Below are positions 1-38,514 of a stretch of DNA of 38,514 nt, one piece after another. The stretch spans positions 62,001 through 100,514 of the forward strand of contig CAZCRK010000001.1 of NCBI GenBank assembly GCA_964501035.1, read 5' to 3'. A program made the position numbers and the translations under genes. A model generated the notes under the pieces. It did not search any database, was not told the DNA's origin, and saw nothing but the letters and a program-made list of their open reading frames with translations. Numbering within the stretch: position 1 is the first letter of the stretch; the number at the start of each line of letters is the position of its first letter.

Positions 1-1
1 T

Positions 2-691
2 TTTGTATCCAAAAACTGTATGGATATTGATGGATTTGGAGAAAAATTAGTAGAACAGCTAGTCAGAGAAAAACACATTCATTCGGTTGCCGATATTTTC
101 ACTTTAAAAGCTGATGAATTAGAAAAATTAGACCGTATGGGTAATAAATCTGCCCATAACATTATAACTGCAATACAAAATTCAAAACAAACTACATTAG
201 CACGGTTTATTCATGCTTTAGGAATACGTAATGTAGGTATTCATTCAGCCAAAGTACTTGAACGAGCATTTAATGGCGATATTTTTCAACTTATTGAATC
301 AGATATTAATCAACTTACTTCTATCCATGAAATTGGTGGTATCATGGCTGAATCAATAGTTTCATTTTTTTCAGATGAGGTTAATGTAAGTGTGATAACT
401 TCATGTTTGGAAAATGGAATAACATTTGAAGCAGTAGAAGCAACCCAAGATACTCAGTTTAGTGGAAAGATTTTTGTTTTTACTGGTAGTCTAGAACAGT
501 TTACCCGTAAAGAAGCAAGTGAAATGGTAGAAAAATTAGGTGCAAGAGCAAGTGGTTCAGTTAGTAAAAAAACAGATTATGTTGTTGCAGGTCCAAATGC
601 AGGAGCAAAACTAAAAAAAGCAATTGAGCTTGGTATTTCAACACTTTCAGAAATAGAATTTTTACAATTAATGAAGAGGGACAATGATTGA
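2..691 (+). CDS. ligA: NAD-dependent DNA ligase, C-terminal part (HhH motifs + BRCT); 5' end lies outside the window
   Basis: Frame open from nt 2 (FVSKNCMDIDGFGEK); HhH motif ALGIRNVG; BRCT FVFTGSL...SVSKKTDYVVAG. Confidence 0.97.
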   Translation, partial: FVSKNCMDIDGFGEKLVEQLVREKHIHSVADIFTLKADELEKLDRMGNKSAHNIITAIQNSKQTTLARFIHALGIRNVGIHSAKVLERAFNGDIFQLIESDINQLTSIHEIGGIMAESIVSFFSDEVNVSVITSCLENGITFEAVEATQDTQFSGKIFVFTGSLEQFTRKEASEMVEKLGARASGSVSKKTDYVVAGPNAGAKLKKAIELGISTLSEIEFLQLMKRDND

Positions 692-1127
692 TAATAAACT
701 CATAGAAAAAATTCAAAACATGGCACCAGATGCACAATTCCCAGCACCATTTGCAGAACAATTTAATATTAATTTTACGCAGTTTAAAGAAGGAAGTGTA
801 CATGCAGAAGTAAAATTTGATAAAGCATGGTCAAACCCATTTGGAATTGCCCATGGAGGGTTTTTGTTTACATTATTAGATGAAATTTTAGGGTCTGCAT
901 GTTGTACAGTATTAACAAAAAATATTTATAAAGATGTAAAAGCCTTAAGCACAACAAACCATGATATATTTTTTCATTCTCCTGCAAAAGATGGCGATGT
1001 GTTAGTTATTAAGGGCAGGGTGACATCTTCTCGTAAAAATATGATATTTGTTGAAGGACACATTTTCCAAAAATCAACCGGTGTATTAGTTGCAGAATCA
1101 AAGGGTATTTGGTTTGCAAAACGGTAA
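684..1127 (+). CDS. PaaI-family (hotdog fold) thioesterase
   Basis: NPFGIAHGGFLFTLLDE motif, 147 aa, overlaps the ligA stop. Confidence 0.9.
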   Translation: MIDNKLIEKIQNMAPDAQFPAPFAEQFNINFTQFKEGSVHAEVKFDKAWSNPFGIAHGGFLFTLLDEILGSACCTVLTKNIYKDVKALSTTNHDIFFHSPAKDGDVLVIKGRVTSSRKNMIFVEGHIFQKSTGVLVAESKGIWFAKR

Positions 1128-1131
1128 AATC

Positions 1132-1147
1132 CGTGATGTTTCTCACA
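1132..1147. promoter_or_regulatory. CRP/FNR- or Rex-like palindromic site
   Basis: CGTGA-tgtttc-TCACA, one mismatch to TGTGA-N6-TCACA, upstream of the putative cys-operon promoter. Confidence 0.4.
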
Positions 1148-1183
1148 AAATTAATACAAATTCATAAATTTTTAATATTTTCC

Positions 1184-1212
1184 TTGTACAATTCACTAAG
1201 TCTTAATAAGTT
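1184..1212 (+). promoter_or_regulatory. Putative sigma70 promoter of the cys leader/operon
   Basis: TTGTAC (1184-1189), 17-nt spacer, TAAGTT (1207-1212); predicted start site about 1219-1221. Confidence 0.5.
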
Positions 1213-1220
1213 TTTACCCC

Positions 1221-1328
1221 GTGATTAATGAATATTCAAATCTAAAGGCAAATGATTTAACTGTGACAACTGACCATAGCTGTTGTTGTTGCTGTTCTAT
1301 GTTCGGAGGAGGAGACTTGCCCAGATAA
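1221..1328 (+). CDS. Poly-cysteine leader peptide, 35 aa (MINEYSNLKANDLTVTTDHSCCCCCSMFGGGDLPR)
   Basis: GTG 1221 to TAA 1326-1328; five consecutive Cys codons at 1281-1295; lies between the promoter and a terminator upstream of cysteine synthase; alternative in-frame GTG at 1263. Confidence 0.8.
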   Translation: MINEYSNLKANDLTVTTDHSCCCCCSMFGGGDLPR

Positions 1329-1350
1329 AGGATTTGAATATTGATTATAT

Positions 1351-1388
1351 AACCCCTTTTGTCGGTAAGGCAAGAGGGGTTTTTTTTT
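1351..1388 (+). terminator. Intrinsic terminator (attenuator) upstream of cysM
   Basis: AACCCCTTTTGTC-ggtaa-GGCAAGAGGGGTT 13-bp stem running into a T tract, ending 11 nt before the cysM ATG. Confidence 0.9.
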
Positions 1389-1399
1389 AGAAAGAAAAA

Positions 1400-2299
1400 A
1401 TGAAAAGAAGTAATAATATATTAGATTTAATTGGAAACACACCACTTTTAGATATAAGTAATCTCTTTGACAGTGAGCAAACCAATATTTTTGCAAAAGC
1501 TGAGTGGGCAAATCCCGGAGGTTCTCTAAAAGACAGACCCGTTAAGCGCATGTTGTTAGAGGCAATTAAGGATGGAAATCTAACTAAAGATAAAACACTG
1601 ATTGACTCAAGTAGTGGAAATGCAGGCATTGCCTATTCAATGATCGGAAATGCACTAAGGTATAATGTAGAAATTGTTATCCCTGGAAATGCGAGTTTAG
1701 AACGAAAAAATCGAATGAAAGCACATGGAACAACCATTATTGAAACTGATCCAATTGAAGGCTATGATGAAGCGTTGCGTCATGTACATCAACTTGTGGA
1801 TGAGCACCCAGATAAATACTTTTTCTGTGATCAATATGCAAACGATAATAATTGGTTGGCACATTACCACACAACTGCTGAAGAAATAATTACTCAAGTT
1901 GGCGGTGAGATAAATTATTTTGTTGGGGGAGTAGGAACTGGAGGATCAATTACTGGAATTGGACGCAAACTGAAAGAAAAGTTTCCCAATATTAAAATTA
2001 TGGGTGTTCGGCCAGAAATTTGGCCCGGTATTGAGGGATTGAAACCATTGGGTTCACCAGAAGATATTGTACCCAAAATTTTTGATGAGTCTGTAGTTGA
2101 TGATTGGATTTATACAACAGCTGATGATGCCAAACATTGGGCAAACTCAATTGCGAAAAAAGGATTTTTTGTAGGTCAATCATCCGGAGCATATTTATCG
2201 GCAGTATCCAAATTGCTTGAAGATGTTTCAACTGGGACTGTAGTTACTCTGTTTAACGATTTAGGCGAACGGTATTTTAGTTCTGGGTTATGGAGTTAG
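1400..2299 (+). CDS. cysM: PLP-dependent cysteine synthase, probably sulfur-carrier (CysO)-dependent CysM type
   Basis: IGNTPL, NPGGSLKDR (PLP Lys), SSGNAG, GTGGSITG; adjacent to JAB and Ubl-MoeB genes. Confidence 0.9.
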   Translation: MKRSNNILDLIGNTPLLDISNLFDSEQTNIFAKAEWANPGGSLKDRPVKRMLLEAIKDGNLTKDKTLIDSSSGNAGIAYSMIGNALRYNVEIVIPGNASLERKNRMKAHGTTIIETDPIEGYDEALRHVHQLVDEHPDKYFFCDQYANDNNWLAHYHTTAEEIITQVGGEINYFVGGVGTGGSITGIGRKLKEKFPNIKIMGVRPEIWPGIEGLKPLGSPEDIVPKIFDESVVDDWIYTTADDAKHWANSIAKKGFFVGQSSGAYLSAVSKLLEDVSTGTVVTLFNDLGERYFSSGLWS

Positions 2300-2300
2300 T

Positions 2301-2738
2301 ATGAGCAGTATCACACTATCAAATAAAATTGTAAAGCAATTTATAACCCAAGCTGAAAGAGAATATCCATATGAATGTTGTGGTTTCATACTAGGGGAGT
2401 TTTCTGAAAATGGAACCAATGCTACTGAATATATTCCAGCTGATAATTCAAAAGGTGAAAACAGAAAACGACGTTTTTTGATAGACCCGTTAGCATACCA
2501 AAATGCTGAAGATAAAGCAGATGAATTGGGACTTTCTGTTATTAGTATTGTGCATTCGCATCCAGACCATCCCGATCACCCCTCAGAGTTTGATAGAGAA
2601 CACGCATGGCCTGGGTTTAGTTACATTATTATATCAGTCCAAAAAGGGAAATCAGTGAGCTATAAATCATGGCAATTGGTAGAAGATAGAACACAATTTA
2701 ATGAAGAAGAAATTAGTATAAAAAAGGAGGAAGAATAA
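2301..2738 (+). CDS. mec: JAB/MPN+ (M67) metallopeptidase, Mec+-like CysO-cysteine peptidase
   Basis: YPYECCG...HSHPDHPDHPSEFD JAMM motif; operon context. Confidence 0.88.
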   Translation: MSSITLSNKIVKQFITQAEREYPYECCGFILGEFSENGTNATEYIPADNSKGENRKRRFLIDPLAYQNAEDKADELGLSVISIVHSHPDHPDHPSEFDREHAWPGFSYIIISVQKGKSVSYKSWQLVEDRTQFNEEEISIKKEEE

Positions 2739-4147
2739 TGGCTAGTACATTAAAAATACCGTCACCCCTACGACGGTTCACAAACGGGCAGGCAACACTT
2801 GATGTGAGCGGGGCAACAATCCGTCATGTCTTAGACGAATTATTTAGTGAGTTTCCAGATATTAAAGGGCACCTCATTGAAGATTCAGGAGAGTTGCGTA
2901 ATTTTGTAAATATTTACATTGGGAAAGAAAGCATAAAGCATCTAGGTGGTGCAGAAGCTTCTGTTGATTCCGGTGCAGATATTCGCATTATTCCATCAAT
3001 TGCGGGGGGAGCTCCAGAGCTTTCCCCTGCTGAGCTCTCTCGGTATAGTCGGCACCTTATTCTTCCAGAGGTTGGAATTAATGGACAAAAAAAATTAAAA
3101 TCTGCAAAAGTATTGGTAGTTGGAGCTGGTGGACTAGGGAGCCCTGTTTCTTTATATCTAACTGCTGCAGGTGTAGGAACCATTGGACTAGTTGATTTTG
3201 ATATTGTTGATGAATCAAACCTGCAACGGCAAGTATTGTTTGGTGTGGATCAAGTTGGAAAATCAAAAGTAAAAAGCGCACAAGAACGTCTCGAAAATTT
3301 AAACCCTAACACAAATTTTATTTTACACGAAGAACCATTAAACTCATTAAACGCCCTTGATATTATTAAAGATTATGATATGGTTGTCGATGGCACCGAT
3401 AATTTCCCAACTCGCTACCTTGTAAACGATGCCTGTGTACTTTTAGGTAAACCAAATGTATATGGCAGTATTTACAGATTTGATGGCCAAGTTTCTGTTT
3501 TCAACCATGAAAATGGACCTTGCTATAGATGTCTATACCCGGCACCTCCTCCACCGGGTTTAGTACCCTCTTGCGCAGAAGGTGGCGTGTTGGGTGTGCT
3601 TCCGGGTATTGTAGGATGCTTGCAGGCAAATGAAGCAATAAAACTAATTTTGGGTGTTGGAGATTCCATGAAAGGTCGCTTCCTCCTCTTTGATGCGCTT
3701 GGCATGGAATTTAACGAATTGGTCGTCCGGAAAAATGATGATTGTGTGATTTGTGGGAATAACCCAAGCATCACTCAACTGATTGATTACCAAGAGTTTT
3801 GTGGAATTATTCAGGACGACCAACCCAAAATAGAAGAAATTTCTGTATCAGAATTAAAAGAAAAATGGGACAAAGAACCTTCAACCATAGTTTTAGATGT
3901 ACGAGAAGACTTTGAGCTTCAAATTGCAAAAATAGATGGTGTAATTCATATACCCATGAAACAAGTTTCTGGACACTTAGAGGAATTTGATCCTGAAAAA
4001 GAGATTATTATTATGTGTCGATCAGGGCAACGATCAGCAAAAATATGTGAAGAATTTTTAGAACACAATTTTAAAGATGTAAAGAATTTAAAAGGGGGGA
4101 TACTAGCATGGTCAGAGGAAATAGACTCATCAATACCACAATACTAA
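2738..4147 (+). CDS. moeB: MoaD/ThiS/CysO-like sulfur carrier fused to MoeB (E1-like adenylyltransferase) and rhodanese (MoeZ-like)
   Basis: aa 1-91 beta-grasp ending IIPSIAGG; then RYSRHLILPEVG, GAGGLG, SNLQRQ, CYRC, PSCAEGGV; C-terminal rhodanese CRSGQRS. Confidence 0.93.
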   Translation: MASTLKIPSPLRRFTNGQATLDVSGATIRHVLDELFSEFPDIKGHLIEDSGELRNFVNIYIGKESIKHLGGAEASVDSGADIRIIPSIAGGAPELSPAELSRYSRHLILPEVGINGQKKLKSAKVLVVGAGGLGSPVSLYLTAAGVGTIGLVDFDIVDESNLQRQVLFGVDQVGKSKVKSAQERLENLNPNTNFILHEEPLNSLNALDIIKDYDMVVDGTDNFPTRYLVNDACVLLGKPNVYGSIYRFDGQVSVFNHENGPCYRCLYPAPPPPGLVPSCAEGGVLGVLPGIVGCLQANEAIKLILGVGDSMKGRFLLFDALGMEFNELVVRKNDDCVICGNNPSITQLIDYQEFCGIIQDDQPKIEEISVSELKEKWDKEPSTIVLDVREDFELQIAKIDGVIHIPMKQVSGHLEEFDPEKEIIIMCRSGQRSAKICEEFLEHNFKDVKNLKGGILAWSEEIDSSIPQY

Positions 4148-4626
4148 AAGAGGTGTTTTCTTTTCCAGAAACTGTGAATGAATATGCAGCACGTACCGTA
4201 GCTGGGTTTGTTGTTGCATTATCAATTTTATTTTTGTGGACGGAGAATTTGTACATTCTTGGATTATTAGCATACGGTTTTTGGGCACGGGTGTTAACTG
4301 GACCAACTCTGAGCCCAATTGCATTATTGGTTACTAAGATAATTATTCCAGCTGTAGGTGAACCAAGGCTTGATTGTCCGGGTCCTCCTAAACGTTTTGC
4401 GCAGGGAATTGGAGCAATGTTTACTACATCTTCATTAATTTTGATTTTAAGTGGACATGTTGAATATGCAAACATTGCAATGAGTGTACTTGTTTTCTTT
4501 GCTAGTTTGGAATCGTTTATTGGTTTTTGTGCGGGATGTTGGATGTTTAAACAAATGATGAGTTTAGGCTGGATTCCTGAAACAGTTTGTGAAAAATGTA
4601 ATAATTTATCTTTTTCAACAAAATAA
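4108..4626 (+). CDS. DUF4395-family membrane protein (sulfur-metabolism associated); true start may be further downstream (e.g. GTG 4153)
   Basis: VNEYAAR...GPPKRFAQGIG...GFCAGC motifs, four hydrophobic segments. Confidence 0.8.
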   Translation: MVRGNRLINTTILKEVFSFPETVNEYAARTVAGFVVALSILFLWTENLYILGLLAYGFWARVLTGPTLSPIALLVTKIIIPAVGEPRLDCPGPPKRFAQGIGAMFTTSSLILILSGHVEYANIAMSVLVFFASLESFIGFCAGCWMFKQMMSLGWIPETVCEKCNNLSFSTK

Positions 4627-4627
4627 T

Positions 4628-4653
4628 GGAACTTTCTTAAATGGAGGGTAGTT
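4628..4653 (+). promoter_or_regulatory. Putative ECF-sigma promoter
   Basis: GGAAC (4628-4632)-N18-GTT (4651-4653), matching the GGAAY-N18-GTT pattern of SigR/SigH-type ECF promoters. Confidence 0.4.
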
Positions 4654-4659
4654 AATAGA

Positions 4660-4733
4660 CTACTTTCATTCTTGATTCATCTTCTCCTCCAGGTTGATGA
4701 AAAAGTGACCCCGGTTCGCCGGGGTTATTTTTT
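4660..4733 (+). ncRNA. Candidate small RNA (or structured 3' UTR) with an anti-Shine-Dalgarno loop
   Basis: Hairpin TTCATC-ttctcctccaggtt-GATGAA (4676-4701) exposing CTCCTCC, followed directly by a strong terminator. Confidence 0.4.
4701..4733 (+). terminator. Intrinsic terminator closing the cys operon / candidate sRNA
   Basis: AAAAGTGACCCCGG-ttcg-CCGGGGTTATTTTTT. Confidence 0.9.
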
Positions 4734-4750
4734 GTAACAAATTGTAACAA
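4732..4750. promoter_or_regulatory. Tandem direct repeat, candidate response-regulator site
   Basis: TTGTAACAA-a-TTGTAACAA, 10-bp period, upstream of the dockerin gene cluster. Confidence 0.45.
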
Positions 4751-4823
4751 GCCTTCAGGGCAATAATTTTTAATGTAAATTTTAGACTGGGAAAACCCTA
4801 AATTCCAAATCAAGGAGACTGAA

Positions 4824-7800
4824 ATGAGAACATCAATTTTTTTAACTCACAAAATATATACAATTTTATTATTTGCAATAATGGCATTGACTCCTCTATT
4901 TACACAAGATAATTCGCAAATGACATTCATTGAAGGGAACGTGATAGCTTGTAATGGGTGTTTGGGAGGACCAGTAGGTTGTCCAATCCCGGGTGCAAAT
5001 ATTGACGCGGTTCCGCTTAATTCTGCAACGGATGAAGCATATACGACGAATGCAGATGAAAATGGCCACTTTGCCCTAGAAGTACCTGTAGGTGCATATT
5101 CTGTAACATGCAGTCAAACAGGATGGGAAAACCAAACCCAAACTATTGAAGTTGGATATAATGGCAGTGCAATTGAGTTTTGTTTAACAGAAGTACAAGA
5201 TTTAGAAGTAGTTGCTAGTGGTCACGTATATGGTAATTACTACCCGGATCAAAACAATGCTGAACCACTTCACAATGCCACAGTTTATTTCCAATATTAT
5301 TTTGCAAGTGACATTGAACCCAGTCTTTTGCTTAGCCAACAGACCGATGAAAATGGATATTTTGAATTTTATTATCCCTATGATTCTGGGTGGACTGGTG
5401 ATTATGATTTAAGTCATTTCACATTGAGTGTTCAAGCGGAGGGATACTACAATGCAGAAATGACCTTTGAATATAATAATGCACCCATAACCCACAATTT
5501 CTTTTTAACTCCAAATGTTGAACCAACGGATGTGATATTTTCTGGAACTGTGAGTGGAAGTTTTAATGATATGTTACCTGCGTTTATACCTTTAGAAGGT
5601 GCATTGGTTGAAGTTATTTCAGGTACTGCATCGGGTGTTTATGATGTGATTTTTGAAACAGAAACAAATCATGATGGATATTTTCAATTTTTAAACAATG
5701 TTAATACTCCGTTCCCTGAAGAGGCACAAGTAAGAGTATCAAAAGATGGATATTCAACTGTTGAAGAATGGTTTGATTTTCACGAATTGCCTGTAACTCA
5801 CGATTTTTATCTAAACCATATTACGGACCCATACCCAACAACAACTGTGTTTGGACATGTAAGCGCACAACTATCACCAATGGGTCCTGTTTTTCCAATT
5901 GGCGGTGCTGTAATTGGGGCTACTCCTAGTTGGGGTGATGCACCATATTACGAAACAGAAACCAATGAAAATGGTTGGTTTGAATTAGAATTGGAAGATT
6001 CTGCAATTGGAAATGTTGAATGGCTCATTACATGTTTTACAGACTATGGCACGCAAACACAAACATTTTTAGCCTATCCTGGAGAAGAAAATGAAGTCAA
6101 TTTTCATTTTAATGCATGGGATGAACCGGTTTTACAGGCTCCTTACAATTTAACCGTTGAGCTTGTTCAAGATGCAAATCAGTGGGAGCCAACAGCTATT
6201 TTAAATTGGGAATATCCACCAACGGATGATTTCAATTTGCCAGTTTCATTTAATATTTATGCACAATACGGAGGACCCAATGGGCCCTTTGTACATACAG
6301 GAATTACTGATGTAAACCACTTTGAAATGATGATTGGAGGTTTTGTTGGTTATAATGGATGTTTCTATGTTACTGCAACGCTAAATGGACTAGAATCTGA
6401 ACCGAGTAATACTGCGTGTGTTGAAGGTTTTGATCCCGAACCTGTTTGCGAGGATTTATCTGGAATATCATTTGGTGATTGTGAAATGATAATTGGCATT
6501 GGTTGGAACGGAGAAGAATGCACATGGTTCTCTGGGTGTGGAACAGTATCCGAAGATGGTGTGGATTATTCCAATGCATTCTTTGATAGTGTTGAAGAAT
6601 GCGAAGTAGCTTGTGGCATTGAGGATGATGGACCACCTGAGTGCATTATGGATTGCCCAAGTTTTGAAGATATTGATCCCAATGAAAATGCAGATATTGC
6701 GTGTGAGTGGATAATTGATACTGTAACCAGTGACTCAGAATGCATTTCCGATTGTGATGATTATACTTTAGAAATGTTATCCGAAGTTTCTTGGGCATGC
6801 GAAATGTGTTTAGCTGGTGAATTTGAATGTGAAGACATATTTAATGATGATGATCCACATGAAAATGGTGTTATTTATGGAATGGTTGAGTATGTGTGGG
6901 GTGATGCAATTGAACTTGTTGCAGGAGCTCATATTGTAATTACTGGAATTTCATCGGATGGAACTGTCGAAGATGTCTATGAAACTGAAACGAATGAACA
7001 GGGTATGTATGAAATTGAAGTTCCTGTAGGTTCTTATCATGTTACGTGCACTGCGTATGAAGAAACTGAAACAATTGAAGCATTTGTTGAAGCTGGACAT
7101 GAAGTTCAAGTTAACTTTCAATTTGGTGAATTTTATTTCCCAACTGCTATTACTGGAATGGTATATGGTGAGTTGGAAATGCCAGAACCCATCGATGATG
7201 CTCATTTAACGATTCATTATGATAATGGTATTTTTCTTGAAACATGGACTAATGAAGGTTGGTATTGGTTAGACCTTCCAGGTGCAGGTGAATATTATGT
7301 ATCCATAGAAGCAGAGGGTTATTTCCCTGAAGATATAAATTTCTTTGCCTATGAAGGAATTAATGAAATGGACTTTTATCTGACTCCAATAGATGACTAT
7401 ATGGATCCAGAAGCAACCTTCATACTAGGAAATGCAAGTATTACCGAAGAAAATGAGGTGATTGTACCGTTGTATCTACATTCCGAAGTAGATATTGCTG
7501 GGCTTCAATTTGCAGTATGGCCTGAGCAGTATTATAACGATTTCTATTTAATGCCTTCTGGCTTAGAATCTATGAATGATTGCTTTACTGCAAACTGGAA
7601 CGAAGTATATGGTCAACTTTGGGGTATTATGTTTAGCTTAGAAGGTTGTGTGTTTGAAGCCTATGAAGAACATCATGTTGCCAACTTAGCATTTTCATCA
7701 GAGGGCTTTCCAATTCCTGGTTTAGAAATACCATTGGTATTTAATGAAACCATTGCCTCTGACCCAGATGGTAATGAAATACAGTCTGAAGGTATTGGAA

Positions 7801-8567
7801 CGATTGTCACATTTGGTATGCAAGGCGATATCAATGCGGATGGCGCAATTAACGTGATGGATATTGTTCAACTGGTGAATTTTGTTCTCAATATTGACGA
7901 ACCAACCGACTATGAATTTTGGGCAGGAGATGTAAATGTTGATGGAACACTGAATGTAATTGATGTTGTTCAAATTGTAAATATTATTTTATATGATGAT
8001 GAAATGGGTAGTGCTGGACGATTAGAAAATGGAGAAGCTCGATTGCAATACAATCAACATTCAATTATAATTCAAGGCAGTAATATTGCAGGTTTTCAAA
8101 TTGAATTTGAAGGAGAATTGCAGAGACCTCAACTACCAATGGGATGGGAGTTTGTTTCATCTGGCAGTATTGCAATTGCATATTCACTGCAGGGTGTAAT
8201 GATAAATGAACCAATTCAAATTGCATTTAATGGTGAAGTTTTATCAGCCATAATTAGTGATAGTAATGGTAGTTCAATTCCAGTTTTGATGGATGAAATA
8301 CCAGAATCAACTACATTACAAAATGCATATCCAAACCCATTTAACCCAACGACTACCATAGGTTTTACCATAGATAATGGACATGCTATGACCTTGCAAA
8401 TATTTAATATTAATGGTCAAATGGTACAATCGTTGGTGGATGGATTTGTAGAAGCTGGATTCCATGAAGTTGTATGGGATGCTACTAACTTTTCATCGGG
8501 TGTGTATTTAATACATATGGCAACACCCAATCAAGCATTCACGCAAAAATTGATGCTTGTAAAATAA
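4824..8567 (+). CDS. Large secreted multidomain protein: carboxypeptidase-regulatory-like repeats, FN3-like, Cys-rich modules, cohesin-like domain, dockerin, FlgD/T9SS-type C-terminal sorting domain
   Basis: Signal peptide; repeated TxENGxF motifs; VPLYLHSEVDIAGLQF (cohesin-like); GDINADGAINVMDIV/GDVNVDGTLNVIDVV; AYPNPFNPTT...SSGVYLI...KLMLVK; RBS AAGGAG. Confidence 0.85.
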   Translation: MRTSIFLTHKIYTILLFAIMALTPLFTQDNSQMTFIEGNVIACNGCLGGPVGCPIPGANIDAVPLNSATDEAYTTNADENGHFALEVPVGAYSVTCSQTGWENQTQTIEVGYNGSAIEFCLTEVQDLEVVASGHVYGNYYPDQNNAEPLHNATVYFQYYFASDIEPSLLLSQQTDENGYFEFYYPYDSGWTGDYDLSHFTLSVQAEGYYNAEMTFEYNNAPITHNFFLTPNVEPTDVIFSGTVSGSFNDMLPAFIPLEGALVEVISGTASGVYDVIFETETNHDGYFQFLNNVNTPFPEEAQVRVSKDGYSTVEEWFDFHELPVTHDFYLNHITDPYPTTTVFGHVSAQLSPMGPVFPIGGAVIGATPSWGDAPYYETETNENGWFELELEDSAIGNVEWLITCFTDYGTQTQTFLAYPGEENEVNFHFNAWDEPVLQAPYNLTVELVQDANQWEPTAILNWEYPPTDDFNLPVSFNIYAQYGGPNGPFVHTGITDVNHFEMMIGGFVGYNGCFYVTATLNGLESEPSNTACVEGFDPEPVCEDLSGISFGDCEMIIGIGWNGEECTWFSGCGTVSEDGVDYSNAFFDSVEECEVACGIEDDGPPECIMDCPSFEDIDPNENADIACEWIIDTVTSDSECISDCDDYTLEMLSEVSWACEMCLAGEFECEDIFNDDDPHENGVIYGMVEYVWGDAIELVAGAHIVITGISSDGTVEDVYETETNEQGMYEIEVPVGSYHVTCTAYEETETIEAFVEAGHEVQVNFQFGEFYFPTAITGMVYGELEMPEPIDDAHLTIHYDNGIFLETWTNEGWYWLDLPGAGEYYVSIEAEGYFPEDINFFAYEGINEMDFYLTPIDDYMDPEATFILGNASITEENEVIVPLYLHSEVDIAGLQFAVWPEQYYNDFYLMPSGLESMNDCFTANWNEVYGQLWGIMFSLEGCVFEAYEEHHVANLAFSSEGFPIPGLEIPLVFNETIASDPDGNEIQSEGIGTIVTFGMQGDINADGAINVMDIVQLVNFVLNIDEPTDYEFWAGDVNVDGTLNVIDVVQIVNIILYDDEMGSAGRLENGEARLQYNQHSIIIQGSNIAGFQIEFEGELQRPQLPMGWEFVSSGSIAIAYSLQGVMINEPIQIAFNGEVLSAIISDSNGSSIPVLMDEIPESTTLQNAYPNPFNPTTTIGFTIDNGHAMTLQIFNINGQMVQSLVDGFVEAGFHEVVWDATNFSSGVYLIHMATPNQAFTQKLMLVK

Positions 8568-8572
8568 ATGTG

Positions 8573-8609
8573 AAAAAAATAGAAAGTGGGAATCCTTTCC
8601 CACTTTCTA
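8573..8609. terminator. Perfect intergenic inverted repeat (stabiliser or terminator)
   Basis: TAGAAAGTGGGAA-tcct-TTCCCACTTTCTA; A tract on the 5' side only, so no U tail on the + strand. Confidence 0.7.
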
Positions 8610-8638
8610 CGACATAAACCAAAAACAAGGAGATACCA

Positions 8639-9160
8639 ATGAACAGGTTTAAACTCCAATTACTTTTTGTATTTCTCACCGTTTCCTTTTCACAGGAAAC
8701 TATTACAATCCAAGGAATGGTAGATGGTCTGTTTTACATCCCAGAATGTATGTGTGCACCTTTTGGAATTATTGACGAAAGTAATAATATAACTGCTCTG
8801 GGAACCAACCAAGACGAATCCATTGCATTTCAAGAGTATGTTGGCCAGGAAGTTTCTGTAGTTGGAATACCAAGCACGTATCCATGTACCGGATTTTGCG
8901 ACGAAGCCATGCAAGCTGTGGATGTATTTAGCATAACCCCAATTGACAGTGAACCATGCGAACCCAATTCTGATATCAATAATGATGGTATGACCAATGT
9001 TGTTGATATTGTTGTACTAGTAAACTTTATTCTTATGACAAATACTCCAACAGATGCAGAATTCTGTGCATCAGACCAAAATAGTGATGGAGTCCTGAAC
9101 GTATTGGATGTCGTAGAGTTGATATGGTCTGCTATACCAATCCTACCTATAAATCCATAA
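8639..9160 (+). CDS. Secreted protein: Cys-containing beta domain + dockerin
   Basis: Signal peptide ending VSFS/Q; SDINNDGMTNVVDIV and SDQNSDGVLNVLDVV; RBS AAGGAG. Confidence 0.85.
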   Translation: MNRFKLQLLFVFLTVSFSQETITIQGMVDGLFYIPECMCAPFGIIDESNNITALGTNQDESIAFQEYVGQEVSVVGIPSTYPCTGFCDEAMQAVDVFSITPIDSEPCEPNSDINNDGMTNVVDIVVLVNFILMTNTPTDAEFCASDQNSDGVLNVLDVVELIWSAIPILPINP

Positions 9161-9196
9161 AATGGCTATGTATGTTATTATTTAACGGAGAACATT

Positions 9197-10741
9197 ATGA
9201 AACAAATATTTATACTACTAATTTTTATGCAATTTGTATTTTCACAAGATTCATTATTGGTTCGGGGGGTTGTTGATTATGCTATCGATAATACCTGTAT
9301 GGACCAATGTTCACAATATGTTGTGAATGCTGACTTAGGATACGAAAGTACATATATTACCATCTTACCCAATCCATCAGATCTAGATGAATACGTTGGT
9401 GAACATGTTGAAATTTGGGGACATATGGTTGACTGCTTTTTATGTTCTGCCCTTCATGTTGATAACATTGAAATTTTAGATACGCAAGACACAACAGTAG
9501 AAGGTGTATTATCATTTAATAATGGGTGGTCTTTTTGCATGGATGGATGCGATGAATTCACATTAGAACTTGATGAAGAATTTAATCAATTACCAATCAT
9601 TACAGAAACGTCTATCTCCCCATGTAATGATAATCCAGGATTGCCCGAAATGGAAATTCTTGTTAGTGGAAATGAAATAACGTTTGAATGGTTGAATGGT
9701 GAGTTACAGTGTTGCATTGAACCTCACTGGAGTGGTGTTTTAGATGAGTCTAGTGCTACATATTATTTAGAAATACAAGACCAAGGTCCGCCGTGTGACT
9801 GCATGTGTTCATTCGACCAAACGGTAACGATTGGTGACTTTGCTCCAGGTGATTATGATTTGATTGTAGAATATTCAAATTATAATTGGACATTTTTTGG
9901 AGGGAGTTTTACAATAGAAGATAGTATTCAATTGGTTGAACAAACAGAGACAGATTGTTTAGATAATCGAGATGAACCCTATATTGAAGTAGAAGTAGAT
10001 GGTTCATATATGACGCTTAACTACTTTAATGCATATCAAAACTGTTGTCCAGAACTAGTTTGGGATGGATGGTTAAACGGAAACACGTTTCACACAACAT
10101 TGATCGATATTAATCCAGCTTGCTGGTGTGAATGTCATTTTAACTTATCTGCAACATTTGGTCCCTTTGAGGATGGAACTTATACCCTTGATTTTTTGGA
10201 TGGTGAATTAGGAACTCCTGAGTTTAATATAGGTGAAAGTGAACGTGAAATTATGTTTGTTACCACGCTTGGAAATCCAGAATCAATCATGGAGTTTAAC
10301 AACGAACGAGTGATTATCACAGGGTATGAAACAATCTGTGCTGAATGTAGTGGATTAGTACCAGAAACTATTGAATTAGTAGAGGAACCTAATCCATGTT
10401 TGTTGGGTGATGCAAGCTTTGATAACATTCTTAATGTATTAGATATTGTCATCATTGTGGATTGTATTTTAACTATTGACACATGCGATGAATGTATGGA
10501 TATTAATACAGATGGCAACATTAATGTATTGGATATTGTTCAAATTATCAATGTTATTTTGAATGGTCCGGAAACTCCAGAGGAATGTTTACTAGAACCC
10601 GATATAGGTCCATGTGATGGTGTTTGTCCACGTTATTATTTTGATCCCAACTCACAACAATGTGAAGTATTTTTTTGGGGATGTTGTGAAGGTGTAGTTC
10701 CGTTTGACACATTAGAATCGTGTGCAGAAATGTGTGAGTAG
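9197..10741 (+). CDS. Secreted Cys-rich protein with internal repeats, dockerin and C-terminal BPTI/Kunitz domain
   Basis: Signal peptide; GDASFDNILNVLDIV/DINTDGNINVLDIV; CLLEPDIGPC...RYYFD...CEVFFWGCC...FDTLESCAEMC. Confidence 0.85.
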   Translation: MKQIFILLIFMQFVFSQDSLLVRGVVDYAIDNTCMDQCSQYVVNADLGYESTYITILPNPSDLDEYVGEHVEIWGHMVDCFLCSALHVDNIEILDTQDTTVEGVLSFNNGWSFCMDGCDEFTLELDEEFNQLPIITETSISPCNDNPGLPEMEILVSGNEITFEWLNGELQCCIEPHWSGVLDESSATYYLEIQDQGPPCDCMCSFDQTVTIGDFAPGDYDLIVEYSNYNWTFFGGSFTIEDSIQLVEQTETDCLDNRDEPYIEVEVDGSYMTLNYFNAYQNCCPELVWDGWLNGNTFHTTLIDINPACWCECHFNLSATFGPFEDGTYTLDFLDGELGTPEFNIGESEREIMFVTTLGNPESIMEFNNERVIITGYETICAECSGLVPETIELVEEPNPCLLGDASFDNILNVLDIVIIVDCILTIDTCDECMDINTDGNINVLDIVQIINVILNGPETPEECLLEPDIGPCDGVCPRYYFDPNSQQCEVFFWGCCEGVVPFDTLESCAEMCE

Positions 10742-10856
10742 TTTGTTTAGAGTATAGGTTTTCATTCAAAATACCTCCTTATTTTACTTTCTTTGAAAAT
10801 TCATTGAAAACATAATTATTTGTTGTTGTAATTTTCACAAGAGGAGAAATTTCAAA

Positions 10857-12344
10857 ATGAAAAATTATATTCTATTATTTACAATTCAATGTATTCTAGC
10901 AAATCCATTAACCAATTGTGTAAAAGACTCACAAGATAGAACATATCGATTTCAGTTTACTTATCCTGAAACAATTCAAACAGAACACTTTAAAATTCAT
11001 TATACTACAGCCACTGCTGATAGCCAATTTATCAATGGAAATTGGCTCAATTTACAATGTAATAATAGTTATGCAGAATCAGTCATAAACTTGGCAGAAT
11101 ACTCACTTGATATATTTATGAATAAGGGATGGGAAATGATGCCACCTGATTGTGATGAATCAATTACAGATGAATCTTCACCAAATCATTGTAATAATTT
11201 TGGTGGAAATGCACTCTACGATATTTATTTGACAAATGATGCTGCTGGGCTTGTTGTCCCAGAACAACCGTACCCAGTTGCACCATTTTCAGGTGGCTAT
11301 TCAAGTTATATGATTGTATCCACTTTGTTAAATGAACATGAAACAATTCCCTCGTGGAGCAAGCATGTAGTGGCTCATGAATTGCATCATGCTATTCAGG
11401 TTCGTTACGGAATTGGAGTTTCTGGTCAACCGGGCAATTATGCATATAATGGATGGTTATTAGAACAAACTGCAACATATATGGAAAATGTGGTCTTTCC
11501 AGAATCTATTCATTTATCTACTATGCTTGGGAATTGTAATGTTGTATCCCCATTAACATATCCAGAATATAACATTGATTCTTCGGTTCAATTGTATCAA
11601 TACAGATCTGCCTTATGGCAAAAGTTTTTAGTAGAAGCTTATGGAGATTCAAGTATAATCAGGTTAATATGGGAAGGGTTTGGAAATGCATCCGAAACGG
11701 GTAATCCTGTAGATGTATTTCCAATTTATAATGATGCAATTCAATTTTCATCAACTGAAAATATTGATTTAACAAATGCATATATTGATTATTCAACATG
11801 GAGATATTTTACAGGGGATAGAACTAATATTGCATCCTTCTTTGAAGAAGCTAATTCATATTGTACAGCTTATTCAACTAGCTTGGAAGAATCACCTTTT
11901 TCACTTTCAACTCAACATGGTGGTGCTTTATTTGTTGAACTTCCATTTCAACAATCTTCAATTCGTTTTAGTTCGAATGATTACGATAAGTTAATAGTAA
12001 ACCATATAGTAAAAGATTCATTGGGGATTGTTTCATATACAACACTTGAAATAGATCAAAGCGATCAATTGTTAGGATTGAATAATCCAAACAATCTAAA
12101 TCAAGTTTTAATTATTACAAGTCAATTCACAAATGAACCAACAGATGAAATAGAATTCTCTATTTTAGATGCTCCTATAATTCAAGGTGATATCAATCAA
12201 GATGGTTTGGTAAACGTGGTAGATATAGTAGCAGCAGTTAACCTAATATTAACGGATTCATATGATAGTATTGTTGATATGAATGAAGATGGAGAGTTAA
12301 ACGTTGTTGATATTGTTTTGTTGATTAATATTATTTTAAGTTAA
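10857..12344 (+). CDS. Secreted zinc metallopeptidase (MXAN_6640-like) with C-terminal dockerin
   Basis: HFKIHYT, AHELHHAIQ, WLLEQTATYME; GDINQDGLVNVVDIV/DMNEDGELNVVDIV. Confidence 0.82.
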   Translation: MKNYILLFTIQCILANPLTNCVKDSQDRTYRFQFTYPETIQTEHFKIHYTTATADSQFINGNWLNLQCNNSYAESVINLAEYSLDIFMNKGWEMMPPDCDESITDESSPNHCNNFGGNALYDIYLTNDAAGLVVPEQPYPVAPFSGGYSSYMIVSTLLNEHETIPSWSKHVVAHELHHAIQVRYGIGVSGQPGNYAYNGWLLEQTATYMENVVFPESIHLSTMLGNCNVVSPLTYPEYNIDSSVQLYQYRSALWQKFLVEAYGDSSIIRLIWEGFGNASETGNPVDVFPIYNDAIQFSSTENIDLTNAYIDYSTWRYFTGDRTNIASFFEEANSYCTAYSTSLEESPFSLSTQHGGALFVELPFQQSSIRFSSNDYDKLIVNHIVKDSLGIVSYTTLEIDQSDQLLGLNNPNNLNQVLIITSQFTNEPTDEIEFSILDAPIIQGDINQDGLVNVVDIVAAVNLILTDSYDSIVDMNEDGELNVVDIVLLINIILS

Positions 12345-12349
12345 AAAAA

Positions 12350-13099
12350 TTGGAAGCACTCATCTTAATAATTTCAGCATTTATAACCTCCACCATATCT
12401 GCAATTTTAGGAATGGGTGGAGGTATTATACTTCTTGCAATTATGGCACTATTGCTTCCAGAAGGTTATTTAGCAATTGCGTTACATGGTGTAATCCAAC
12501 TGGTAAGTAATACAACTCGTTCTTTTGCATACCGTGAAAGTATTAACTGGAAACTCGTTCGAGAATTTTTATTCGGTGCATGCTTTGGATTGCTCCTTTC
12601 ATCCATCATTATTTTTGGGTTAATGCAGGTGATGCAGATTACCACAGCATCCGATATAAAAGTTGATTTTTTGAAACCAGCAATTGGAATTTTTGTACTC
12701 TGGTTTTTATATGGGAAAAGACTAACTCCACACCATGGAAAAAAATTTACAAAAGTAGGGCTGATGAGTGGTTTTGCAACCGTTTTTGTTGGAGCAACTG
12801 GACCTTTAATTGCACCCTATTTTTTGGATTATGGTTTGAAGAAAAAAGAAATAATTGCCAACAAAGCAGTCTGTCAAGCTATTAGCCATACAGGTAAAAT
12901 GCCTATTTTTATTTTTCTATTTCATTTGAACTATTTCGAACATTCAAAAGTACTGTTACCTTTATTAGTTGCCGTTATCATTGGTACATATTTTGGGAAA
13001 CATATTCTATCCTTTATACCCGAACATATTTTTAGATTGCTTTTTAAATCTGCACTTACACTGATGGCAATTAAACTTATTATTGATTATTGGGTTTAG
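12350..13099 (+). CDS. TauE/SafE-family (TSUP) sulfur-compound transporter
   Basis: GMGGGIIL and GATGPLIAP repeat motifs, about 8 TM segments, TTG start. Confidence 0.85.
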   Translation: MEALILIISAFITSTISAILGMGGGIILLAIMALLLPEGYLAIALHGVIQLVSNTTRSFAYRESINWKLVREFLFGACFGLLLSSIIIFGLMQVMQITTASDIKVDFLKPAIGIFVLWFLYGKRLTPHHGKKFTKVGLMSGFATVFVGATGPLIAPYFLDYGLKKKEIIANKAVCQAISHTGKMPIFIFLFHLNYFEHSKVLLPLLVAVIIGTYFGKHILSFIPEHIFRLLFKSALTLMAIKLIIDYWV

Positions 13100-13131
13100 G
13101 GTTACCGCAATAGATTACTCTGTTTAATTTT

Positions 13132-14796
13132 TTAGTACGAATCTCCATGAACCGTTGTGACAGCCCGTCCAGATGGGTCATTGAGAAGTTTAAAACTTTC
13201 ATCCCATTCTAAAGCAATTTTAGAACTACAAGCTACGGATGGTTCAGATGGTACGGTTTTGGCGGATGTTTCAGAAGGAAAGTGAGATGCAAAAATACTT
13301 CGATAATAGAATTCTTCTTTGGTATGTGGTGTATGTGTTGGAAATGTATGATGTGCATTTTCAAGTTGAATATCTGTAACATTTTTATTGACATAATCTT
13401 TGAGCGTGTCAATCCAACTATAACCAACTCCATCAGAAAATTGTTCTTTTTGTCGCCATAAAACTGACTTTGGTAAATAGTCTTCAAATGCTTTCCGAAT
13501 TACCCATTTTTCCATTCTTTCACCATGTATGAGTTTATCGTTTGGGTTTATTTTCATAGCAATTTCTATAAATTCCTTATCTAAAAATGGAACTCGCCCT
13601 TCAACACCCCATGCACTTAAAGACTTATTTGCTCTTAAACAATCATAGAGATGTAATTTCTTTAGTTTTCGCACGGTTTCATTGTGAAATTCCTGAGCAT
13701 TTGGAGCTTTATGAAAATATAGATACCCCCCAAAGATCTCATCAGCACCCTCTCCTGATAAAACCATTTTCACTCCCATTGATTTTATAACTCTTGCCAT
13801 TAAGTACATGGGTGTTGATGCTCGTACTGTTGTTACATCATAGGTTTCTAAATGGTATATCACATCTCTAATTGCATCCAACCCTTCTTGAATTGTAAAT
13901 GTTATTTCATGATGTACAGTACCAATATGGTCAGCTACAATTTTAGCATATTTCAAATCGGGAGAACCTGTTAAACCCACAGAAAAAGAGTGTAATTGAG
14001 GCCACCATGCCCCTTGCTTATCGCCAGACTCAACGCGCATATCTGAATATTTCTTAGCAATTGCTGAAATGATTGAAGAATCCAACCCCCCAGACAACAA
14101 CACACCATATGGAACATCTGTCATAAGTTGTCTATGAACTGCATTTTCCAAACCCGTTTTTAGCAAATCAATATGTGTAGAGTTTTTTTGAACATTATTG
14201 TAATTATCCCAATCAGTTGAATACCACTTTACAAGTTTTCCATCATTACTTGATAAATAATGTCCTGGAGGGAATATTTCAATTTTAGAACAGTATCCTT
14301 CGAGAGCCTTTAGTTCGGATGCAATATAAAAAGTCCCATGTTTATCCCATCCCATATAGAGTGGGGTGATTCCCATGTGATCTCGAACAATTAAATATTC
14401 ATGTGTTTTGCTATTGTAAAGAGCAAATGAAAAAATACCATTTAACTCATTTATAAAATCAATTCCTTTTGATTTGTATAATGCGAGAATTACTTCACAG
14501 TCAGATTCCGTTTTGAAATTATATTTTCCTTCAAATTGTTTTCTAAGTTCGAAATGATTATAAATTTCACCATTAACGGCTAATATTGTTTTATTTTCAT
14601 CACAGTAAAGTGGTTGTTTACCCGATGAGGGATCAACAATCGCAAGACGTTCGTGAGATAAAATTGCTTTTTCACCTGTGTAAATACCACTCCAATCTGG
14701 CCCCCGATGTCGCAACTTTCCTGACATTTCTAAAACTTGTGATCTCAATATTTCTGATTTTTCTTTTAAATCAAACGCACATACAATTCCACACAT
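13132..14796 (-). CDS. asnB: Asparagine synthetase B (glutamine-hydrolysing)
   Basis: Start reassigned to ATG 14796 so that Cys is N-terminal (MCGIV), RBS AAAGGA upstream; HRGPD, LLSGGLDSS, SGEGADE. Confidence 0.97.
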   Translation of the reverse strand: MCGIVCAFDLKEKSEILRSQVLEMSGKLRHRGPDWSGIYTGEKAILSHERLAIVDPSSGKQPLYCDENKTILAVNGEIYNHFELRKQFEGKYNFKTESDCEVILALYKSKGIDFINELNGIFSFALYNSKTHEYLIVRDHMGITPLYMGWDKHGTFYIASELKALEGYCSKIEIFPPGHYLSSNDGKLVKWYSTDWDNYNNVQKNSTHIDLLKTGLENAVHRQLMTDVPYGVLLSGGLDSSIISAIAKKYSDMRVESGDKQGAWWPQLHSFSVGLTGSPDLKYAKIVADHIGTVHHEITFTIQEGLDAIRDVIYHLETYDVTTVRASTPMYLMARVIKSMGVKMVLSGEGADEIFGGYLYFHKAPNAQEFHNETVRKLKKLHLYDCLRANKSLSAWGVEGRVPFLDKEFIEIAMKINPNDKLIHGERMEKWVIRKAFEDYLPKSVLWRQKEQFSDGVGYSWIDTLKDYVNKNVTDIQLENAHHTFPTHTPHTKEEFYYRSIFASHFPSETSAKTVPSEPSVACSSKIALEWDESFKLLNDPSGRAVTTVHGDSY

Positions 14797-14821
14797 GTGT
14801 ATTCCTTTCATATTTTATGTT

Positions 14822-14859
14822 AAAAAAAAGCCCCTTAGAAAATTTTCTAAGGGGCTTTT
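14822..14859 (-). terminator. Intrinsic terminator (attenuator) upstream of asnB
   Basis: Perfect palindrome AAAAGCCCCTTAGAAAA/TTTTCTAAGGGGCTTTT with an 8-U tail on the minus strand, 25 nt before the asnB start. Confidence 0.9.
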
Positions 14860-14878
14860 AAATCATATAACGTTGAAA

Positions 14879-14950
14879 TTACATGAATCCCCTCTCAATA
14901 TTATTATTGAGTGTGAAAAATAAATTTGTTGTATAATTTCTGTTTGTCAT
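14879..14950 (-). CDS. Asn-rich leader peptide, 23 aa (MTNRNYTTNLFFTLNNNIERGFM)
   Basis: ATG 14950 to TAA 14881-14879; 6 Asn codons including NNN at 14908-14900; stop lies 19 nt before the terminator preceding asnB. Confidence 0.7.
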   Translation of the reverse strand: MTNRNYTTNLFFTLNNNIERGFM

Positions 14951-15009
14951 CTTAAAAACTCTAGGGTTAATTTAAGTCTAAATTTTTATAAACCAAGCCA
15001 TAAAATAAT

Positions 15010-15894
15010 TTACATTTTTATTCCCAGTGTGAGCCCACTCACTATTCCACCAGCACCCAAGTTTCTAACTCCAAAATCAACTTTAAACTGTTCAAAGGAT
15101 AATCCAACTCCCGCACTAAGGCCTGCAAAAAAGTCGCTACCATATTCACCGGTTTGTAGGTTAGATTTGAAATTTGATGAACTCACTCGGAGTTTGAATG
15201 CACGCGACCCAAATTCAATGCTCCCTATAAAATGGGATTCATCGATAAAAGCATATTGTCGTGCATGAATAATTAACATTGCAGGGAGATGTTGAGGTTT
15301 GTATGAAACTGATACTTGCGTAAATTTTGGTAAATTCTCAACTGAACCCAGATATGGATCAATTACAATTCCCAAATTTTCAAGCGAAATGCTTACTCCC
15401 ATTTTTTGATTAAAACTGTGCGAATGTATTCGAAATGATGATGATATTATTTGAGAAGAATAATTAGATATATTACTTTTTATGTATGAAACATTTCCCC
15501 CCACCCAGACAAAATTCTGAAAAATAGAATTATATTCGACATTTAACAAAATATCTTGAGCTTTAAAGTAATTATCTTCATTATCCATGTCTTCAACAAA
15601 CGTTCCATAATCCATTGATATTGCCGAAATTGAAAATATAGAATTTCTTTTTATTTGTTTAAATGCGAAGGATTGAAACGCGATGTCCTGAGGGTATTGT
15701 AAATAACTAAAGCTATATGTATTATTGACCCCATCAACGATGTTAGCCCCTCTCAAATTACATGGCAATTCAGTAAAAGAACTGGCTGAAATTGAAAGAG
15801 CTCGAGCATTATGTGGAAGCTCCAAAATAGAGTAACTTGATTGAGATATAACTATTGAGATAAAAACAAAGTGAATGAATTGATTAATCTTCAT
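15010..15894 (-). CDS. PorV/PorQ-like outer-membrane beta-barrel protein
   Basis: Signal peptide then YSILELPHNARALS N-terminal motif, MDYGTF, alternating beta strands. Confidence 0.65.
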   Translation of the reverse strand: MKINQFIHFVFISIVISQSSYSILELPHNARALSISASSFTELPCNLRGANIVDGVNNTYSFSYLQYPQDIAFQSFAFKQIKRNSIFSISAISMDYGTFVEDMDNEDNYFKAQDILLNVEYNSIFQNFVWVGGNVSYIKSNISNYSSQIISSSFRIHSHSFNQKMGVSISLENLGIVIDPYLGSVENLPKFTQVSVSYKPQHLPAMLIIHARQYAFIDESHFIGSIEFGSRAFKLRVSSSNFKSNLQTGEYGSDFFAGLSAGVGLSFEQFKVDFGVRNLGAGGIVSGLTLGIKM

Positions 15895-16795
15895 CTAATC
15901 CATTTTCAGTGTTTAATTCAAGCTCTTCAGCTGCCCATCGATTCATAGTGTTTTTATTTTTCCGGTATCTATAGTAATATCCAACCCCTAAAATTATAGG
16001 TGCCAATAAGAAAAGTAAATTGCCTGCTTTTAGAAGTATCATCCAACTGTAATTATTTTCAATAAAAATTTCATAATGCTCTTGAAAATCAAGTCGATTA
16101 TCACCCGTTACACGTTCCATTGCATCCCAAAATTGGCGACCAGAATTAATTTCCCGCAATATATGTTGGTGCACATCTGCTCCATAAAAGTAATCCATAG
16201 AAAGTACAGCTGCAGCTGATTGTGCATATGCTAACTGAATTTGATAGTTGGGTAATGATGAAATATATTTCAAACTAAGTAGTGGAATTAAATTGTTATT
16301 CCACAGATGTTTTGAAATGTTAATCCGTTGAACCAATGAGAATTCACCTGAATATTTCATAGCCAACCCTTCTTTATACCAACTCGGAACAGCAATATTA
16401 TTCATAATTCGAAACATTAAAATATGGTGTAACTCATGCACAATAACATCAAGCAATCTAGCATACGAAATTCGTGCCATTTTTGGAGATTTTATCACCA
16501 TTCTATCAGGATTACGCTTCGCTACTGCAATACCCCATTCAGGGACATATCCTTTAACTTGTTTCCGATATTCATCCATGTTTTCTGTGATGAACACATA
16601 AAAAGGTCGTTTTTCTATGGTACCAAATTCTTGTTCAAATTGATTTGCTTTTTCTATTATGAGGTCTTGAATTTCTTGTAAATTGGCAATTTCTCCACCA
16701 TAAATTTCAAGAGTACATTTGCCCATTTCAGTATCAAAAACTTGCGATATAGCTATTGATAAAAATATGGTTAAAATGATAAAAATGTTTTTCAT
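15884..16795 (-). CDS. Peptidase MA-like (gluzincin) membrane-anchored protein
   Basis: HELHH...PSWYKEGLA...AYAQS; signal peptide and C-terminal TM helix. Confidence 0.8.
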   Translation of the reverse strand: MKNIFIILTIFLSIAISQVFDTEMGKCTLEIYGGEIANLQEIQDLIIEKANQFEQEFGTIEKRPFYVFITENMDEYRKQVKGYVPEWGIAVAKRNPDRMVIKSPKMARISYARLLDVIVHELHHILMFRIMNNIAVPSWYKEGLAMKYSGEFSLVQRINISKHLWNNNLIPLLSLKYISSLPNYQIQLAYAQSAAAVLSMDYFYGADVHQHILREINSGRQFWDAMERVTGDNRLDFQEHYEIFIENNYSWMILLKAGNLLFLLAPIILGVGYYYRYRKNKNTMNRWAAEELELNTENGLDED

Positions 16796-19002
16796 AACAT
16801 TGATATTGGATCAACATCAATAGTAATTCGAACACCTTTATAAGGTCGTTCAAACAACTGATATCCAAGTTCTTTTTCAATGGTTTTATGCACATGTGTT
16901 TCATGTGATTTAATGATAATATGACTTCTCCATTGCTCTTGAATGCGTTCTATTGGTGCGGGTGAAGGACCCAAAACGGTATGGTGTTTAGATTTTTTCA
17001 TTCGGTTTGCAATGTGGGAAGCAATACTATTTACTGTCGATTTATCTTTTCCGGTGCATAAAATACGAGTTAATCGTGAAAATGGGGGGTAGTGTAATTC
17101 TTGTCGTTGTGCAAGGGCAATATTATAAAATTTTGCATTATCTAATCGCGATGCTACATGAATAAATGCATCATCTGGATTGTATGATTGAATTATTGCA
17201 CTTCCCGGTTTTTTATGGCGACCTGCTCGACCAGCTACTTGATAAATGAGTTGAAAAATGCGTTCTCCAGCTCTGAAATCTGGTAAAAATAATCCAATAT
17301 CTGCATTGATTATACCCACCAATGTTACATTTTCAAAATCAAGACCCTTTGCAATCATTTGCGTACCCAACAAGATATCTGCTTCATGGTTTTCAAATGC
17401 TTCTAGTATTCGTTGATGCGCACCACGTTTAGAGACAGTATCCATATCCATTCGCAGAATTCGAGCATTTGGAAACTCGCGTTGAACTTCATCCTCTACC
17501 TTTTGAGTTCCCGTTCCCAATAATTCCATCTCATCATGCTTACATTCTGGGCAAATTGGACTTGGCATTTCTTCGTGCTTACAGTAATGACATACCAATA
17601 AGTTTGTGTATTTATGATAGGTCAACGAAACTGAACATTGATGACATTGTGCCACAAATCCACATTCTTTGCATTGGTGAATTACTGAAAATCCACGTCT
17701 GTTTTGGAGTAAAATAATTTGTTCTTTTTTACTCAAACAGGATTGAATTGCTTCTGTTAGTTTTGTGCTAAATAAATGGCCAATATTTCCAGTTTCTTTA
17801 CCTTCTCGCATCATGTCTACAAGGTCAACTGTCGGATATTGCGCATCCCCGAATCGTTTGGTTAAATCCAATCGAGTTAACTTGCCTTGAATTGCATTAT
17901 AATATGATTCCAAACTGGGAGTTGCACTTGTTAACAAGACACTTGCATTGGCATGTTTGCCTCGAATCAATGCAACATTTCGAGCATGATACCGTGGTGC
18001 AGGAGCTTCCTGCTTATAGGTTGTTTCTTGCTCTTCATCCACAATAATTAACCCAAGATTGTTAAGTGGTGCAAATACTGCTGACCGTGCGCCAACCACC
18101 ACTTTGTATTTCCCTTTTTTAAGTTGTTGCCAGGTCCAACCTTTCTCTGCTTTGGTCATTTTGCTATGCCAAAGTGCAACTTTTTCACCAAATGCATTTC
18201 GGAATCGTTTTGCAACTTGAGGTGTTAACGCAATTTCGGGGACAAGTACTAACACAGTTTTATCATGTTTGACAGCATCTTGTGCTAGTTTCAAATATAC
18301 TTCAGTTTTACCAGAACCTGTAACTCCCCGAAGTAAAAATGGTGCAAATTTATCCTTGTTCATAGATTTGGAAATTGTGGAGTAAACCTTATTTTGATCT
18401 TTAGTTAAGGTAATTACTCCAGGTAAACCAGGTGCCATTAAATCAAAGGGATCATATATTTTGGGTAGCATAACTATATCTACGAACCCTTTTTTGGATA
18501 ATGCATTACATATTGCCTGTGGAGAAGAAACTATATCCATTAACCCAGCAACTTTTATGGGTTCATTTAGTAACGCAAGAGCTTCCAACACATTTTTTTG
18601 CGCAGGGGCTGATTTTCCCCACTTTTTTAATGCTTCATACCCGTTTGCATTTATTGAAACAAATTGAATTCGTTTGGGAGAATATGGCTCTGTAAAACTT
18701 AAGGGTAACGCAGTTTTAAGGACTTGCCCAAATGGAGTGATATAATATTTTGATATCCATTTTAGAGTATTCCATAATTCAGGTTGAAAATGATAATTGT
18801 CTTCATGAATTGAAGAAAGTGGTAATATTTTTCCCTTAAAATCAACGGCTTCAGATATGGAAACAACAAATCCGATTTGTTTACGTTTGTTTAATGGTGC
18901 AGTTATGCACGTTCCAGGTATTACATTGTTTATTAACTCTTTTGGAATTTCATACGAAAAAGTTTGAAAACTAGAAATTGGAAAAGTAACCTGGGCAAAC
19001 AT
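16792..19002 (-). CDS. priA: Primosomal protein N' (replication restart helicase)
   Basis: GVTGSGKTEVY, VPEIALTPQ, DEEQE, four CxxC motifs, GTQMIAKGLDF, QVAGRAGR. Confidence 0.98.
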   Translation of the reverse strand: MFAQVTFPISSFQTFSYEIPKELINNVIPGTCITAPLNKRKQIGFVVSISEAVDFKGKILPLSSIHEDNYHFQPELWNTLKWISKYYITPFGQVLKTALPLSFTEPYSPKRIQFVSINANGYEALKKWGKSAPAQKNVLEALALLNEPIKVAGLMDIVSSPQAICNALSKKGFVDIVMLPKIYDPFDLMAPGLPGVITLTKDQNKVYSTISKSMNKDKFAPFLLRGVTGSGKTEVYLKLAQDAVKHDKTVLVLVPEIALTPQVAKRFRNAFGEKVALWHSKMTKAEKGWTWQQLKKGKYKVVVGARSAVFAPLNNLGLIIVDEEQETTYKQEAPAPRYHARNVALIRGKHANASVLLTSATPSLESYYNAIQGKLTRLDLTKRFGDAQYPTVDLVDMMREGKETGNIGHLFSTKLTEAIQSCLSKKEQIILLQNRRGFSVIHQCKECGFVAQCHQCSVSLTYHKYTNLLVCHYCKHEEMPSPICPECKHDEMELLGTGTQKVEDEVQREFPNARILRMDMDTVSKRGAHQRILEAFENHEADILLGTQMIAKGLDFENVTLVGIINADIGLFLPDFRAGERIFQLIYQVAGRAGRHKKPGSAIIQSYNPDDAFIHVASRLDNAKFYNIALAQRQELHYPPFSRLTRILCTGKDKSTVNSIASHIANRMKKSKHHTVLGPSPAPIERIQEQWRSHIIIKSHETHVHKTIEKELGYQLFERPYKGVRITIDVDPISML

Positions 19003-19040
19003 GGGGTAATTTAAGTGAGATTTTTAATAAAATTTTAAAC

Positions 19041-19487
19041 CTATGATATATGTTTTTCAATTGCCAAGTTAGCAAGCTCATCTGCCCGTTCATTTTCAGG
19101 ATGTCCAGTATGTCCTCGCACCCACTCCCAACTCACAGAATGTTTTTGAACTAGTGCATCGAGTTCTATCCATAATTCCTTATTTTTAACAGGTTTTCGG
19201 TTGGCAGTTTTCCACCCTTTTTGTTTCCAGTTATGTATCCATTTTGTGATACCATTTTTCACATATTGTGAATCGGTAGTTATAATGAGTGTACATGGCC
19301 GACTTAGAGATTCCAATGCTTTTATGACCGCAGTTAACTCCATAATATTATTGGTTGTATTGCTTAAATAACCGTTTAATTCTTTTTCAGATTTACCATA
19401 ACGCAAAATAGCACCCCACCCTCCCGGACCAGGATTCCCTTTGCATGCGCCATCGGTGTAGATATATACAGTTTTATCATTTGTCAT
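19041..19487 (-). CDS. rnhA: Ribonuclease HI
   Basis: [42 protein letters not shown]. Confidence 0.98.
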
Positions 19488-19516
19488 AGGTTGAATAATA
19501 AGACAATTTTGAATAT

Positions 19517-19548
19517 AAAAAAAAGACCCAGATTTCTCTGGGTCTTTT
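19517..19548 (-). terminator. Intrinsic terminator after aceA
   Basis: AAAAGACCCAGA-tttc-TCTGGGTCTTTT with an 8-A run, giving a U tail on the minus strand. Confidence 0.88.
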
Positions 19549-19569
19549 CTAACAAGGAGAAAAACGAGG

Positions 19570-20859
19570 TTATGCTACTTTTGTAACAAATTGTTCTTCT
19601 TCGGTACTGCCTGCCATGGCAGTGGTTGAAGTTTGTCCTTGGGTCACTGTATTTTGCACGGCATCAAAATATCCTGTGCCAACAAAACCTTGATGCTTTG
19701 CAGCACGGAAACCATGCACTTCATTTGCAAATTCACGCTGTTGCATTTGAGAATATGCATACATTCCATTTTCTTTATATGCCTTGCTGAGTTCAAACAT
19801 ACCAAGATTTAAACTATGCCACCCAGCCAATGTGATAAATTGGTATTTGTACCCCATTGCATATAACTCTTCACGAAAATGTTTCATGGTTGCATCATCC
19901 AAATTTTCTTTCCAGTTAAAGGATGGTGAGCAATTATACGACAATAATTTTCCTGGGAATTGAGCATGTATTGCTTCTGCAAATCTGCGTGCTTCATCTA
20001 AGTTTGGTTTTGATGTTTCACACCATAATAAATCTGCATACGGAGCGTAAGACAATCCTCTATCAATTGCTTGATCGAGTCCATTATTTACATAATAGAA
20101 TCCTTCTTTAGATTTTTCACCGGTGATGAATTTTCTATCTCTTTCATCCACATCAGATGTCAACAAATTTGCTGCATTGGCATCGGTTCGTGCAATGATA
20201 AGGGTTGGTACGCCCATCACATCAGAGGCAAGTCGAGCCGCAACCAGTTTATTTACTGCTTCGGTTGTTGGAACAAGTACCTTTCCTCCCAAATGCCCAC
20301 ATTTTTTTGCTGACGACAATTGATCTTCCCAGTGTACACAAGATGCACCTGCTTTAATCATATGCTTCATTAATTCAAATGCATTAAGGTTACCACCAAA
20401 ACCCGCCTCTGCATCTGCAATTATTGGCACTATCCAATCGATAGCATCGTCATTATTCATCCAGTGAATTTCATCGGTTCGCTGTAGTGCATTATTCAAT
20501 TTTTCTACCATCTTTGGCACAGAGTCAACTGGGTATAAACTTTGATCAGGATACATTGTACCAGCTGAATTATTATCACCTGCAACTTGCCAACCAGAGC
20601 AATAAATTGCTTTTAGACCTGCTTGAACTTCTTGAATTGCTTGGTTGCCGGTAATTGCACCAAGAGCACATAACACCTCATCCGATTGAAGATGTTTCCA
20701 CATTTTTTCTGCACCTAATGTAGCAAGTGAGTATTCAATGTGTACGGATCCTCGTAATTTTACCACATCTTCAGATGAGTATGGTCGAGTAATTCCTTTC
20801 CACCGTGGATTTTCTTTCCAATCTTGTTCTAGGGTTTGCATTTGCTGTATTCTATTCAT
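19570..20859 (-). CDS. aceA: Isocitrate lyase
   Basis: [11 protein letters not shown] signature, [17 protein letters not shown]. Confidence 0.98.
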
Positions 20860-20874
20860 TGTATCCTCCTTTTG

Positions 20875-22458
20875 TTATAAGTATTCATATGCTGGGATGG
20901 TTAGGAATTCATCAAATTCCTTGTTTTGAATCATTTTCGAAAATAGAGTGGTAGCTTGTGTAAACAAACCATCATTAAAACGTTTTTCACCTACCTCTGA
21001 TTGTATCTGCTCACACTCTTCTGCCAAATAGTTTTCATATAACTCGAATGTAATTTTTTCTCCGTTAGATAGAGTAGAACCATGTTGAATCCATTGCCAT
21101 ATTTGCGCTCGACTAATTTCAGCAGTTGCCGCATCTTCCATGAGGTTGTAGAGTGGCACGCAGCCATTGCCCTGAAGCCATGCTTCAATATACTGAATTC
21201 CTACACGAATATTCGCTCGAAAACCATTTTCAGTAATTTCCCCTGAAGGCACTGCAAGTAAATCGTCGCCACTCACAACAACATTGTCACGTTCATTCTC
21301 AATCTGATTTGCATTTGGCATACAAGCATCAAATGCATTTAATGCAATAGGAGCTAATCCTGGATGGGCAATCCATGTACCATCATGTCCCGCTTTGGCT
21401 TCACGTTCTTTATCTTGCCGAACTTTTTCCATCGCTAAATGGTTAGCTTTTTCATTGTCTTTAATAGGAATTTGTGCTGCCATTCCACCCATAGCATGTG
21501 CACCCCGTTTATGACAGGTTTGAATTAATAAGTTCACATACGATTTTAAGAAATGAACATCCATCGTGACCTGTCCGCGATCGGGCAGAGTAAATGAAGC
21601 ATGATTTCTAAATTTTTTGATGAAGCTAAAAATATAATCCCATCGCCCACAGTTTAATCCAGCAGAATGTTCTTTGAGTTCAAATAAGATTTCATCCATT
21701 TCAAATGCTGCCAAAATGGTTTCTATTAAAACGGTTGCCTTAATCGTACCCTGCGGAACGCCTAAAGTATCTTGTGCAAAGATGAAAACATCATTCCACA
21801 AACGAGCCTCAAGATGACTTTCTAATTTTGGCAAGTAAAAGTAGGGTCCAGATCCTTTTTGAATAAGTGTTTTAGCATTATGAAAAAAGAATAATCCAAA
21901 ATCAACTAGCGATGCTGAGAGCGATTGGTTGCCATCCCATAAATGTTTTTCTTCTAAATGCCAACCACGTGGTCGTACCATTAAGGTTGCAGTTTCACGA
22001 TTTAAACAATAATGTTTTCCAGTAATATGATTTGTGAATGATATAGTTTTGTTTACAGCATCACGTAAGTTAATCTGTCCATTTATTGTGTTTTCCCATG
22101 TGGGGGAGTTTGAATCTTCAAAATCTGCCATAAACACTTTAACACCACTATTCAATGCATTGATTATCATTTTTCTATCAACCGGACCTGTAATTTCAAC
22201 ACGCCTATCTTGCAAGTCTCCAAGCACAGGATTTACTTTCCAATCACCATTTCGAACGGGTGCAGTAGATTCTAAAAATGTTGGGAGTTCACCATTATCA
22301 ATATTGTGTTGTTTTTCAATTCGTTGACTTAATAATTCTAATCGTCGTGCATTAAATCTGTCATGCAATTGAAAAACAAAGCTCAACGCATCATCTGTTA
22401 AGATTGTGTTGAAAGCTTCATTGGTATTGCCTTTTATTTGATAAGCAGTTTCTAACAT
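20875..22458 (-). CDS. aceB: Malate synthase A
   Basis: DRRVEITGP, FMADFEDS, GLNCGRWDYIFS, LMEDAATAEISR; 527 aa. Confidence 0.97.
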   Translation of the reverse strand: MLETAYQIKGNTNEAFNTILTDDALSFVFQLHDRFNARRLELLSQRIEKQHNIDNGELPTFLESTAPVRNGDWKVNPVLGDLQDRRVEITGPVDRKMIINALNSGVKVFMADFEDSNSPTWENTINGQINLRDAVNKTISFTNHITGKHYCLNRETATLMVRPRGWHLEEKHLWDGNQSLSASLVDFGLFFFHNAKTLIQKGSGPYFYLPKLESHLEARLWNDVFIFAQDTLGVPQGTIKATVLIETILAAFEMDEILFELKEHSAGLNCGRWDYIFSFIKKFRNHASFTLPDRGQVTMDVHFLKSYVNLLIQTCHKRGAHAMGGMAAQIPIKDNEKANHLAMEKVRQDKEREAKAGHDGTWIAHPGLAPIALNAFDACMPNANQIENERDNVVVSGDDLLAVPSGEITENGFRANIRVGIQYIEAWLQGNGCVPLYNLMEDAATAEISRAQIWQWIQHGSTLSNGEKITFELYENYLAEECEQIQSEVGEKRFNDGLFTQATTLFSKMIQNKEFDEFLTIPAYEYL

Positions 22459-22517
22459 TATTCCCTATTTGTTAAGTAATGTGGTTAATTTCTACAAAAA
22501 AGTACTGTGAGTATATT

Positions 22518-22570
22518 GTAAAATTATAGTAAATTTTACAGTTAAAATTTTACAGTGTAAATTTTACAGT
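22518..22570. promoter_or_regulatory. Repeated operator-like sites in the aceB/regulator divergent region
   Basis: AAATTTTACAGT exact at 22531, 22545 and 22559 (14-bp period); contains the palindrome TGTAAA-t-TTTACA. Confidence 0.75.
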
Positions 22571-22574
22571 TAGT

Positions 22575-24146
22575 ATGACAAATCAAACAGGACTTATACG
22601 TAAAGCCCATTTTTTGGGGACAAAAATTCGCAGTTTGCGAAAAAATTTAGGGATGACACTTGAAGATTTATCGGTTCGATGTGTACAAATAGATTCTAAC
22701 CATGCTCCTTCAGTTTCTTATATTAGTTTAATTGAAACCGGTCGGAGAATACCTTCACGAGAATTGCTTGCAGTGTTGGCGCAGGTATTTCAAAAAGATT
22801 TACAATATTTTTTAGATGAGAACATTGCAGTTCCATCAACCTCAATGCAGGAAGCAGACCGTCGCGTAGAAATTATGTCGCTAGAACCTAGTTTTTTATT
22901 TTCAAAAGATTTATTGGAAACCACATTGCCGGCTGTGTTAGCACAAACAGGTACTACCGGCAGACAGTTTGCTCATATTTTAATTCGTGCGTATCAAGAA
23001 AAACATCAAAATCAATTTCCAGATATTGAACGAACTGCTGAAACTATTGGAAAGAAAAAATTCCCATTATCCGTAGAAAATTTATTAGACCTGTATAAAA
23101 AAAATGACTTAAAAATTAAATGGTTTGACCATCCATTATTTACAACTCGAGATGATGCAGGACGAGATATAAAATCATTTTTCAGGTCTTTTTATGACGC
23201 ACCAAATACGGTTTACATTAATGAGCAATTGAAAAATCAACCTGCACGATTGAAATATGACTTAGCATCTTTATTAGGTCATAAAATACTCCATAATGGA
23301 GATGGATTAATTTCAAGCAATGCAACTGGAGGTGAACTCGGAGGTTCACCAAGACCCGAGGAGAGTAAAACTGAAAAGGTAAATCAAGAAGATATATTAT
23401 ATGCCTGGAGAGATTTTGAATCTTCGTTTTTTGCTGGTGCTTTATTATGCCCCAAACTCCCTTTTCGACACTTTCTATATCGAGAATCATACAACCTTGA
23501 TTTTTGTCAACGCTTACAACTTTCTCCTGCTGTAGCGTTGCGACGAATGACAGCGGTTTCTACATACAAACATTGGCATTATTTTGATGCATATCCACCG
23601 GGATATTTACGTGCAGTGTATCGTGGAAATGGTATCCCCACTCCATGGGGGAATATGCGATTGGTTACAGACCCATGTAAACAATGGAATGTGTTTAAGG
23701 CAATCAATCAAACTCGTATAAAGAAACCATTGCATCAACTTTCATTAATGGTCGATGAAGAAACTTTGCGGTTGTACTCATCGATATCAATTCGCACCAA
23801 AGATGCAGCAGATAACCCACATGTCATTTCTGCTGGTGTTGACCTAGCTCCAGCAATGGATTCTCAAGGATTAGATTCAAAATCTATCTTATCTGATATG
23901 TACACACTTTGTATGCAAGAGAATGGTGACCGCGTGTTGAATGAAGTATTATCATCCGAAATTAAAAAAATAGCAAATGTTCTGAATATTCATTGGATTC
24001 ATGAAGCATTAAAAAACCCTGTGAGCATTATTTGTCCACGAAGCACAAACTGCCCAAGGTCTCATCATTGCGAAGCTACTCCGCAAAAGAAGAAAAGATT
24101 GTTATGGACAAATGAAATTAAAGATGAAATTTTAAAGAAAGCGTAA
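22575..24146 (+). CDS. XRE-HTH transcriptional regulator, DUF3612/RamB-ScfR-like, probable aceBA regulator
   Basis: N-terminal HTH (GTKIRSLRK...SYISLIETGRR), FFAGALLCP, C-terminal CPRSTNCPRSHHC; divergent from aceBA. Confidence 0.8.
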   Translation: MTNQTGLIRKAHFLGTKIRSLRKNLGMTLEDLSVRCVQIDSNHAPSVSYISLIETGRRIPSRELLAVLAQVFQKDLQYFLDENIAVPSTSMQEADRRVEIMSLEPSFLFSKDLLETTLPAVLAQTGTTGRQFAHILIRAYQEKHQNQFPDIERTAETIGKKKFPLSVENLLDLYKKNDLKIKWFDHPLFTTRDDAGRDIKSFFRSFYDAPNTVYINEQLKNQPARLKYDLASLLGHKILHNGDGLISSNATGGELGGSPRPEESKTEKVNQEDILYAWRDFESSFFAGALLCPKLPFRHFLYRESYNLDFCQRLQLSPAVALRRMTAVSTYKHWHYFDAYPPGYLRAVYRGNGIPTPWGNMRLVTDPCKQWNVFKAINQTRIKKPLHQLSLMVDEETLRLYSSISIRTKDAADNPHVISAGVDLAPAMDSQGLDSKSILSDMYTLCMQENGDRVLNEVLSSEIKKIANVLNIHWIHEALKNPVSIICPRSTNCPRSHHCEATPQKKKRLLWTNEIKDEILKKA

Positions 24147-25256
24147 ATGAATAAACTAAAAAATATTAATGAAGTGTTATTAATGGGTCCTGGTCCATCT
24201 TGCGTTTCAAATTCGGTGTACAATGCACTAAGTACACAAACCATTGGGCATTTGGATCCATCATTCATTGAGCTCATGGACGATATAAAAGGTTATTTGC
24301 AAACATTACTGAACACAAAAAATGAATTAACAGTACCCATTTCAGGAACTGGCTCTGCAGGAATGGAAACCTGTTTTGTTAATCTAGTGGAAAAAAATGA
24401 TAGTGTTTTAGTATTAATAAATGGTGTTTTTGGTGTGAGAATGGCTGATGTTGCTCAGCGATTGGGTGCAGATGTTGATACATTAGAATTTGAATGGGGA
24501 ACACCTGTTATTGTAGAGATTGTTCAGCAAAAATTGAATGAAAAACAGTATGATTTTGTTGCAGTAGTACATGCTGAAACATCCACAGGGGTACTAAACC
24601 CAGTTGCAGAATTAGGGAAACTCATAGCAGATTCTGACACATTATATTTAGTTGATTGTGTTACGAGTTTAGGAGGTATGCCTGTTAAAATGGATACATG
24701 GTCAATTGATGCGCTGTACAGTGGAACACAAAAATGCTTATCAGTACCTCCAGGATTAGCACCCATTTCTTTTTCCAATAAAGCCGTTGAAAAATTAAGT
24801 AACAGAAAGTCAAAAGTACCAAATTGGTATTTAGATGTAAGCATGATTGCGAATTATTGGAGTGGACAAACTCGTGTTTATCACCACACCGCGCCTATAA
24901 ATATGAATTATGCATTGTATCAATCACTCTTTGATATTTTTGAAGAAGGGATAAAGTCCGTTTTTCAACGCCATGCAGATGCACATAATCAATTAGTTAA
25001 GGGCTTAGAATCTTTGGATTTACATATGTTGGTTGAGCAATTTGCTCGGTTACCAATGTTAAATGCAGTTGTAATTCCAGATGGAGTGGATGATGCAAAA
25101 TTCCGATCTAATTTACTTAAGAAACATAATATTGAAATTGGAGGTGGGCTTGGACCTCTAGCTGGTAAAATTTGGAGAATAGGTCTTATGGGACATACTG
25201 CTTACCCTCACAATGTTGAAAAAGTACTGGAAAGTATTTCCCTAGAGTTACCTTAA
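24147..25256 (+). CDS. Alanine-glyoxylate / serine-pyruvate aminotransferase (class V PLP)
   Basis: LLMGPGPS, VHAETSTG, DCVTSLGG, SGTQKCL, YHHTAP, WRIGLMG. Confidence 0.92.
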   Translation: MNKLKNINEVLLMGPGPSCVSNSVYNALSTQTIGHLDPSFIELMDDIKGYLQTLLNTKNELTVPISGTGSAGMETCFVNLVEKNDSVLVLINGVFGVRMADVAQRLGADVDTLEFEWGTPVIVEIVQQKLNEKQYDFVAVVHAETSTGVLNPVAELGKLIADSDTLYLVDCVTSLGGMPVKMDTWSIDALYSGTQKCLSVPPGLAPISFSNKAVEKLSNRKSKVPNWYLDVSMIANYWSGQTRVYHHTAPINMNYALYQSLFDIFEEGIKSVFQRHADAHNQLVKGLESLDLHMLVEQFARLPMLNAVVIPDGVDDAKFRSNLLKKHNIEIGGGLGPLAGKIWRIGLMGHTAYPHNVEKVLESISLELP

Positions 25257-25768
25257 ACAATTCCAAATGCGGGATGATACTTTATGATTCCAGTACTACC
25301 CATTAAAATATTAGGAATACATTCGAATATCATAAATACGTCATCTGGAACATTATATTCTGACTTTATCTTGTAATGAACTGAGGGTGTAAATCCAAAT
25401 TTGGGATAAAAATTTGGATGACCGAGCACAACTACTGCATCTACATTTTCCTGTTTACATTTGATTAATCCATTTGTTACCAATTCAGCACCTACGCCTT
25501 GATTTTGAAATTGGTTAAGTACTGCCATCGGTCCCAATCCCATTAAATGTAGATTCTTTCCATTTTCAAGTGTAACCGGTGTGAACAAAATATGTCCAAT
25601 AGTATGATTTTCTCTTTCAGCAACTAGAGATATAAATGGGTTTGCACTTATTCGTAAAGATTCAACTAAATCTGCTTCTGCTTGAGTTGGAAAAGCATCA
25701 ATATTTACGTGCCGAATACATTCAAAATCTGCTGAGTTTTCTTCTCGAATTATGAGTGAATTATTCAC
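25253..25768 (-). CDS. GNAT acetyltransferase (YhbS-like)
   Basis: GHILFTPV, LGPMAV..FQNQGVG, VLGHPNFYPKFGF. Confidence 0.9.
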   Translation of the reverse strand: MNNSLIIREENSADFECIRHVNIDAFPTQAEADLVESLRISANPFISLVAERENHTIGHILFTPVTLENGKNLHLMGLGPMAVLNQFQNQGVGAELVTNGLIKCKQENVDAVVVLGHPNFYPKFGFTPSVHYKIKSEYNVPDDVFMIFECIPNILMGSTGIIKYHPAFGIV

Positions 25769-26168
25769 CTTTACAACATTTGCATCCGATATAAGAATCT
25801 ATACTGTACTTTCCACCACCCATTAGTATGAATGATATGAAAATTATGAGAGATTCTATTGCGTGCATTGGACTCCCTTGGGCAGATGAAATATGAAATG
25901 TGATGGCCCCGACCATAGTAAGTGCAAGCAGAGTTGAAGCTGTTCGAGTACATGCTCCCAAAGCCAACATCAAACCACCAATGCCTTCAGAAAATGCTGC
26001 CATGAATCCCCAAAATGCTGGCAAAAATGAAAATCCAACCATATTGCCTAGCCCTGTCCATTTTTCTACTCCACCCAATAGTTTGGGATATCCATGCATG
26101 ATGAAAATAATCCCAAATCCAACTCGTAGTAGTAAAATTCCTGTATCTTTGTTAAGTATTTGTTTCAT
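25761..26168 (-). CDS. DoxX-family membrane protein
   Basis: LLLRVGFG..F..HGYPKL, E..GG, GGGKYSID. Confidence 0.9.
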   Translation of the reverse strand: MKQILNKDTGILLLRVGFGIIFIMHGYPKLLGGVEKWTGLGNMVGFSFLPAFWGFMAAFSEGIGGLMLALGACTRTASTLLALTMVGAITFHISSAQGSPMHAIESLIIFISFILMGGGKYSIDSYIGCKCCKGE

Positions 26169-26186
26169 TGTTTCCCCTTTGTTGTT

Positions 26187-27644
26187 TTAGTAATCAAAAT
26201 CACTGTTTCCGATAAATTCTCTTAAAATGGAAATACCGGGTACTTTGTTTTCATCCAATGGTTTGAAAAATGATGTCAATGTAAGTAGTCTATCAATTTC
26301 ACTCGAAAATTCTAAACTCCGTTTAATGTTTGAAAGTAATTTTTTGCAATGATGTGCGAGAACTGGTAGTTCATAAATGAGCGCGGAATTAAACATAAAA
26401 TCTGCTTCCTCTTGAAATGGGAAAATATTTTTTTCCTCACCAAGTCTAACGGATTTCCAACGAGCAATTGTTTCTTCTGGTGTGTACCCTCGAAATCGAT
26501 TATCTCGAACCATTCTTCTAAACAACCTGTTATCAGCGGTAGAAAATCGGTGGTCTCCATCAATATTTAATTGAGTAATTGCACTGACAAATATTTTATG
26601 GATTTTCCCATTTGAAATATTGGATGTCAGTTCAGTATTTAGACCATGGATCCCTTCAATAATGATAAATTGATTTTTTTGTATCTGAATCGTATCGGAT
26701 GTATCAATTCCTTTGCCTGTTTCAAAATCATATTTTCGTACCGGCACAGAATGACCATCTAAAAGTAATTGAATTCGCTTGGATAATAATTCAGAATCAA
26801 GGACATCAAAGGATTCAAAATTTTGTTCACCATTTTGGTTTAATGGAATTTTATCTCTATCCACAAAATAATCATCCATTGAAATTTGTAAAGTAGAAAA
26901 TCCATTTACTTTTAAATGAATACTAAGTCGTTTTGCAAATGAGGTTTTTCCTGATGATGATGGACCTGCAATGGAAATAATTCGTTTTTGAGTGAACAAT
27001 TCTGAAATTGAATCAGCAATTTGGCTCAATTTCTTTTCGTGCAAACCCTCAGCAACCCAAATTAAATCTTTAATACCATTATACTCAATATGTTCATTTA
27101 ACTTTGGGATACTTTCAATACCTAAAATACTTCCCCATTGCTCATTTTCTTCAATAATACTATACAGCTTTGGCTTGTCAATGAATTTAGGAATTGACCC
27201 CGGTGAAGTTAGGGTGGGAAACCTCAATAACATTCCTTTATTGTATGGGATTAAATCAAAATTTTCCAACAATTGTTTGTTGGTTTCCATGGGTTCAATT
27301 TGATAATCCCAATAAGTTTGAAATTGCACAATTGGAATTGGATCAATTCCCCATTGTTCAATATTAGATGGTTTATTAAAAAGACCGTACTTTGCAAATT
27401 CAGTTAACACCCAATCTTTTGATTTTTTTGTAATTTCAATTGGAGAATCATTTGTAATCCATTCATTCATTTGAGTTTTAATTTCTGAAATATGTGAATG
27501 AGGGATGGAAGTCCAATCATGATGATGACAAAATAGTCCATCTGCAAATGAATGTTCTATCACCAATGATGGCGAAGAATACAAGCGTCGATATGCTACT
27601 GATAATAAAAAAGTTAACGTTGCCTGTTGTGCATTAATATTCAA
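26187..27644 (-). CDS. Uridine/nucleoside kinase-family protein with N-terminal ThrRS-like extension
   Basis: IAGPSSSGKT P-loop, MDDYF, IIEGIHGLN, RRMVRD..FRG; TTG start with RBS AAGGA. Confidence 0.82.
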   Translation of the reverse strand: MNINAQQATLTFLLSVAYRRLYSSPSLVIEHSFADGLFCHHHDWTSIPHSHISEIKTQMNEWITNDSPIEITKKSKDWVLTEFAKYGLFNKPSNIEQWGIDPIPIVQFQTYWDYQIEPMETNKQLLENFDLIPYNKGMLLRFPTLTSPGSIPKFIDKPKLYSIIEENEQWGSILGIESIPKLNEHIEYNGIKDLIWVAEGLHEKKLSQIADSISELFTQKRIISIAGPSSSGKTSFAKRLSIHLKVNGFSTLQISMDDYFVDRDKIPLNQNGEQNFESFDVLDSELLSKRIQLLLDGHSVPVRKYDFETGKGIDTSDTIQIQKNQFIIIEGIHGLNTELTSNISNGKIHKIFVSAITQLNIDGDHRFSTADNRLFRRMVRDNRFRGYTPEETIARWKSVRLGEEKNIFPFQEEADFMFNSALIYELPVLAHHCKKLLSNIKRSLEFSSEIDRLLTLTSFFKPLDENKVPGISILREFIGNSDFDY

Positions 27645-27731
27645 TACAAATCCTTAAATACATTATGGTTTACGCGTAAGAATATAGTTAATTTTGTTTA
27701 TTAAATTGACATAAAAGAAGATGGAGTAGAG

Positions 27732-28958
27732 ATGGAATTTAGACAATACAATTCAAAAAAGGATAATAAAGCAGCTCATCAAATTTGGCGTGAAATTGGC
27801 TGGATAGAATCTGGAAAAGAAAATATCATGGACTTGTTTCTTGAGTATAATGCCGCGTGGGTAGCAGAACTTGAATCATCTCCAGAATGTTTAGTTACCA
27901 GTTGTATGGGTGATATGCAATATCTCGACAAATCCATTTCTTTTAATTGTATCACTGCAGTGACAACAAGTCTTATTGCACGCAAACAGGGGCTTGCAGG
28001 TCGATTAACTGCTCATGCAATTTCACAAGAAGCTCAAAAAGGATCTTTAGTGTCTGCACTAGGGATTTTTGATCAAGGTTATTATGACAAATTAGGTTTT
28101 GGAACTGGTCCATATGAGCATATTATTAGTTTTGACCCTTCCACTATCAGAATTGATCGAAAACCAAAAGTACCAACTCGATTAACAGAAAAAGATATAG
28201 ATAAAATACATGAATCAAGAAAAAACAGGTTAAAACATCATGGTTCGTGTACAGCACCTTCACCTAATTCAACACTTTCAGAAATTAAATGGGCTGAAAC
28301 AGCTTTTGGTTTGGGGTACTTTAATGAAGCTGGTGAATTGACACATCATTTGTGGATGAATAGTAAAAATGTTGAAGTGGGGCCATTTAATATTTTATGG
28401 ATGGCGTATCAAAATATGGATCAACTACTGGACCTACTTGCACTCATAAAAAGTTTAGGTGATCAAATACGAGTGATAAGCATGGTGGAACCCACAGGAA
28501 TTCAGTTTCAAGACTTCTTGCAACGACCGTTTCATCATCAAATGACAACCAAGAAATCCGATTTTCAACAATCAAACCGAGCCATTGCGTATTGGCAAAT
28601 GCGAATGAATGATATTCCAAAATGTATGGATGTAACACATCTTCAATGTTCACCATTTTCATTTAATTTAAAAATACATGACCCGATTGAATCTTATTTA
28701 GATAGAGATAATTCATGGAATGGCGTGGGTGGAAGTTATGTTATTTCACTGGGCAAGAAATCTTCTGCGAATCAGGGGTTGGATGAAACGCTTCCTACAT
28801 TAAACACATCTGTGGGAGCATTTACCCGACTATGGTTAGGTGCAAATTCTGCTACTAGTTTATCGGTTTCGGATGATATGTCTGGACCTGACGAGTTATT
28901 GAATAAATTAGATTGGGCATTTAGACTACCCATTCCCAAACCCGATTGGCAGTTTTAA
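27732..28958 (+). CDS. Eis-like GNAT acetyltransferase with probable C-terminal SCP2-like domain
   Basis: VTTSLIARKQGLAGRL acetyl-CoA motif, YYDKLGFG; 408 aa size fits the Eis family. Confidence 0.7.
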   Translation: MEFRQYNSKKDNKAAHQIWREIGWIESGKENIMDLFLEYNAAWVAELESSPECLVTSCMGDMQYLDKSISFNCITAVTTSLIARKQGLAGRLTAHAISQEAQKGSLVSALGIFDQGYYDKLGFGTGPYEHIISFDPSTIRIDRKPKVPTRLTEKDIDKIHESRKNRLKHHGSCTAPSPNSTLSEIKWAETAFGLGYFNEAGELTHHLWMNSKNVEVGPFNILWMAYQNMDQLLDLLALIKSLGDQIRVISMVEPTGIQFQDFLQRPFHHQMTTKKSDFQQSNRAIAYWQMRMNDIPKCMDVTHLQCSPFSFNLKIHDPIESYLDRDNSWNGVGGSYVISLGKKSSANQGLDETLPTLNTSVGAFTRLWLGANSATSLSVSDDMSGPDELLNKLDWAFRLPIPKPDWQF

Positions 28959-29371
28959 CCCCAGTAACCTAAAATAGCACCCATCATAAGAAATGATACG
29001 AAATAATATCCAACATCAATGAAATAGAGTTTGACGGGTATTTTATCAAACACAATTCGGTGAAAATTGGTAAGGGCAATAAAACCAAGCCACCCCCAAA
29101 ACCCTGCATTCAGGCCGGCTTCTAAATTTGTTAATCCCTTGCTTTGGTAAAAAACTTTTCCATACACCACAAAGTGTTAGAGAATAAATGCAGTAAGTAC
29201 TGAAGTCATCTATACGAAAACAAGTTGAAATTTAGGAGCTTCCATTTCCGTTGTATTTCGTTTTGTGATTTCAAGCCAAATGTTACCAAACAATACTGGA
29301 GAATACCACAAAGCCCCTAATATTGTATACGCAGTCCCAGCACCAATAATAACCCAAATATTTAAATCCAT
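28955..29371 (-). pseudogene. DUF1761-family membrane protein interrupted by two in-frame stops
   Basis: RBS AGGAG + ATG 29371 (MDLNIW...LGALWYSPVLFGNIW); TAG at 29212-29210 and TAA at 29179-29177; the same frame continues into the 29170-28955 ORF (FIDVGY...GAILG). Confidence 0.85.
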
Positions 29372-29395
29372 TCTATCTCCTTTTTGGTTACATTA

Positions 29396-32300
29396 CTAAA
29401 AATCCAATCCAATAGTTATATACCATTGGCGATTTGATATCGTTCCTTTATGGGGATTGTACTGCCATGCATAATCTAATTGCCATGGCAACCCTAAAAA
29501 TATAAATCTAGGGCCAAATCCATACGACATCATCCAACCTACTCCCGAAGAAGTGTTGTCCCAACTGGTTGCATCCCAAAATTCAGGGTAACTGTCGTTC
29601 CATGCAACGCCAAAATCGGTAAAGAACACACCATTTATCTGTCCAAGATATTTGATTGTTGGGAAATAATATAATAAAAATGGAAGTCGTAGTTCAAGGT
29701 TAAACAATGCCACATGTTCACCCAGTTTAGACGCAATTTGGTACCCTCGGATTGGCATAACATATTCAGATAAAAATAAATTTTCAACATTGTCTTCGTA
29801 ATGAGTTTCATCAATAATTGAATTATTATTTGAAAATATCCATGGAGTGCCACCCAATCGAAACTTTCGTGGATTTGAGCCCCAACTTTTTCCACCAAAA
29901 AATCGACCTGCAATACTAATACCATTCCCCAAATTTGCATACTTGCGTGCATCAAATGTAAACGATTGAAATGATAAACCATCATTTCCCATTTTGGGAG
30001 CAACTTTTTGTTTGGCATAAATTCTGGAACCAGAAACAGGATACATATAACTCCATAAGGTATTGTCCCAAACGTAAGCAACCGATGGGATAGTAACATC
30101 GTATGCATCTGCGAGGGCTGTATCTTCAATAAGAACACCCTGGTCATCAATATCTGTAAAAACACTGCTAGATAAATGATTGTATTCTAGTCCGCCTTCA
30201 AGTCGATGAAACTTAGAAAAAGGTCGTTTCAGTTTAATTTCAAAACCCAAGTTTTGATATAAATAAAGTGCATCAATATTTAAGCTTTCAAATGCATAAT
30301 GATACAAGGCAACATCCCAATCAATTTTATTGGGTAAATATTGGTACCGCAATAAATAATCGGATGTTTTAAAATTAACTTCCATCTCTGTTGCGAGTAG
30401 AATTCGATGATTACCAAGCATATCACTAAACATGAAGTAACCCATTCCTTGTCCACCATAATTAGTGTCAAAAGACAACATTGCTTGGGCTAAATCCAAT
30501 GTAAATTTGGTTTTGTAATTACGACTTATGAAATTACCAGAACTATCTTGAAAACTTACTTGTTTTTCAACGTCTGCATCTTTTTGATGGGTTGCTTGGT
30601 TCTCAGTAAACCTATCAAAAACATAGTTTTTATATTGATTACTTTCAATCTGAGGTTTTAATTTTTTTTCTCGTAGAATAGGTGGCATAGTTTCTTCATC
30701 TATCCACTTTGAATTTTCAATATGTATCGTGGTTTTTAACTTTTCAAATGGGTTGGATAAGGTAAAAATATCGTACCCACTGTTGTTAAATCCAGTAAAA
30801 ATAAGCTGGGAATCATCTCCATTCCATGATAACTGAGTAATTCCTGTAATAGTATTTGTAATAGGTTTGGAGTTACCATTTTGGAGTAAATAAATATTTT
30901 TTACCCCAGTACCGTCATAGATATAGGCTATGGTTTCACCATCAGAAGAATAACAGGGATATGATTCATTAAAATCTGTGTTCGTTAATCGTTCCAATTC
31001 ACTGGTGTCAAGATTAATTGTATATATATCAATTTGATCCGGATTGTGGTTTTCAGGCAAAACGTCCAATCCTATTTTTAGAATATTTTCCCTATCTGAA
31101 ATAAAAATAAGTGCGTTTCCGTTTGGGTGCCACGAAACTTGGTCATCAGAAAATGGATCTTGAGTAATATTTTTAAGGGAATCTGCATCAATATTGTAAA
31201 CATAAATATCACTCGCAGTACCATCATTACCAATAAATGCTATTTCATTTCTTTTGGGATTCCAAGATGGTCTAAAAATTCCTTCCATTTTAAACCGAAA
31301 TTTCTGTTTTTCATTTGTATCACAATTCACAATAAACAACGCATCAGATTTCCCAGATTTTGCTGCAAATGCAATATGTGTATTATCAAATGACCACGTG
31401 ATTCCTGGTTTTAAAATATGTAGTTCTTCATATTCACTATTGCGTTCACCTTTTATAATTTGTTTGATGAAGTGACCATCTTCTGCAGATATAAGATAGA
31501 GTCCCATAGTTCCAGATTTGTTGGAAAACATTGCAATTCGACTACCATCCGGCGAGATTGCAGGAGCAATATTATACGAATTTTCTAATTCAACATGGTC
31601 AGTTAACTGTTGAAATTCATCCGTGATATGATTTCTAATAGATATGTCGGGCCAATAGGTTTCTTTTAAATATTGTTGCCATTGTTCGTTTAGGGTTTTT
31701 AAATCTACACTCAACGCACGTTTGAACCCTTTTTCAATTGAATGAGTTTCTTTGATGCGGTAAAAAATTTCTGCAATGGACTCTTCGCCCCATTTTGATG
31801 TAACAAATTTCCAAACAGATTGCCCACCACGATATGCAAGGTAGCCATTTAAAAGTGAAATACTTGGTAATTCACGTCCATTTATAGTTAAATCACGTAA
31901 CCACATATCTGAGTTAGTATCCCAACGTGTTGCCAAATATTCGGCAAGCCCTTCATTCATCCATCCAGGAATTACCACTCGATTTGGGTTTTGAACCATG
32001 GCATTATAACTCCCACCATACACACCATCATTTATAAATGCATGGACTAACTCATGATGAATAACATGTCTAAATTCTTTTTGAGAACCATCAAAAGGAA
32101 TTACCACTCGATTTTTGAAGAGTTCCGTAACACCCCCAATACCTTCAACCATATAAGATGATACCACATTGGTTTGTTGAAAATCATTATGTGAGTTATA
32201 CACAATAATTGCGACCCTTTTTTTAAGTCGCCAACCAATCAAATCTGCAATATGAAGGTAAGCTATTTCTGCTTCTGAAGCAACAAACTCAGCATGGGTA

Positions 32301-32446
32301 AGCCCTGGGTCATAATAATAAATATCAAAATGTTGAGATTGTATATATTTCCAATTGAATTCATCATACTGAACAATATTTTTTCCAAACTGTCCAAATA
32401 TAACTGAAAATCCAATCCATAAAATTGCAATTTTAGAAAATTTCAT
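29396..32446 (-). CDS. Omp85/BamA-superfamily protein with N-terminal peptidase-MA-like domain and PD40/TolB propeller
   Basis: QFGKNIVQY, HHELVH..WMNEGLAEY, PAISPDG repeats, PIRGY..ELRLP, terminal IGLDF. Confidence 0.85.
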   Translation of the reverse strand: MKFSKIAILWIGFSVIFGQFGKNIVQYDEFNWKYIQSQHFDIYYYDPGLTHAEFVASEAEIAYLHIADLIGWRLKKRVAIIVYNSHNDFQQTNVVSSYMVEGIGGVTELFKNRVVIPFDGSQKEFRHVIHHELVHAFINDGVYGGSYNAMVQNPNRVVIPGWMNEGLAEYLATRWDTNSDMWLRDLTINGRELPSISLLNGYLAYRGGQSVWKFVTSKWGEESIAEIFYRIKETHSIEKGFKRALSVDLKTLNEQWQQYLKETYWPDISIRNHITDEFQQLTDHVELENSYNIAPAISPDGSRIAMFSNKSGTMGLYLISAEDGHFIKQIIKGERNSEYEELHILKPGITWSFDNTHIAFAAKSGKSDALFIVNCDTNEKQKFRFKMEGIFRPSWNPKRNEIAFIGNDGTASDIYVYNIDADSLKNITQDPFSDDQVSWHPNGNALIFISDRENILKIGLDVLPENHNPDQIDIYTINLDTSELERLTNTDFNESYPCYSSDGETIAYIYDGTGVKNIYLLQNGNSKPITNTITGITQLSWNGDDSQLIFTGFNNSGYDIFTLSNPFEKLKTTIHIENSKWIDEETMPPILREKKLKPQIESNQYKNYVFDRFTENQATHQKDADVEKQVSFQDSSGNFISRNYKTKFTLDLAQAMLSFDTNYGGQGMGYFMFSDMLGNHRILLATEMEVNFKTSDYLLRYQYLPNKIDWDVALYHYAFESLNIDALYLYQNLGFEIKLKRPFSKFHRLEGGLEYNHLSSSVFTDIDDQGVLIEDTALADAYDVTIPSVAYVWDNTLWSYMYPVSGSRIYAKQKVAPKMGNDGLSFQSFTFDARKYANLGNGISIAGRFFGGKSWGSNPRKFRLGGTPWIFSNNNSIIDETHYEDNVENLFLSEYVMPIRGYQIASKLGEHVALFNLELRLPFLLYYFPTIKYLGQINGVFFTDFGVAWNDSYPEFWDATSWDNTSSGVGWMMSYGFGPRFIFLGLPWQLDYAWQYNPHKGTISNRQWYITIGLDF

Positions 32447-32585
32447 AATGAATTAAATTACTTCTATTGTTAAAAGTTCGAACTTTTTCATGTTGTAAGA
32501 TAATAATAATCTTTTACTTAAACGTAGTGAAAGGAATAGTTTGTACAGTGTTGAGTTAAAAACATAATCAAACACTTGAATTGGA

Positions 32586-33719
32586 TTATTTTTTTAGTAG
32601 ATAGTTTTCAAAAAAAGTAACTGTTTCCGAATTCAATTTTAGTAAGAGTTCATCAGCCGGCAATGACCCAGAAATTCCAATTTTCTTTAAAATTGGAGAA
32701 AATTGTGGTGTATCTGAAAAATCAAAATGGGTTGTCCCTTCAATTATCATTTTTTGTTTTATATTTTTACTTCGACTCATTAGTGTATCTAATTTTTCAT
32801 AATTGAGAGCATCATCCCATTCTGGTCGTCCCATAAACAAAAATGGTATGGATAACCCTTCATCAATCACATATTGTGGTATTGGGACCAACCATGCATC
32901 CAAGACCATACAAGCATCTATTCTATCGTCTTTAAAGGCAGTCATTATACTGGTCGCACCTCCAAATGAATGTCCAATAAGTCCAATTTTTTCAAGTTTT
33001 AATGTACCCCAAAAATTTTCTTCAGAATGGTTTAATACCGTTAATCTGTCTAATATAAATTGAATATCTGCAGTTCGTGTGTTGAGTTGAGGTAATCTAA
33101 AATCCCAAAAATCTTGTTCAGTTAACTCAAGTTTATTCCCATTCTTTGCCTGAAGATATGTTATGCCAGATCGATAATCTGCAAATGTGTTATCATCGAA
33201 TATTGTAATATTGGCATCATACGAATGGTCCGGAGCAATTACAAAATATCCACGACTTGCGAGTTCTTCCATTTGGATAGTATTTTGAGACTTCATACCC
33301 CCCAAACCATGAGAGAAAATAATAACCGGTAAATTATCTAGTCTAGGGTGAATTGGTGCATTTAATATGGAGTTAGTTTTGATATTTTGCATATGTTTAA
33401 TTAGAAAAACAGGTAATTCTAATTGTGCAGAAATAGGACCTAGTTGTTGCTCTGGTTTATCAATGTAATGATATCTTTTTGACGGTTGTGAATTTGTTGG
33501 ATACCAAATTTGTACAACAATTCTACGTACATCTGTTGTATCATCGGTAAACCACTCATCTCTAGAATTATCGGTCCACGTATATGTTTGCGTTCCCACA
33601 AAATATTCACCAGTTGGAGCTGGTAAATTGTTTAACGGTATAATTTTTGGAATAAAAACTGAGCATCCTTGTATTAATACAAGCCCAAACAGAGTGATAA
33701 TTTTATTGCAGATTCGCAT
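32586..33719 (-). CDS. PAF-acetylhydrolase-like alpha/beta hydrolase, probable lipoprotein
   Basis: LPAPTGEYFVG, VQIWYP, FSHGLGG, GHSFGG nucleophile, HFDFSD; lipobox-like IQGC. Confidence 0.85.
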   Translation of the reverse strand: MRICNKIITLFGLVLIQGCSVFIPKIIPLNNLPAPTGEYFVGTQTYTWTDNSRDEWFTDDTTDVRRIVVQIWYPTNSQPSKRYHYIDKPEQQLGPISAQLELPVFLIKHMQNIKTNSILNAPIHPRLDNLPVIIFSHGLGGMKSQNTIQMEELASRGYFVIAPDHSYDANITIFDDNTFADYRSGITYLQAKNGNKLELTEQDFWDFRLPQLNTRTADIQFILDRLTVLNHSEENFWGTLKLEKIGLIGHSFGGATSIMTAFKDDRIDACMVLDAWLVPIPQYVIDEGLSIPFLFMGRPEWDDALNYEKLDTLMSRSKNIKQKMIIEGTTHFDFSDTPQFSPILKKIGISGSLPADELLLKLNSETVTFFENYLLKK

Positions 33720-33780
33720 GTGGCAAACTACAAAAAGAATTGTTTACGGTGAGATGAATTTGTAAAAAGGATGAATAAAA

Positions 33781-34278
33781 CTAAGAAGACTTCATCTCCA
33801 AATCCAGCAACCATTGTTTAATATCTGGTCGTCCACCATATCCGCCAATTCCATTACTTGCAAGCACACGGTGGCAAGGGATTATCAGTGGCAAAGGATT
33901 TGTTGCATTTGCAGTTCCAACTGCCCGTGCTGCCCGTGGATTGTTGACCATTTTTGCTACTTGTCCATACGTGCGTGTTTCACCATAAGGGATAGTACAA
34001 ATAGTTTCTAGTGTTTTTCGTCGAAAGGGTGATGTTACAAGCAGATAATTACAATCAATTGTAGTACGATTTCCTTGAAGAAAATCGTGGATTTGAGTTT
34101 TGGCTTCGGCACACCATTCTTCAGATTGAATACTATCTTCTTCGCCTAAACTTTTGGAACACCACTCTAATACTTCTTGATGAGTTTTCCCCGGTAGAGA
34201 TACAAATACAATTCCTTCTTTAACTGCATAAATACCTAATCTTCCGATAGGAGTATTCATAAATGAATATTGAATCAT
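33781..34278 (-). CDS. ogt: Methylated-DNA--protein-cysteine methyltransferase
   Basis: IPYGETRTYG, RAVGTA, IPCHRV. Confidence 0.95.
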   Translation of the reverse strand: MIQYSFMNTPIGRLGIYAVKEGIVFVSLPGKTHQEVLEWCSKSLGEEDSIQSEEWCAEAKTQIHDFLQGNRTTIDCNYLLVTSPFRRKTLETICTIPYGETRTYGQVAKMVNNPRAARAVGTANATNPLPLIIPCHRVLASNGIGGYGGRPDIKQWLLDLEMKSS

Positions 34279-35543
34279 CGTTGAAGAATTTGATGTCGTC
34301 CTGGTCCAGTTGATATAATGGAAATACGTGTTTTTGAAATGTCTTCCAAAAATGAAATATATGTTTGTGCTTCTTTAGGAAGCTCTTCAAATGTTTCTAT
34401 TCCAGTAGTAGTGGTCTGCCACCCTTTGCATGTTTCATATATGGGTGTTATTTCATCAAGACGATGCATGACTTCAGACATTGATGTTGTAATTTTGCCA
34501 TCAATTTGATATCCTGTACACACTTTGATTTCAGCGAATGCATCTAAAATATCTAGTTTAGTAAGAGCAATATCTGTTAATCCATTCACTCTAGCACTAT
34601 AACGTGCTATAACTCCATCAAACCATCCACATCTTCGAGGTCTGCCGGTTGTTGCTCCAAATTCATGACCAAGTTTGCCTAATTTTTCGCCATCAGCGTC
34701 AAACAATTCAGTTGGGAATGGTCCTTTACCTACTCGAGTTACATATGCTTTCATTATCCCATATATTCTATCAACTTTGTTTAAAGGAAGCCCAATACCT
34801 GTGGTTATTCCGCCCGATGAGGGGCTAGATGATGTAACATAGGGGTATGTACCATGATCAGCATCTAATAATGTTCCTTGAGCACCTTCAATTAACATAT
34901 CTTTTCCGTTTTCAACATGTTCATGAATTAGGGCAAATGTATCTGAAACCAAATCTTTAATTTTTTTAGATGCAGTATAAAATGCATCAATATCAACACG
35001 GATTTGCTCTACATCTTGCGAATTAATTTCGCACTTTTCAATTGCAGATTTTAATCGTTCATCTACTTTCTTTTGCAAAGTGTTTTTATCCAATAAATCC
35101 AATGCACGCACACCAATCCGATTATATTTATCTACATACGTTGGACCTATCCCTCGGCAGGTGGTGCCGATTCGATTATTAGATGCCTCTTCGCTAGTTC
35201 TATCAATTGCTTTATGAATAGGTGTGACAATATGCGCATTTAAGGCAATGCGAACTGTATTTTCAGGAATTAAGCCATGATCTCGAATCATATCCATTTC
35301 TTCTACAAGACCAATGGGATCAATGACCATTCCATTTCCCAAAATGCAGTAGCAGTCTTTTCGCAAAATTCCCGAAGGTATTTGATGAAGTACCAATTTT
35401 TTGTCATTATGATACACAGTATGTCCCGCATTAGCACCGCCTTGAAAACGAGCTACAATTTTTGAGTTTCTGCTGAGTAGATCAACAATTTTACCCTTAC
35501 CTTCATCACCCCATTGACCACCAATTACTGCATCAATCGACAT
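34275..35543 (-). CDS. purA: Adenylosuccinate synthetase
   Basis: QWGDEGKGK, GGANAGHT, EGAQG, TTGRPRRCGW. Confidence 0.98.
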   Translation of the reverse strand: MSIDAVIGGQWGDEGKGKIVDLLSRNSKIVARFQGGANAGHTVYHNDKKLVLHQIPSGILRKDCYCILGNGMVIDPIGLVEEMDMIRDHGLIPENTVRIALNAHIVTPIHKAIDRTSEEASNNRIGTTCRGIGPTYVDKYNRIGVRALDLLDKNTLQKKVDERLKSAIEKCEINSQDVEQIRVDIDAFYTASKKIKDLVSDTFALIHEHVENGKDMLIEGAQGTLLDADHGTYPYVTSSSPSSGGITTGIGLPLNKVDRIYGIMKAYVTRVGKGPFPTELFDADGEKLGKLGHEFGATTGRPRRCGWFDGVIARYSARVNGLTDIALTKLDILDAFAEIKVCTGYQIDGKITTSMSEVMHRLDEITPIYETCKGWQTTTTGIETFEELPKEAQTYISFLEDISKTRISIISTGPGRHQILQR

Positions 35544-35564
35544 CTTATCTCCTAAATTTTATGC

Positions 35565-35599
35565 GTAAAAAAACCCCGTGTCCAGCGGAGCCTTTTTAC
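35565..35599 (-). terminator. Terminator-like hairpin between secF and purA
   Basis: Minus strand GTAAAAAGGCTCCG-ctggaca-CGGGGTTTTTTTAC; the three G-U pairs form only on the minus strand. Confidence 0.7.
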
Positions 35600-35632
35600 C
35601 AAATGATATTATGTTTAAATTATATATTGAAA

Positions 35633-36517
35633 TCACTTTTTTTGTTTTGATCGAATTTCCAAATCAAGCATTACAGGACTTGCTACAAACAAAGATGAAT
35701 ATGTACCGATCATAACACCAATAATAAGTGCAAATGAGAAGTATCGAATCACTTCACCACCAATGAAATACAAAATAAATACAACCATTAACGTAGTTAG
35801 TGATGTAATTACCGTTCTACTTAACGTTTCATTGAGTGACTTGTTGACGACATTTTCAAGGGTATCTTTTTTATCCATTTTAGTCATGTTTTCACGGATT
35901 CTGTCAAACACCACAATAGTATCGTTCAAAGAATAACCGACAATGGTTAAAAATGCAGCCACAATTGATAGGTCAATTTCAAAATTCAAAATTGAAAACA
36001 CACCTAAGGTTATGAGTACATCATGTATAAGTGCTGCTACACTTCCGGCTGCATAAAATCTATCAAACCGAAATGCAATATATATGAGAATTAACAGAAG
36101 TGCCATTCCGATGGCTTGCAAAGCATCCGACTGCAATTCCTTGCCAATTTTTGGACCTACAGATTCAACTCTTCGCACTGCAAATTCTTCTTCAAAAGCA
36201 CGATCTAATTTTTCAGTTAAATCTGAACCACTTCCTTTGAATTGAGTTTTAATTAGCACTTCTTCAGGGCTTCCAAATTCAATTATTTCAGTTCCTTCAA
36301 ACCCATTTGATTTTAAATCTTCTCTAAGGTCTGAAATGGATACAGGTTTGTCAAACTGCAACTGAGCAATAGTACCACCTGTGAAATCAATAGAAAGTGC
36401 AGGCCCACCCTTCATAAATAATGAAACAAGACCAACGATAATTATTGCAAGTGACAATACTCCTGCCAACCGTTTTTGTTTTATAAAATTAATAGATGTT
36501 TTTTGTAGAAATCTCAT
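35633..36517 (-). CDS. secF: Protein translocase subunit SecF
   Basis: IDFTGG, VGPKIGKEL, GYSLNDTIVVFDRIRE. Confidence 0.97.
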   Translation of the reverse strand: MRFLQKTSINFIKQKRLAGVLSLAIIIVGLVSLFMKGGPALSIDFTGGTIAQLQFDKPVSISDLREDLKSNGFEGTEIIEFGSPEEVLIKTQFKGSGSDLTEKLDRAFEEEFAVRRVESVGPKIGKELQSDALQAIGMALLLILIYIAFRFDRFYAAGSVAALIHDVLITLGVFSILNFEIDLSIVAAFLTIVGYSLNDTIVVFDRIRENMTKMDKKDTLENVVNKSLNETLSRTVITSLTTLMVVFILYFIGGEVIRYFSFALIIGVMIGTYSSLFVASPVMLDLEIRSKQKK

Positions 36518-38407
36518 TTAAATACTCAACTTTTCTAATGGTTTATTATTGCTAAATGTCATAAAAATTGTACGTGTTACAAATACTGCTGTAAACATTG
36601 AACATACAATACCCGTGCTTAAAGTTATGGCAAACCCCTTGATAGGGCCTGACCCCATTCCTGCAAGCACAAATGCAGCAATGAGTGTGGTAATATTTGC
36701 GTCAAAAATTGTGAGGAATGCACGTTCATAACCAGATTCAATAGCAGCTCGAGCTGTTTTCCCATTGGCAAGTTCTTCTCGAATTCGTTCAAAAATAATG
36801 ACATTTGCATCCACAGCCATACCGATAGTCAAAATCAAACCAGCAATACCCGGCAAGGTTAATGTTGCATCAATCCCTGCCAATATAGCAATAACAATGA
36901 TAAGATTTAAGAGCAATGCAATATTTGCTAATATTCCAGATCCTCGATAATAAATCAGCATAAAAATCATCACGCCCAAAAACCCGTACATCATGGCTTT
37001 TCGTCCAGACGTAATAGAATCACTACCTAAAGATGGACCGACTGTACGTTCTTCAATAATATTTACAGGGGCTGGAAGCTCACCAGCTCTCAATACATTT
37101 GCAATATCTTTGGCTTCATTTACATCGGCAAAACCACTAATTTGTGTTCGACCTGTGGGAATTTTATCTTGAATGGATGGTGCCATATACACGTGATTAT
37201 CTAATACAATAGCAACTTGTTTTCCAATATTTGCGCCTGTAAATCGACTCCATTTTCGAGTGCCTTCATTACTCATCGAGAGATTAACTACCCATTGTCC
37301 AGATACATTTGAACCTGTTGAAGCGATAGTTGCTTGTGGGTTTTGTACCATTCCACCGGAAATTTCAGGTCGAGTAGCAATGTAAAACAATAATCGATAT
37401 GTGATAAACGAACCATCATCCACTTGAATAGATTCAAACCTGCTTCCCCACAAGAATTTTCCTTCACGTGGAATTTGTTTTTGTACATCTTCATTTTCTA
37501 ATATTGTTTTTACTGCATCATACTCGTTTTCAATAACACCAAATCCACCTGGTAAAGCTTTGAGATAGCCCGAAAATGGTTTTTCAGATAACACATCATC
37601 AGGAGTCGCAAAGGAATCACTTACATCTTCTAAAATATCTTCTGCTTCAAAAATAGCTTCTAAATCTTCTTCAACCTCACCTTCCGCTTCATTTTGAGAT
37701 TTTTCTTCGGCTACATCTGTTTTGGTTTCGGGGGCATTTACTACTAAGTAATTATCAATTTTTTCAATAGCAGATGTAAACTGTTGTTCATTTAAAACCA
37801 AGTTAAACTCTAGTGATGCTGTTCGTTGAATTAGATTTCTTGCACGTTCAGAATCCTGCACACCTGCAAGTTCAACAATAATTCTATTGGCACCATATTT
37901 TTGGATAGTTGGTTCAGACACTCCAAATTCATCTACACGGTTTCTAATAATTTCCAATGCACTTGCAATTGCGTTATCGCGTTGGGTTTTGAGTGCATCG
38001 ATTACGCTGGCATTATCACGTTGTGTTGCCAAATTTGTGTAGTATTTAATGAGTCGAAGTTCATTTTGATCTGAAAAAGCAAGAAACTCATCAAAGAAAT
38101 TTGTTTGATTCGCAATAGAACTTTCCTCAGCCAACTTAATAACTTCTTTTAACTCATCGGGATGTTTGGATGCAAGTTTTGAGACCAACTCTGGTACATC
38201 TGCTTCAAGTAGAACATACATTCCACCTTGTAAGTCCAACCCTAAGTTTATAGAACTATTTCGTAACTCTTTAAGGTAACTAGAGTCCATTTCTGTTTTT
38301 TTGGTTTCATCCATTGAGTAGTAGGTGTATGTGGGCCAAATCATGTATCCAGCACCCAATAGAACCATAGCAACTATGAACCAACGAAAATTCAAATTTT
38401 TAAACAT
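36518..38407 (-). CDS. secD: Protein translocase subunit SecD
   Basis: LGLDLQGG, RVDEFGVSEP, VGPSLG, GMAVDANVIIFERIRE. Confidence 0.98.
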   Translation of the reverse strand: MFKNLNFRWFIVAMVLLGAGYMIWPTYTYYSMDETKKTEMDSSYLKELRNSSINLGLDLQGGMYVLLEADVPELVSKLASKHPDELKEVIKLAEESSIANQTNFFDEFLAFSDQNELRLIKYYTNLATQRDNASVIDALKTQRDNAIASALEIIRNRVDEFGVSEPTIQKYGANRIIVELAGVQDSERARNLIQRTASLEFNLVLNEQQFTSAIEKIDNYLVVNAPETKTDVAEEKSQNEAEGEVEEDLEAIFEAEDILEDVSDSFATPDDVLSEKPFSGYLKALPGGFGVIENEYDAVKTILENEDVQKQIPREGKFLWGSRFESIQVDDGSFITYRLLFYIATRPEISGGMVQNPQATIASTGSNVSGQWVVNLSMSNEGTRKWSRFTGANIGKQVAIVLDNHVYMAPSIQDKIPTGRTQISGFADVNEAKDIANVLRAGELPAPVNIIEERTVGPSLGSDSITSGRKAMMYGFLGVMIFMLIYYRGSGILANIALLLNLIIVIAILAGIDATLTLPGIAGLILTIGMAVDANVIIFERIREELANGKTARAAIESGYERAFLTIFDANITTLIAAFVLAGMGSGPIKGFAITLSTGIVCSMFTAVFVTRTIFMTFSNNKPLEKLSI

Positions 38408-38514
38408 ATATTTTCCTAATTTTGATATTAATATGAAGGTAAATTGTTAAAATAATCCCCTTCAAAACCTAGAAATTTAAGGGTATGTCTTGACCGCTTC
38501 AAACAATTAGTTTA

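Follow-up and report, generated by a model that had tools for sequence, protein, structure and literature searches.

We consider it likely, from the sequence and its comparison across relatives, that the leader of the cysteine synthase operon in the window (the whole stretch of DNA analyzed, 38,514 nucleotides, numbered from its first letter) works as a ribosome-mediated transcription attenuator, with charged tRNA-Cys as the signal sensed. The leader has a short open reading frame (ORF) with a run of Cys codons and ends in an intrinsic terminator. The host is an uncultured marine bacterium of the SAR406 group, phylum Fidelibacterota/Marinisomatota, represented by a 1.87-Mb MAG with a completeness of 95.7%. 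The genes downstream of the leader are as follows.

1400..2299, + strand: cysteine synthase family gene (CysM/CysK-like, PLP enzyme), ATG at 1400 (Pfam PALP, 1.5e-61)
2301..2738, + strand: JAB/JAMM metalloprotease, Mec-like (Pfam Prok-JAB, 6.8e-25)
2738..4147, + strand: fusion of a ThiS-like sulfur carrier, a ThiF/MoeZ adenylyltransferase, and a rhodanese (Pfam ThiS, ThiF, Rhodanese; NCBIfam MoeZ/MoeB)
4108..4626, + strand: DUF4395 gene (Pfam DUF4395, 4.7e-33)

The first protein scored 285 bits against NCBIfam cysM, under the equivalog cut-off of 394, and its best solved relative was cysteine synthase 5xem (1.2e-55). In the fusion protein, the carrier domain ends in ...IAGG (residues 88-91), with the E1-like domain directly after it. 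The DUF4395 gene is probably the final gene of the operon; elsewhere in the phylum, in other families, cysM has a DUF4395-like reading frame, judged by eye, directly 5' of it. Among the public sequencing runs listed for the locus, none was recorded as RNA; three runs matched to it gave a single 250-nt contig, within cysM (1650-1899), and no sequence over the leader.

The core of the leader consists of three elements, each of which the original prediction had located correctly, as confirmed by the sequence, its translation, and a terminator scan.

1221..1328, + strand: leader ORF of 35 codons, GTG start, TAA stop at 1326-1328 (read and translated from the sequence)
1281..1295, + strand: five consecutive Cys codons, TGT TGT TGT TGC TGT, the proposed sensor (sequence and translation; kept in relatives)
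1351..1388, + strand: intrinsic terminator, stem 1351-1363/1369-1381, loop GGTAA (terminator scan; -20.6 kcal/mol)

The ORF translates as VINEYSNLKANDLTVTTDHSCCCCCSMFGGGDLPR followed by the stop. The terminator has 13 pairs, 6 of them G-C, a loop of 5, and then T9 (1380-1388); its hairpin ends 18 nt, and its U-tract 11 nt, before the cysM ATG. Runs of at least five Cys codons occur three times in the 1.87-Mb genome, counting both strands, and only the run in the window is followed by a terminator. Reading by eye, we found no terminator after any of the genome's other runs of at least four Cys codons.

Comparison with relatives strongly supported the core of the original prediction, a poly-Cys leader ORF and terminator over a CysM/JAB/ThiS-ThiF-rhodanese operon, probably leaderless. 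Conservation of the Cys run and its frame had been named as a check, and a poly-Cys short ORF plus terminator was found 5' of the cysM orthologue in 17 of the 34 genomes examined in the phylum (the window, 10/13 loci, and 6/20 loci), with the start in register and ORF indels in threes. All 17 belong to one order, and the arrangement is absent in the other 17 genomes. These 17 leaders span four families and fall into five unrelated sequence types; a sixth type was present at 5 of the 50 metagenome loci examined (of 80 kept). The types cannot be aligned with one another, and common to them are only the Cys-codon run, a G-rich copy of the terminator 3' arm, and the terminator. Recurrence of the Cys run and terminator before orthologous cysM genes argues that this is a device and not a chance arrangement.

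Leaders of the same design precede other sulfur genes in relatives, including a sister species. A poly-Cys leader and terminator lie before sulfite reductase at 7 Pfam-scanned loci and before a PAPS_reduct gene at 1 locus, all unrelated in sequence to the cysM leader. At L238, a 752-aa ORF behind a poly-Cys leader was judged without a Pfam scan, by size and context matching L237. The pattern search found a forward or reverse match in 38 genomes, compared with 15 matches in 12 genomes for its reversed-pattern control. Three pattern matches (L207, L206, and L218) were set aside as likely chance, having no start or promoter or lying inside longer frames. With the L233 protein as query, sulfite reductase was not found in the window's genome, which is not proof of absence since the MAG is only 95.7% complete. 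On sequence comparison, the order appears to have a small ribosome-read regulon that takes in sulfite reductase and a PAPS-reductase-family gene besides the cysM operon.

The leader ORF carries a translation signature. The class-I leaders, 12 aligned sequences including the window, have GTG, TTG, or ATG in the start column in 12/12 cases. TTG is used in 4/12 leaders, and UUG is an unusual start on leaderless mRNAs. In relatives, runs of 3-6 Cys codons occupy the same place, with TGT and TGC alternating at varying positions. The three indel blocks within the ORF are 12, 9, and 3 nt long, whereas 3' of the stop, indels are 1, 2, or 4 nt. Together, multiple-of-three indels within the ORF, an in-register NTG start, and TGT/TGC switching point to translation. 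In a frame test on 21 leaders, where the Cys frame is open by construction, the +1 frame stayed open as far as the predicted 5' end in 0/21 and the +2 frame in 9/21. The Cys frame stops 11-15 codons past the first Cys codon in all 21.

We found no Shine-Dalgarno (SD) sequence upstream of the cysM ATG at 1400 on reading the sequence, and likewise none upstream of GTG 1221, in agreement with the original prediction, which had also noted a -10-like hexamer 8 nt before that start. A 16S 3' end from which to read the anti-SD was sought in the MAG, with no match. We therefore gauged SD use in the genome by upstream G-enrichment: a 4-mer SD core precedes 31.5% of 901 long ORFs, versus 5.5% in the control window. 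Two promoter-like boxes lie before the GTG.

1184..1189, + strand: -35-like element TTGTAC, within conserved TTCTTGTA; CTTG(T/C/A/G) at an unchanged spacing to the start codon in 16/16 leaders
1207..1214, + strand: -10-like or "-7 box"-like TAAGTTTT, ending 6 nt (8-mer) or 8 nt (hexamer TAAGTT, 1207-1212) before the GTG

The -35-like count covers the 16 leaders with upstream sequence, leaving out L005, at a contig end. TTGTAC lies 17 nt upstream of TAAGTT, and a consensus promoter scan demanding at least 4/6 matches per hexamer did not list this pair. TAnnTTT matches at 5/5 positions, at a fixed distance 5' of the start codon, in 16 of 17 leaders, and at 4/5 in L014 at its corrected ATG start. 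In Flavobacterium psychrophilum, a TAnnTTTG box is described at -12 to -5 from the site where transcription starts (TSS; PMC9723704), and by analogy with that described spacing, we predict a TSS 0-2 nt before GTG 1221. Upstream of 857 long ORFs genome-wide, TAnnTTTG was not enriched by strand or position (0.96 per kb sense versus 0.97 antisense), so it is local conservation that argues for the putative promoter. Taken together, the boxes and start codons suggest that the leader mRNA is probably leaderless or nearly so.

A palindrome of the CRP/FNR type, GTGA-N6-TCAC, lies at 1133..1146, about 80 nt 5' of the leader start, with one of the same type at the equal relative position in L003, L007, L009, L011, and L014. 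We take it to resemble the CRP consensus. It is possibly a transcription factor site, a candidate second control layer outside the attenuator proper.

We then considered the structure of the leader RNA, in which two helices enclose the ORF and a hairpin contains the Cys codons.

1226..1243, + strand: helix A, 5' strand (codons 3-8), pairing with 1330-1347 in the MFE fold
1330..1347, + strand: helix A, 3' strand (A'), beginning 2 nt past the stop codon (MFE fold, duplex scoring, alignment)
1247..1251, + strand: helix B, 5' strand GGCAA, pairing with TTGCC 1317-1321
1316..1331, + strand: helix B 3' strand (B', 1317-1321), the stop codon, and the antiterminator strands originally predicted (1316-1321 and 1324-1331) (sequence, alignment, energies)
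1259..1296, + strand: hairpin with the Cys codons in its 3' strand and a U-rich stretch after it (MFE folds)

For the leader (1213-1399), the folding energy is -51.4 kcal/mol (z = -3.64), with 1 of 200 shuffles as stable. The long-range duplex between its 5' and 3' parts scored -28.5 kcal/mol (z = -4.5 versus shuffles), and for other lineages the predictions give an equivalent helix around the ORF, though of different sequence. The fold can be likened to a three-way junction with a long closing helix and the terminator adjoining. In the MFE folds of 12/12 class-I leaders, the first Cys codons lie in a hairpin against an upstream ACA/GCA-rich strand, and this hairpin may serve as an RNA polymerase pause hairpin.

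Covarying stems, also suggested as a check, were found in helix B and the terminator across the 12 sequences. Helix B is paired in 98.3% of cells, its middle pair being C-G in 4, U-G in 5, and U-A in 3 sequences. The terminator is paired in 90.4% of cells, with 2 pairs changed on both sides, and its hairpin is conserved in every leader found. For helices A and B and the terminator together, 81.1% of cells are paired, versus 35-52% with slid partners, and the covariation score is 0.170 versus at most 0.090 for slid partners, a value reached by 0/500 shuffles. Compared with L003, from the same genus, the window is identical at 34/34 positions of leader nt 1-34, 52/52 of nt 79-130, and 37/38 of nt 131-168, as opposed to 14/26 in the stretch from helix B to the Cys run and 170/299 cysM third codon positions. 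This pattern suggests selection on the structured leader segments at the RNA level. The two enclosing helices, the Cys-codon hairpin, and an invariant element, GGAGGAGG, were missed by the original prediction and are the best-supported RNA features of the leader.

The invariant element belongs to the candidate antiterminator.

1305..1314, + strand: G-rich element GGAGGAGGAG, candidate antiterminator 5' strand, also SD-like; contains invariant GGAGGAGG

GGAGGAGG (1305-1312) is unchanged in 12/12 leaders, although its Gly codons could vary; GGTGGCGG is a synonymous alternative. The G-rich element is the best partner of the terminator 5' arm in 12/12 class-I leaders, at -7.1 kcal/mol in the window (z = -0.4; -3.2 kcal/mol when evaluated within the full leader) versus -11.8 to -14.5 kcal/mol in g3 (z about -2.1). 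The pairing is weak in the window, where it does not stand out statistically, and strong in relatives. The G-rich copies of the 3' arm in L005, L006, L126, L131, L132, and L135 gave z = -2.4 to -4.6. In the leaders tabulated, the start of the element lies 12-24 nt past the first Cys codon and its end 10-16 nt short of the stop, a spacing that fits the classical attenuation model. None of the GGAGGAGG:CCCCUU pairs changes on both sides, and that pairing therefore cannot draw support from covariation.

A different antiterminator had been predicted, in which CTTGCC 1316-1321 pairs with GGCAAG 1369-1374 and GATAAAGG 1324-1331 with CTTTTGTC 1356-1363. Both helices are present as written, but they are complete in only 2 of the 12 aligned class-I leaders, the window and its congener. 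Leaders of genus g7 retain 4-5/6 outer and 4-6/8 inner pairs, and those of g3 retain 4/6 outer and 1-2/8 inner pairs. In the window, the inner helix alone is worth -4.8 kcal/mol and both helices -13.4 kcal/mol, compared with -20.6 kcal/mol for the terminator.

Folding with ribosome masks, another suggested check, gave a divided result. When the fold was confined to a "kinetic window" between the stalled-ribosome edge and the terminator loop, GAUAAAGG:CUUUUGUC was picked in the window and in L003. In every thermodynamic fold of the full leader of the window, ribosome masks included, the terminator (-20.6) beats the antiterminator; we read this as no refutation because attenuators are usually kinetic. 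Under a stalled-ribosome mask, at the stage before the 3' arm is made, the G-rich:5' arm pairing reached -18.3 kcal/mol in L007 and -26.4 kcal/mol in L009, both g3, against terminators of -18.0 and -19.7 kcal/mol, and the masked fold likewise selects this pairing in L105, L126, and L005. The modeled antiterminator is convincing in these relatives (g3, L105, L126, and L005).

From these parts, we propose the following mechanism. Transcription would start at or within about 2 nt of GTG 1221, from the boxes at 1184-1189 and 1207-1214, and the 35-codon leader would be translated as a leaderless or near-leaderless mRNA. When Cys-tRNA is plentiful, the ribosome would pass 1281-1295 and reach the TAA at 1326-1328, where it would cover the G-rich element (1305-1314), B' (1317-1321), and part of A' (1330-1347). 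The terminator (1351-1388) would then form and transcription would halt 11 nt short of cysM. Without translation, A:A' and B:B' would close round the ORF and lock the same segment away, making termination the default here too; in the folds, these helices behave as an upstream segment that would sequester segment 2 when no ribosome stalls. When Cys-tRNA is scarce, the ribosome would stall on the first Cys codons with a footprint of about 1266-1294, leaving 1305-1331 free. This stretch could then pair with the terminator 5' arm, either as GGAGGAGG with CCCCUUU or, in the window's genus, as GAUAAAGG/CUUGCC with CUUUUGUC/GGCAAG, and RNA polymerase would read on into cysM and, behind it, the JAB, ThiS-ThiF-rhodanese, and DUF4395 genes.

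One step of this mechanism requires an extra assumption. A ribosome stalled at the first Cys codon (footprint about 1266-1294) leaves helix strands A (1226-1243) and B (1247-1251) uncovered, and in a fold with 1266-1294 masked, A:A' and B:B' close all the same, leaving the 5' arm free (-22.2). The model must therefore suppose that steric hindrance, or a second, collided ribosome, keeps the helices open. An unlikely elaboration of the model takes up the second option, with an attenuator that reads ribosome traffic, disome-dependent and SD-clamped, on a leaderless mRNA. The spacer of 51-60 nt between start and first Cys codon equals about two ribosome footprints, so only a stalled plus a collided ribosome would cover strands A and B, and such a disome would keep the enclosing helices open for read-through. 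GGAGGAGG(U) gives the full SD consensus AGGAGGU in 10/12 leaders, and in L004, the single leader indexed by hand, the SD-like element lies 6 nt 5' of a Pro codon that is conserved at -2 relative to the stop. On this account, a ribosome finishing the ORF would clamp the antiterminator strand with its anti-SD, delaying release and enforcing termination.

Other explanations do without attenuation by a translating ribosome, or without its transcriptional output. One would have the terminator controlled by an untranslated, structured leader, either riboswitch-like or with a protein or tRNA bound to it, the ORF and UGU repeats being merely structural. The strongest signals are indeed at the RNA level (A:A' and B:B', with covariation), the structured segments are nucleotide-perfect relative to the congener, GGAGGAGG is invariant where Gly codons are free to vary, and the fold resembles a three-way junction with its long closing helix beside the terminator. 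We nevertheless regard this as quite improbable. ORF indels are multiples of three and downstream indels are not, an NTG stands at a fixed distance from the promoter boxes, and the Cys frame ends 11-15 codons past the first Cys codon in 21/21 leaders, none of which has a +1 frame open to the 5' end. Moreover, five or six unalignable leader types share only the Cys run, the G-rich 3'-arm copy, and the terminator, and no Rfam family, T-box included, matches.

It is very improbable that the leader ORF senses cysteine with cysM translation initiation or mRNA stability as its main output, as in mycobacterial polycysteine short ORFs: with its 13 bp, G-C-rich base, and T9, the hairpin has the textbook form of an intrinsic terminator, kept in all leaders found, and cysM has no SD for a structure to mask. 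This output would have a precedent in the studied Cys leader Ms5788A, described as unmasking an SD (bioRxiv 10.1101/834739), and the hairpin and U-tract, 18 and 11 nt before the cysM ATG, could hinder ribosome loading. The C-terminal GGG-x-L-P-x kept in 12/12 class-I peptides, beside genes that act on C-terminal Gly-Gly carriers, would suit a functional Cys-rich micropeptide, metal- or sulfur-binding or a JAB/ThiF substrate, with regulation incidental. Yet GGG and LP are encoded by invariant GGAGGAGG and helix strand B', so RNA constraints explain their conservation. There is no peptide conservation between lineages beyond the Cys run, 9/11 residues between helix B and the Cys run differ within the genus while the RNA segments are identical, and sulfite reductase genes are preceded by the same design; a micropeptide is thus extremely improbable. 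We therefore retain the ribosome-mediated attenuator as the preferred reading.

Known riboswitch, T-box, and leader families were ruled out, as no Rfam gathering score was reached. An Rfam 15 scan of 1000-1500 at E up to 10, whose families include the His, Phe, Thr, Trp, and Leu leaders, the T-box, and SAM riboswitches, returned 8 matches, all below gathering: the best was L10_leader (26.6 versus 44 bits), and the leader region scored 18 versus 49 bits for His_leader and 16.6 versus 55 bits for Phe_leader. The classical attenuators of E. coli and Salmonella (trpL, hisL, thrL, leuL, and pheL) have a run of their own amino acid's codons in a leader ORF, followed by an intrinsic terminator. The window shares with them an ORF between the (here putative) promoter and the first biosynthetic gene, a terminator, and an upstream locking segment, and it has a candidate segment that may pair with the terminator 5' arm; it differs in using cysteine, in its probably leaderless start, and in the SD-like GGAGGAGG strand, and there is no sequence homology. 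In trpL, the regulatory codons lie in or beside segment 1, which the stalled ribosome itself masks. The Cys codons of the window, in contrast, are apical in the 1:2 structure, 30-55 nt 3' of "segment 1", so a single stalled ribosome leaves segment 1 uncovered and trpL-type masking does not apply.

Cysteine-sensing leaders have been described elsewhere. In mycobacteria, Ms5788A and Rv2334A (the "Cys ribulon") are leaderless short ORFs of the polycysteine kind (Canestrari et al., bioRxiv 10.1101/834739), defined by at least two consecutive Cys codons in a short ORF before cysteine-related operon genes, as found in the window. Their mechanism is described as translational, a stalled ribosome opening a duplex in which the next gene's SD is hidden, with no terminator involved (bioRxiv 10.1101/834739); Seliverstov et al. 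2005 likewise report no terminators (PMC1262725). From these descriptions, both systems have consecutive Cys codons in the first cistron of cysteine/sulfur operons, with several operons per lineage, the leaderless state of the window being predicted. They differ in that the window has a strong intrinsic terminator as output and no SD-hiding duplex, belongs to the FCB group, and is unrelated in sequence.

The statement in the original prediction that no such leader was described outside Actinobacteria or with a terminator proved too strong. In Rhodobacterales, uORFC-8-2 of cysS has tandem Cys codons in a stem, then an intrinsic terminator, and stalling at low Cys-tRNA is proposed to allow read-through (Brewer et al. 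2021, PMC8632094). As described there, uORFC-8-2 differs from the window in having two Cys codons, controlling a tRNA synthetase gene in Alphaproteobacteria, being apparently SD-led, and having no enclosing long-range helix. We found no Rfam match to uORFC-8-2 at the window leader. Closer to hand, six Bacteroidota loci (L071, L091-L094, and L096) have a poly-Cys leader and terminator 5' of cysK-like genes. They resemble the window in the Cys run, the G-rich 3'-arm copy inside the ORF, the terminator, the cysteine synthase gene, and the superphylum, whereas the leaders are unalignable and the downstream gene is 36-43% identical to the window CysM. Our literature search found no publication on Bacteroidota poly-Cys leaders before cysK-like genes and no report of a Cys leader attenuator for the FCB group.

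The principle of attenuation is known; the lineage and the layout are new. Cysteine-sensing leader peptides, published for Actinobacteria (with translational or unknown output) and for Rhodobacterales cysS, would be extended to the FCB group with a classical terminator output. The layout, with its probably leaderless start, helix-enclosed ORF, and SD-like antiterminator strand, raises the question of how ribosome position is transmitted. Bacteria of the SAR406 group (Fidelibacterota/Marinisomatota) are uncultured and abound in the ocean, yet hardly any description of a gene-regulatory element in them is known to us. The proposed attenuator offers a concrete, testable control device for SAR406 sulfur and cysteine metabolism, and in metatranscriptomes, the balance between terminated and read-through transcripts at about 1388 may serve as an in situ marker of cysteine limitation.

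We read and translated the leader region of the window and annotated its surroundings with Pfam and NCBIfam. The original prediction had placed here a 35-codon ORF with five Cys codons, a GTG start that lacks a Shine-Dalgarno (SD) sequence and follows a -10-like hexamer by 8 nt, and a 13-bp terminator with a T tail just before cysteine synthase. The ORF reads as claimed, the terminator scan recovers the hairpin, and the sequence before GTG 1221 holds the hexamer TAAGTT and no SD.

Features of the leader and operon in the window
Ending at 1127: upstream neighbors, the 3' end of a ligase-like gene and a 4HBT thioesterase, the latter ending at 1127 (Pfam)
1221-1328, + strand: leader ORF VINEYSNLKANDLTVTTDHSCCCCCSMFGGGDLPR, GTG 1221 to TAA 1326-1328, 35 codons (read and translated)
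1226-1243 with 1330-1347, + strand: helix A (fold); its 3' strand, A', starts 2 nt past the stop
1247-1251 (GGCAA) with 1317-1321 (TTGCC), + strand: helix B (fold), 3' strand B'
1259-1296, + strand: hairpin around the Cys codons (fold)
1281-1295, + strand: Cys codons TGT TGT TGT TGC TGT (sequence read)
1351-1381, + strand: terminator AACCCCTTTTGTC-GGTAA-GGCAAGAGGGGTT, 13 pairs, 6 of them G-C, then nine T (terminator scan)
1400-2299, + strand: PALP enzyme of the cysteine synthase family, start ATG 1400 (Pfam/NCBIfam)
2301-2738, + strand: Prok-JAB protease (Pfam)
2738-4147, + strand: fusion of ThiS-like carrier, ThiF/MoeZ and rhodanese, 469 residues (Pfam/NCBIfam)
4108-4626, + strand: DUF4395 gene (Pfam)

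Folding of the leader (1213-1399) gives -51.4 kcal/mol (z = -3.64). Runs of at least five Cys codons occur three times on the two strands of the 1.87-Mb assembly, and only the leader run is followed by a terminator. Because the cysM and MoeZ NCBIfam scores lie below the equivalog cut-offs, we name families here, not exact orthologues. The ThiS-like carrier domain ends in ...IAGG (residues 88-91) with the E1-like domain directly after it, and this direct fusion to the ThiF/MoeZ-rhodanese enzyme makes the Gly-Gly end internal; the JAB protease, encoded just upstream of the fusion gene, is a candidate for freeing it.

Farther along the window, 4824-8567 encodes a protein of 1247 residues in which CarboxypepD_reg repeats and a dockerin-type domain are joined by a T9SS sorting domain at the C terminus. 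The product is either secreted or on the cell surface and is typical of the FCB group, and its T9SS tail is a pointer to that group. A locus from the same family as the window's genome (L034) carries the name Candidatus Neomarinimicrobiota bacterium, which NCBI places in the phylum Fidelibacterota, FCB group. This is the SAR406/Marinisomatota lineage. Elsewhere in the window's own assembly (G000, contig C37, + strand, near 3606), an 86-codon ORF has a hydrophobic middle and a very Cys-rich C terminus (...KCCCCSCCSDTCCTESE-stop). This ORF is no leader and possibly encodes a genuine small membrane protein.

We compared the DNA upstream of cysM orthologues across relatives. Forty relatives yielded 13 orthologous loci (protein identity 56-91%); in 10 of them cysM is preceded by a short ORF containing a Cys run and then by a terminator, which L010, L012 and L015 lack. 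A phylum-wide sample of 401 genomes contained 36 with a cysM orthologue. We fetched another 20 upstream regions (genomes G221, G332 and the truncated G304 excluded): six have a leader with terminator and 14 do not. Including the window, 17 of 34 genomes carry the leader, all in four families (f1-f4) of one order; it was not found upstream of cysM in the three genomes examined from family f5 or in the 12 examined from outside the order. Five of 50 metagenome loci examined among 80 kept have yet another type of leader, which has three Cys codons (L126, L131, L132, L135 and L136, the last two identical). The named genome loci, 70 examined of 71, include the sister species again (L032) and six Bacteroidota with a poly-Cys short ORF and terminator upstream of more distant cysK-like genes. 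One Chloroflexota MAG has a poly-Cys short ORF upstream, with only a weaker hairpin seen before its T-run.

Six loci from genus g10 and its metagenome relatives (L010, L012, L123, L125, L127 and L129) have close cysM orthologues (73-78% identical), neither leader nor terminator, and a gap of only about 120 nt to the preceding gene. The attenuator was thus lost, or never gained, inside one and the same family. In family f22 (L113-L117), cysM lacks a Cys leader and has a conserved palindrome, GGACAA-N4-6-TGTC(G)TAATT, some 60-90 nt before it. This is probably a repressor or activator site, in which case cysM there would be under another kind of control.

The alignment of upstream regions supports a conserved frame that is probably translated: the start is in register, and the Cys run is kept in relatives. 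In the 12 alignable leaders (class I; genera g1, g3 and g7), the start codon varies only in its first base (G, T or A before an invariant TG), and its spacing to the conserved CTTG.. and TAnnTTT boxes is constant. Gaps inside the ORF fall into three blocks of 12, 9 and 3 columns, and those past the stop span 1, 1, 2, 4, 4 and 1; the position of TGC within the Cys run varies among sequences. The +1 frame is open back to the predicted 5' end in 0 of 21 leaders and the +2 frame in 9 of 21. The way the start was called makes the Cys frame open in every case, but in all 21 it ends 11-15 codons past the first Cys codon. Leader types share no conserved peptide sequence apart from the Cys run.

By eye we counted 23 poly-Cys leaders, out of about 30 from Fidelibacterota and with unalignable types included, that end in P-x-stop, proline being the penultimate residue. 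This ending takes the forms LPR, LPA, LPV, VPG, VPV, IPV, IPD, LPE and APE before the stop, in the window (1317-1328) and at L004-L011, L013, L014, L103-L108, L131, L209, L223, L232, L235, L237 and L238. Its recurrence might stem from base pairing of the CCN codon in the RNA or from slow termination.

The upstream boxes, TAAGTT at 1207-1212 and TTGTAC at 1184-1189, allow two readings. One is TTGTAC-17 nt-TAAGTT-8 nt-GTG; the other is a "-7 box" TAAGTTTT that stops 6 nt short of the GTG. Either reading predicts a transcription start 0-2 nt before the start codon. A study of Flavobacterium psychrophilum places TAnnTTTG at -12 to -5 (PMC9723704). In a genome-wide test TAnnTTTG was not enriched upstream of genes, so the conserved boxes are only a candidate promoter, of putative type. 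An SD core precedes about one-third of genes in the window's genome (31.5%, versus 5.5% in a control window), and GGAGG upstream of genes is rare (1.8%), which makes GGAGGAGG inside the leader a strong SD-like site. Just past the thioesterase stop, about 80 nt upstream of the leader start, lies a palindrome, GTGA-TGTTTC-TCAC (1133-1146), with similar ones at the matching place in L003, L007, L009, L011 and L014. It resembles the CRP/FNR consensus, TGTGA-N6-TCACA, and may be a transcription factor site providing a second layer of control.

Relative to its congener (L003), the window's leader is identical at 34/34 positions in nt 1-34, 52/52 in 79-130 and 37/38 in 131-168; 14/26 match before the Cys run, as do 170/299 cysM third codon positions. 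The conserved parts form helix A, helix B, the Cys-codon hairpin and the terminator. Over 12 sequences, 81.1% of cells are paired versus 35-52% for slid partners, and the covariation score of 0.170 (at most 0.090 with slid partners) was reached by 0 of 500 shuffles. Helix B is paired in 98.3% of cells over the 12 sequences, with C-G, U-G or U-A as its middle pair. Helix A reaches only 69.3% because the MAFFT alignment misplaces its 3' strand in g3, where single-sequence folds shift the register (UCAAACCAA/UUGGUUUGA in L009). Single-sequence folds of other leader types also give enclosing helices, of unrelated sequence. The long-range duplex of the window has an energy of -28.5 kcal/mol (z = -4.5).

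For the antiterminator, the original prediction paired 1316-1321 with 1369-1374 and 1324-1331 with 1356-1363. This structure is present in the window, at -4.8 kcal/mol (inner helix only) or -13.4 (both) versus -20.6 for the terminator, and is complete in only 2 of 12 leaders. Folding the full-length window leader under ribosome masks returned the terminator every time, as expected if the choice is kinetic. We also folded the partial transcript that exists before the 3' arm is made; with a ribosome stalled at the first Cys codons, this piece starts at the ribosome's front edge and ends with the loop of the terminator. Here the window and L003 do select the predicted inner helix, the 5' arm pairing with GAUAAAGG (-10.5 kcal/mol for the whole piece). 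In L004 and L008, B' pairs with the apical GGCAAA of the terminator, and in L104, L105, L107, L005, L006 and all three g3 leaders, the partner of the 5' arm is a G-rich element located a few nucleotides past the Cys run (1305-1314 in the window). This element, GGAGGAGG, is invariant in 12/12 class I leaders; its counterpart in L005, L006 and the metagenome type simply repeats the 3' arm (AAAGGGG, GAGGGG).

Energy of the duplex between G-rich element and 5' arm (kcal/mol), with z versus shuffles
Window: -7.1; z = -0.4
g7: -8.4 to -9.0; z = -0.6 to -1.3
g3: -11.8 to -14.5; z about -2.1
L005, L006: -11.1; z = -3.0, -3.6
Metagenome type: -8.0 to -12.6; z = -2.4 to -4.6

For g3, the complete alternative fold (-18.3, -26.4) is as stable as the terminator (-18.0, -19.7) or more so, even with the 5' region free. 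Our reading is that the segment between the Cys run and A' captures the terminator's 5' arm, that GGAGGAGG is the ancestral, conserved partner, and that the stop-codon region is a genus-specific addition to or replacement for that pairing; in the window both pairings are candidate antiterminators. By this comparison the originally predicted antiterminator is a genus-level feature only.

The position of the G-rich element fits such a switch. It begins 12-24 nt past the first Cys codon, so it would be free while a ribosome waits there, and ends 10-16 nt before the stop, which would put it at or under the trailing part of a stop-codon ribosome; the footprint sizes are textbook values. In a nested fold, A:A'/B:B' is incompatible with the G-rich:5'-arm pairing and so should act as an anti-antiterminator, with default off. 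Unlike in trpL, a distance of 30-55 nt separates strands A and B from the Cys codons downstream of them. A single stalled-ribosome mask leaves these strands uncovered and A:A'/B:B' still forms in the window, L004 and L103, so something would have to hold these helices open during the stall. Steric hindrance by the enclosed ribosome could do so, as could a second, collided ribosome. In class I, the start and the first Cys codon are 51-60 nt apart, about two footprints; sulfite-reductase leaders have only 21-45 nt, so this spacing is not general.

Those leaders came from a pattern search of 401 genomes (three Cys codons, 65-95 nt, then GGGGTTTTT), which matched in 38; a reversed control gave 15 matches in 12 genomes. 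Inspection of 12 loci revealed poly-Cys leaders with terminators beyond cysM. Of nine downstream proteins scanned by Pfam, seven are NIR_SIR sulfite reductases (L233, from the sister species, L235, L237, L223, L230, L232 and L209), one has a PAPS_reduct domain (L236), and one (L218) gave no family. L238, outside the Pfam scan, has 13 consecutive Cys codons before a 752-residue ORF resembling that of L237. Two leaders with terminators stand in tandem at L233, L230, L237 and L238 (relatives G001, G003, G031 and G027), and a single intergenic region of G031 holds a cysM leader and a sulfite-reductase leader that face away from each other. Together with the cysM leaders, these apparently make up a small regulon. 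In the window's own assembly, neither a second poly-Cys leader nor, with a relative's protein as query, a sulfite reductase was found.

For Actinobacteria, Cys leader peptides that lack terminators were predicted (PMC1262725), and work in mycobacteria showed that leaderless polycysteine short ORFs attenuate translation (bioRxiv 10.1101/834739). The original claim of novelty outside Actinobacteria was too broad, since a two-Cys-codon uORF with terminator upstream of cysS is reported for Rhodobacterales (PMC8632094). Two Bacteroidota transcriptome papers mention leader-peptide-like short ORFs and no cysteine case, and a Cys leader in the FCB group or SAR406 was not found in full-text searches of a collection with few subscription journals.

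All statements on function derive from sequence comparison. The element is a real, conserved regulatory element, and the general interpretation as a Cys-sensing attenuator stands. It very probably attenuates transcription by a ribosome-mediated mechanism that senses cysteine, and its transcript is probably leaderless. It is new for the phylum; its proposed output is a classical terminator, and its layout of enclosing helices with a candidate SD-like antiterminator strand is unusual.

Follow-up and report, generated by a model that had tools for sequence, protein, structure and literature searches.

A poly-Cys leader ahead of a cysteine synthase operon, and an Asn-rich leader ahead of asnB, as candidate ribosome-mediated transcription attenuators in a Marinimicrobia-like order

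Leader-peptide attenuation is textbook knowledge for Trp, His, Leu, Thr, Phe and Ile/Val in Proteobacteria, in which trpL, hisL, thrL, leuL, pheL and ilvL are the classical attenuators and Rfam models such as Trp_leader and His_leader describe them. In Firmicutes, T-box leaders bind uncharged tRNA-Asn or tRNA-Cys directly, and translation is not needed. Attenuation at Cys codons is not new in itself, having been reported for Actinobacteria, without a terminator, and for Rhodobacterales cysS. In the mycobacterial case studied, polycysteine leaderless sORFs were described as acting by translational attenuation through unmasking of a ribosome-binding site (Canestrari et al. 2020, 10.1101/834739), and actinobacterial Cys leader peptides were described as having no obvious terminators (Seliverstov et al. 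2005, PMC1262725). The uORFC-8-2 motif of Rhodobacterales cysS joins a tandem-Cys uORF to an intrinsic terminator and was presented as a predicted case of ribosome-mediated attenuation (Brewer et al. 2021, PMC8632094), while in Flavobacterium psychrophilum an sORF and a terminator were reported upstream of the ilvE and hisG operons (Guerin et al. 2021, PMC9723704).

The whole stretch of DNA that we analysed, a window of 38,514 nucleotides, contains one Cys and one Asn synthase locus, and the rest of the window holds no further amino-acid synthase locus. An initial annotation had noted that each of the two carries a leader rich in the cognate amino acid plus a terminator, with no regulator gene alongside, and both observations held up: sORFs at 1221-1328 (+) and 14950-14879 (-) are followed by hairpins of 13 and 15 bp, and the neighbouring genes, classified by Pfam, encode a thioesterase, a LigA C-terminus, DUF4395, TauE, a protein of no Pfam family and Peptidase_MA_2. 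We conclude that the Cys element is very probably a ribosome-mediated (leader-peptide) transcription attenuator; the standing of the Asn element is weighed below. Coordinates of all features are collected in Table 1.

Table 1 Features of the Cys and Asn leaders and the genes behind them (positions are those of the window)
Feature	Position	Strand	Details
Promoter-like elements, Cys leader	1183..1215	+	CTTGTA 1183-1188; TAAnAGTTT-like -10 element 1204-1215; by eye
Cys leader sORF	1221..1328	+	GTG start, 35 codons + TAA (35 aa); ORF listing
Region 1, Cys leader	1231..1252	+	5' strands of long-range helices P1 (1231-1242) and P2 (1247-1252)
Cys-codon run	1281..1295	+	TGT TGT TGT TGC TGT, codons 21-25; proposed ribosome stall site
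Region 2, Cys leader	1317..1342	+	P2 3' strand 1317-1321; stop codon 1326-1328; P1 3' strand 1330-1342
Candidate antiterminator strand, Cys leader	1317-1331	+	alternative partner of terminator 5' arm
Intrinsic terminator, Cys leader	1351..1388	+	13-bp stem 1351-1381 + T9 run
Controlled operon (proposed)	1400..4626	+	four genes; Pfam
PALP cysteine synthase, CysM-like	1400-2299	+	Pfam
Prok-JAB/Mec-like protein	2301-2738	+	Pfam
ThiS-ThiF-rhodanese fusion, CysO/MoeZ-like	2738-4147	+	Pfam
DUF4395	4108-4626	+	Pfam
Segment unique to this genome versus sister species G001	13100..15009	.	indel containing asnB + leader
asnB, glutamine-hydrolysing asparagine synthase	13132..14796	-	M-C-G start at 14796
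Intrinsic terminator, Asn leader	about 14822..14859	-	15-bp stem + T8
Asn leader sORF	14879..14950	-	ATG start, 23 codons (23 aa) + TAA; 6 Asn codons; ORF listing
Candidate antiterminator strand AGAGGGG	14889..14895	-	partner is CCCCUU of terminator 5' arm
AAT run (three Asn codons)	14900..14908	-	codons 15-17, within small 7-bp hairpin; proposed stall site
-10-like element TAGAGTTTTT	14954..14963	-	putative, judged by eye; 3 nt before Asn sORF start

The poly-Cys leader of the cysM–mec–cysO operon

The cysM–mec–cysO operon is preceded by a 35-codon sORF, which has five Cys codons in a row, and then by a 13-bp intrinsic terminator. Judged by eye, the sORF begins only 5 nt past the -10-like element of the predicted promoter, a spacing that suggests a very short or absent 5' UTR, and both promoter-like elements recur with identical spacing upstream of related Cys leaders. 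Among terminator-like sites, the consensus scan put the 13-pair hairpin at 1351-1381, with its trailing T run, in first place, and the leader folded at -51.4 kcal/mol (z -3.60), with none of 200 shuffles as good. The terminator ends 11 nt before the start of cysM, whose start codon lies outside the hairpin, and inspection by eye of the interval between terminator and start codon found no promoter-like element at this locus or at asnB.

Across 74 genomes of the order, a poly-Cys sORF with hairpin and T run was found ahead of 17 of the 24 cysM orthologues; its absence from the other seven loci counts against the Cys element. Cys runs of 3-6 codons are kept among the relatives and the remaining peptide is variable. 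Outside the order, a scan of 71 loci recovered a poly-Cys sORF plus terminator before cysteine-synthase homologues in seven records, six from Bacteroidota and one from Chloroflexota, and a G+C-rich hairpin with a T run stands behind every one of the 17 in-order and seven out-of-order leaders. An NTG start occupies the same alignment column in all 12 leaders of family f1, nine of which use GTG or TTG. Judging from this comparison of sequences, cysteine synthase operons across an uncultured marine order are probably under the control of a terminator-based poly-Cys leader, which also occurs in several Bacteroidota families.

In the alignment of 12 Cys leaders, 86.1% of cells pair, a value reached by 0 of 500 shuffles, with the covariation score reached by 1 of 500; slid controls gave 36-56% pairing. 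Pairing amounted to 77% of cells in helix P1, although three rows are misaligned there, to 93% in helix P2, which has three pair types at one position, and to 90% in the terminator stem. In one variant contig, each terminator arm lacks 1 nt, at 1362 and 1374, as a paired deletion. As read from the alignment, the helices of the Cys leader are kept, with some compensatory change.

When a ribosome was placed in silico on the Cys codons, the free segment paired 7-10 of the 13-15 bases of the terminator 5' arm in 11 of 11 leaders at one or more stall positions, and moving it to the stop codon reduced this to 0-5 terminator-arm bases in these 11 leaders. The antiterminator of this genome's own Cys leader was matched by 70 of 300 shuffles and is not distinctive. 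Complementarity between the 5' and 3' flanks was clearly above shuffles only in part of family f1, the observed value being reached by 0 to 50 of 300 shuffles in f1 and by 37 to 188 of 300 in other families. A further point against the model is that the Cys codons sit between regions 1 and 2, outside region 1, so that a lone stalled ribosome would by itself leave region 1 unmasked.

The Asn-rich leader of asnB and its genomic context

The sORF upstream of asnB has 23 codons, six of them for Asn (codons 3, 5, 9, 15, 16 and 17, the last three consecutive), and is followed by a 15-bp terminator. This hairpin had an MFE of -36.5 (z -6.26; 0 of 200 shuffles), and a separate hairpin scan gave -22.2 kcal/mol; it is missing from the list of the consensus terminator scan, which counts against the Asn element, as does the finding by eye of no -35-like hexamer upstream of the leader at the spacing that the Cys and Trp leaders have. 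From the terminator end to the asnB ATG there are 25 nt, too few to hold a promoter. The candidate antiterminator together with an inner hairpin reaches -15.3 kcal/mol, comprises only 6 bp and requires a stall at the first AAT; 137 of 300 shuffles paired as many arm bases, and a ribosome placed in silico at the stop codon left no antiterminator pairing. Considering that AsnRS is present (504 bits versus a cut-off of 342.6) and that GatB_N was not found in the five genomes searched, free Asn would set the charging of tRNA-Asn.

The geometry of the Asn leader matches that of this genome's Cys and Trp leaders, with stop-to-hairpin distances of 22 (Cys), 19 (Asn) and 24 nt (Trp) and, in the hairpin scan, hairpin-to-gene distances of 18, 14 and 17 nt, respectively. 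As background we took 846 ATG sORFs of 12-45 aa from both strands of 568 intergenic regions of this genome. None contains a Cys run of three; an Asn run of three occurs in five, at least six Asn residues occur in seven, and both occur in three including the Asn leader, neither of the other two (2/845) preceding a terminator or an Asn gene. By frequency, Asn ranks sixth among the residues of intergenic sORFs (6.4%) in this genome of 33% G+C. As a class, terminator-like sites are not enriched in positions 1-17000 (10 found versus 10.1 +/- 4.0 expected).

No Asn leader was found at 108 other asnB loci (0/7 in relatives, 0/73 among metagenome loci of 70-78% identity and 0/28 across the phylum), so conservation gives it no support. 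Conservation, which the initial annotation had named as a test, is thus seen for the Cys leader (17/24 cysM loci) and not for the Asn leader, and the two matches, which that annotation took to support each other against chance, do not corroborate each other through conservation. In sister species G001 the TauE gene and a porin-like gene are convergent and 27 nt apart, and the whole asnB cassette is absent. The closest asnB relatives (70-78% identity) have Bacteroidota-type promoters and no leader.

Genome-wide, 40 genes have a hairpin terminator at most 70 nt upstream; four of these are amino-acid biosynthesis genes, and three of the four carry a cognate sORF. In the order, a Trp leader stands before 14 of 16 trpE loci and a His leader before 4 of 4 hisG loci. 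Leaders for amino acids beyond Trp, His, Cys and possibly Asn were not found. The lineage has lost most other amino-acid pathways: searches for HisG and LeuA came back empty for this genome and for most of the order. The suggestion that attenuation is used lineage-wide for an expanded set of amino acids is thus supported in part, by the conserved Cys, Trp and His leaders. Nor does attenuation take the place of protein regulators, as had also been suggested, because an Lrp/AsnC-type regulator heads the homoserine/methionine (met/hom) operon; attenuation serves a few retained pathways and is not a general substitute for such proteins. Rfam searches of the whole window gave no match at the gathering score, the best sub-threshold scores being 31 of 49 bits for His_leader (RF00514) and 20 of 55 bits for Phe_leader (RF01859), and no T-box match, thresholded or sub-threshold.

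Proposed mechanism and competing explanations

We find it reasonably probable that the Cys and Asn elements are both classical ribosome-mediated transcription attenuators. A promoter would fire just upstream of the short ORF, and 11-25 nt short of the biosynthetic gene RNA polymerase would run into a strong intrinsic terminator, leaving read-through as the only route to transcription of the gene. With charged tRNA-Cys or tRNA-Asn plentiful, the ribosome would reach the sORF stop codon and cover the strand complementary to the terminator 5' arm, whereupon the terminator would form and transcription would stop. With the cognate aminoacyl-tRNA scarce, the ribosome would stall at the consecutive Cys (or Asn) codons, the strand beyond them would be free to pair with the terminator 5' arm as an antiterminator, and the cysM–mec–cysO operon (or asnB) would be transcribed. 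In an untranslated Cys leader, P1 and P2, the helices between the first part of the sORF and the surroundings of its stop codon, would enforce termination. We infer from this arrangement that the sORFs are translated, that ribosomes stall on them, that the antiterminator switch operates and that the leaders respond to starvation.

A serious, though lesser, possibility is that the Cys element alone senses its amino acid and that the Asn-rich sORF arose by chance in AT-rich DNA. The Asn hairpin would then either terminate the upstream gene in the ordinary way or be an insulator brought along with the inserted cassette, and asnB expression would depend on constitutive leaky read-through or on a promoter that went unrecognised. 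The upstream gene reads in the same direction and stops 150 nt short of the hairpin, so the hairpin might do no more than terminate that gene; however, the sister species' copy of this gene is without such a hairpin, which argues that it is not the gene's inherited terminator. The abundance of Asn in intergenic sORFs likewise fits a chance origin, but the only two sORFs equally rich in Asn lie beside no terminator. The lack of a conserved leader at the 108 other asnB loci and the weak, undistinctive antiterminator also speak for a Cys-only system, and they have to be set against an interval of merely 25 nt from the T run to the asnB start and a geometry like the one that this genome's conserved Cys and Trp leaders show. 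Taking this together, we incline, with modest confidence, to the Asn element being a functional leader-peptide attenuator.

For the Cys element, we judge it improbable that the sORF acts on translation, with a stalled ribosome freeing the cysM ribosome-binding site, or through its peptide in trans, and not on transcription termination. The mycobacterial polycysteine sORFs do unmask a downstream ribosome-binding site (10.1101/834739, for the case described there), but here the intrinsic-terminator signature stands behind the 17 in-order and seven outside leaders, and the hairpin of this genome stops short of the cysM start codon. The peptide tail Gly-Gly-Gly-x-Leu-Pro is partly kept within family f1, yet it coincides with the conserved RNA-pairing nucleotides GGAGGAGG and UUGCC, so its conservation need not reflect selection on the peptide itself. 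Sensing by an RNA-binding protein or a small-molecule riboswitch, with the sORFs incidental, appears more improbable still: the Cys leader is highly structured and the sub-threshold Rfam matches include PyrR-binding, L10-leader and trpB-motif models, but none reached its gathering score, all of them span the terminator hairpin, and the sole feature kept across sequence-dissimilar families is the in-frame run of cognate codons, which fits ribosome sensing and not ligand or protein binding.

Relation to described attenuators

We hold as evenly poised a broader reading in which the asnB leader would be the first Asn-sensing leader-peptide attenuator, arisen or recruited in a single genus, and the poly-Cys leaders an unnamed cross-phylum class; on that same even footing, the class would span the Marinimicrobia-like order, Bacteroidota and one Chloroflexota and would control cysteine synthases, including those of the CysO-thiocarboxylate pathway. 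If so, a lineage already using Trp, His and Cys attenuation could quickly fit a newly gained gene with a cognate attenuator, and a working Asn leader would both enlarge the set of amino acids sensed by attenuation and provide a dated case in which an attenuator arose on a gene gained not long ago. For annotators, a poly-Cys sORF plus terminator offers a simple, reliable signature, and the Cys leader opens a way into how sulfur and cysteine are regulated in abundant, unculturable ocean bacteria.

Like the classical attenuators, these elements have consecutive cognate codons in a short ORF and an intrinsic terminator just before the operon, with predicted alternative pairings 1:2, 2:3 and 3:4 whose outcome would be set by ribosome position. 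They differ in that Cys and possibly Asn would be sensed, in their host, a Marinimicrobia-like order of the FCB group, in matching no Rfam model at the gathering score, in having the regulatory codons of the Cys leader between regions 1 and 2 and not within region 1, and in an sORF that begins a few nt past a -10-like element, with the GTG or TTG starts of family f1. With T-boxes they would share the input, cognate tRNA charging, and the output, terminator read-through; unlike T-boxes, sensing is proposed to run through a translating ribosome, and no T-box match was found.

As far as the mycobacterial and actinobacterial Cys leaders are described in the reports cited above, the likeness lies in Cys runs within an unannotated sORF at the extreme 5' end of transcripts of cysteine-metabolism operons, and in the proposed sensing of tRNA-Cys charging through ribosome stalling. 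Here, by contrast, a strong intrinsic terminator stands behind every leader, the phylum is another and there is no sequence similarity; the mycobacterial-type architecture is not seen, the hairpin and T run that follow the sORF leaving out the cysM start. The uORFC-8-2 motif, in its published description, resembles the Cys leader in having tandem Cys codons in a uORF and then an intrinsic terminator, but it precedes the tRNA synthetase gene cysS, has two Cys codons and belongs to Alphaproteobacteria, whereas the leaders described here precede a cysteine synthase, have 3-7 Cys codons and adopt a different structure. The leaders reported in Flavobacterium psychrophilum share an FCB-group host and an sORF plus terminator before amino-acid operons; unlike ours, the rows examined in supplement file 8 (PMC9723704) concern branched-chain amino acids and His, and cysK or cysteine synthase is not named in that file. 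Set beside these systems, the leaders of this window add new members to a known mechanism and may include its first Asn case.

Anatomy of the two leader loci

The window (G000:C1:62001-100514) belongs to a 1.87 Mb genome of 167 contigs and about 35% G+C, whose CysM has its nearest named relative in Candidatus Neomarinimicrobiota (75% identity) and in which several proteins carried type-IX secretion tails by Pfam. As the initial annotation had proposed, a Cys-rich and an Asn-rich leader sORF, each followed by a terminator, precede cysM and asnB, respectively, and Pfam searches of the neighbouring genes confirmed that no regulator gene flanks either locus. No further amino-acid synthase was found in the remainder of the window, and blastn searches of the genome with the two leaders detected no paralogues. 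The genes from 1400 to 4626 together form a cysteine operon of the CysO-thiocarboxylate type. One protein of this operon, encoded alongside the CysM-like and Mec-like genes, combines three domains in a single chain: ThiS, which is a CysO-like sulfur carrier; ThiF, its activating enzyme; and rhodanese.

Features of the Cys, Asn and Trp leader loci
Feature	Coordinates	Strand	Source
Cys leader sORF, GTG start, 35 codons, Cys at codons 21-25	1221-1328	+	ORF listing
Cys terminator, hairpin and T9	1351-1381	+	Strongest terminator-like site in 1-17000 (consensus scan)
PALP cysteine synthase (cysM)	1400-2299	+	ORF listing and Pfam
Prok-JAB (Mec-like) protein	2301-2738	+	ORF listing and Pfam
ThiS-ThiF-rhodanese fusion, 469 aa	2738-4147	+	ORF listing and Pfam
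DUF4395 gene, overlapping the end of the fusion gene	4108-4626	+	ORF listing and Pfam
asnB, GATase_7 and Asn_synthase, begins M-C-G	13132-14796	-	ORF listing and Pfam
Asn terminator, 15-bp hairpin and T8	about 14859-14822	-	Fold z -6.3
Asn leader sORF, ATG start, 23 codons, Asn at codons 3, 5, 9, 15, 16 and 17	14950-14879	-	ORF listing
Classical Trp leader before trpE: two adjacent Trp codons, 12-bp antiterminator, terminator	G000:C19, about 3290-3425, outside the window		

Two other parts of the window were noted. Within 7879-10543, about 2.5 kb is missing from some seawater-metagenome contigs, which jump from 8000 to 10522 across 38 other letters; this is strain-level structural variation in a region of dockerin and Kunitz proteins. 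The gene at 9197-10741 (+) encodes a 514-aa protein with a C-terminal Kunitz/BPTI domain (E 3.8e-10), and dockerin type I domains and type-IX secretion tails occur in the secreted proteins adjoining it. At 19570-24146, the genes for isocitrate lyase and malate synthase stand beside a divergent HTH_3-DUF3612 regulator gene, so that this glyoxylate-shunt module has a protein regulator of its own.

Conservation and structure of the Cys leader

The Cys leader folded more stably than all 200 shuffles (z -3.6). As a background for chance occurrence we collected 846 ATG-initiated sORFs of 12-45 aa from both strands of 568 intergenic regions of the genome; none encoded three consecutive Cys residues, and a chance origin of the Cys leader is therefore excluded. 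Among 41 relatives searched, a poly-Cys sORF with a terminator was present in 11 of the 14 genomes having a cysM orthologue. Across all 74 genomes of this Marinimicrobia-like order of the FCB group, a cysM orthologue was found in 24 and the leader at 17 of these; by family, the leader was found at 13/15 loci in f1, 1/1 in f2, 2/2 in f3, 2/2 in f4 and 0/5 in f5. The leader peptide sequence varied from family to family, and the constant features were 3-6 Cys codons in a row, a stop codon some 10 codons further on and, 1-42 nt before cysM, a G+C-rich hairpin and its T run.

A poly-Cys sORF also occurred at 8 of 71 cysteine-synthase homologue loci in a collection of species-representative genomes. 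One of these was the sister species; the other seven records were, by title, from Saprospiraceae, Cyclobacteriaceae, Agaribacillus, Bacteroidales, Puia, Lewinellaceae and Phototrophicaceae. In all seven outside records a hairpin of -14.7 to -22.4 kcal/mol with a T6-7 run came after the sORF, so the poly-Cys leader is not peculiar to this lineage. These seven (L184, L201, L204-L207 and L209), six from Bacteroidota and one from Chloroflexota, had runs of 3-7 Cys upstream of the cysteine-synthase homologue.

In the RNAalifold consensus of seven Cys leaders, the terminator was recovered along with a long-range helix between GGCAAA and UUUGCC that showed compensatory change. We then scored a hand-built structure comprising P1 (1231-1242/1330-1342), P2 (1247-1252/1317-1321) and the terminator on 12 leaders of f1, and found 86.1% of cells paired, a value reached by none of 500 shuffles, with slid controls pairing at 36-56%; the covariation score was 0.156 vs 0.126 and was reached by 1 of 500 shuffles. 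One position of P2 showed three pair types, and P1 had 77% of cells paired despite three misaligned rows. The complementarity of the 5' and 3' flanks in f1 was strong, at -15 to -29 kcal/mol, and was matched by 0-50 of 300 shuffles; in the other families it was not distinctive vs shuffles. One variant contig, recovered from two seawater-metagenome runs, carried a 1-nt deletion in each terminator arm (1362 and 1374) with the hairpin kept, as well as a T inserted behind 1344; the paired deletions amount to a small natural compensatory change in the Cys terminator.

With a ribosome placed in silico on the Cys codons, the free RNA downstream paired with the terminator 5' arm in 11 of 11 leaders (7-10 of its 13-15 bases, for at least one stall position), and a ribosome at the stop codon left just 0-5 of these bases paired. 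The partner strand of this candidate antiterminator varied by clade, being GGAGGAGG, AAAGGGG or a UUGCC...AAAGG stretch. For the leader of the window itself the shuffle control was weak, as 70 of 300 shuffles did as well. These pairings fit the classical scheme, in which region 2 would have two alternative partners, region 1 (as P1/P2) and region 3, and the terminator would be made of regions 3 and 4. The Cys codons sit between regions 1 and 2, so that one stalled ribosome would leave region 1 uncovered, and masking of region 1 would presumably need steric hindrance or a second, queued ribosome.

The Asn leader as a candidate sensor

Unlike the Cys leader, whose conservation was upheld, the Asn leader lacked the conservation looked for in both elements. 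An Asn-rich sORF with a terminator preceded asnB in none of seven relatives (40-60% identity), at none of 73 metagenome loci (70-78% identity; of 80 retained loci, those with the N-terminus and upstream DNA were counted) and at none of 28 loci identified in a set of 401 genomes spanning the phylum. Most of the 73 metagenome loci had a TAnnTTTG-type promoter about 35 nt upstream. In the sister species the TauE and porin-like genes are convergent with 27 nt between them, so the stretch from 13100 to 15009, which holds asnB, its terminator, the sORF and 60 nt of DNA before it, is an indel peculiar to this genome. The sister species also gave no asnB match. AsnB had its nearest homologues (70-78% identity) on metagenome contigs with Bacteroidota-type promoters, against only about 60% in genomes of the same family, which suggests horizontal gain. 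Contigs from four DNA sequencing runs over 1000-15200, all of the same strain, listed no variants in 14800-14950; among the runs listed as containing this DNA, none was of RNA.

A chance assembly of Asn codons was weighed against the same 846 intergenic sORFs, of which five had three consecutive Asn, seven had at least six Asn and three, including the Asn leader, had both; the odds of a chance origin are thus a few in a thousand, with position left aside. The two other Asn-rich sORFs (on contigs C31 and C89) preceded unrelated genes, with no terminator and no Asn-related gene downstream. The hairpin was absent from the consensus terminator scan and was found at -22.2 kcal/mol by a separate hairpin scan. 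The reading of this hairpin as an inherited terminator of the upstream gene was rejected, because the whole of 13100-15009 is missing from the sister species. Nothing promoter-like was seen by eye in the 25 nt between the T run and the asnB start, and asnB transcription must therefore pass the terminator. The sORF starts just past a -10-like element (by 3 nt), as do those of the Cys and Trp leaders (promoter sequences judged by eye), and the spacings of the Cys, Asn and Trp leaders were 22, 19 and 24 nt from stop codon to hairpin and 18, 14 and 17 nt from hairpin to gene.

With a ribosome stalled in silico at the first AAT, AGAGGGG was free for CCCCUU of the terminator arm (-15.3 kcal/mol including an inner hairpin), and a ribosome at the stop codon covered AGAGGGG; this pairing is short and was equalled by 137 of 300 shuffles. 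The logic of an Asn sensor is also consistent: the genome has AsnRS and gave no GatB match, so tRNA-Asn charging would depend on free Asn. Taken together, the Asn element is an unconserved singleton that is plausible as an attenuator, and we lean slightly towards its being a working Asn sensor.

Attenuation across the order and comparison with known systems

Simple ORF calls on the genome gave 1630 genes, and the 583 upstream regions that reached 70 nt or more were scanned. Of these, 74 contained a terminator-like hairpin on the same strand as the gene, 40 of them within 70 nt of the start. Four of the 40 genes belonged to amino-acid synthesis by Pfam (cysM, asnB, trpE and a carbamoyl-phosphate synthase fragment), and no amino-acid-biosynthesis gene was among the remaining 36. 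Cognate sORFs preceded three of the four (cysM, asnB and trpE). The asnS gene, which starts about 25 nt after another gene, had no leader, and neither the ilvC neighbourhood nor the hom/met operon had a cognate sORF. Before a secreted-protein gene, a sORF of 9 codons, three of them for Cys, precedes a weak hairpin (G000:C43:579-608, -); this is likely due to chance, since the sister species does not retain the Cys codons.

At the trpE loci of relatives (L233-L247), a Trp-containing sORF with a terminator lay directly upstream in 14 of 16; of the other two, one had this arrangement about 140 nt upstream and one had none. Of 41 genomes, just four, each belonging to f5, had HisG above the family cut-off, and a His-run sORF (4-7 His codons) with a terminator preceded hisG at all four loci (L216-L219). 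LeuA_dimer likewise turned up in 4 of the 41; neither it nor HisG was found in the genome of the window (95.7% complete). The order thus relies on leader-peptide attenuation for the pathways it retains, and the lineage-wide use posited by the initial annotation is partly supported, holding for the Cys, Trp and His leaders, though not for the unconserved Asn leader. Its further suggestion of an expanded amino-acid set in place of protein regulators is not borne out: the attenuated set is not enlarged beyond Cys and possibly Asn, and protein regulators are still used, as a Lrp/AsnC-type regulator gene (G000:C25:16889-17356, -) comes first in the hom/met operon, which also encodes a Cys/Met-metabolism PLP enzyme and homoserine dehydrogenase.

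Rfam gave no match at gathering score in the whole window, and a permissive search of both leaders returned sub-threshold matches only, all spanning hairpins. In the literature, with subscription journals mostly outside the search, nothing was found on an Asn leader peptide or on poly-Cys leaders in Bacteroidota/Marinimicrobia. Vitreschak et al. (2004) reportedly described attenuators, with Bacteroidetes/Chlorobi included. Among published cases, Actinobacteria have Cys-codon leaders without terminators (PMC1262725), a mycobacterial Cys-codon leader studied as a case acts on translation (10.1101/834739), Rhodobacterales cysS has a Cys-codon leader with a terminator (PMC8632094), and leader-peptide attenuation was noted for ilvE and hisG in a Flavobacterium (PMC9723704), where supplement file 8 contained no cysteine-synthase terms. 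The mechanism proposed for both the Cys and Asn leaders corresponds to classical, textbook leader-peptide attenuation. If the Asn leader works, it would add a new specificity for an amino acid and be an evolutionarily young attenuator of a gene acquired not long ago; its possible function and the breadth of the Cys leader are worth bench testing. The Cys element is a well-conserved, cross-phylum leader without a name that uses a known mechanism.

Follow-up and report, generated by a model that had tools for sequence, protein, structure and literature searches.

This locus holds asnB, a gene for a glutamine-hydrolysing asparagine synthetase. In the window (the whole stretch of DNA analysed, 38,514 nt), the T-run of a strong intrinsic terminator ends 25 nt 5′ of the asnB ATG. 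With only these 25 nt between T-run and start codon, asnB has no evident way of being expressed other than read-through of the terminator. A first-pass annotation had taken the sequence upstream of asnB for an Asn-sensing leader-peptide attenuator. This is still the best-supported explanation, favoured by the presence of a direct asparaginyl-tRNA synthetase (AsnRS), by the lack of room for a promoter behind the terminator and by the membership of the hairpin in a strain-variable asnB block. The asnB leader is likely to work as a ribosome-mediated attenuator of the leader-peptide type, controlling asnB in response to charged tRNA-Asn.

Anatomy of the asnB leader

The product of asnB (554 aa) matched the NF006949 profile with 907.8 bits (cut-off 499) and contains the Pfam domains Asn_synthase and GATase_7. 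Its start was placed at ATG 14796 (MCGIV...) because the catalytic Cys must be residue 2; all the asnB homologues examined begin with MCG. An earlier ATG at 14811 was rejected as the start, as it would bury the catalytic Cys2. On the minus strand, a spacer of 213 nt lies between the stop codon of a PorQ-like gene and asnB, and the elements recognised in it are collected in Table 1 together with those of two other leaders discussed below. The positions that had been given in the first-pass annotation for the short open reading frame (sORF), the NNN run, the hairpin over it, GAGGGG, CCCCTT, the terminator and the 25-nt distance to asnB agree with the sequence in every case. The Shine-Dalgarno match 5′ of the leader sORF is weak (AGAG, 8 nt upstream), and the G+C content of the leader is 25%.

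Table 1. Features of the asnB locus and of the Cys and Trp leaders of the same genome (window positions, except for the Trp leader).
Feature	Position	Strand	Details or basis
asnB with whole leader block, ~1.9 kb	13100..15008	−	between convergent TauE-family gene (stop 13097-13099) and PorQ-like gene (stop 15012-15010)
asnB	13132..14796	−	554 aa
Candidate leader promoter, TTG, 19 nt, TAAATTAA	14967..14996	−	TTG 14996-14994; TAAATTAA 14974-14967; putative
Asn leader peptide ORF, MTNRNYTTNLFFTLNNNIERGFM	14879..14950	−	ATG 14950, TAA 14881-14879; 23 codons, 6 Asn; before asnB
Control codons AAT AAT AAT (codons 15-17)	14900..14908	−	sequence
Hairpin P1, CUCAAUA-AUAA-UAUUGAG, over the Asn run	14894..14911	−	folding
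Antiterminator 5′ strand GAGGGG, within the 3′ end of the leader ORF	14889..14894	−	masked folding
Hairpin P2, UCAUGUAAU-UUCAAC-GUUAUAUGA, spans leader stop codon, closed by antiterminator helix	14863..14886	−	folding
CCCCTT, pairing partner of GAGGGG, in terminator 5′ arm	14854-14849	−	
Intrinsic terminator AAAAGCCCCTTAGAAAATTTTCTAAGGGGCTTTTTTTT; perfect 15-bp stem, 4-nt loop, U8	14822..14859	−	ViennaRNA, -22.3 kcal/mol
Cys (CCCCC) leader VTTDHSCCCCCSMFGGGDLPR	1263-1328; terminator 1351-1388		before cysM/cysK-like (cysteine synthase-like) gene 1400-2299
Trp (WW) leader MEGLNSITVSGFWWYFQKGLEQQP	G000:C19:3290-3364		before trpE-G-D-C-F-B

Concerning promoters, the candidate of Table 1 resembles in spacing and shape the TTG ... 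TAAGTTT(G/T) elements that stand before the Cys leaders of the window and of relatives. The first-pass annotation had pointed out that a promoter of asnB's own 3′ of the hairpin would speak against attenuation; the 25 nt available there are too short for one, and a sigma-70 consensus scan found no promoter between the terminator and asnB, nor in the leader. The PorQ-like gene and the TAnnTTT-type promoter-like motifs only suggest that the organism belongs to the FCB group; a 16S gene was not found in the assembly. The asnB terminator was not listed by the consensus promoter/terminator scan and was flagged by a separate hairpin-plus-T-run scanner; we think that the former probably missed it since the stem takes up part of the T-run. 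A public run labelled metatranscriptomic (“probably DNA”) gave one contig, which covers 15088-15300 only.

The anatomy bears directly on the proposal that the product of the sORF is a functional small peptide, or that the sORF acts on the translation of asnB (by coupling or reinitiation) rather than on its transcription. The sORF is intact and on the same strand as asnB, and a paper on reinitiation at leader genes exists (PMC4833913). Against this, a stretch of 82 nt that includes the strong terminator separates the leader stop codon from the asnB ATG, asnB has its own AAAGGAA 7 nt 5′ of the ATG, and the peptide is without relatives among the loci examined, so that such a role appears highly improbable.

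Chance expectation of the Asn-rich frame

Another alternative would make the hairpin a common terminator or insulator, ending read-through from the operon of the PorQ-like gene, with the Asn frame there by chance and asnB expressed from leaky read-through or from an unrecognised promoter. Base composition lends this account some ground, as the genome has 33.8% G+C, Asn makes up 6.2% of its codons and AAT, the commonest Asn codon, 4.9%; the low G+C of the leader, the weak Shine-Dalgarno match and the conservation of the sORF in no relative examined point the same way. On the other hand, 150 nt separate the hairpin from the upstream stop codon and 25 nt separate it from asnB, the latter distance leaving no room for a promoter.

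The role of chance was estimated from 5000 dinucleotide-preserving shuffles of the 150 nt from the upstream stop codon to the terminator, the latter being kept fixed. The frames counted had an ATG start, 10–40 codons and an end no more than 45 nt from the terminator. A suitably placed frame of any composition was obtained in a quarter of the shuffles (24.8%), which again suits the insulator account, one with any triple run in 2.8%, one with at least five Asn in 0.58% (p = 0.0058) and one with NNN in 0.12% (p = 0.0012), the last figure counting against that account. Of the 954 ATG sORFs found genome-wide in the 543 intergenic regions that measure 90 nt or more, three contain NNN, and the leader is not repeated elsewhere in its own genome. 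An Asn-rich leader frame is unlikely to have arisen here by chance, and the insulator account as a whole is unlikely. The warning of the first-pass annotation that AAT codons are common in AT-rich DNA is borne out by the codon frequency, but it does not extend to a correctly placed NNN frame, which is rare in the shuffles. Against attenuation it must be said that NNN is a short control run for so common a residue and, across scans of many genomes, chance alone puts NNN frames before some asnB genes.

Asn supply in the genome

Sensing of free Asn through translation had been said in the first-pass annotation to need a direct AsnRS, and the genome encodes one (asnS, TIGR00457, 504 bits, over the cut-off). 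Neither gatB nor asnA was found in the genome, the completeness of which is estimated at 95.7%. From the presence of AsnRS and the failure to find GatB it follows that charged tRNA-Asn should report free Asn. No other gene of the genome gave a strong Asn synthase match, and asnB is, as far as can be predicted, the only recognisable route to Asn in it. No leader was found before asnS, which is abutted by another gene.

A strain-variable asnB block

The limits of the asnB block were visible in public sequencing runs of seawater or brine from other studies. Contigs from two of them (X5 and X6), representing near-identical strains, matched positions 15009-15300 with 4 differences in 292 nt and diverged from the window at 15009, where their next letters are those of window positions 13082-13098 (the end of the TauE gene, IDYWV), a stop codon and 12 nt. 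The contig of another run (X7), matching 14943-15149, bridges 15009 identically. G001, the sister species, has the priA, peptidase and PorQ-like genes with the convergent TauE gene 19 nt beyond them; neither asnB nor the spacer nor the hairpin was found at this junction, and an Asn_synthase match was absent from the whole G001 genome (100% complete, the only other species sampled in the genus). Positions 13100-15008 are thus best read as a presence/absence block, in which the sORF, the terminator and asnB appear to come and go together.

Since it is part of this block, the hairpin is not merely the end of the upstream operon. That it might simply end that operon had been named in the first-pass annotation among the outcomes that would speak against attenuation, and it also lies at the core of the insulator account; in the near-identical strains and the sister species, which lack asnB, the hairpin is absent as well. 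The composition of asnB is that of its host (35.1% G+C against a mean of 34.2%; GC3 22.5% against 22.0%) and, for this reason, gain and loss of the block are indistinguishable. The block holds no regulator gene, and none adjoins asnB.

Trp and Cys leaders built alike

The 1.87 Mb of the genome were scanned for strong hairpin-plus-T-run sites, with 411 found. Thirty-six of them lie at most 80 nt upstream of a gene start on the same strand, 21 of these having a spacer of at least 70 nt, or no called gene, upstream. Three of the 21 share one build, with stems of 10–12 bp as delimited by the scanner, T8-9 tails, spacers of 144–224 nt to the preceding gene and an sORF stop codon 22–25 nt before the scanner-placed stem. 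They are the Trp, Cys and Asn leaders of Table 1, and each leader peptide repeats the residue that the downstream gene serves to make. All five family relatives have, before the orthologous gene, a frame with a run of Cys (CCCCCC, CCCC or CCCIC) and a GGGxLP tail, together with a terminator of the CCCC...GGGG type, and a WW frame stands before trpE in three of the five, a fourth having spaced Trp codons (by-eye reading) and the remaining one none. From the conservation of the Trp and Cys leaders it can be concluded that leader-peptide attenuation is a standard means of control in the lineage. The existence of two leaders of the same build which match their downstream genes and are conserved also counts against the insulator account.

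The asnB leader appears to be built to the same pattern as the Trp and Cys leaders. They have in common an sORF of 21–24 codons, which has a run of G close to its 3′ end and stops 22–25 nt before a hairpin of the CCCC...GGGG type with U8-9; from this terminator to the gene start there are 11–25 nt. The differences are that the Trp and Cys leaders are kept in family relatives, whereas the asnB leader is found only with the strain-variable block, and that its control run is shorter, relative to the commonness of the residue, than the Trp and Cys runs.

The match between codon run and gene product, seen in the Trp and Cys leaders as well, is left unexplained by the proposal of a real terminator/antiterminator switch which is driven by an RNA-binding protein, a small RNA or a ligand-binding RNA, with the Asn codons incidental. 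The leader is certainly highly structured (folding of the whole leader, z = -5.7 against shuffles), and protein antitermination is known for nitrogen genes. However, the whole window gave no Rfam match at gathering thresholds (including Phe_leader RF01859, PyrR and T-box), and the block carries no regulator gene. At permissive thresholds, the best matches near the leader fell short of their gathering scores, His_leader (RF00514) with 31 bits (49 needed) and the trpB motif (RF04312) with 32.7 (59 needed); no T-box match was obtained at any threshold used. A switch of this kind is quite improbable.

Alternative folds and position of the ribosome

For the leader-peptide attenuator, the competing structures were explored by masked folding, in which the control codons were blocked by a ribosome footprint and the transcript stopped short of the terminator 3′ arm. 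In the trp leader this gave a 12-bp antiterminator, GGGGUUGGAACA:UGUUCUAACCCU, which takes the terminator 5′ arm. In the asnB leader, with the A site at codon 15, GAGGGG paired with CCCCUU in a 6-bp helix that has one G-U pair and closes the 9-bp P2, with -15.3 kcal/mol together. When the 38 nucleotides left free were shuffled 2000 times, 0.35% of the shuffles folded as well as this, while pairing of at least six core bases arose in 18% of the shuffles, so the reservation of the first-pass annotation that the antiterminator core has only about 6 bp is well founded. Masked folding of the Cys leader resolved no antiterminator.

In both leaders, the stall codon (codon 15 for asnB, the second Trp codon for trp) begins 14 nt before the antiterminator strand. 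When the A site was placed at codons 16 or 17, GAGGGG was progressively covered; because of this, the first Asn of the run would be the effective stall codon. In full-length folds the terminator won in every masked state of the asnB leader, and likewise in the trp leader. As it wins at equilibrium, the choice between terminator and antiterminator must be kinetic, as in the classical cases.

The first-pass annotation had seen in the asnB leader the 1:2 / 2:3 / 3:4 layout of the classical attenuators. This part does not stand, since P1 shares only G14894 with the antiterminator strand, and 1:2 barely competes with 2:3. In the untranslated leader, GGGG paired with CCCU just upstream of the sORF (full length) or with the terminator arm (truncated). 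In both the asnB and the trp leaders, the antiterminator strand is found in the last ~15 nt before the leader stop codon; a ribosome with a footprint of the usual size that stands at the stop codon would cover a strand so placed. The predicted working logic is therefore better described in terms of ribosome position, with GAGGGG covered by a ribosome at the stop codon and freed by a stall at codon 15.

The proposed mechanism would run as follows. Transcription may start in the ~60 nt after the PorQ-like gene, and the 23 codons of the leader would be read by a ribosome. With ample Asn-tRNA, this ribosome would run to the UAA, covering GAGGGG and the 5′ half of P2; the terminator would then form and the transcript would end before reaching asnB. 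When Asn-tRNA is scarce, the ribosome would presumably stall at the first codons of AAU AAU AAU, leaving GAGGGG free to pair with CCCCUU in the terminator 5′ arm, with P2 bringing the two strands together; the antiterminator formed in this way would preclude the terminator, and RNA polymerase would enter asnB. In this scheme the promoter, the reading of the sORF by ribosomes, their stalling and the effect of Asn are inferred.

asnB upstream regions in other genomes

In the lineage asnB is patchy, with a match at E ≤ 1e-50 in 15 of 60 relatives, and the best AsnB orthologues of the family are only ~60% identical to that of the window. Thirteen upstream regions from family and order relatives contained nothing that resembles its Asn leader. 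Two NNN frames in these regions were considered as leaders and rejected: that of L003 is within a repeat-element hairpin, copies of which stand in two sister loci without the run, and where L008 has its frame, the sister locus L006 shows a divergent gene starting on the other strand (by-eye reading). In a phylum sample of 300 genomes, 33 had an asnB-type match, and an NNN frame was seen in none of 26 upstream regions.

The closest AsnB proteins overall are 70–78% identical and come from flavobacteria or marine metagenomes. Among 147 upstream regions of at least 200 nt, taken from the best genome and metagenome AsnB matches, five had an NNN frame, two a terminator-like hairpin and none both, and none resembles the leader of the window. 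Its kin were also absent from 49 Flavobacteriaceae upstream regions, in which a single, unrelated N6 leader was found (G502). One more NNN frame, with a TTG start, was seen in the Flavobacteriaceae sample (L228). When the leader was compared by blastn with all the fetched loci, only chance matches were obtained (E ≥ 0.05).

Considering all the sets, about 250 asnB upstream regions were covered, from genomes partly common to several sets. The first-pass annotation had looked to relatives for a conserved Asn-rich sORF, and none of the ~250 regions has it; this comparison has no power and says little, because no relative examined has the asnB block.

An AsnB of this kind is encoded by 146 of 201 sampled Flavobacteriaceae genomes. 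Among the relatives of G502, an Asn-run leader with a terminator occurred in six of 11 usable asnB upstream regions, comprising three peptides (MFLNYSNNNNNNYYPRR, four times; MTVYLINNNNNNNYYATP; and MFQNVFNNNLNNNNGNP, with a different terminator) and two terminator types. These leaders share with that of the window an sORF with Asn codons and then an intrinsic terminator, upstream of an asnB whose product is 71–72% identical to that of the window. They differ from it in having 17–18 codons and runs of N6-N7 or N3+N4, and in G502 (by-eye reading) a helix encloses the sORF and the terminator stands ~130 nt before asnB with repeats in between, unlike in the window. By blastn they have no sequence similarity to the window leader, and what is shared looks therefore like design and not descent. 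From the six leader-bearing regions out of 11 in this flavobacterial clade, it follows that the class of Asn leaders appears to be real and recurrent, the window leader being an apparently unrelated instance with a shorter run; as independent analogues, the flavobacterial leaders speak for attenuation at the asnB of the window.

With these flavobacterial cases, a wider interpretation can be put forward tentatively, as plausible rather than probable. The asnB gene and its leader may form a self-contained, self-regulating prototrophy cassette, equipped with a promoter, a sensor, a terminator and an enzyme of its own. In streamlined marine bacteria, the sister lineages of which have no recognisable asparagine synthase, this cassette of ~1.9 kb would be gained or lost whole between convergent genes; versions for Asn would have originated on two or more separate occasions, once here and once in flavobacteria. 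If this were so, attenuators would be portable modules which need from the host only its ribosomes and AsnRS.

Comparison with known systems

A full-text literature search found no description of an Asn leader peptide or of an attenuator of an asparagine synthetase gene, in agreement with the first-pass annotation, where no experimentally characterised Asn leader peptide was known; in the parts of PMC9299463 that concern asnB, the gene appears only as a GcvB target. The contribution of this locus is the strain-variable cassette and the presence of a Trp/Cys/Asn trio of the same style in one uncultured marine genome, while the mechanism itself is textbook. To the textbook reading of amino-acid supply through translation, the locus would add an Asn case in an uncultured marine bacterium, apparently of the FCB kind that has type IX secretion. 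Leaders of like build for Trp, Cys and Asn in one organism offer three parallel switches to compare. The switch seems to move together with its gene in a strain-variable block, a behaviour relevant to the change between auxotrophy and prototrophy in streamlined ocean bacteria. For annotation, the results argue for the inclusion of Asn and Cys leaders in attenuator searches.

Asn supply is coupled to Asn genes by T-boxes, which act by a choice between terminator and antiterminator, and by AsnC-type regulators. The asnB leader differs from both in that it has no T-box match and no adjoining regulator gene. The leader-peptide attenuators described cover Trp, His, Phe, Leu, Thr and Ile/Val, the classical enterobacterial cases being trpL, hisL, pheL, leuL, thrL and ilvL/ivbL (in Rfam as Trp_leader, His_leader and others). 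Compared to these, the asnB leader would sense Asn, has a single-gene target and bears no sequence relation to them. Its antiterminator is a 6-bp helix that closes a hairpin, whereas the enterobacterial one is a single long 2:3 helix; P1 does not sequester the antiterminator, so that an untranslated leader may read through instead of terminating. On the other hand, the asnB leader has in common with the enterobacterial attenuators a short ORF rich in codons for the product, followed by a terminator just before the structural gene, and a predicted alternative helix that uses the terminator 5′ arm and would depend on the position of the ribosome.

Other predicted amino acid-sensing leaders in the genome

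The region 1221–1399 (+) is predicted, from its sequence, to be a second leader-peptide attenuator within the window. The frame of its sORF, VTTDHSCCCCCSMFGGGDLPR, contains a run of five Cys codons, and the cysM/cysK-family gene begins 11 nt past the end of the terminator (see table). The leader was kept in all the family relatives examined (5/5), where the Cys run, the GGGxLP tail and the terminator are present in every case. No matching Rfam family was found for it, and no clear antiterminator emerged when it was folded with a masked ribosome.

Features in the window, with the evidence for each
Feature	Position	Strand	Evidence
Cys leader sORF	1263–1328, alternatively from GTG at 1221	+	Frame VTTDHSCCCCCSMFGGGDLPR
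Cys leader terminator	1351–1388	+	13-bp stem, U9
cysM/cysK-family gene	1400–2299	+	285 bits, under equivalog cut-offs
Possible PorQ/PorV-like protein, 294 aa	15010–15894	-	92 bits versus cut-off of 220; without Pfam match

Elsewhere in the same genome (G000), the segment C19:3290–3430 (about 190–330 of the trp locus L277) has the predicted structure of a classical trp attenuator: its leader peptide is MEGLNSITVSGFWWYFQKGLEQQP, its antiterminator spans 12 bp, and its terminator, with a U9 tail, lies 11 nt ahead of trpE-G-D-C-F-B. WW leaders occur also in three of the five family relatives.

Besides the asnB leader, only two intergenic sORFs with NNN were found in G000: MAISFGYYVNNNNVQKNVFFLIKK (C96:138–212), which precedes a gene with a product starting MVYIPSHLQIEPVNRYCDARCPMCT, and MKIPLNNNENYT... 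(C31:6249–6356). Among the terminator-like sites listed by the genome scan, none was ahead of the genes behind these two sORFs, which are probably chance occurrences.

Upstream regions and distribution of asnB

In flavobacterial loci (L266–L271 and L275), the regions upstream of asnB contained Asn-run leaders (N6–N7, or N3+N4) and terminators. In the leader of the flavobacterial genome G502, AGCAC... just 5′ of the ATG can pair with …CTTGTGC just 3′ of the stop, with the sORF enclosed, and tandem palindromic repeats lie between the leader terminator and asnB. In genus g7, the relatives L003, L005 and L007 have in common a palindromic element (CTGTCAT...GAAGTGAA.AATCTCAAT ... ATTGAGATGCTTC ... 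CAGCATGACAG) about 60–160 nt upstream of asnB; it has the appearance of a repeat or a miniature mobile element rather than of a leader.

Together, asnB and its leader form a presence/absence block (13100–15008), flanked by convergent TauE and PorQ-like genes. Two other runs contain near-identical strains in which the block is missing, and it is missing also from the sister species G001 (L182, 1479–1497). Since the G001 genome, at 100% completeness, gave no match to Asn_synthase or asnA, this species may depend on external asparagine.

Promoter-like motif and taxonomic indications

The protein encoded next to the block weakly resembles the PorQ/PorV proteins of type IX secretion, and its gene shares orientation with a Peptidase_MA_2 gene and priA. 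A Shine-Dalgarno-like core was found at about 32% of crude gene starts versus 8% background. Upstream of the Cys leaders (1180–1215 in the window, and L286–L290 in the relatives), there is a conserved CTTG(T/C)AC followed, after a gap of ~20 nt, by a TAAGTTT(G/T)-like element. This promoter-like motif, together with the PorQ-like gene, hints at an organism of the FCB group. The Bacteroidota-type -33/-7 promoter has the consensus TTTG / TAnnTTTG, and the motif upstream of the Cys leaders is similar to it.
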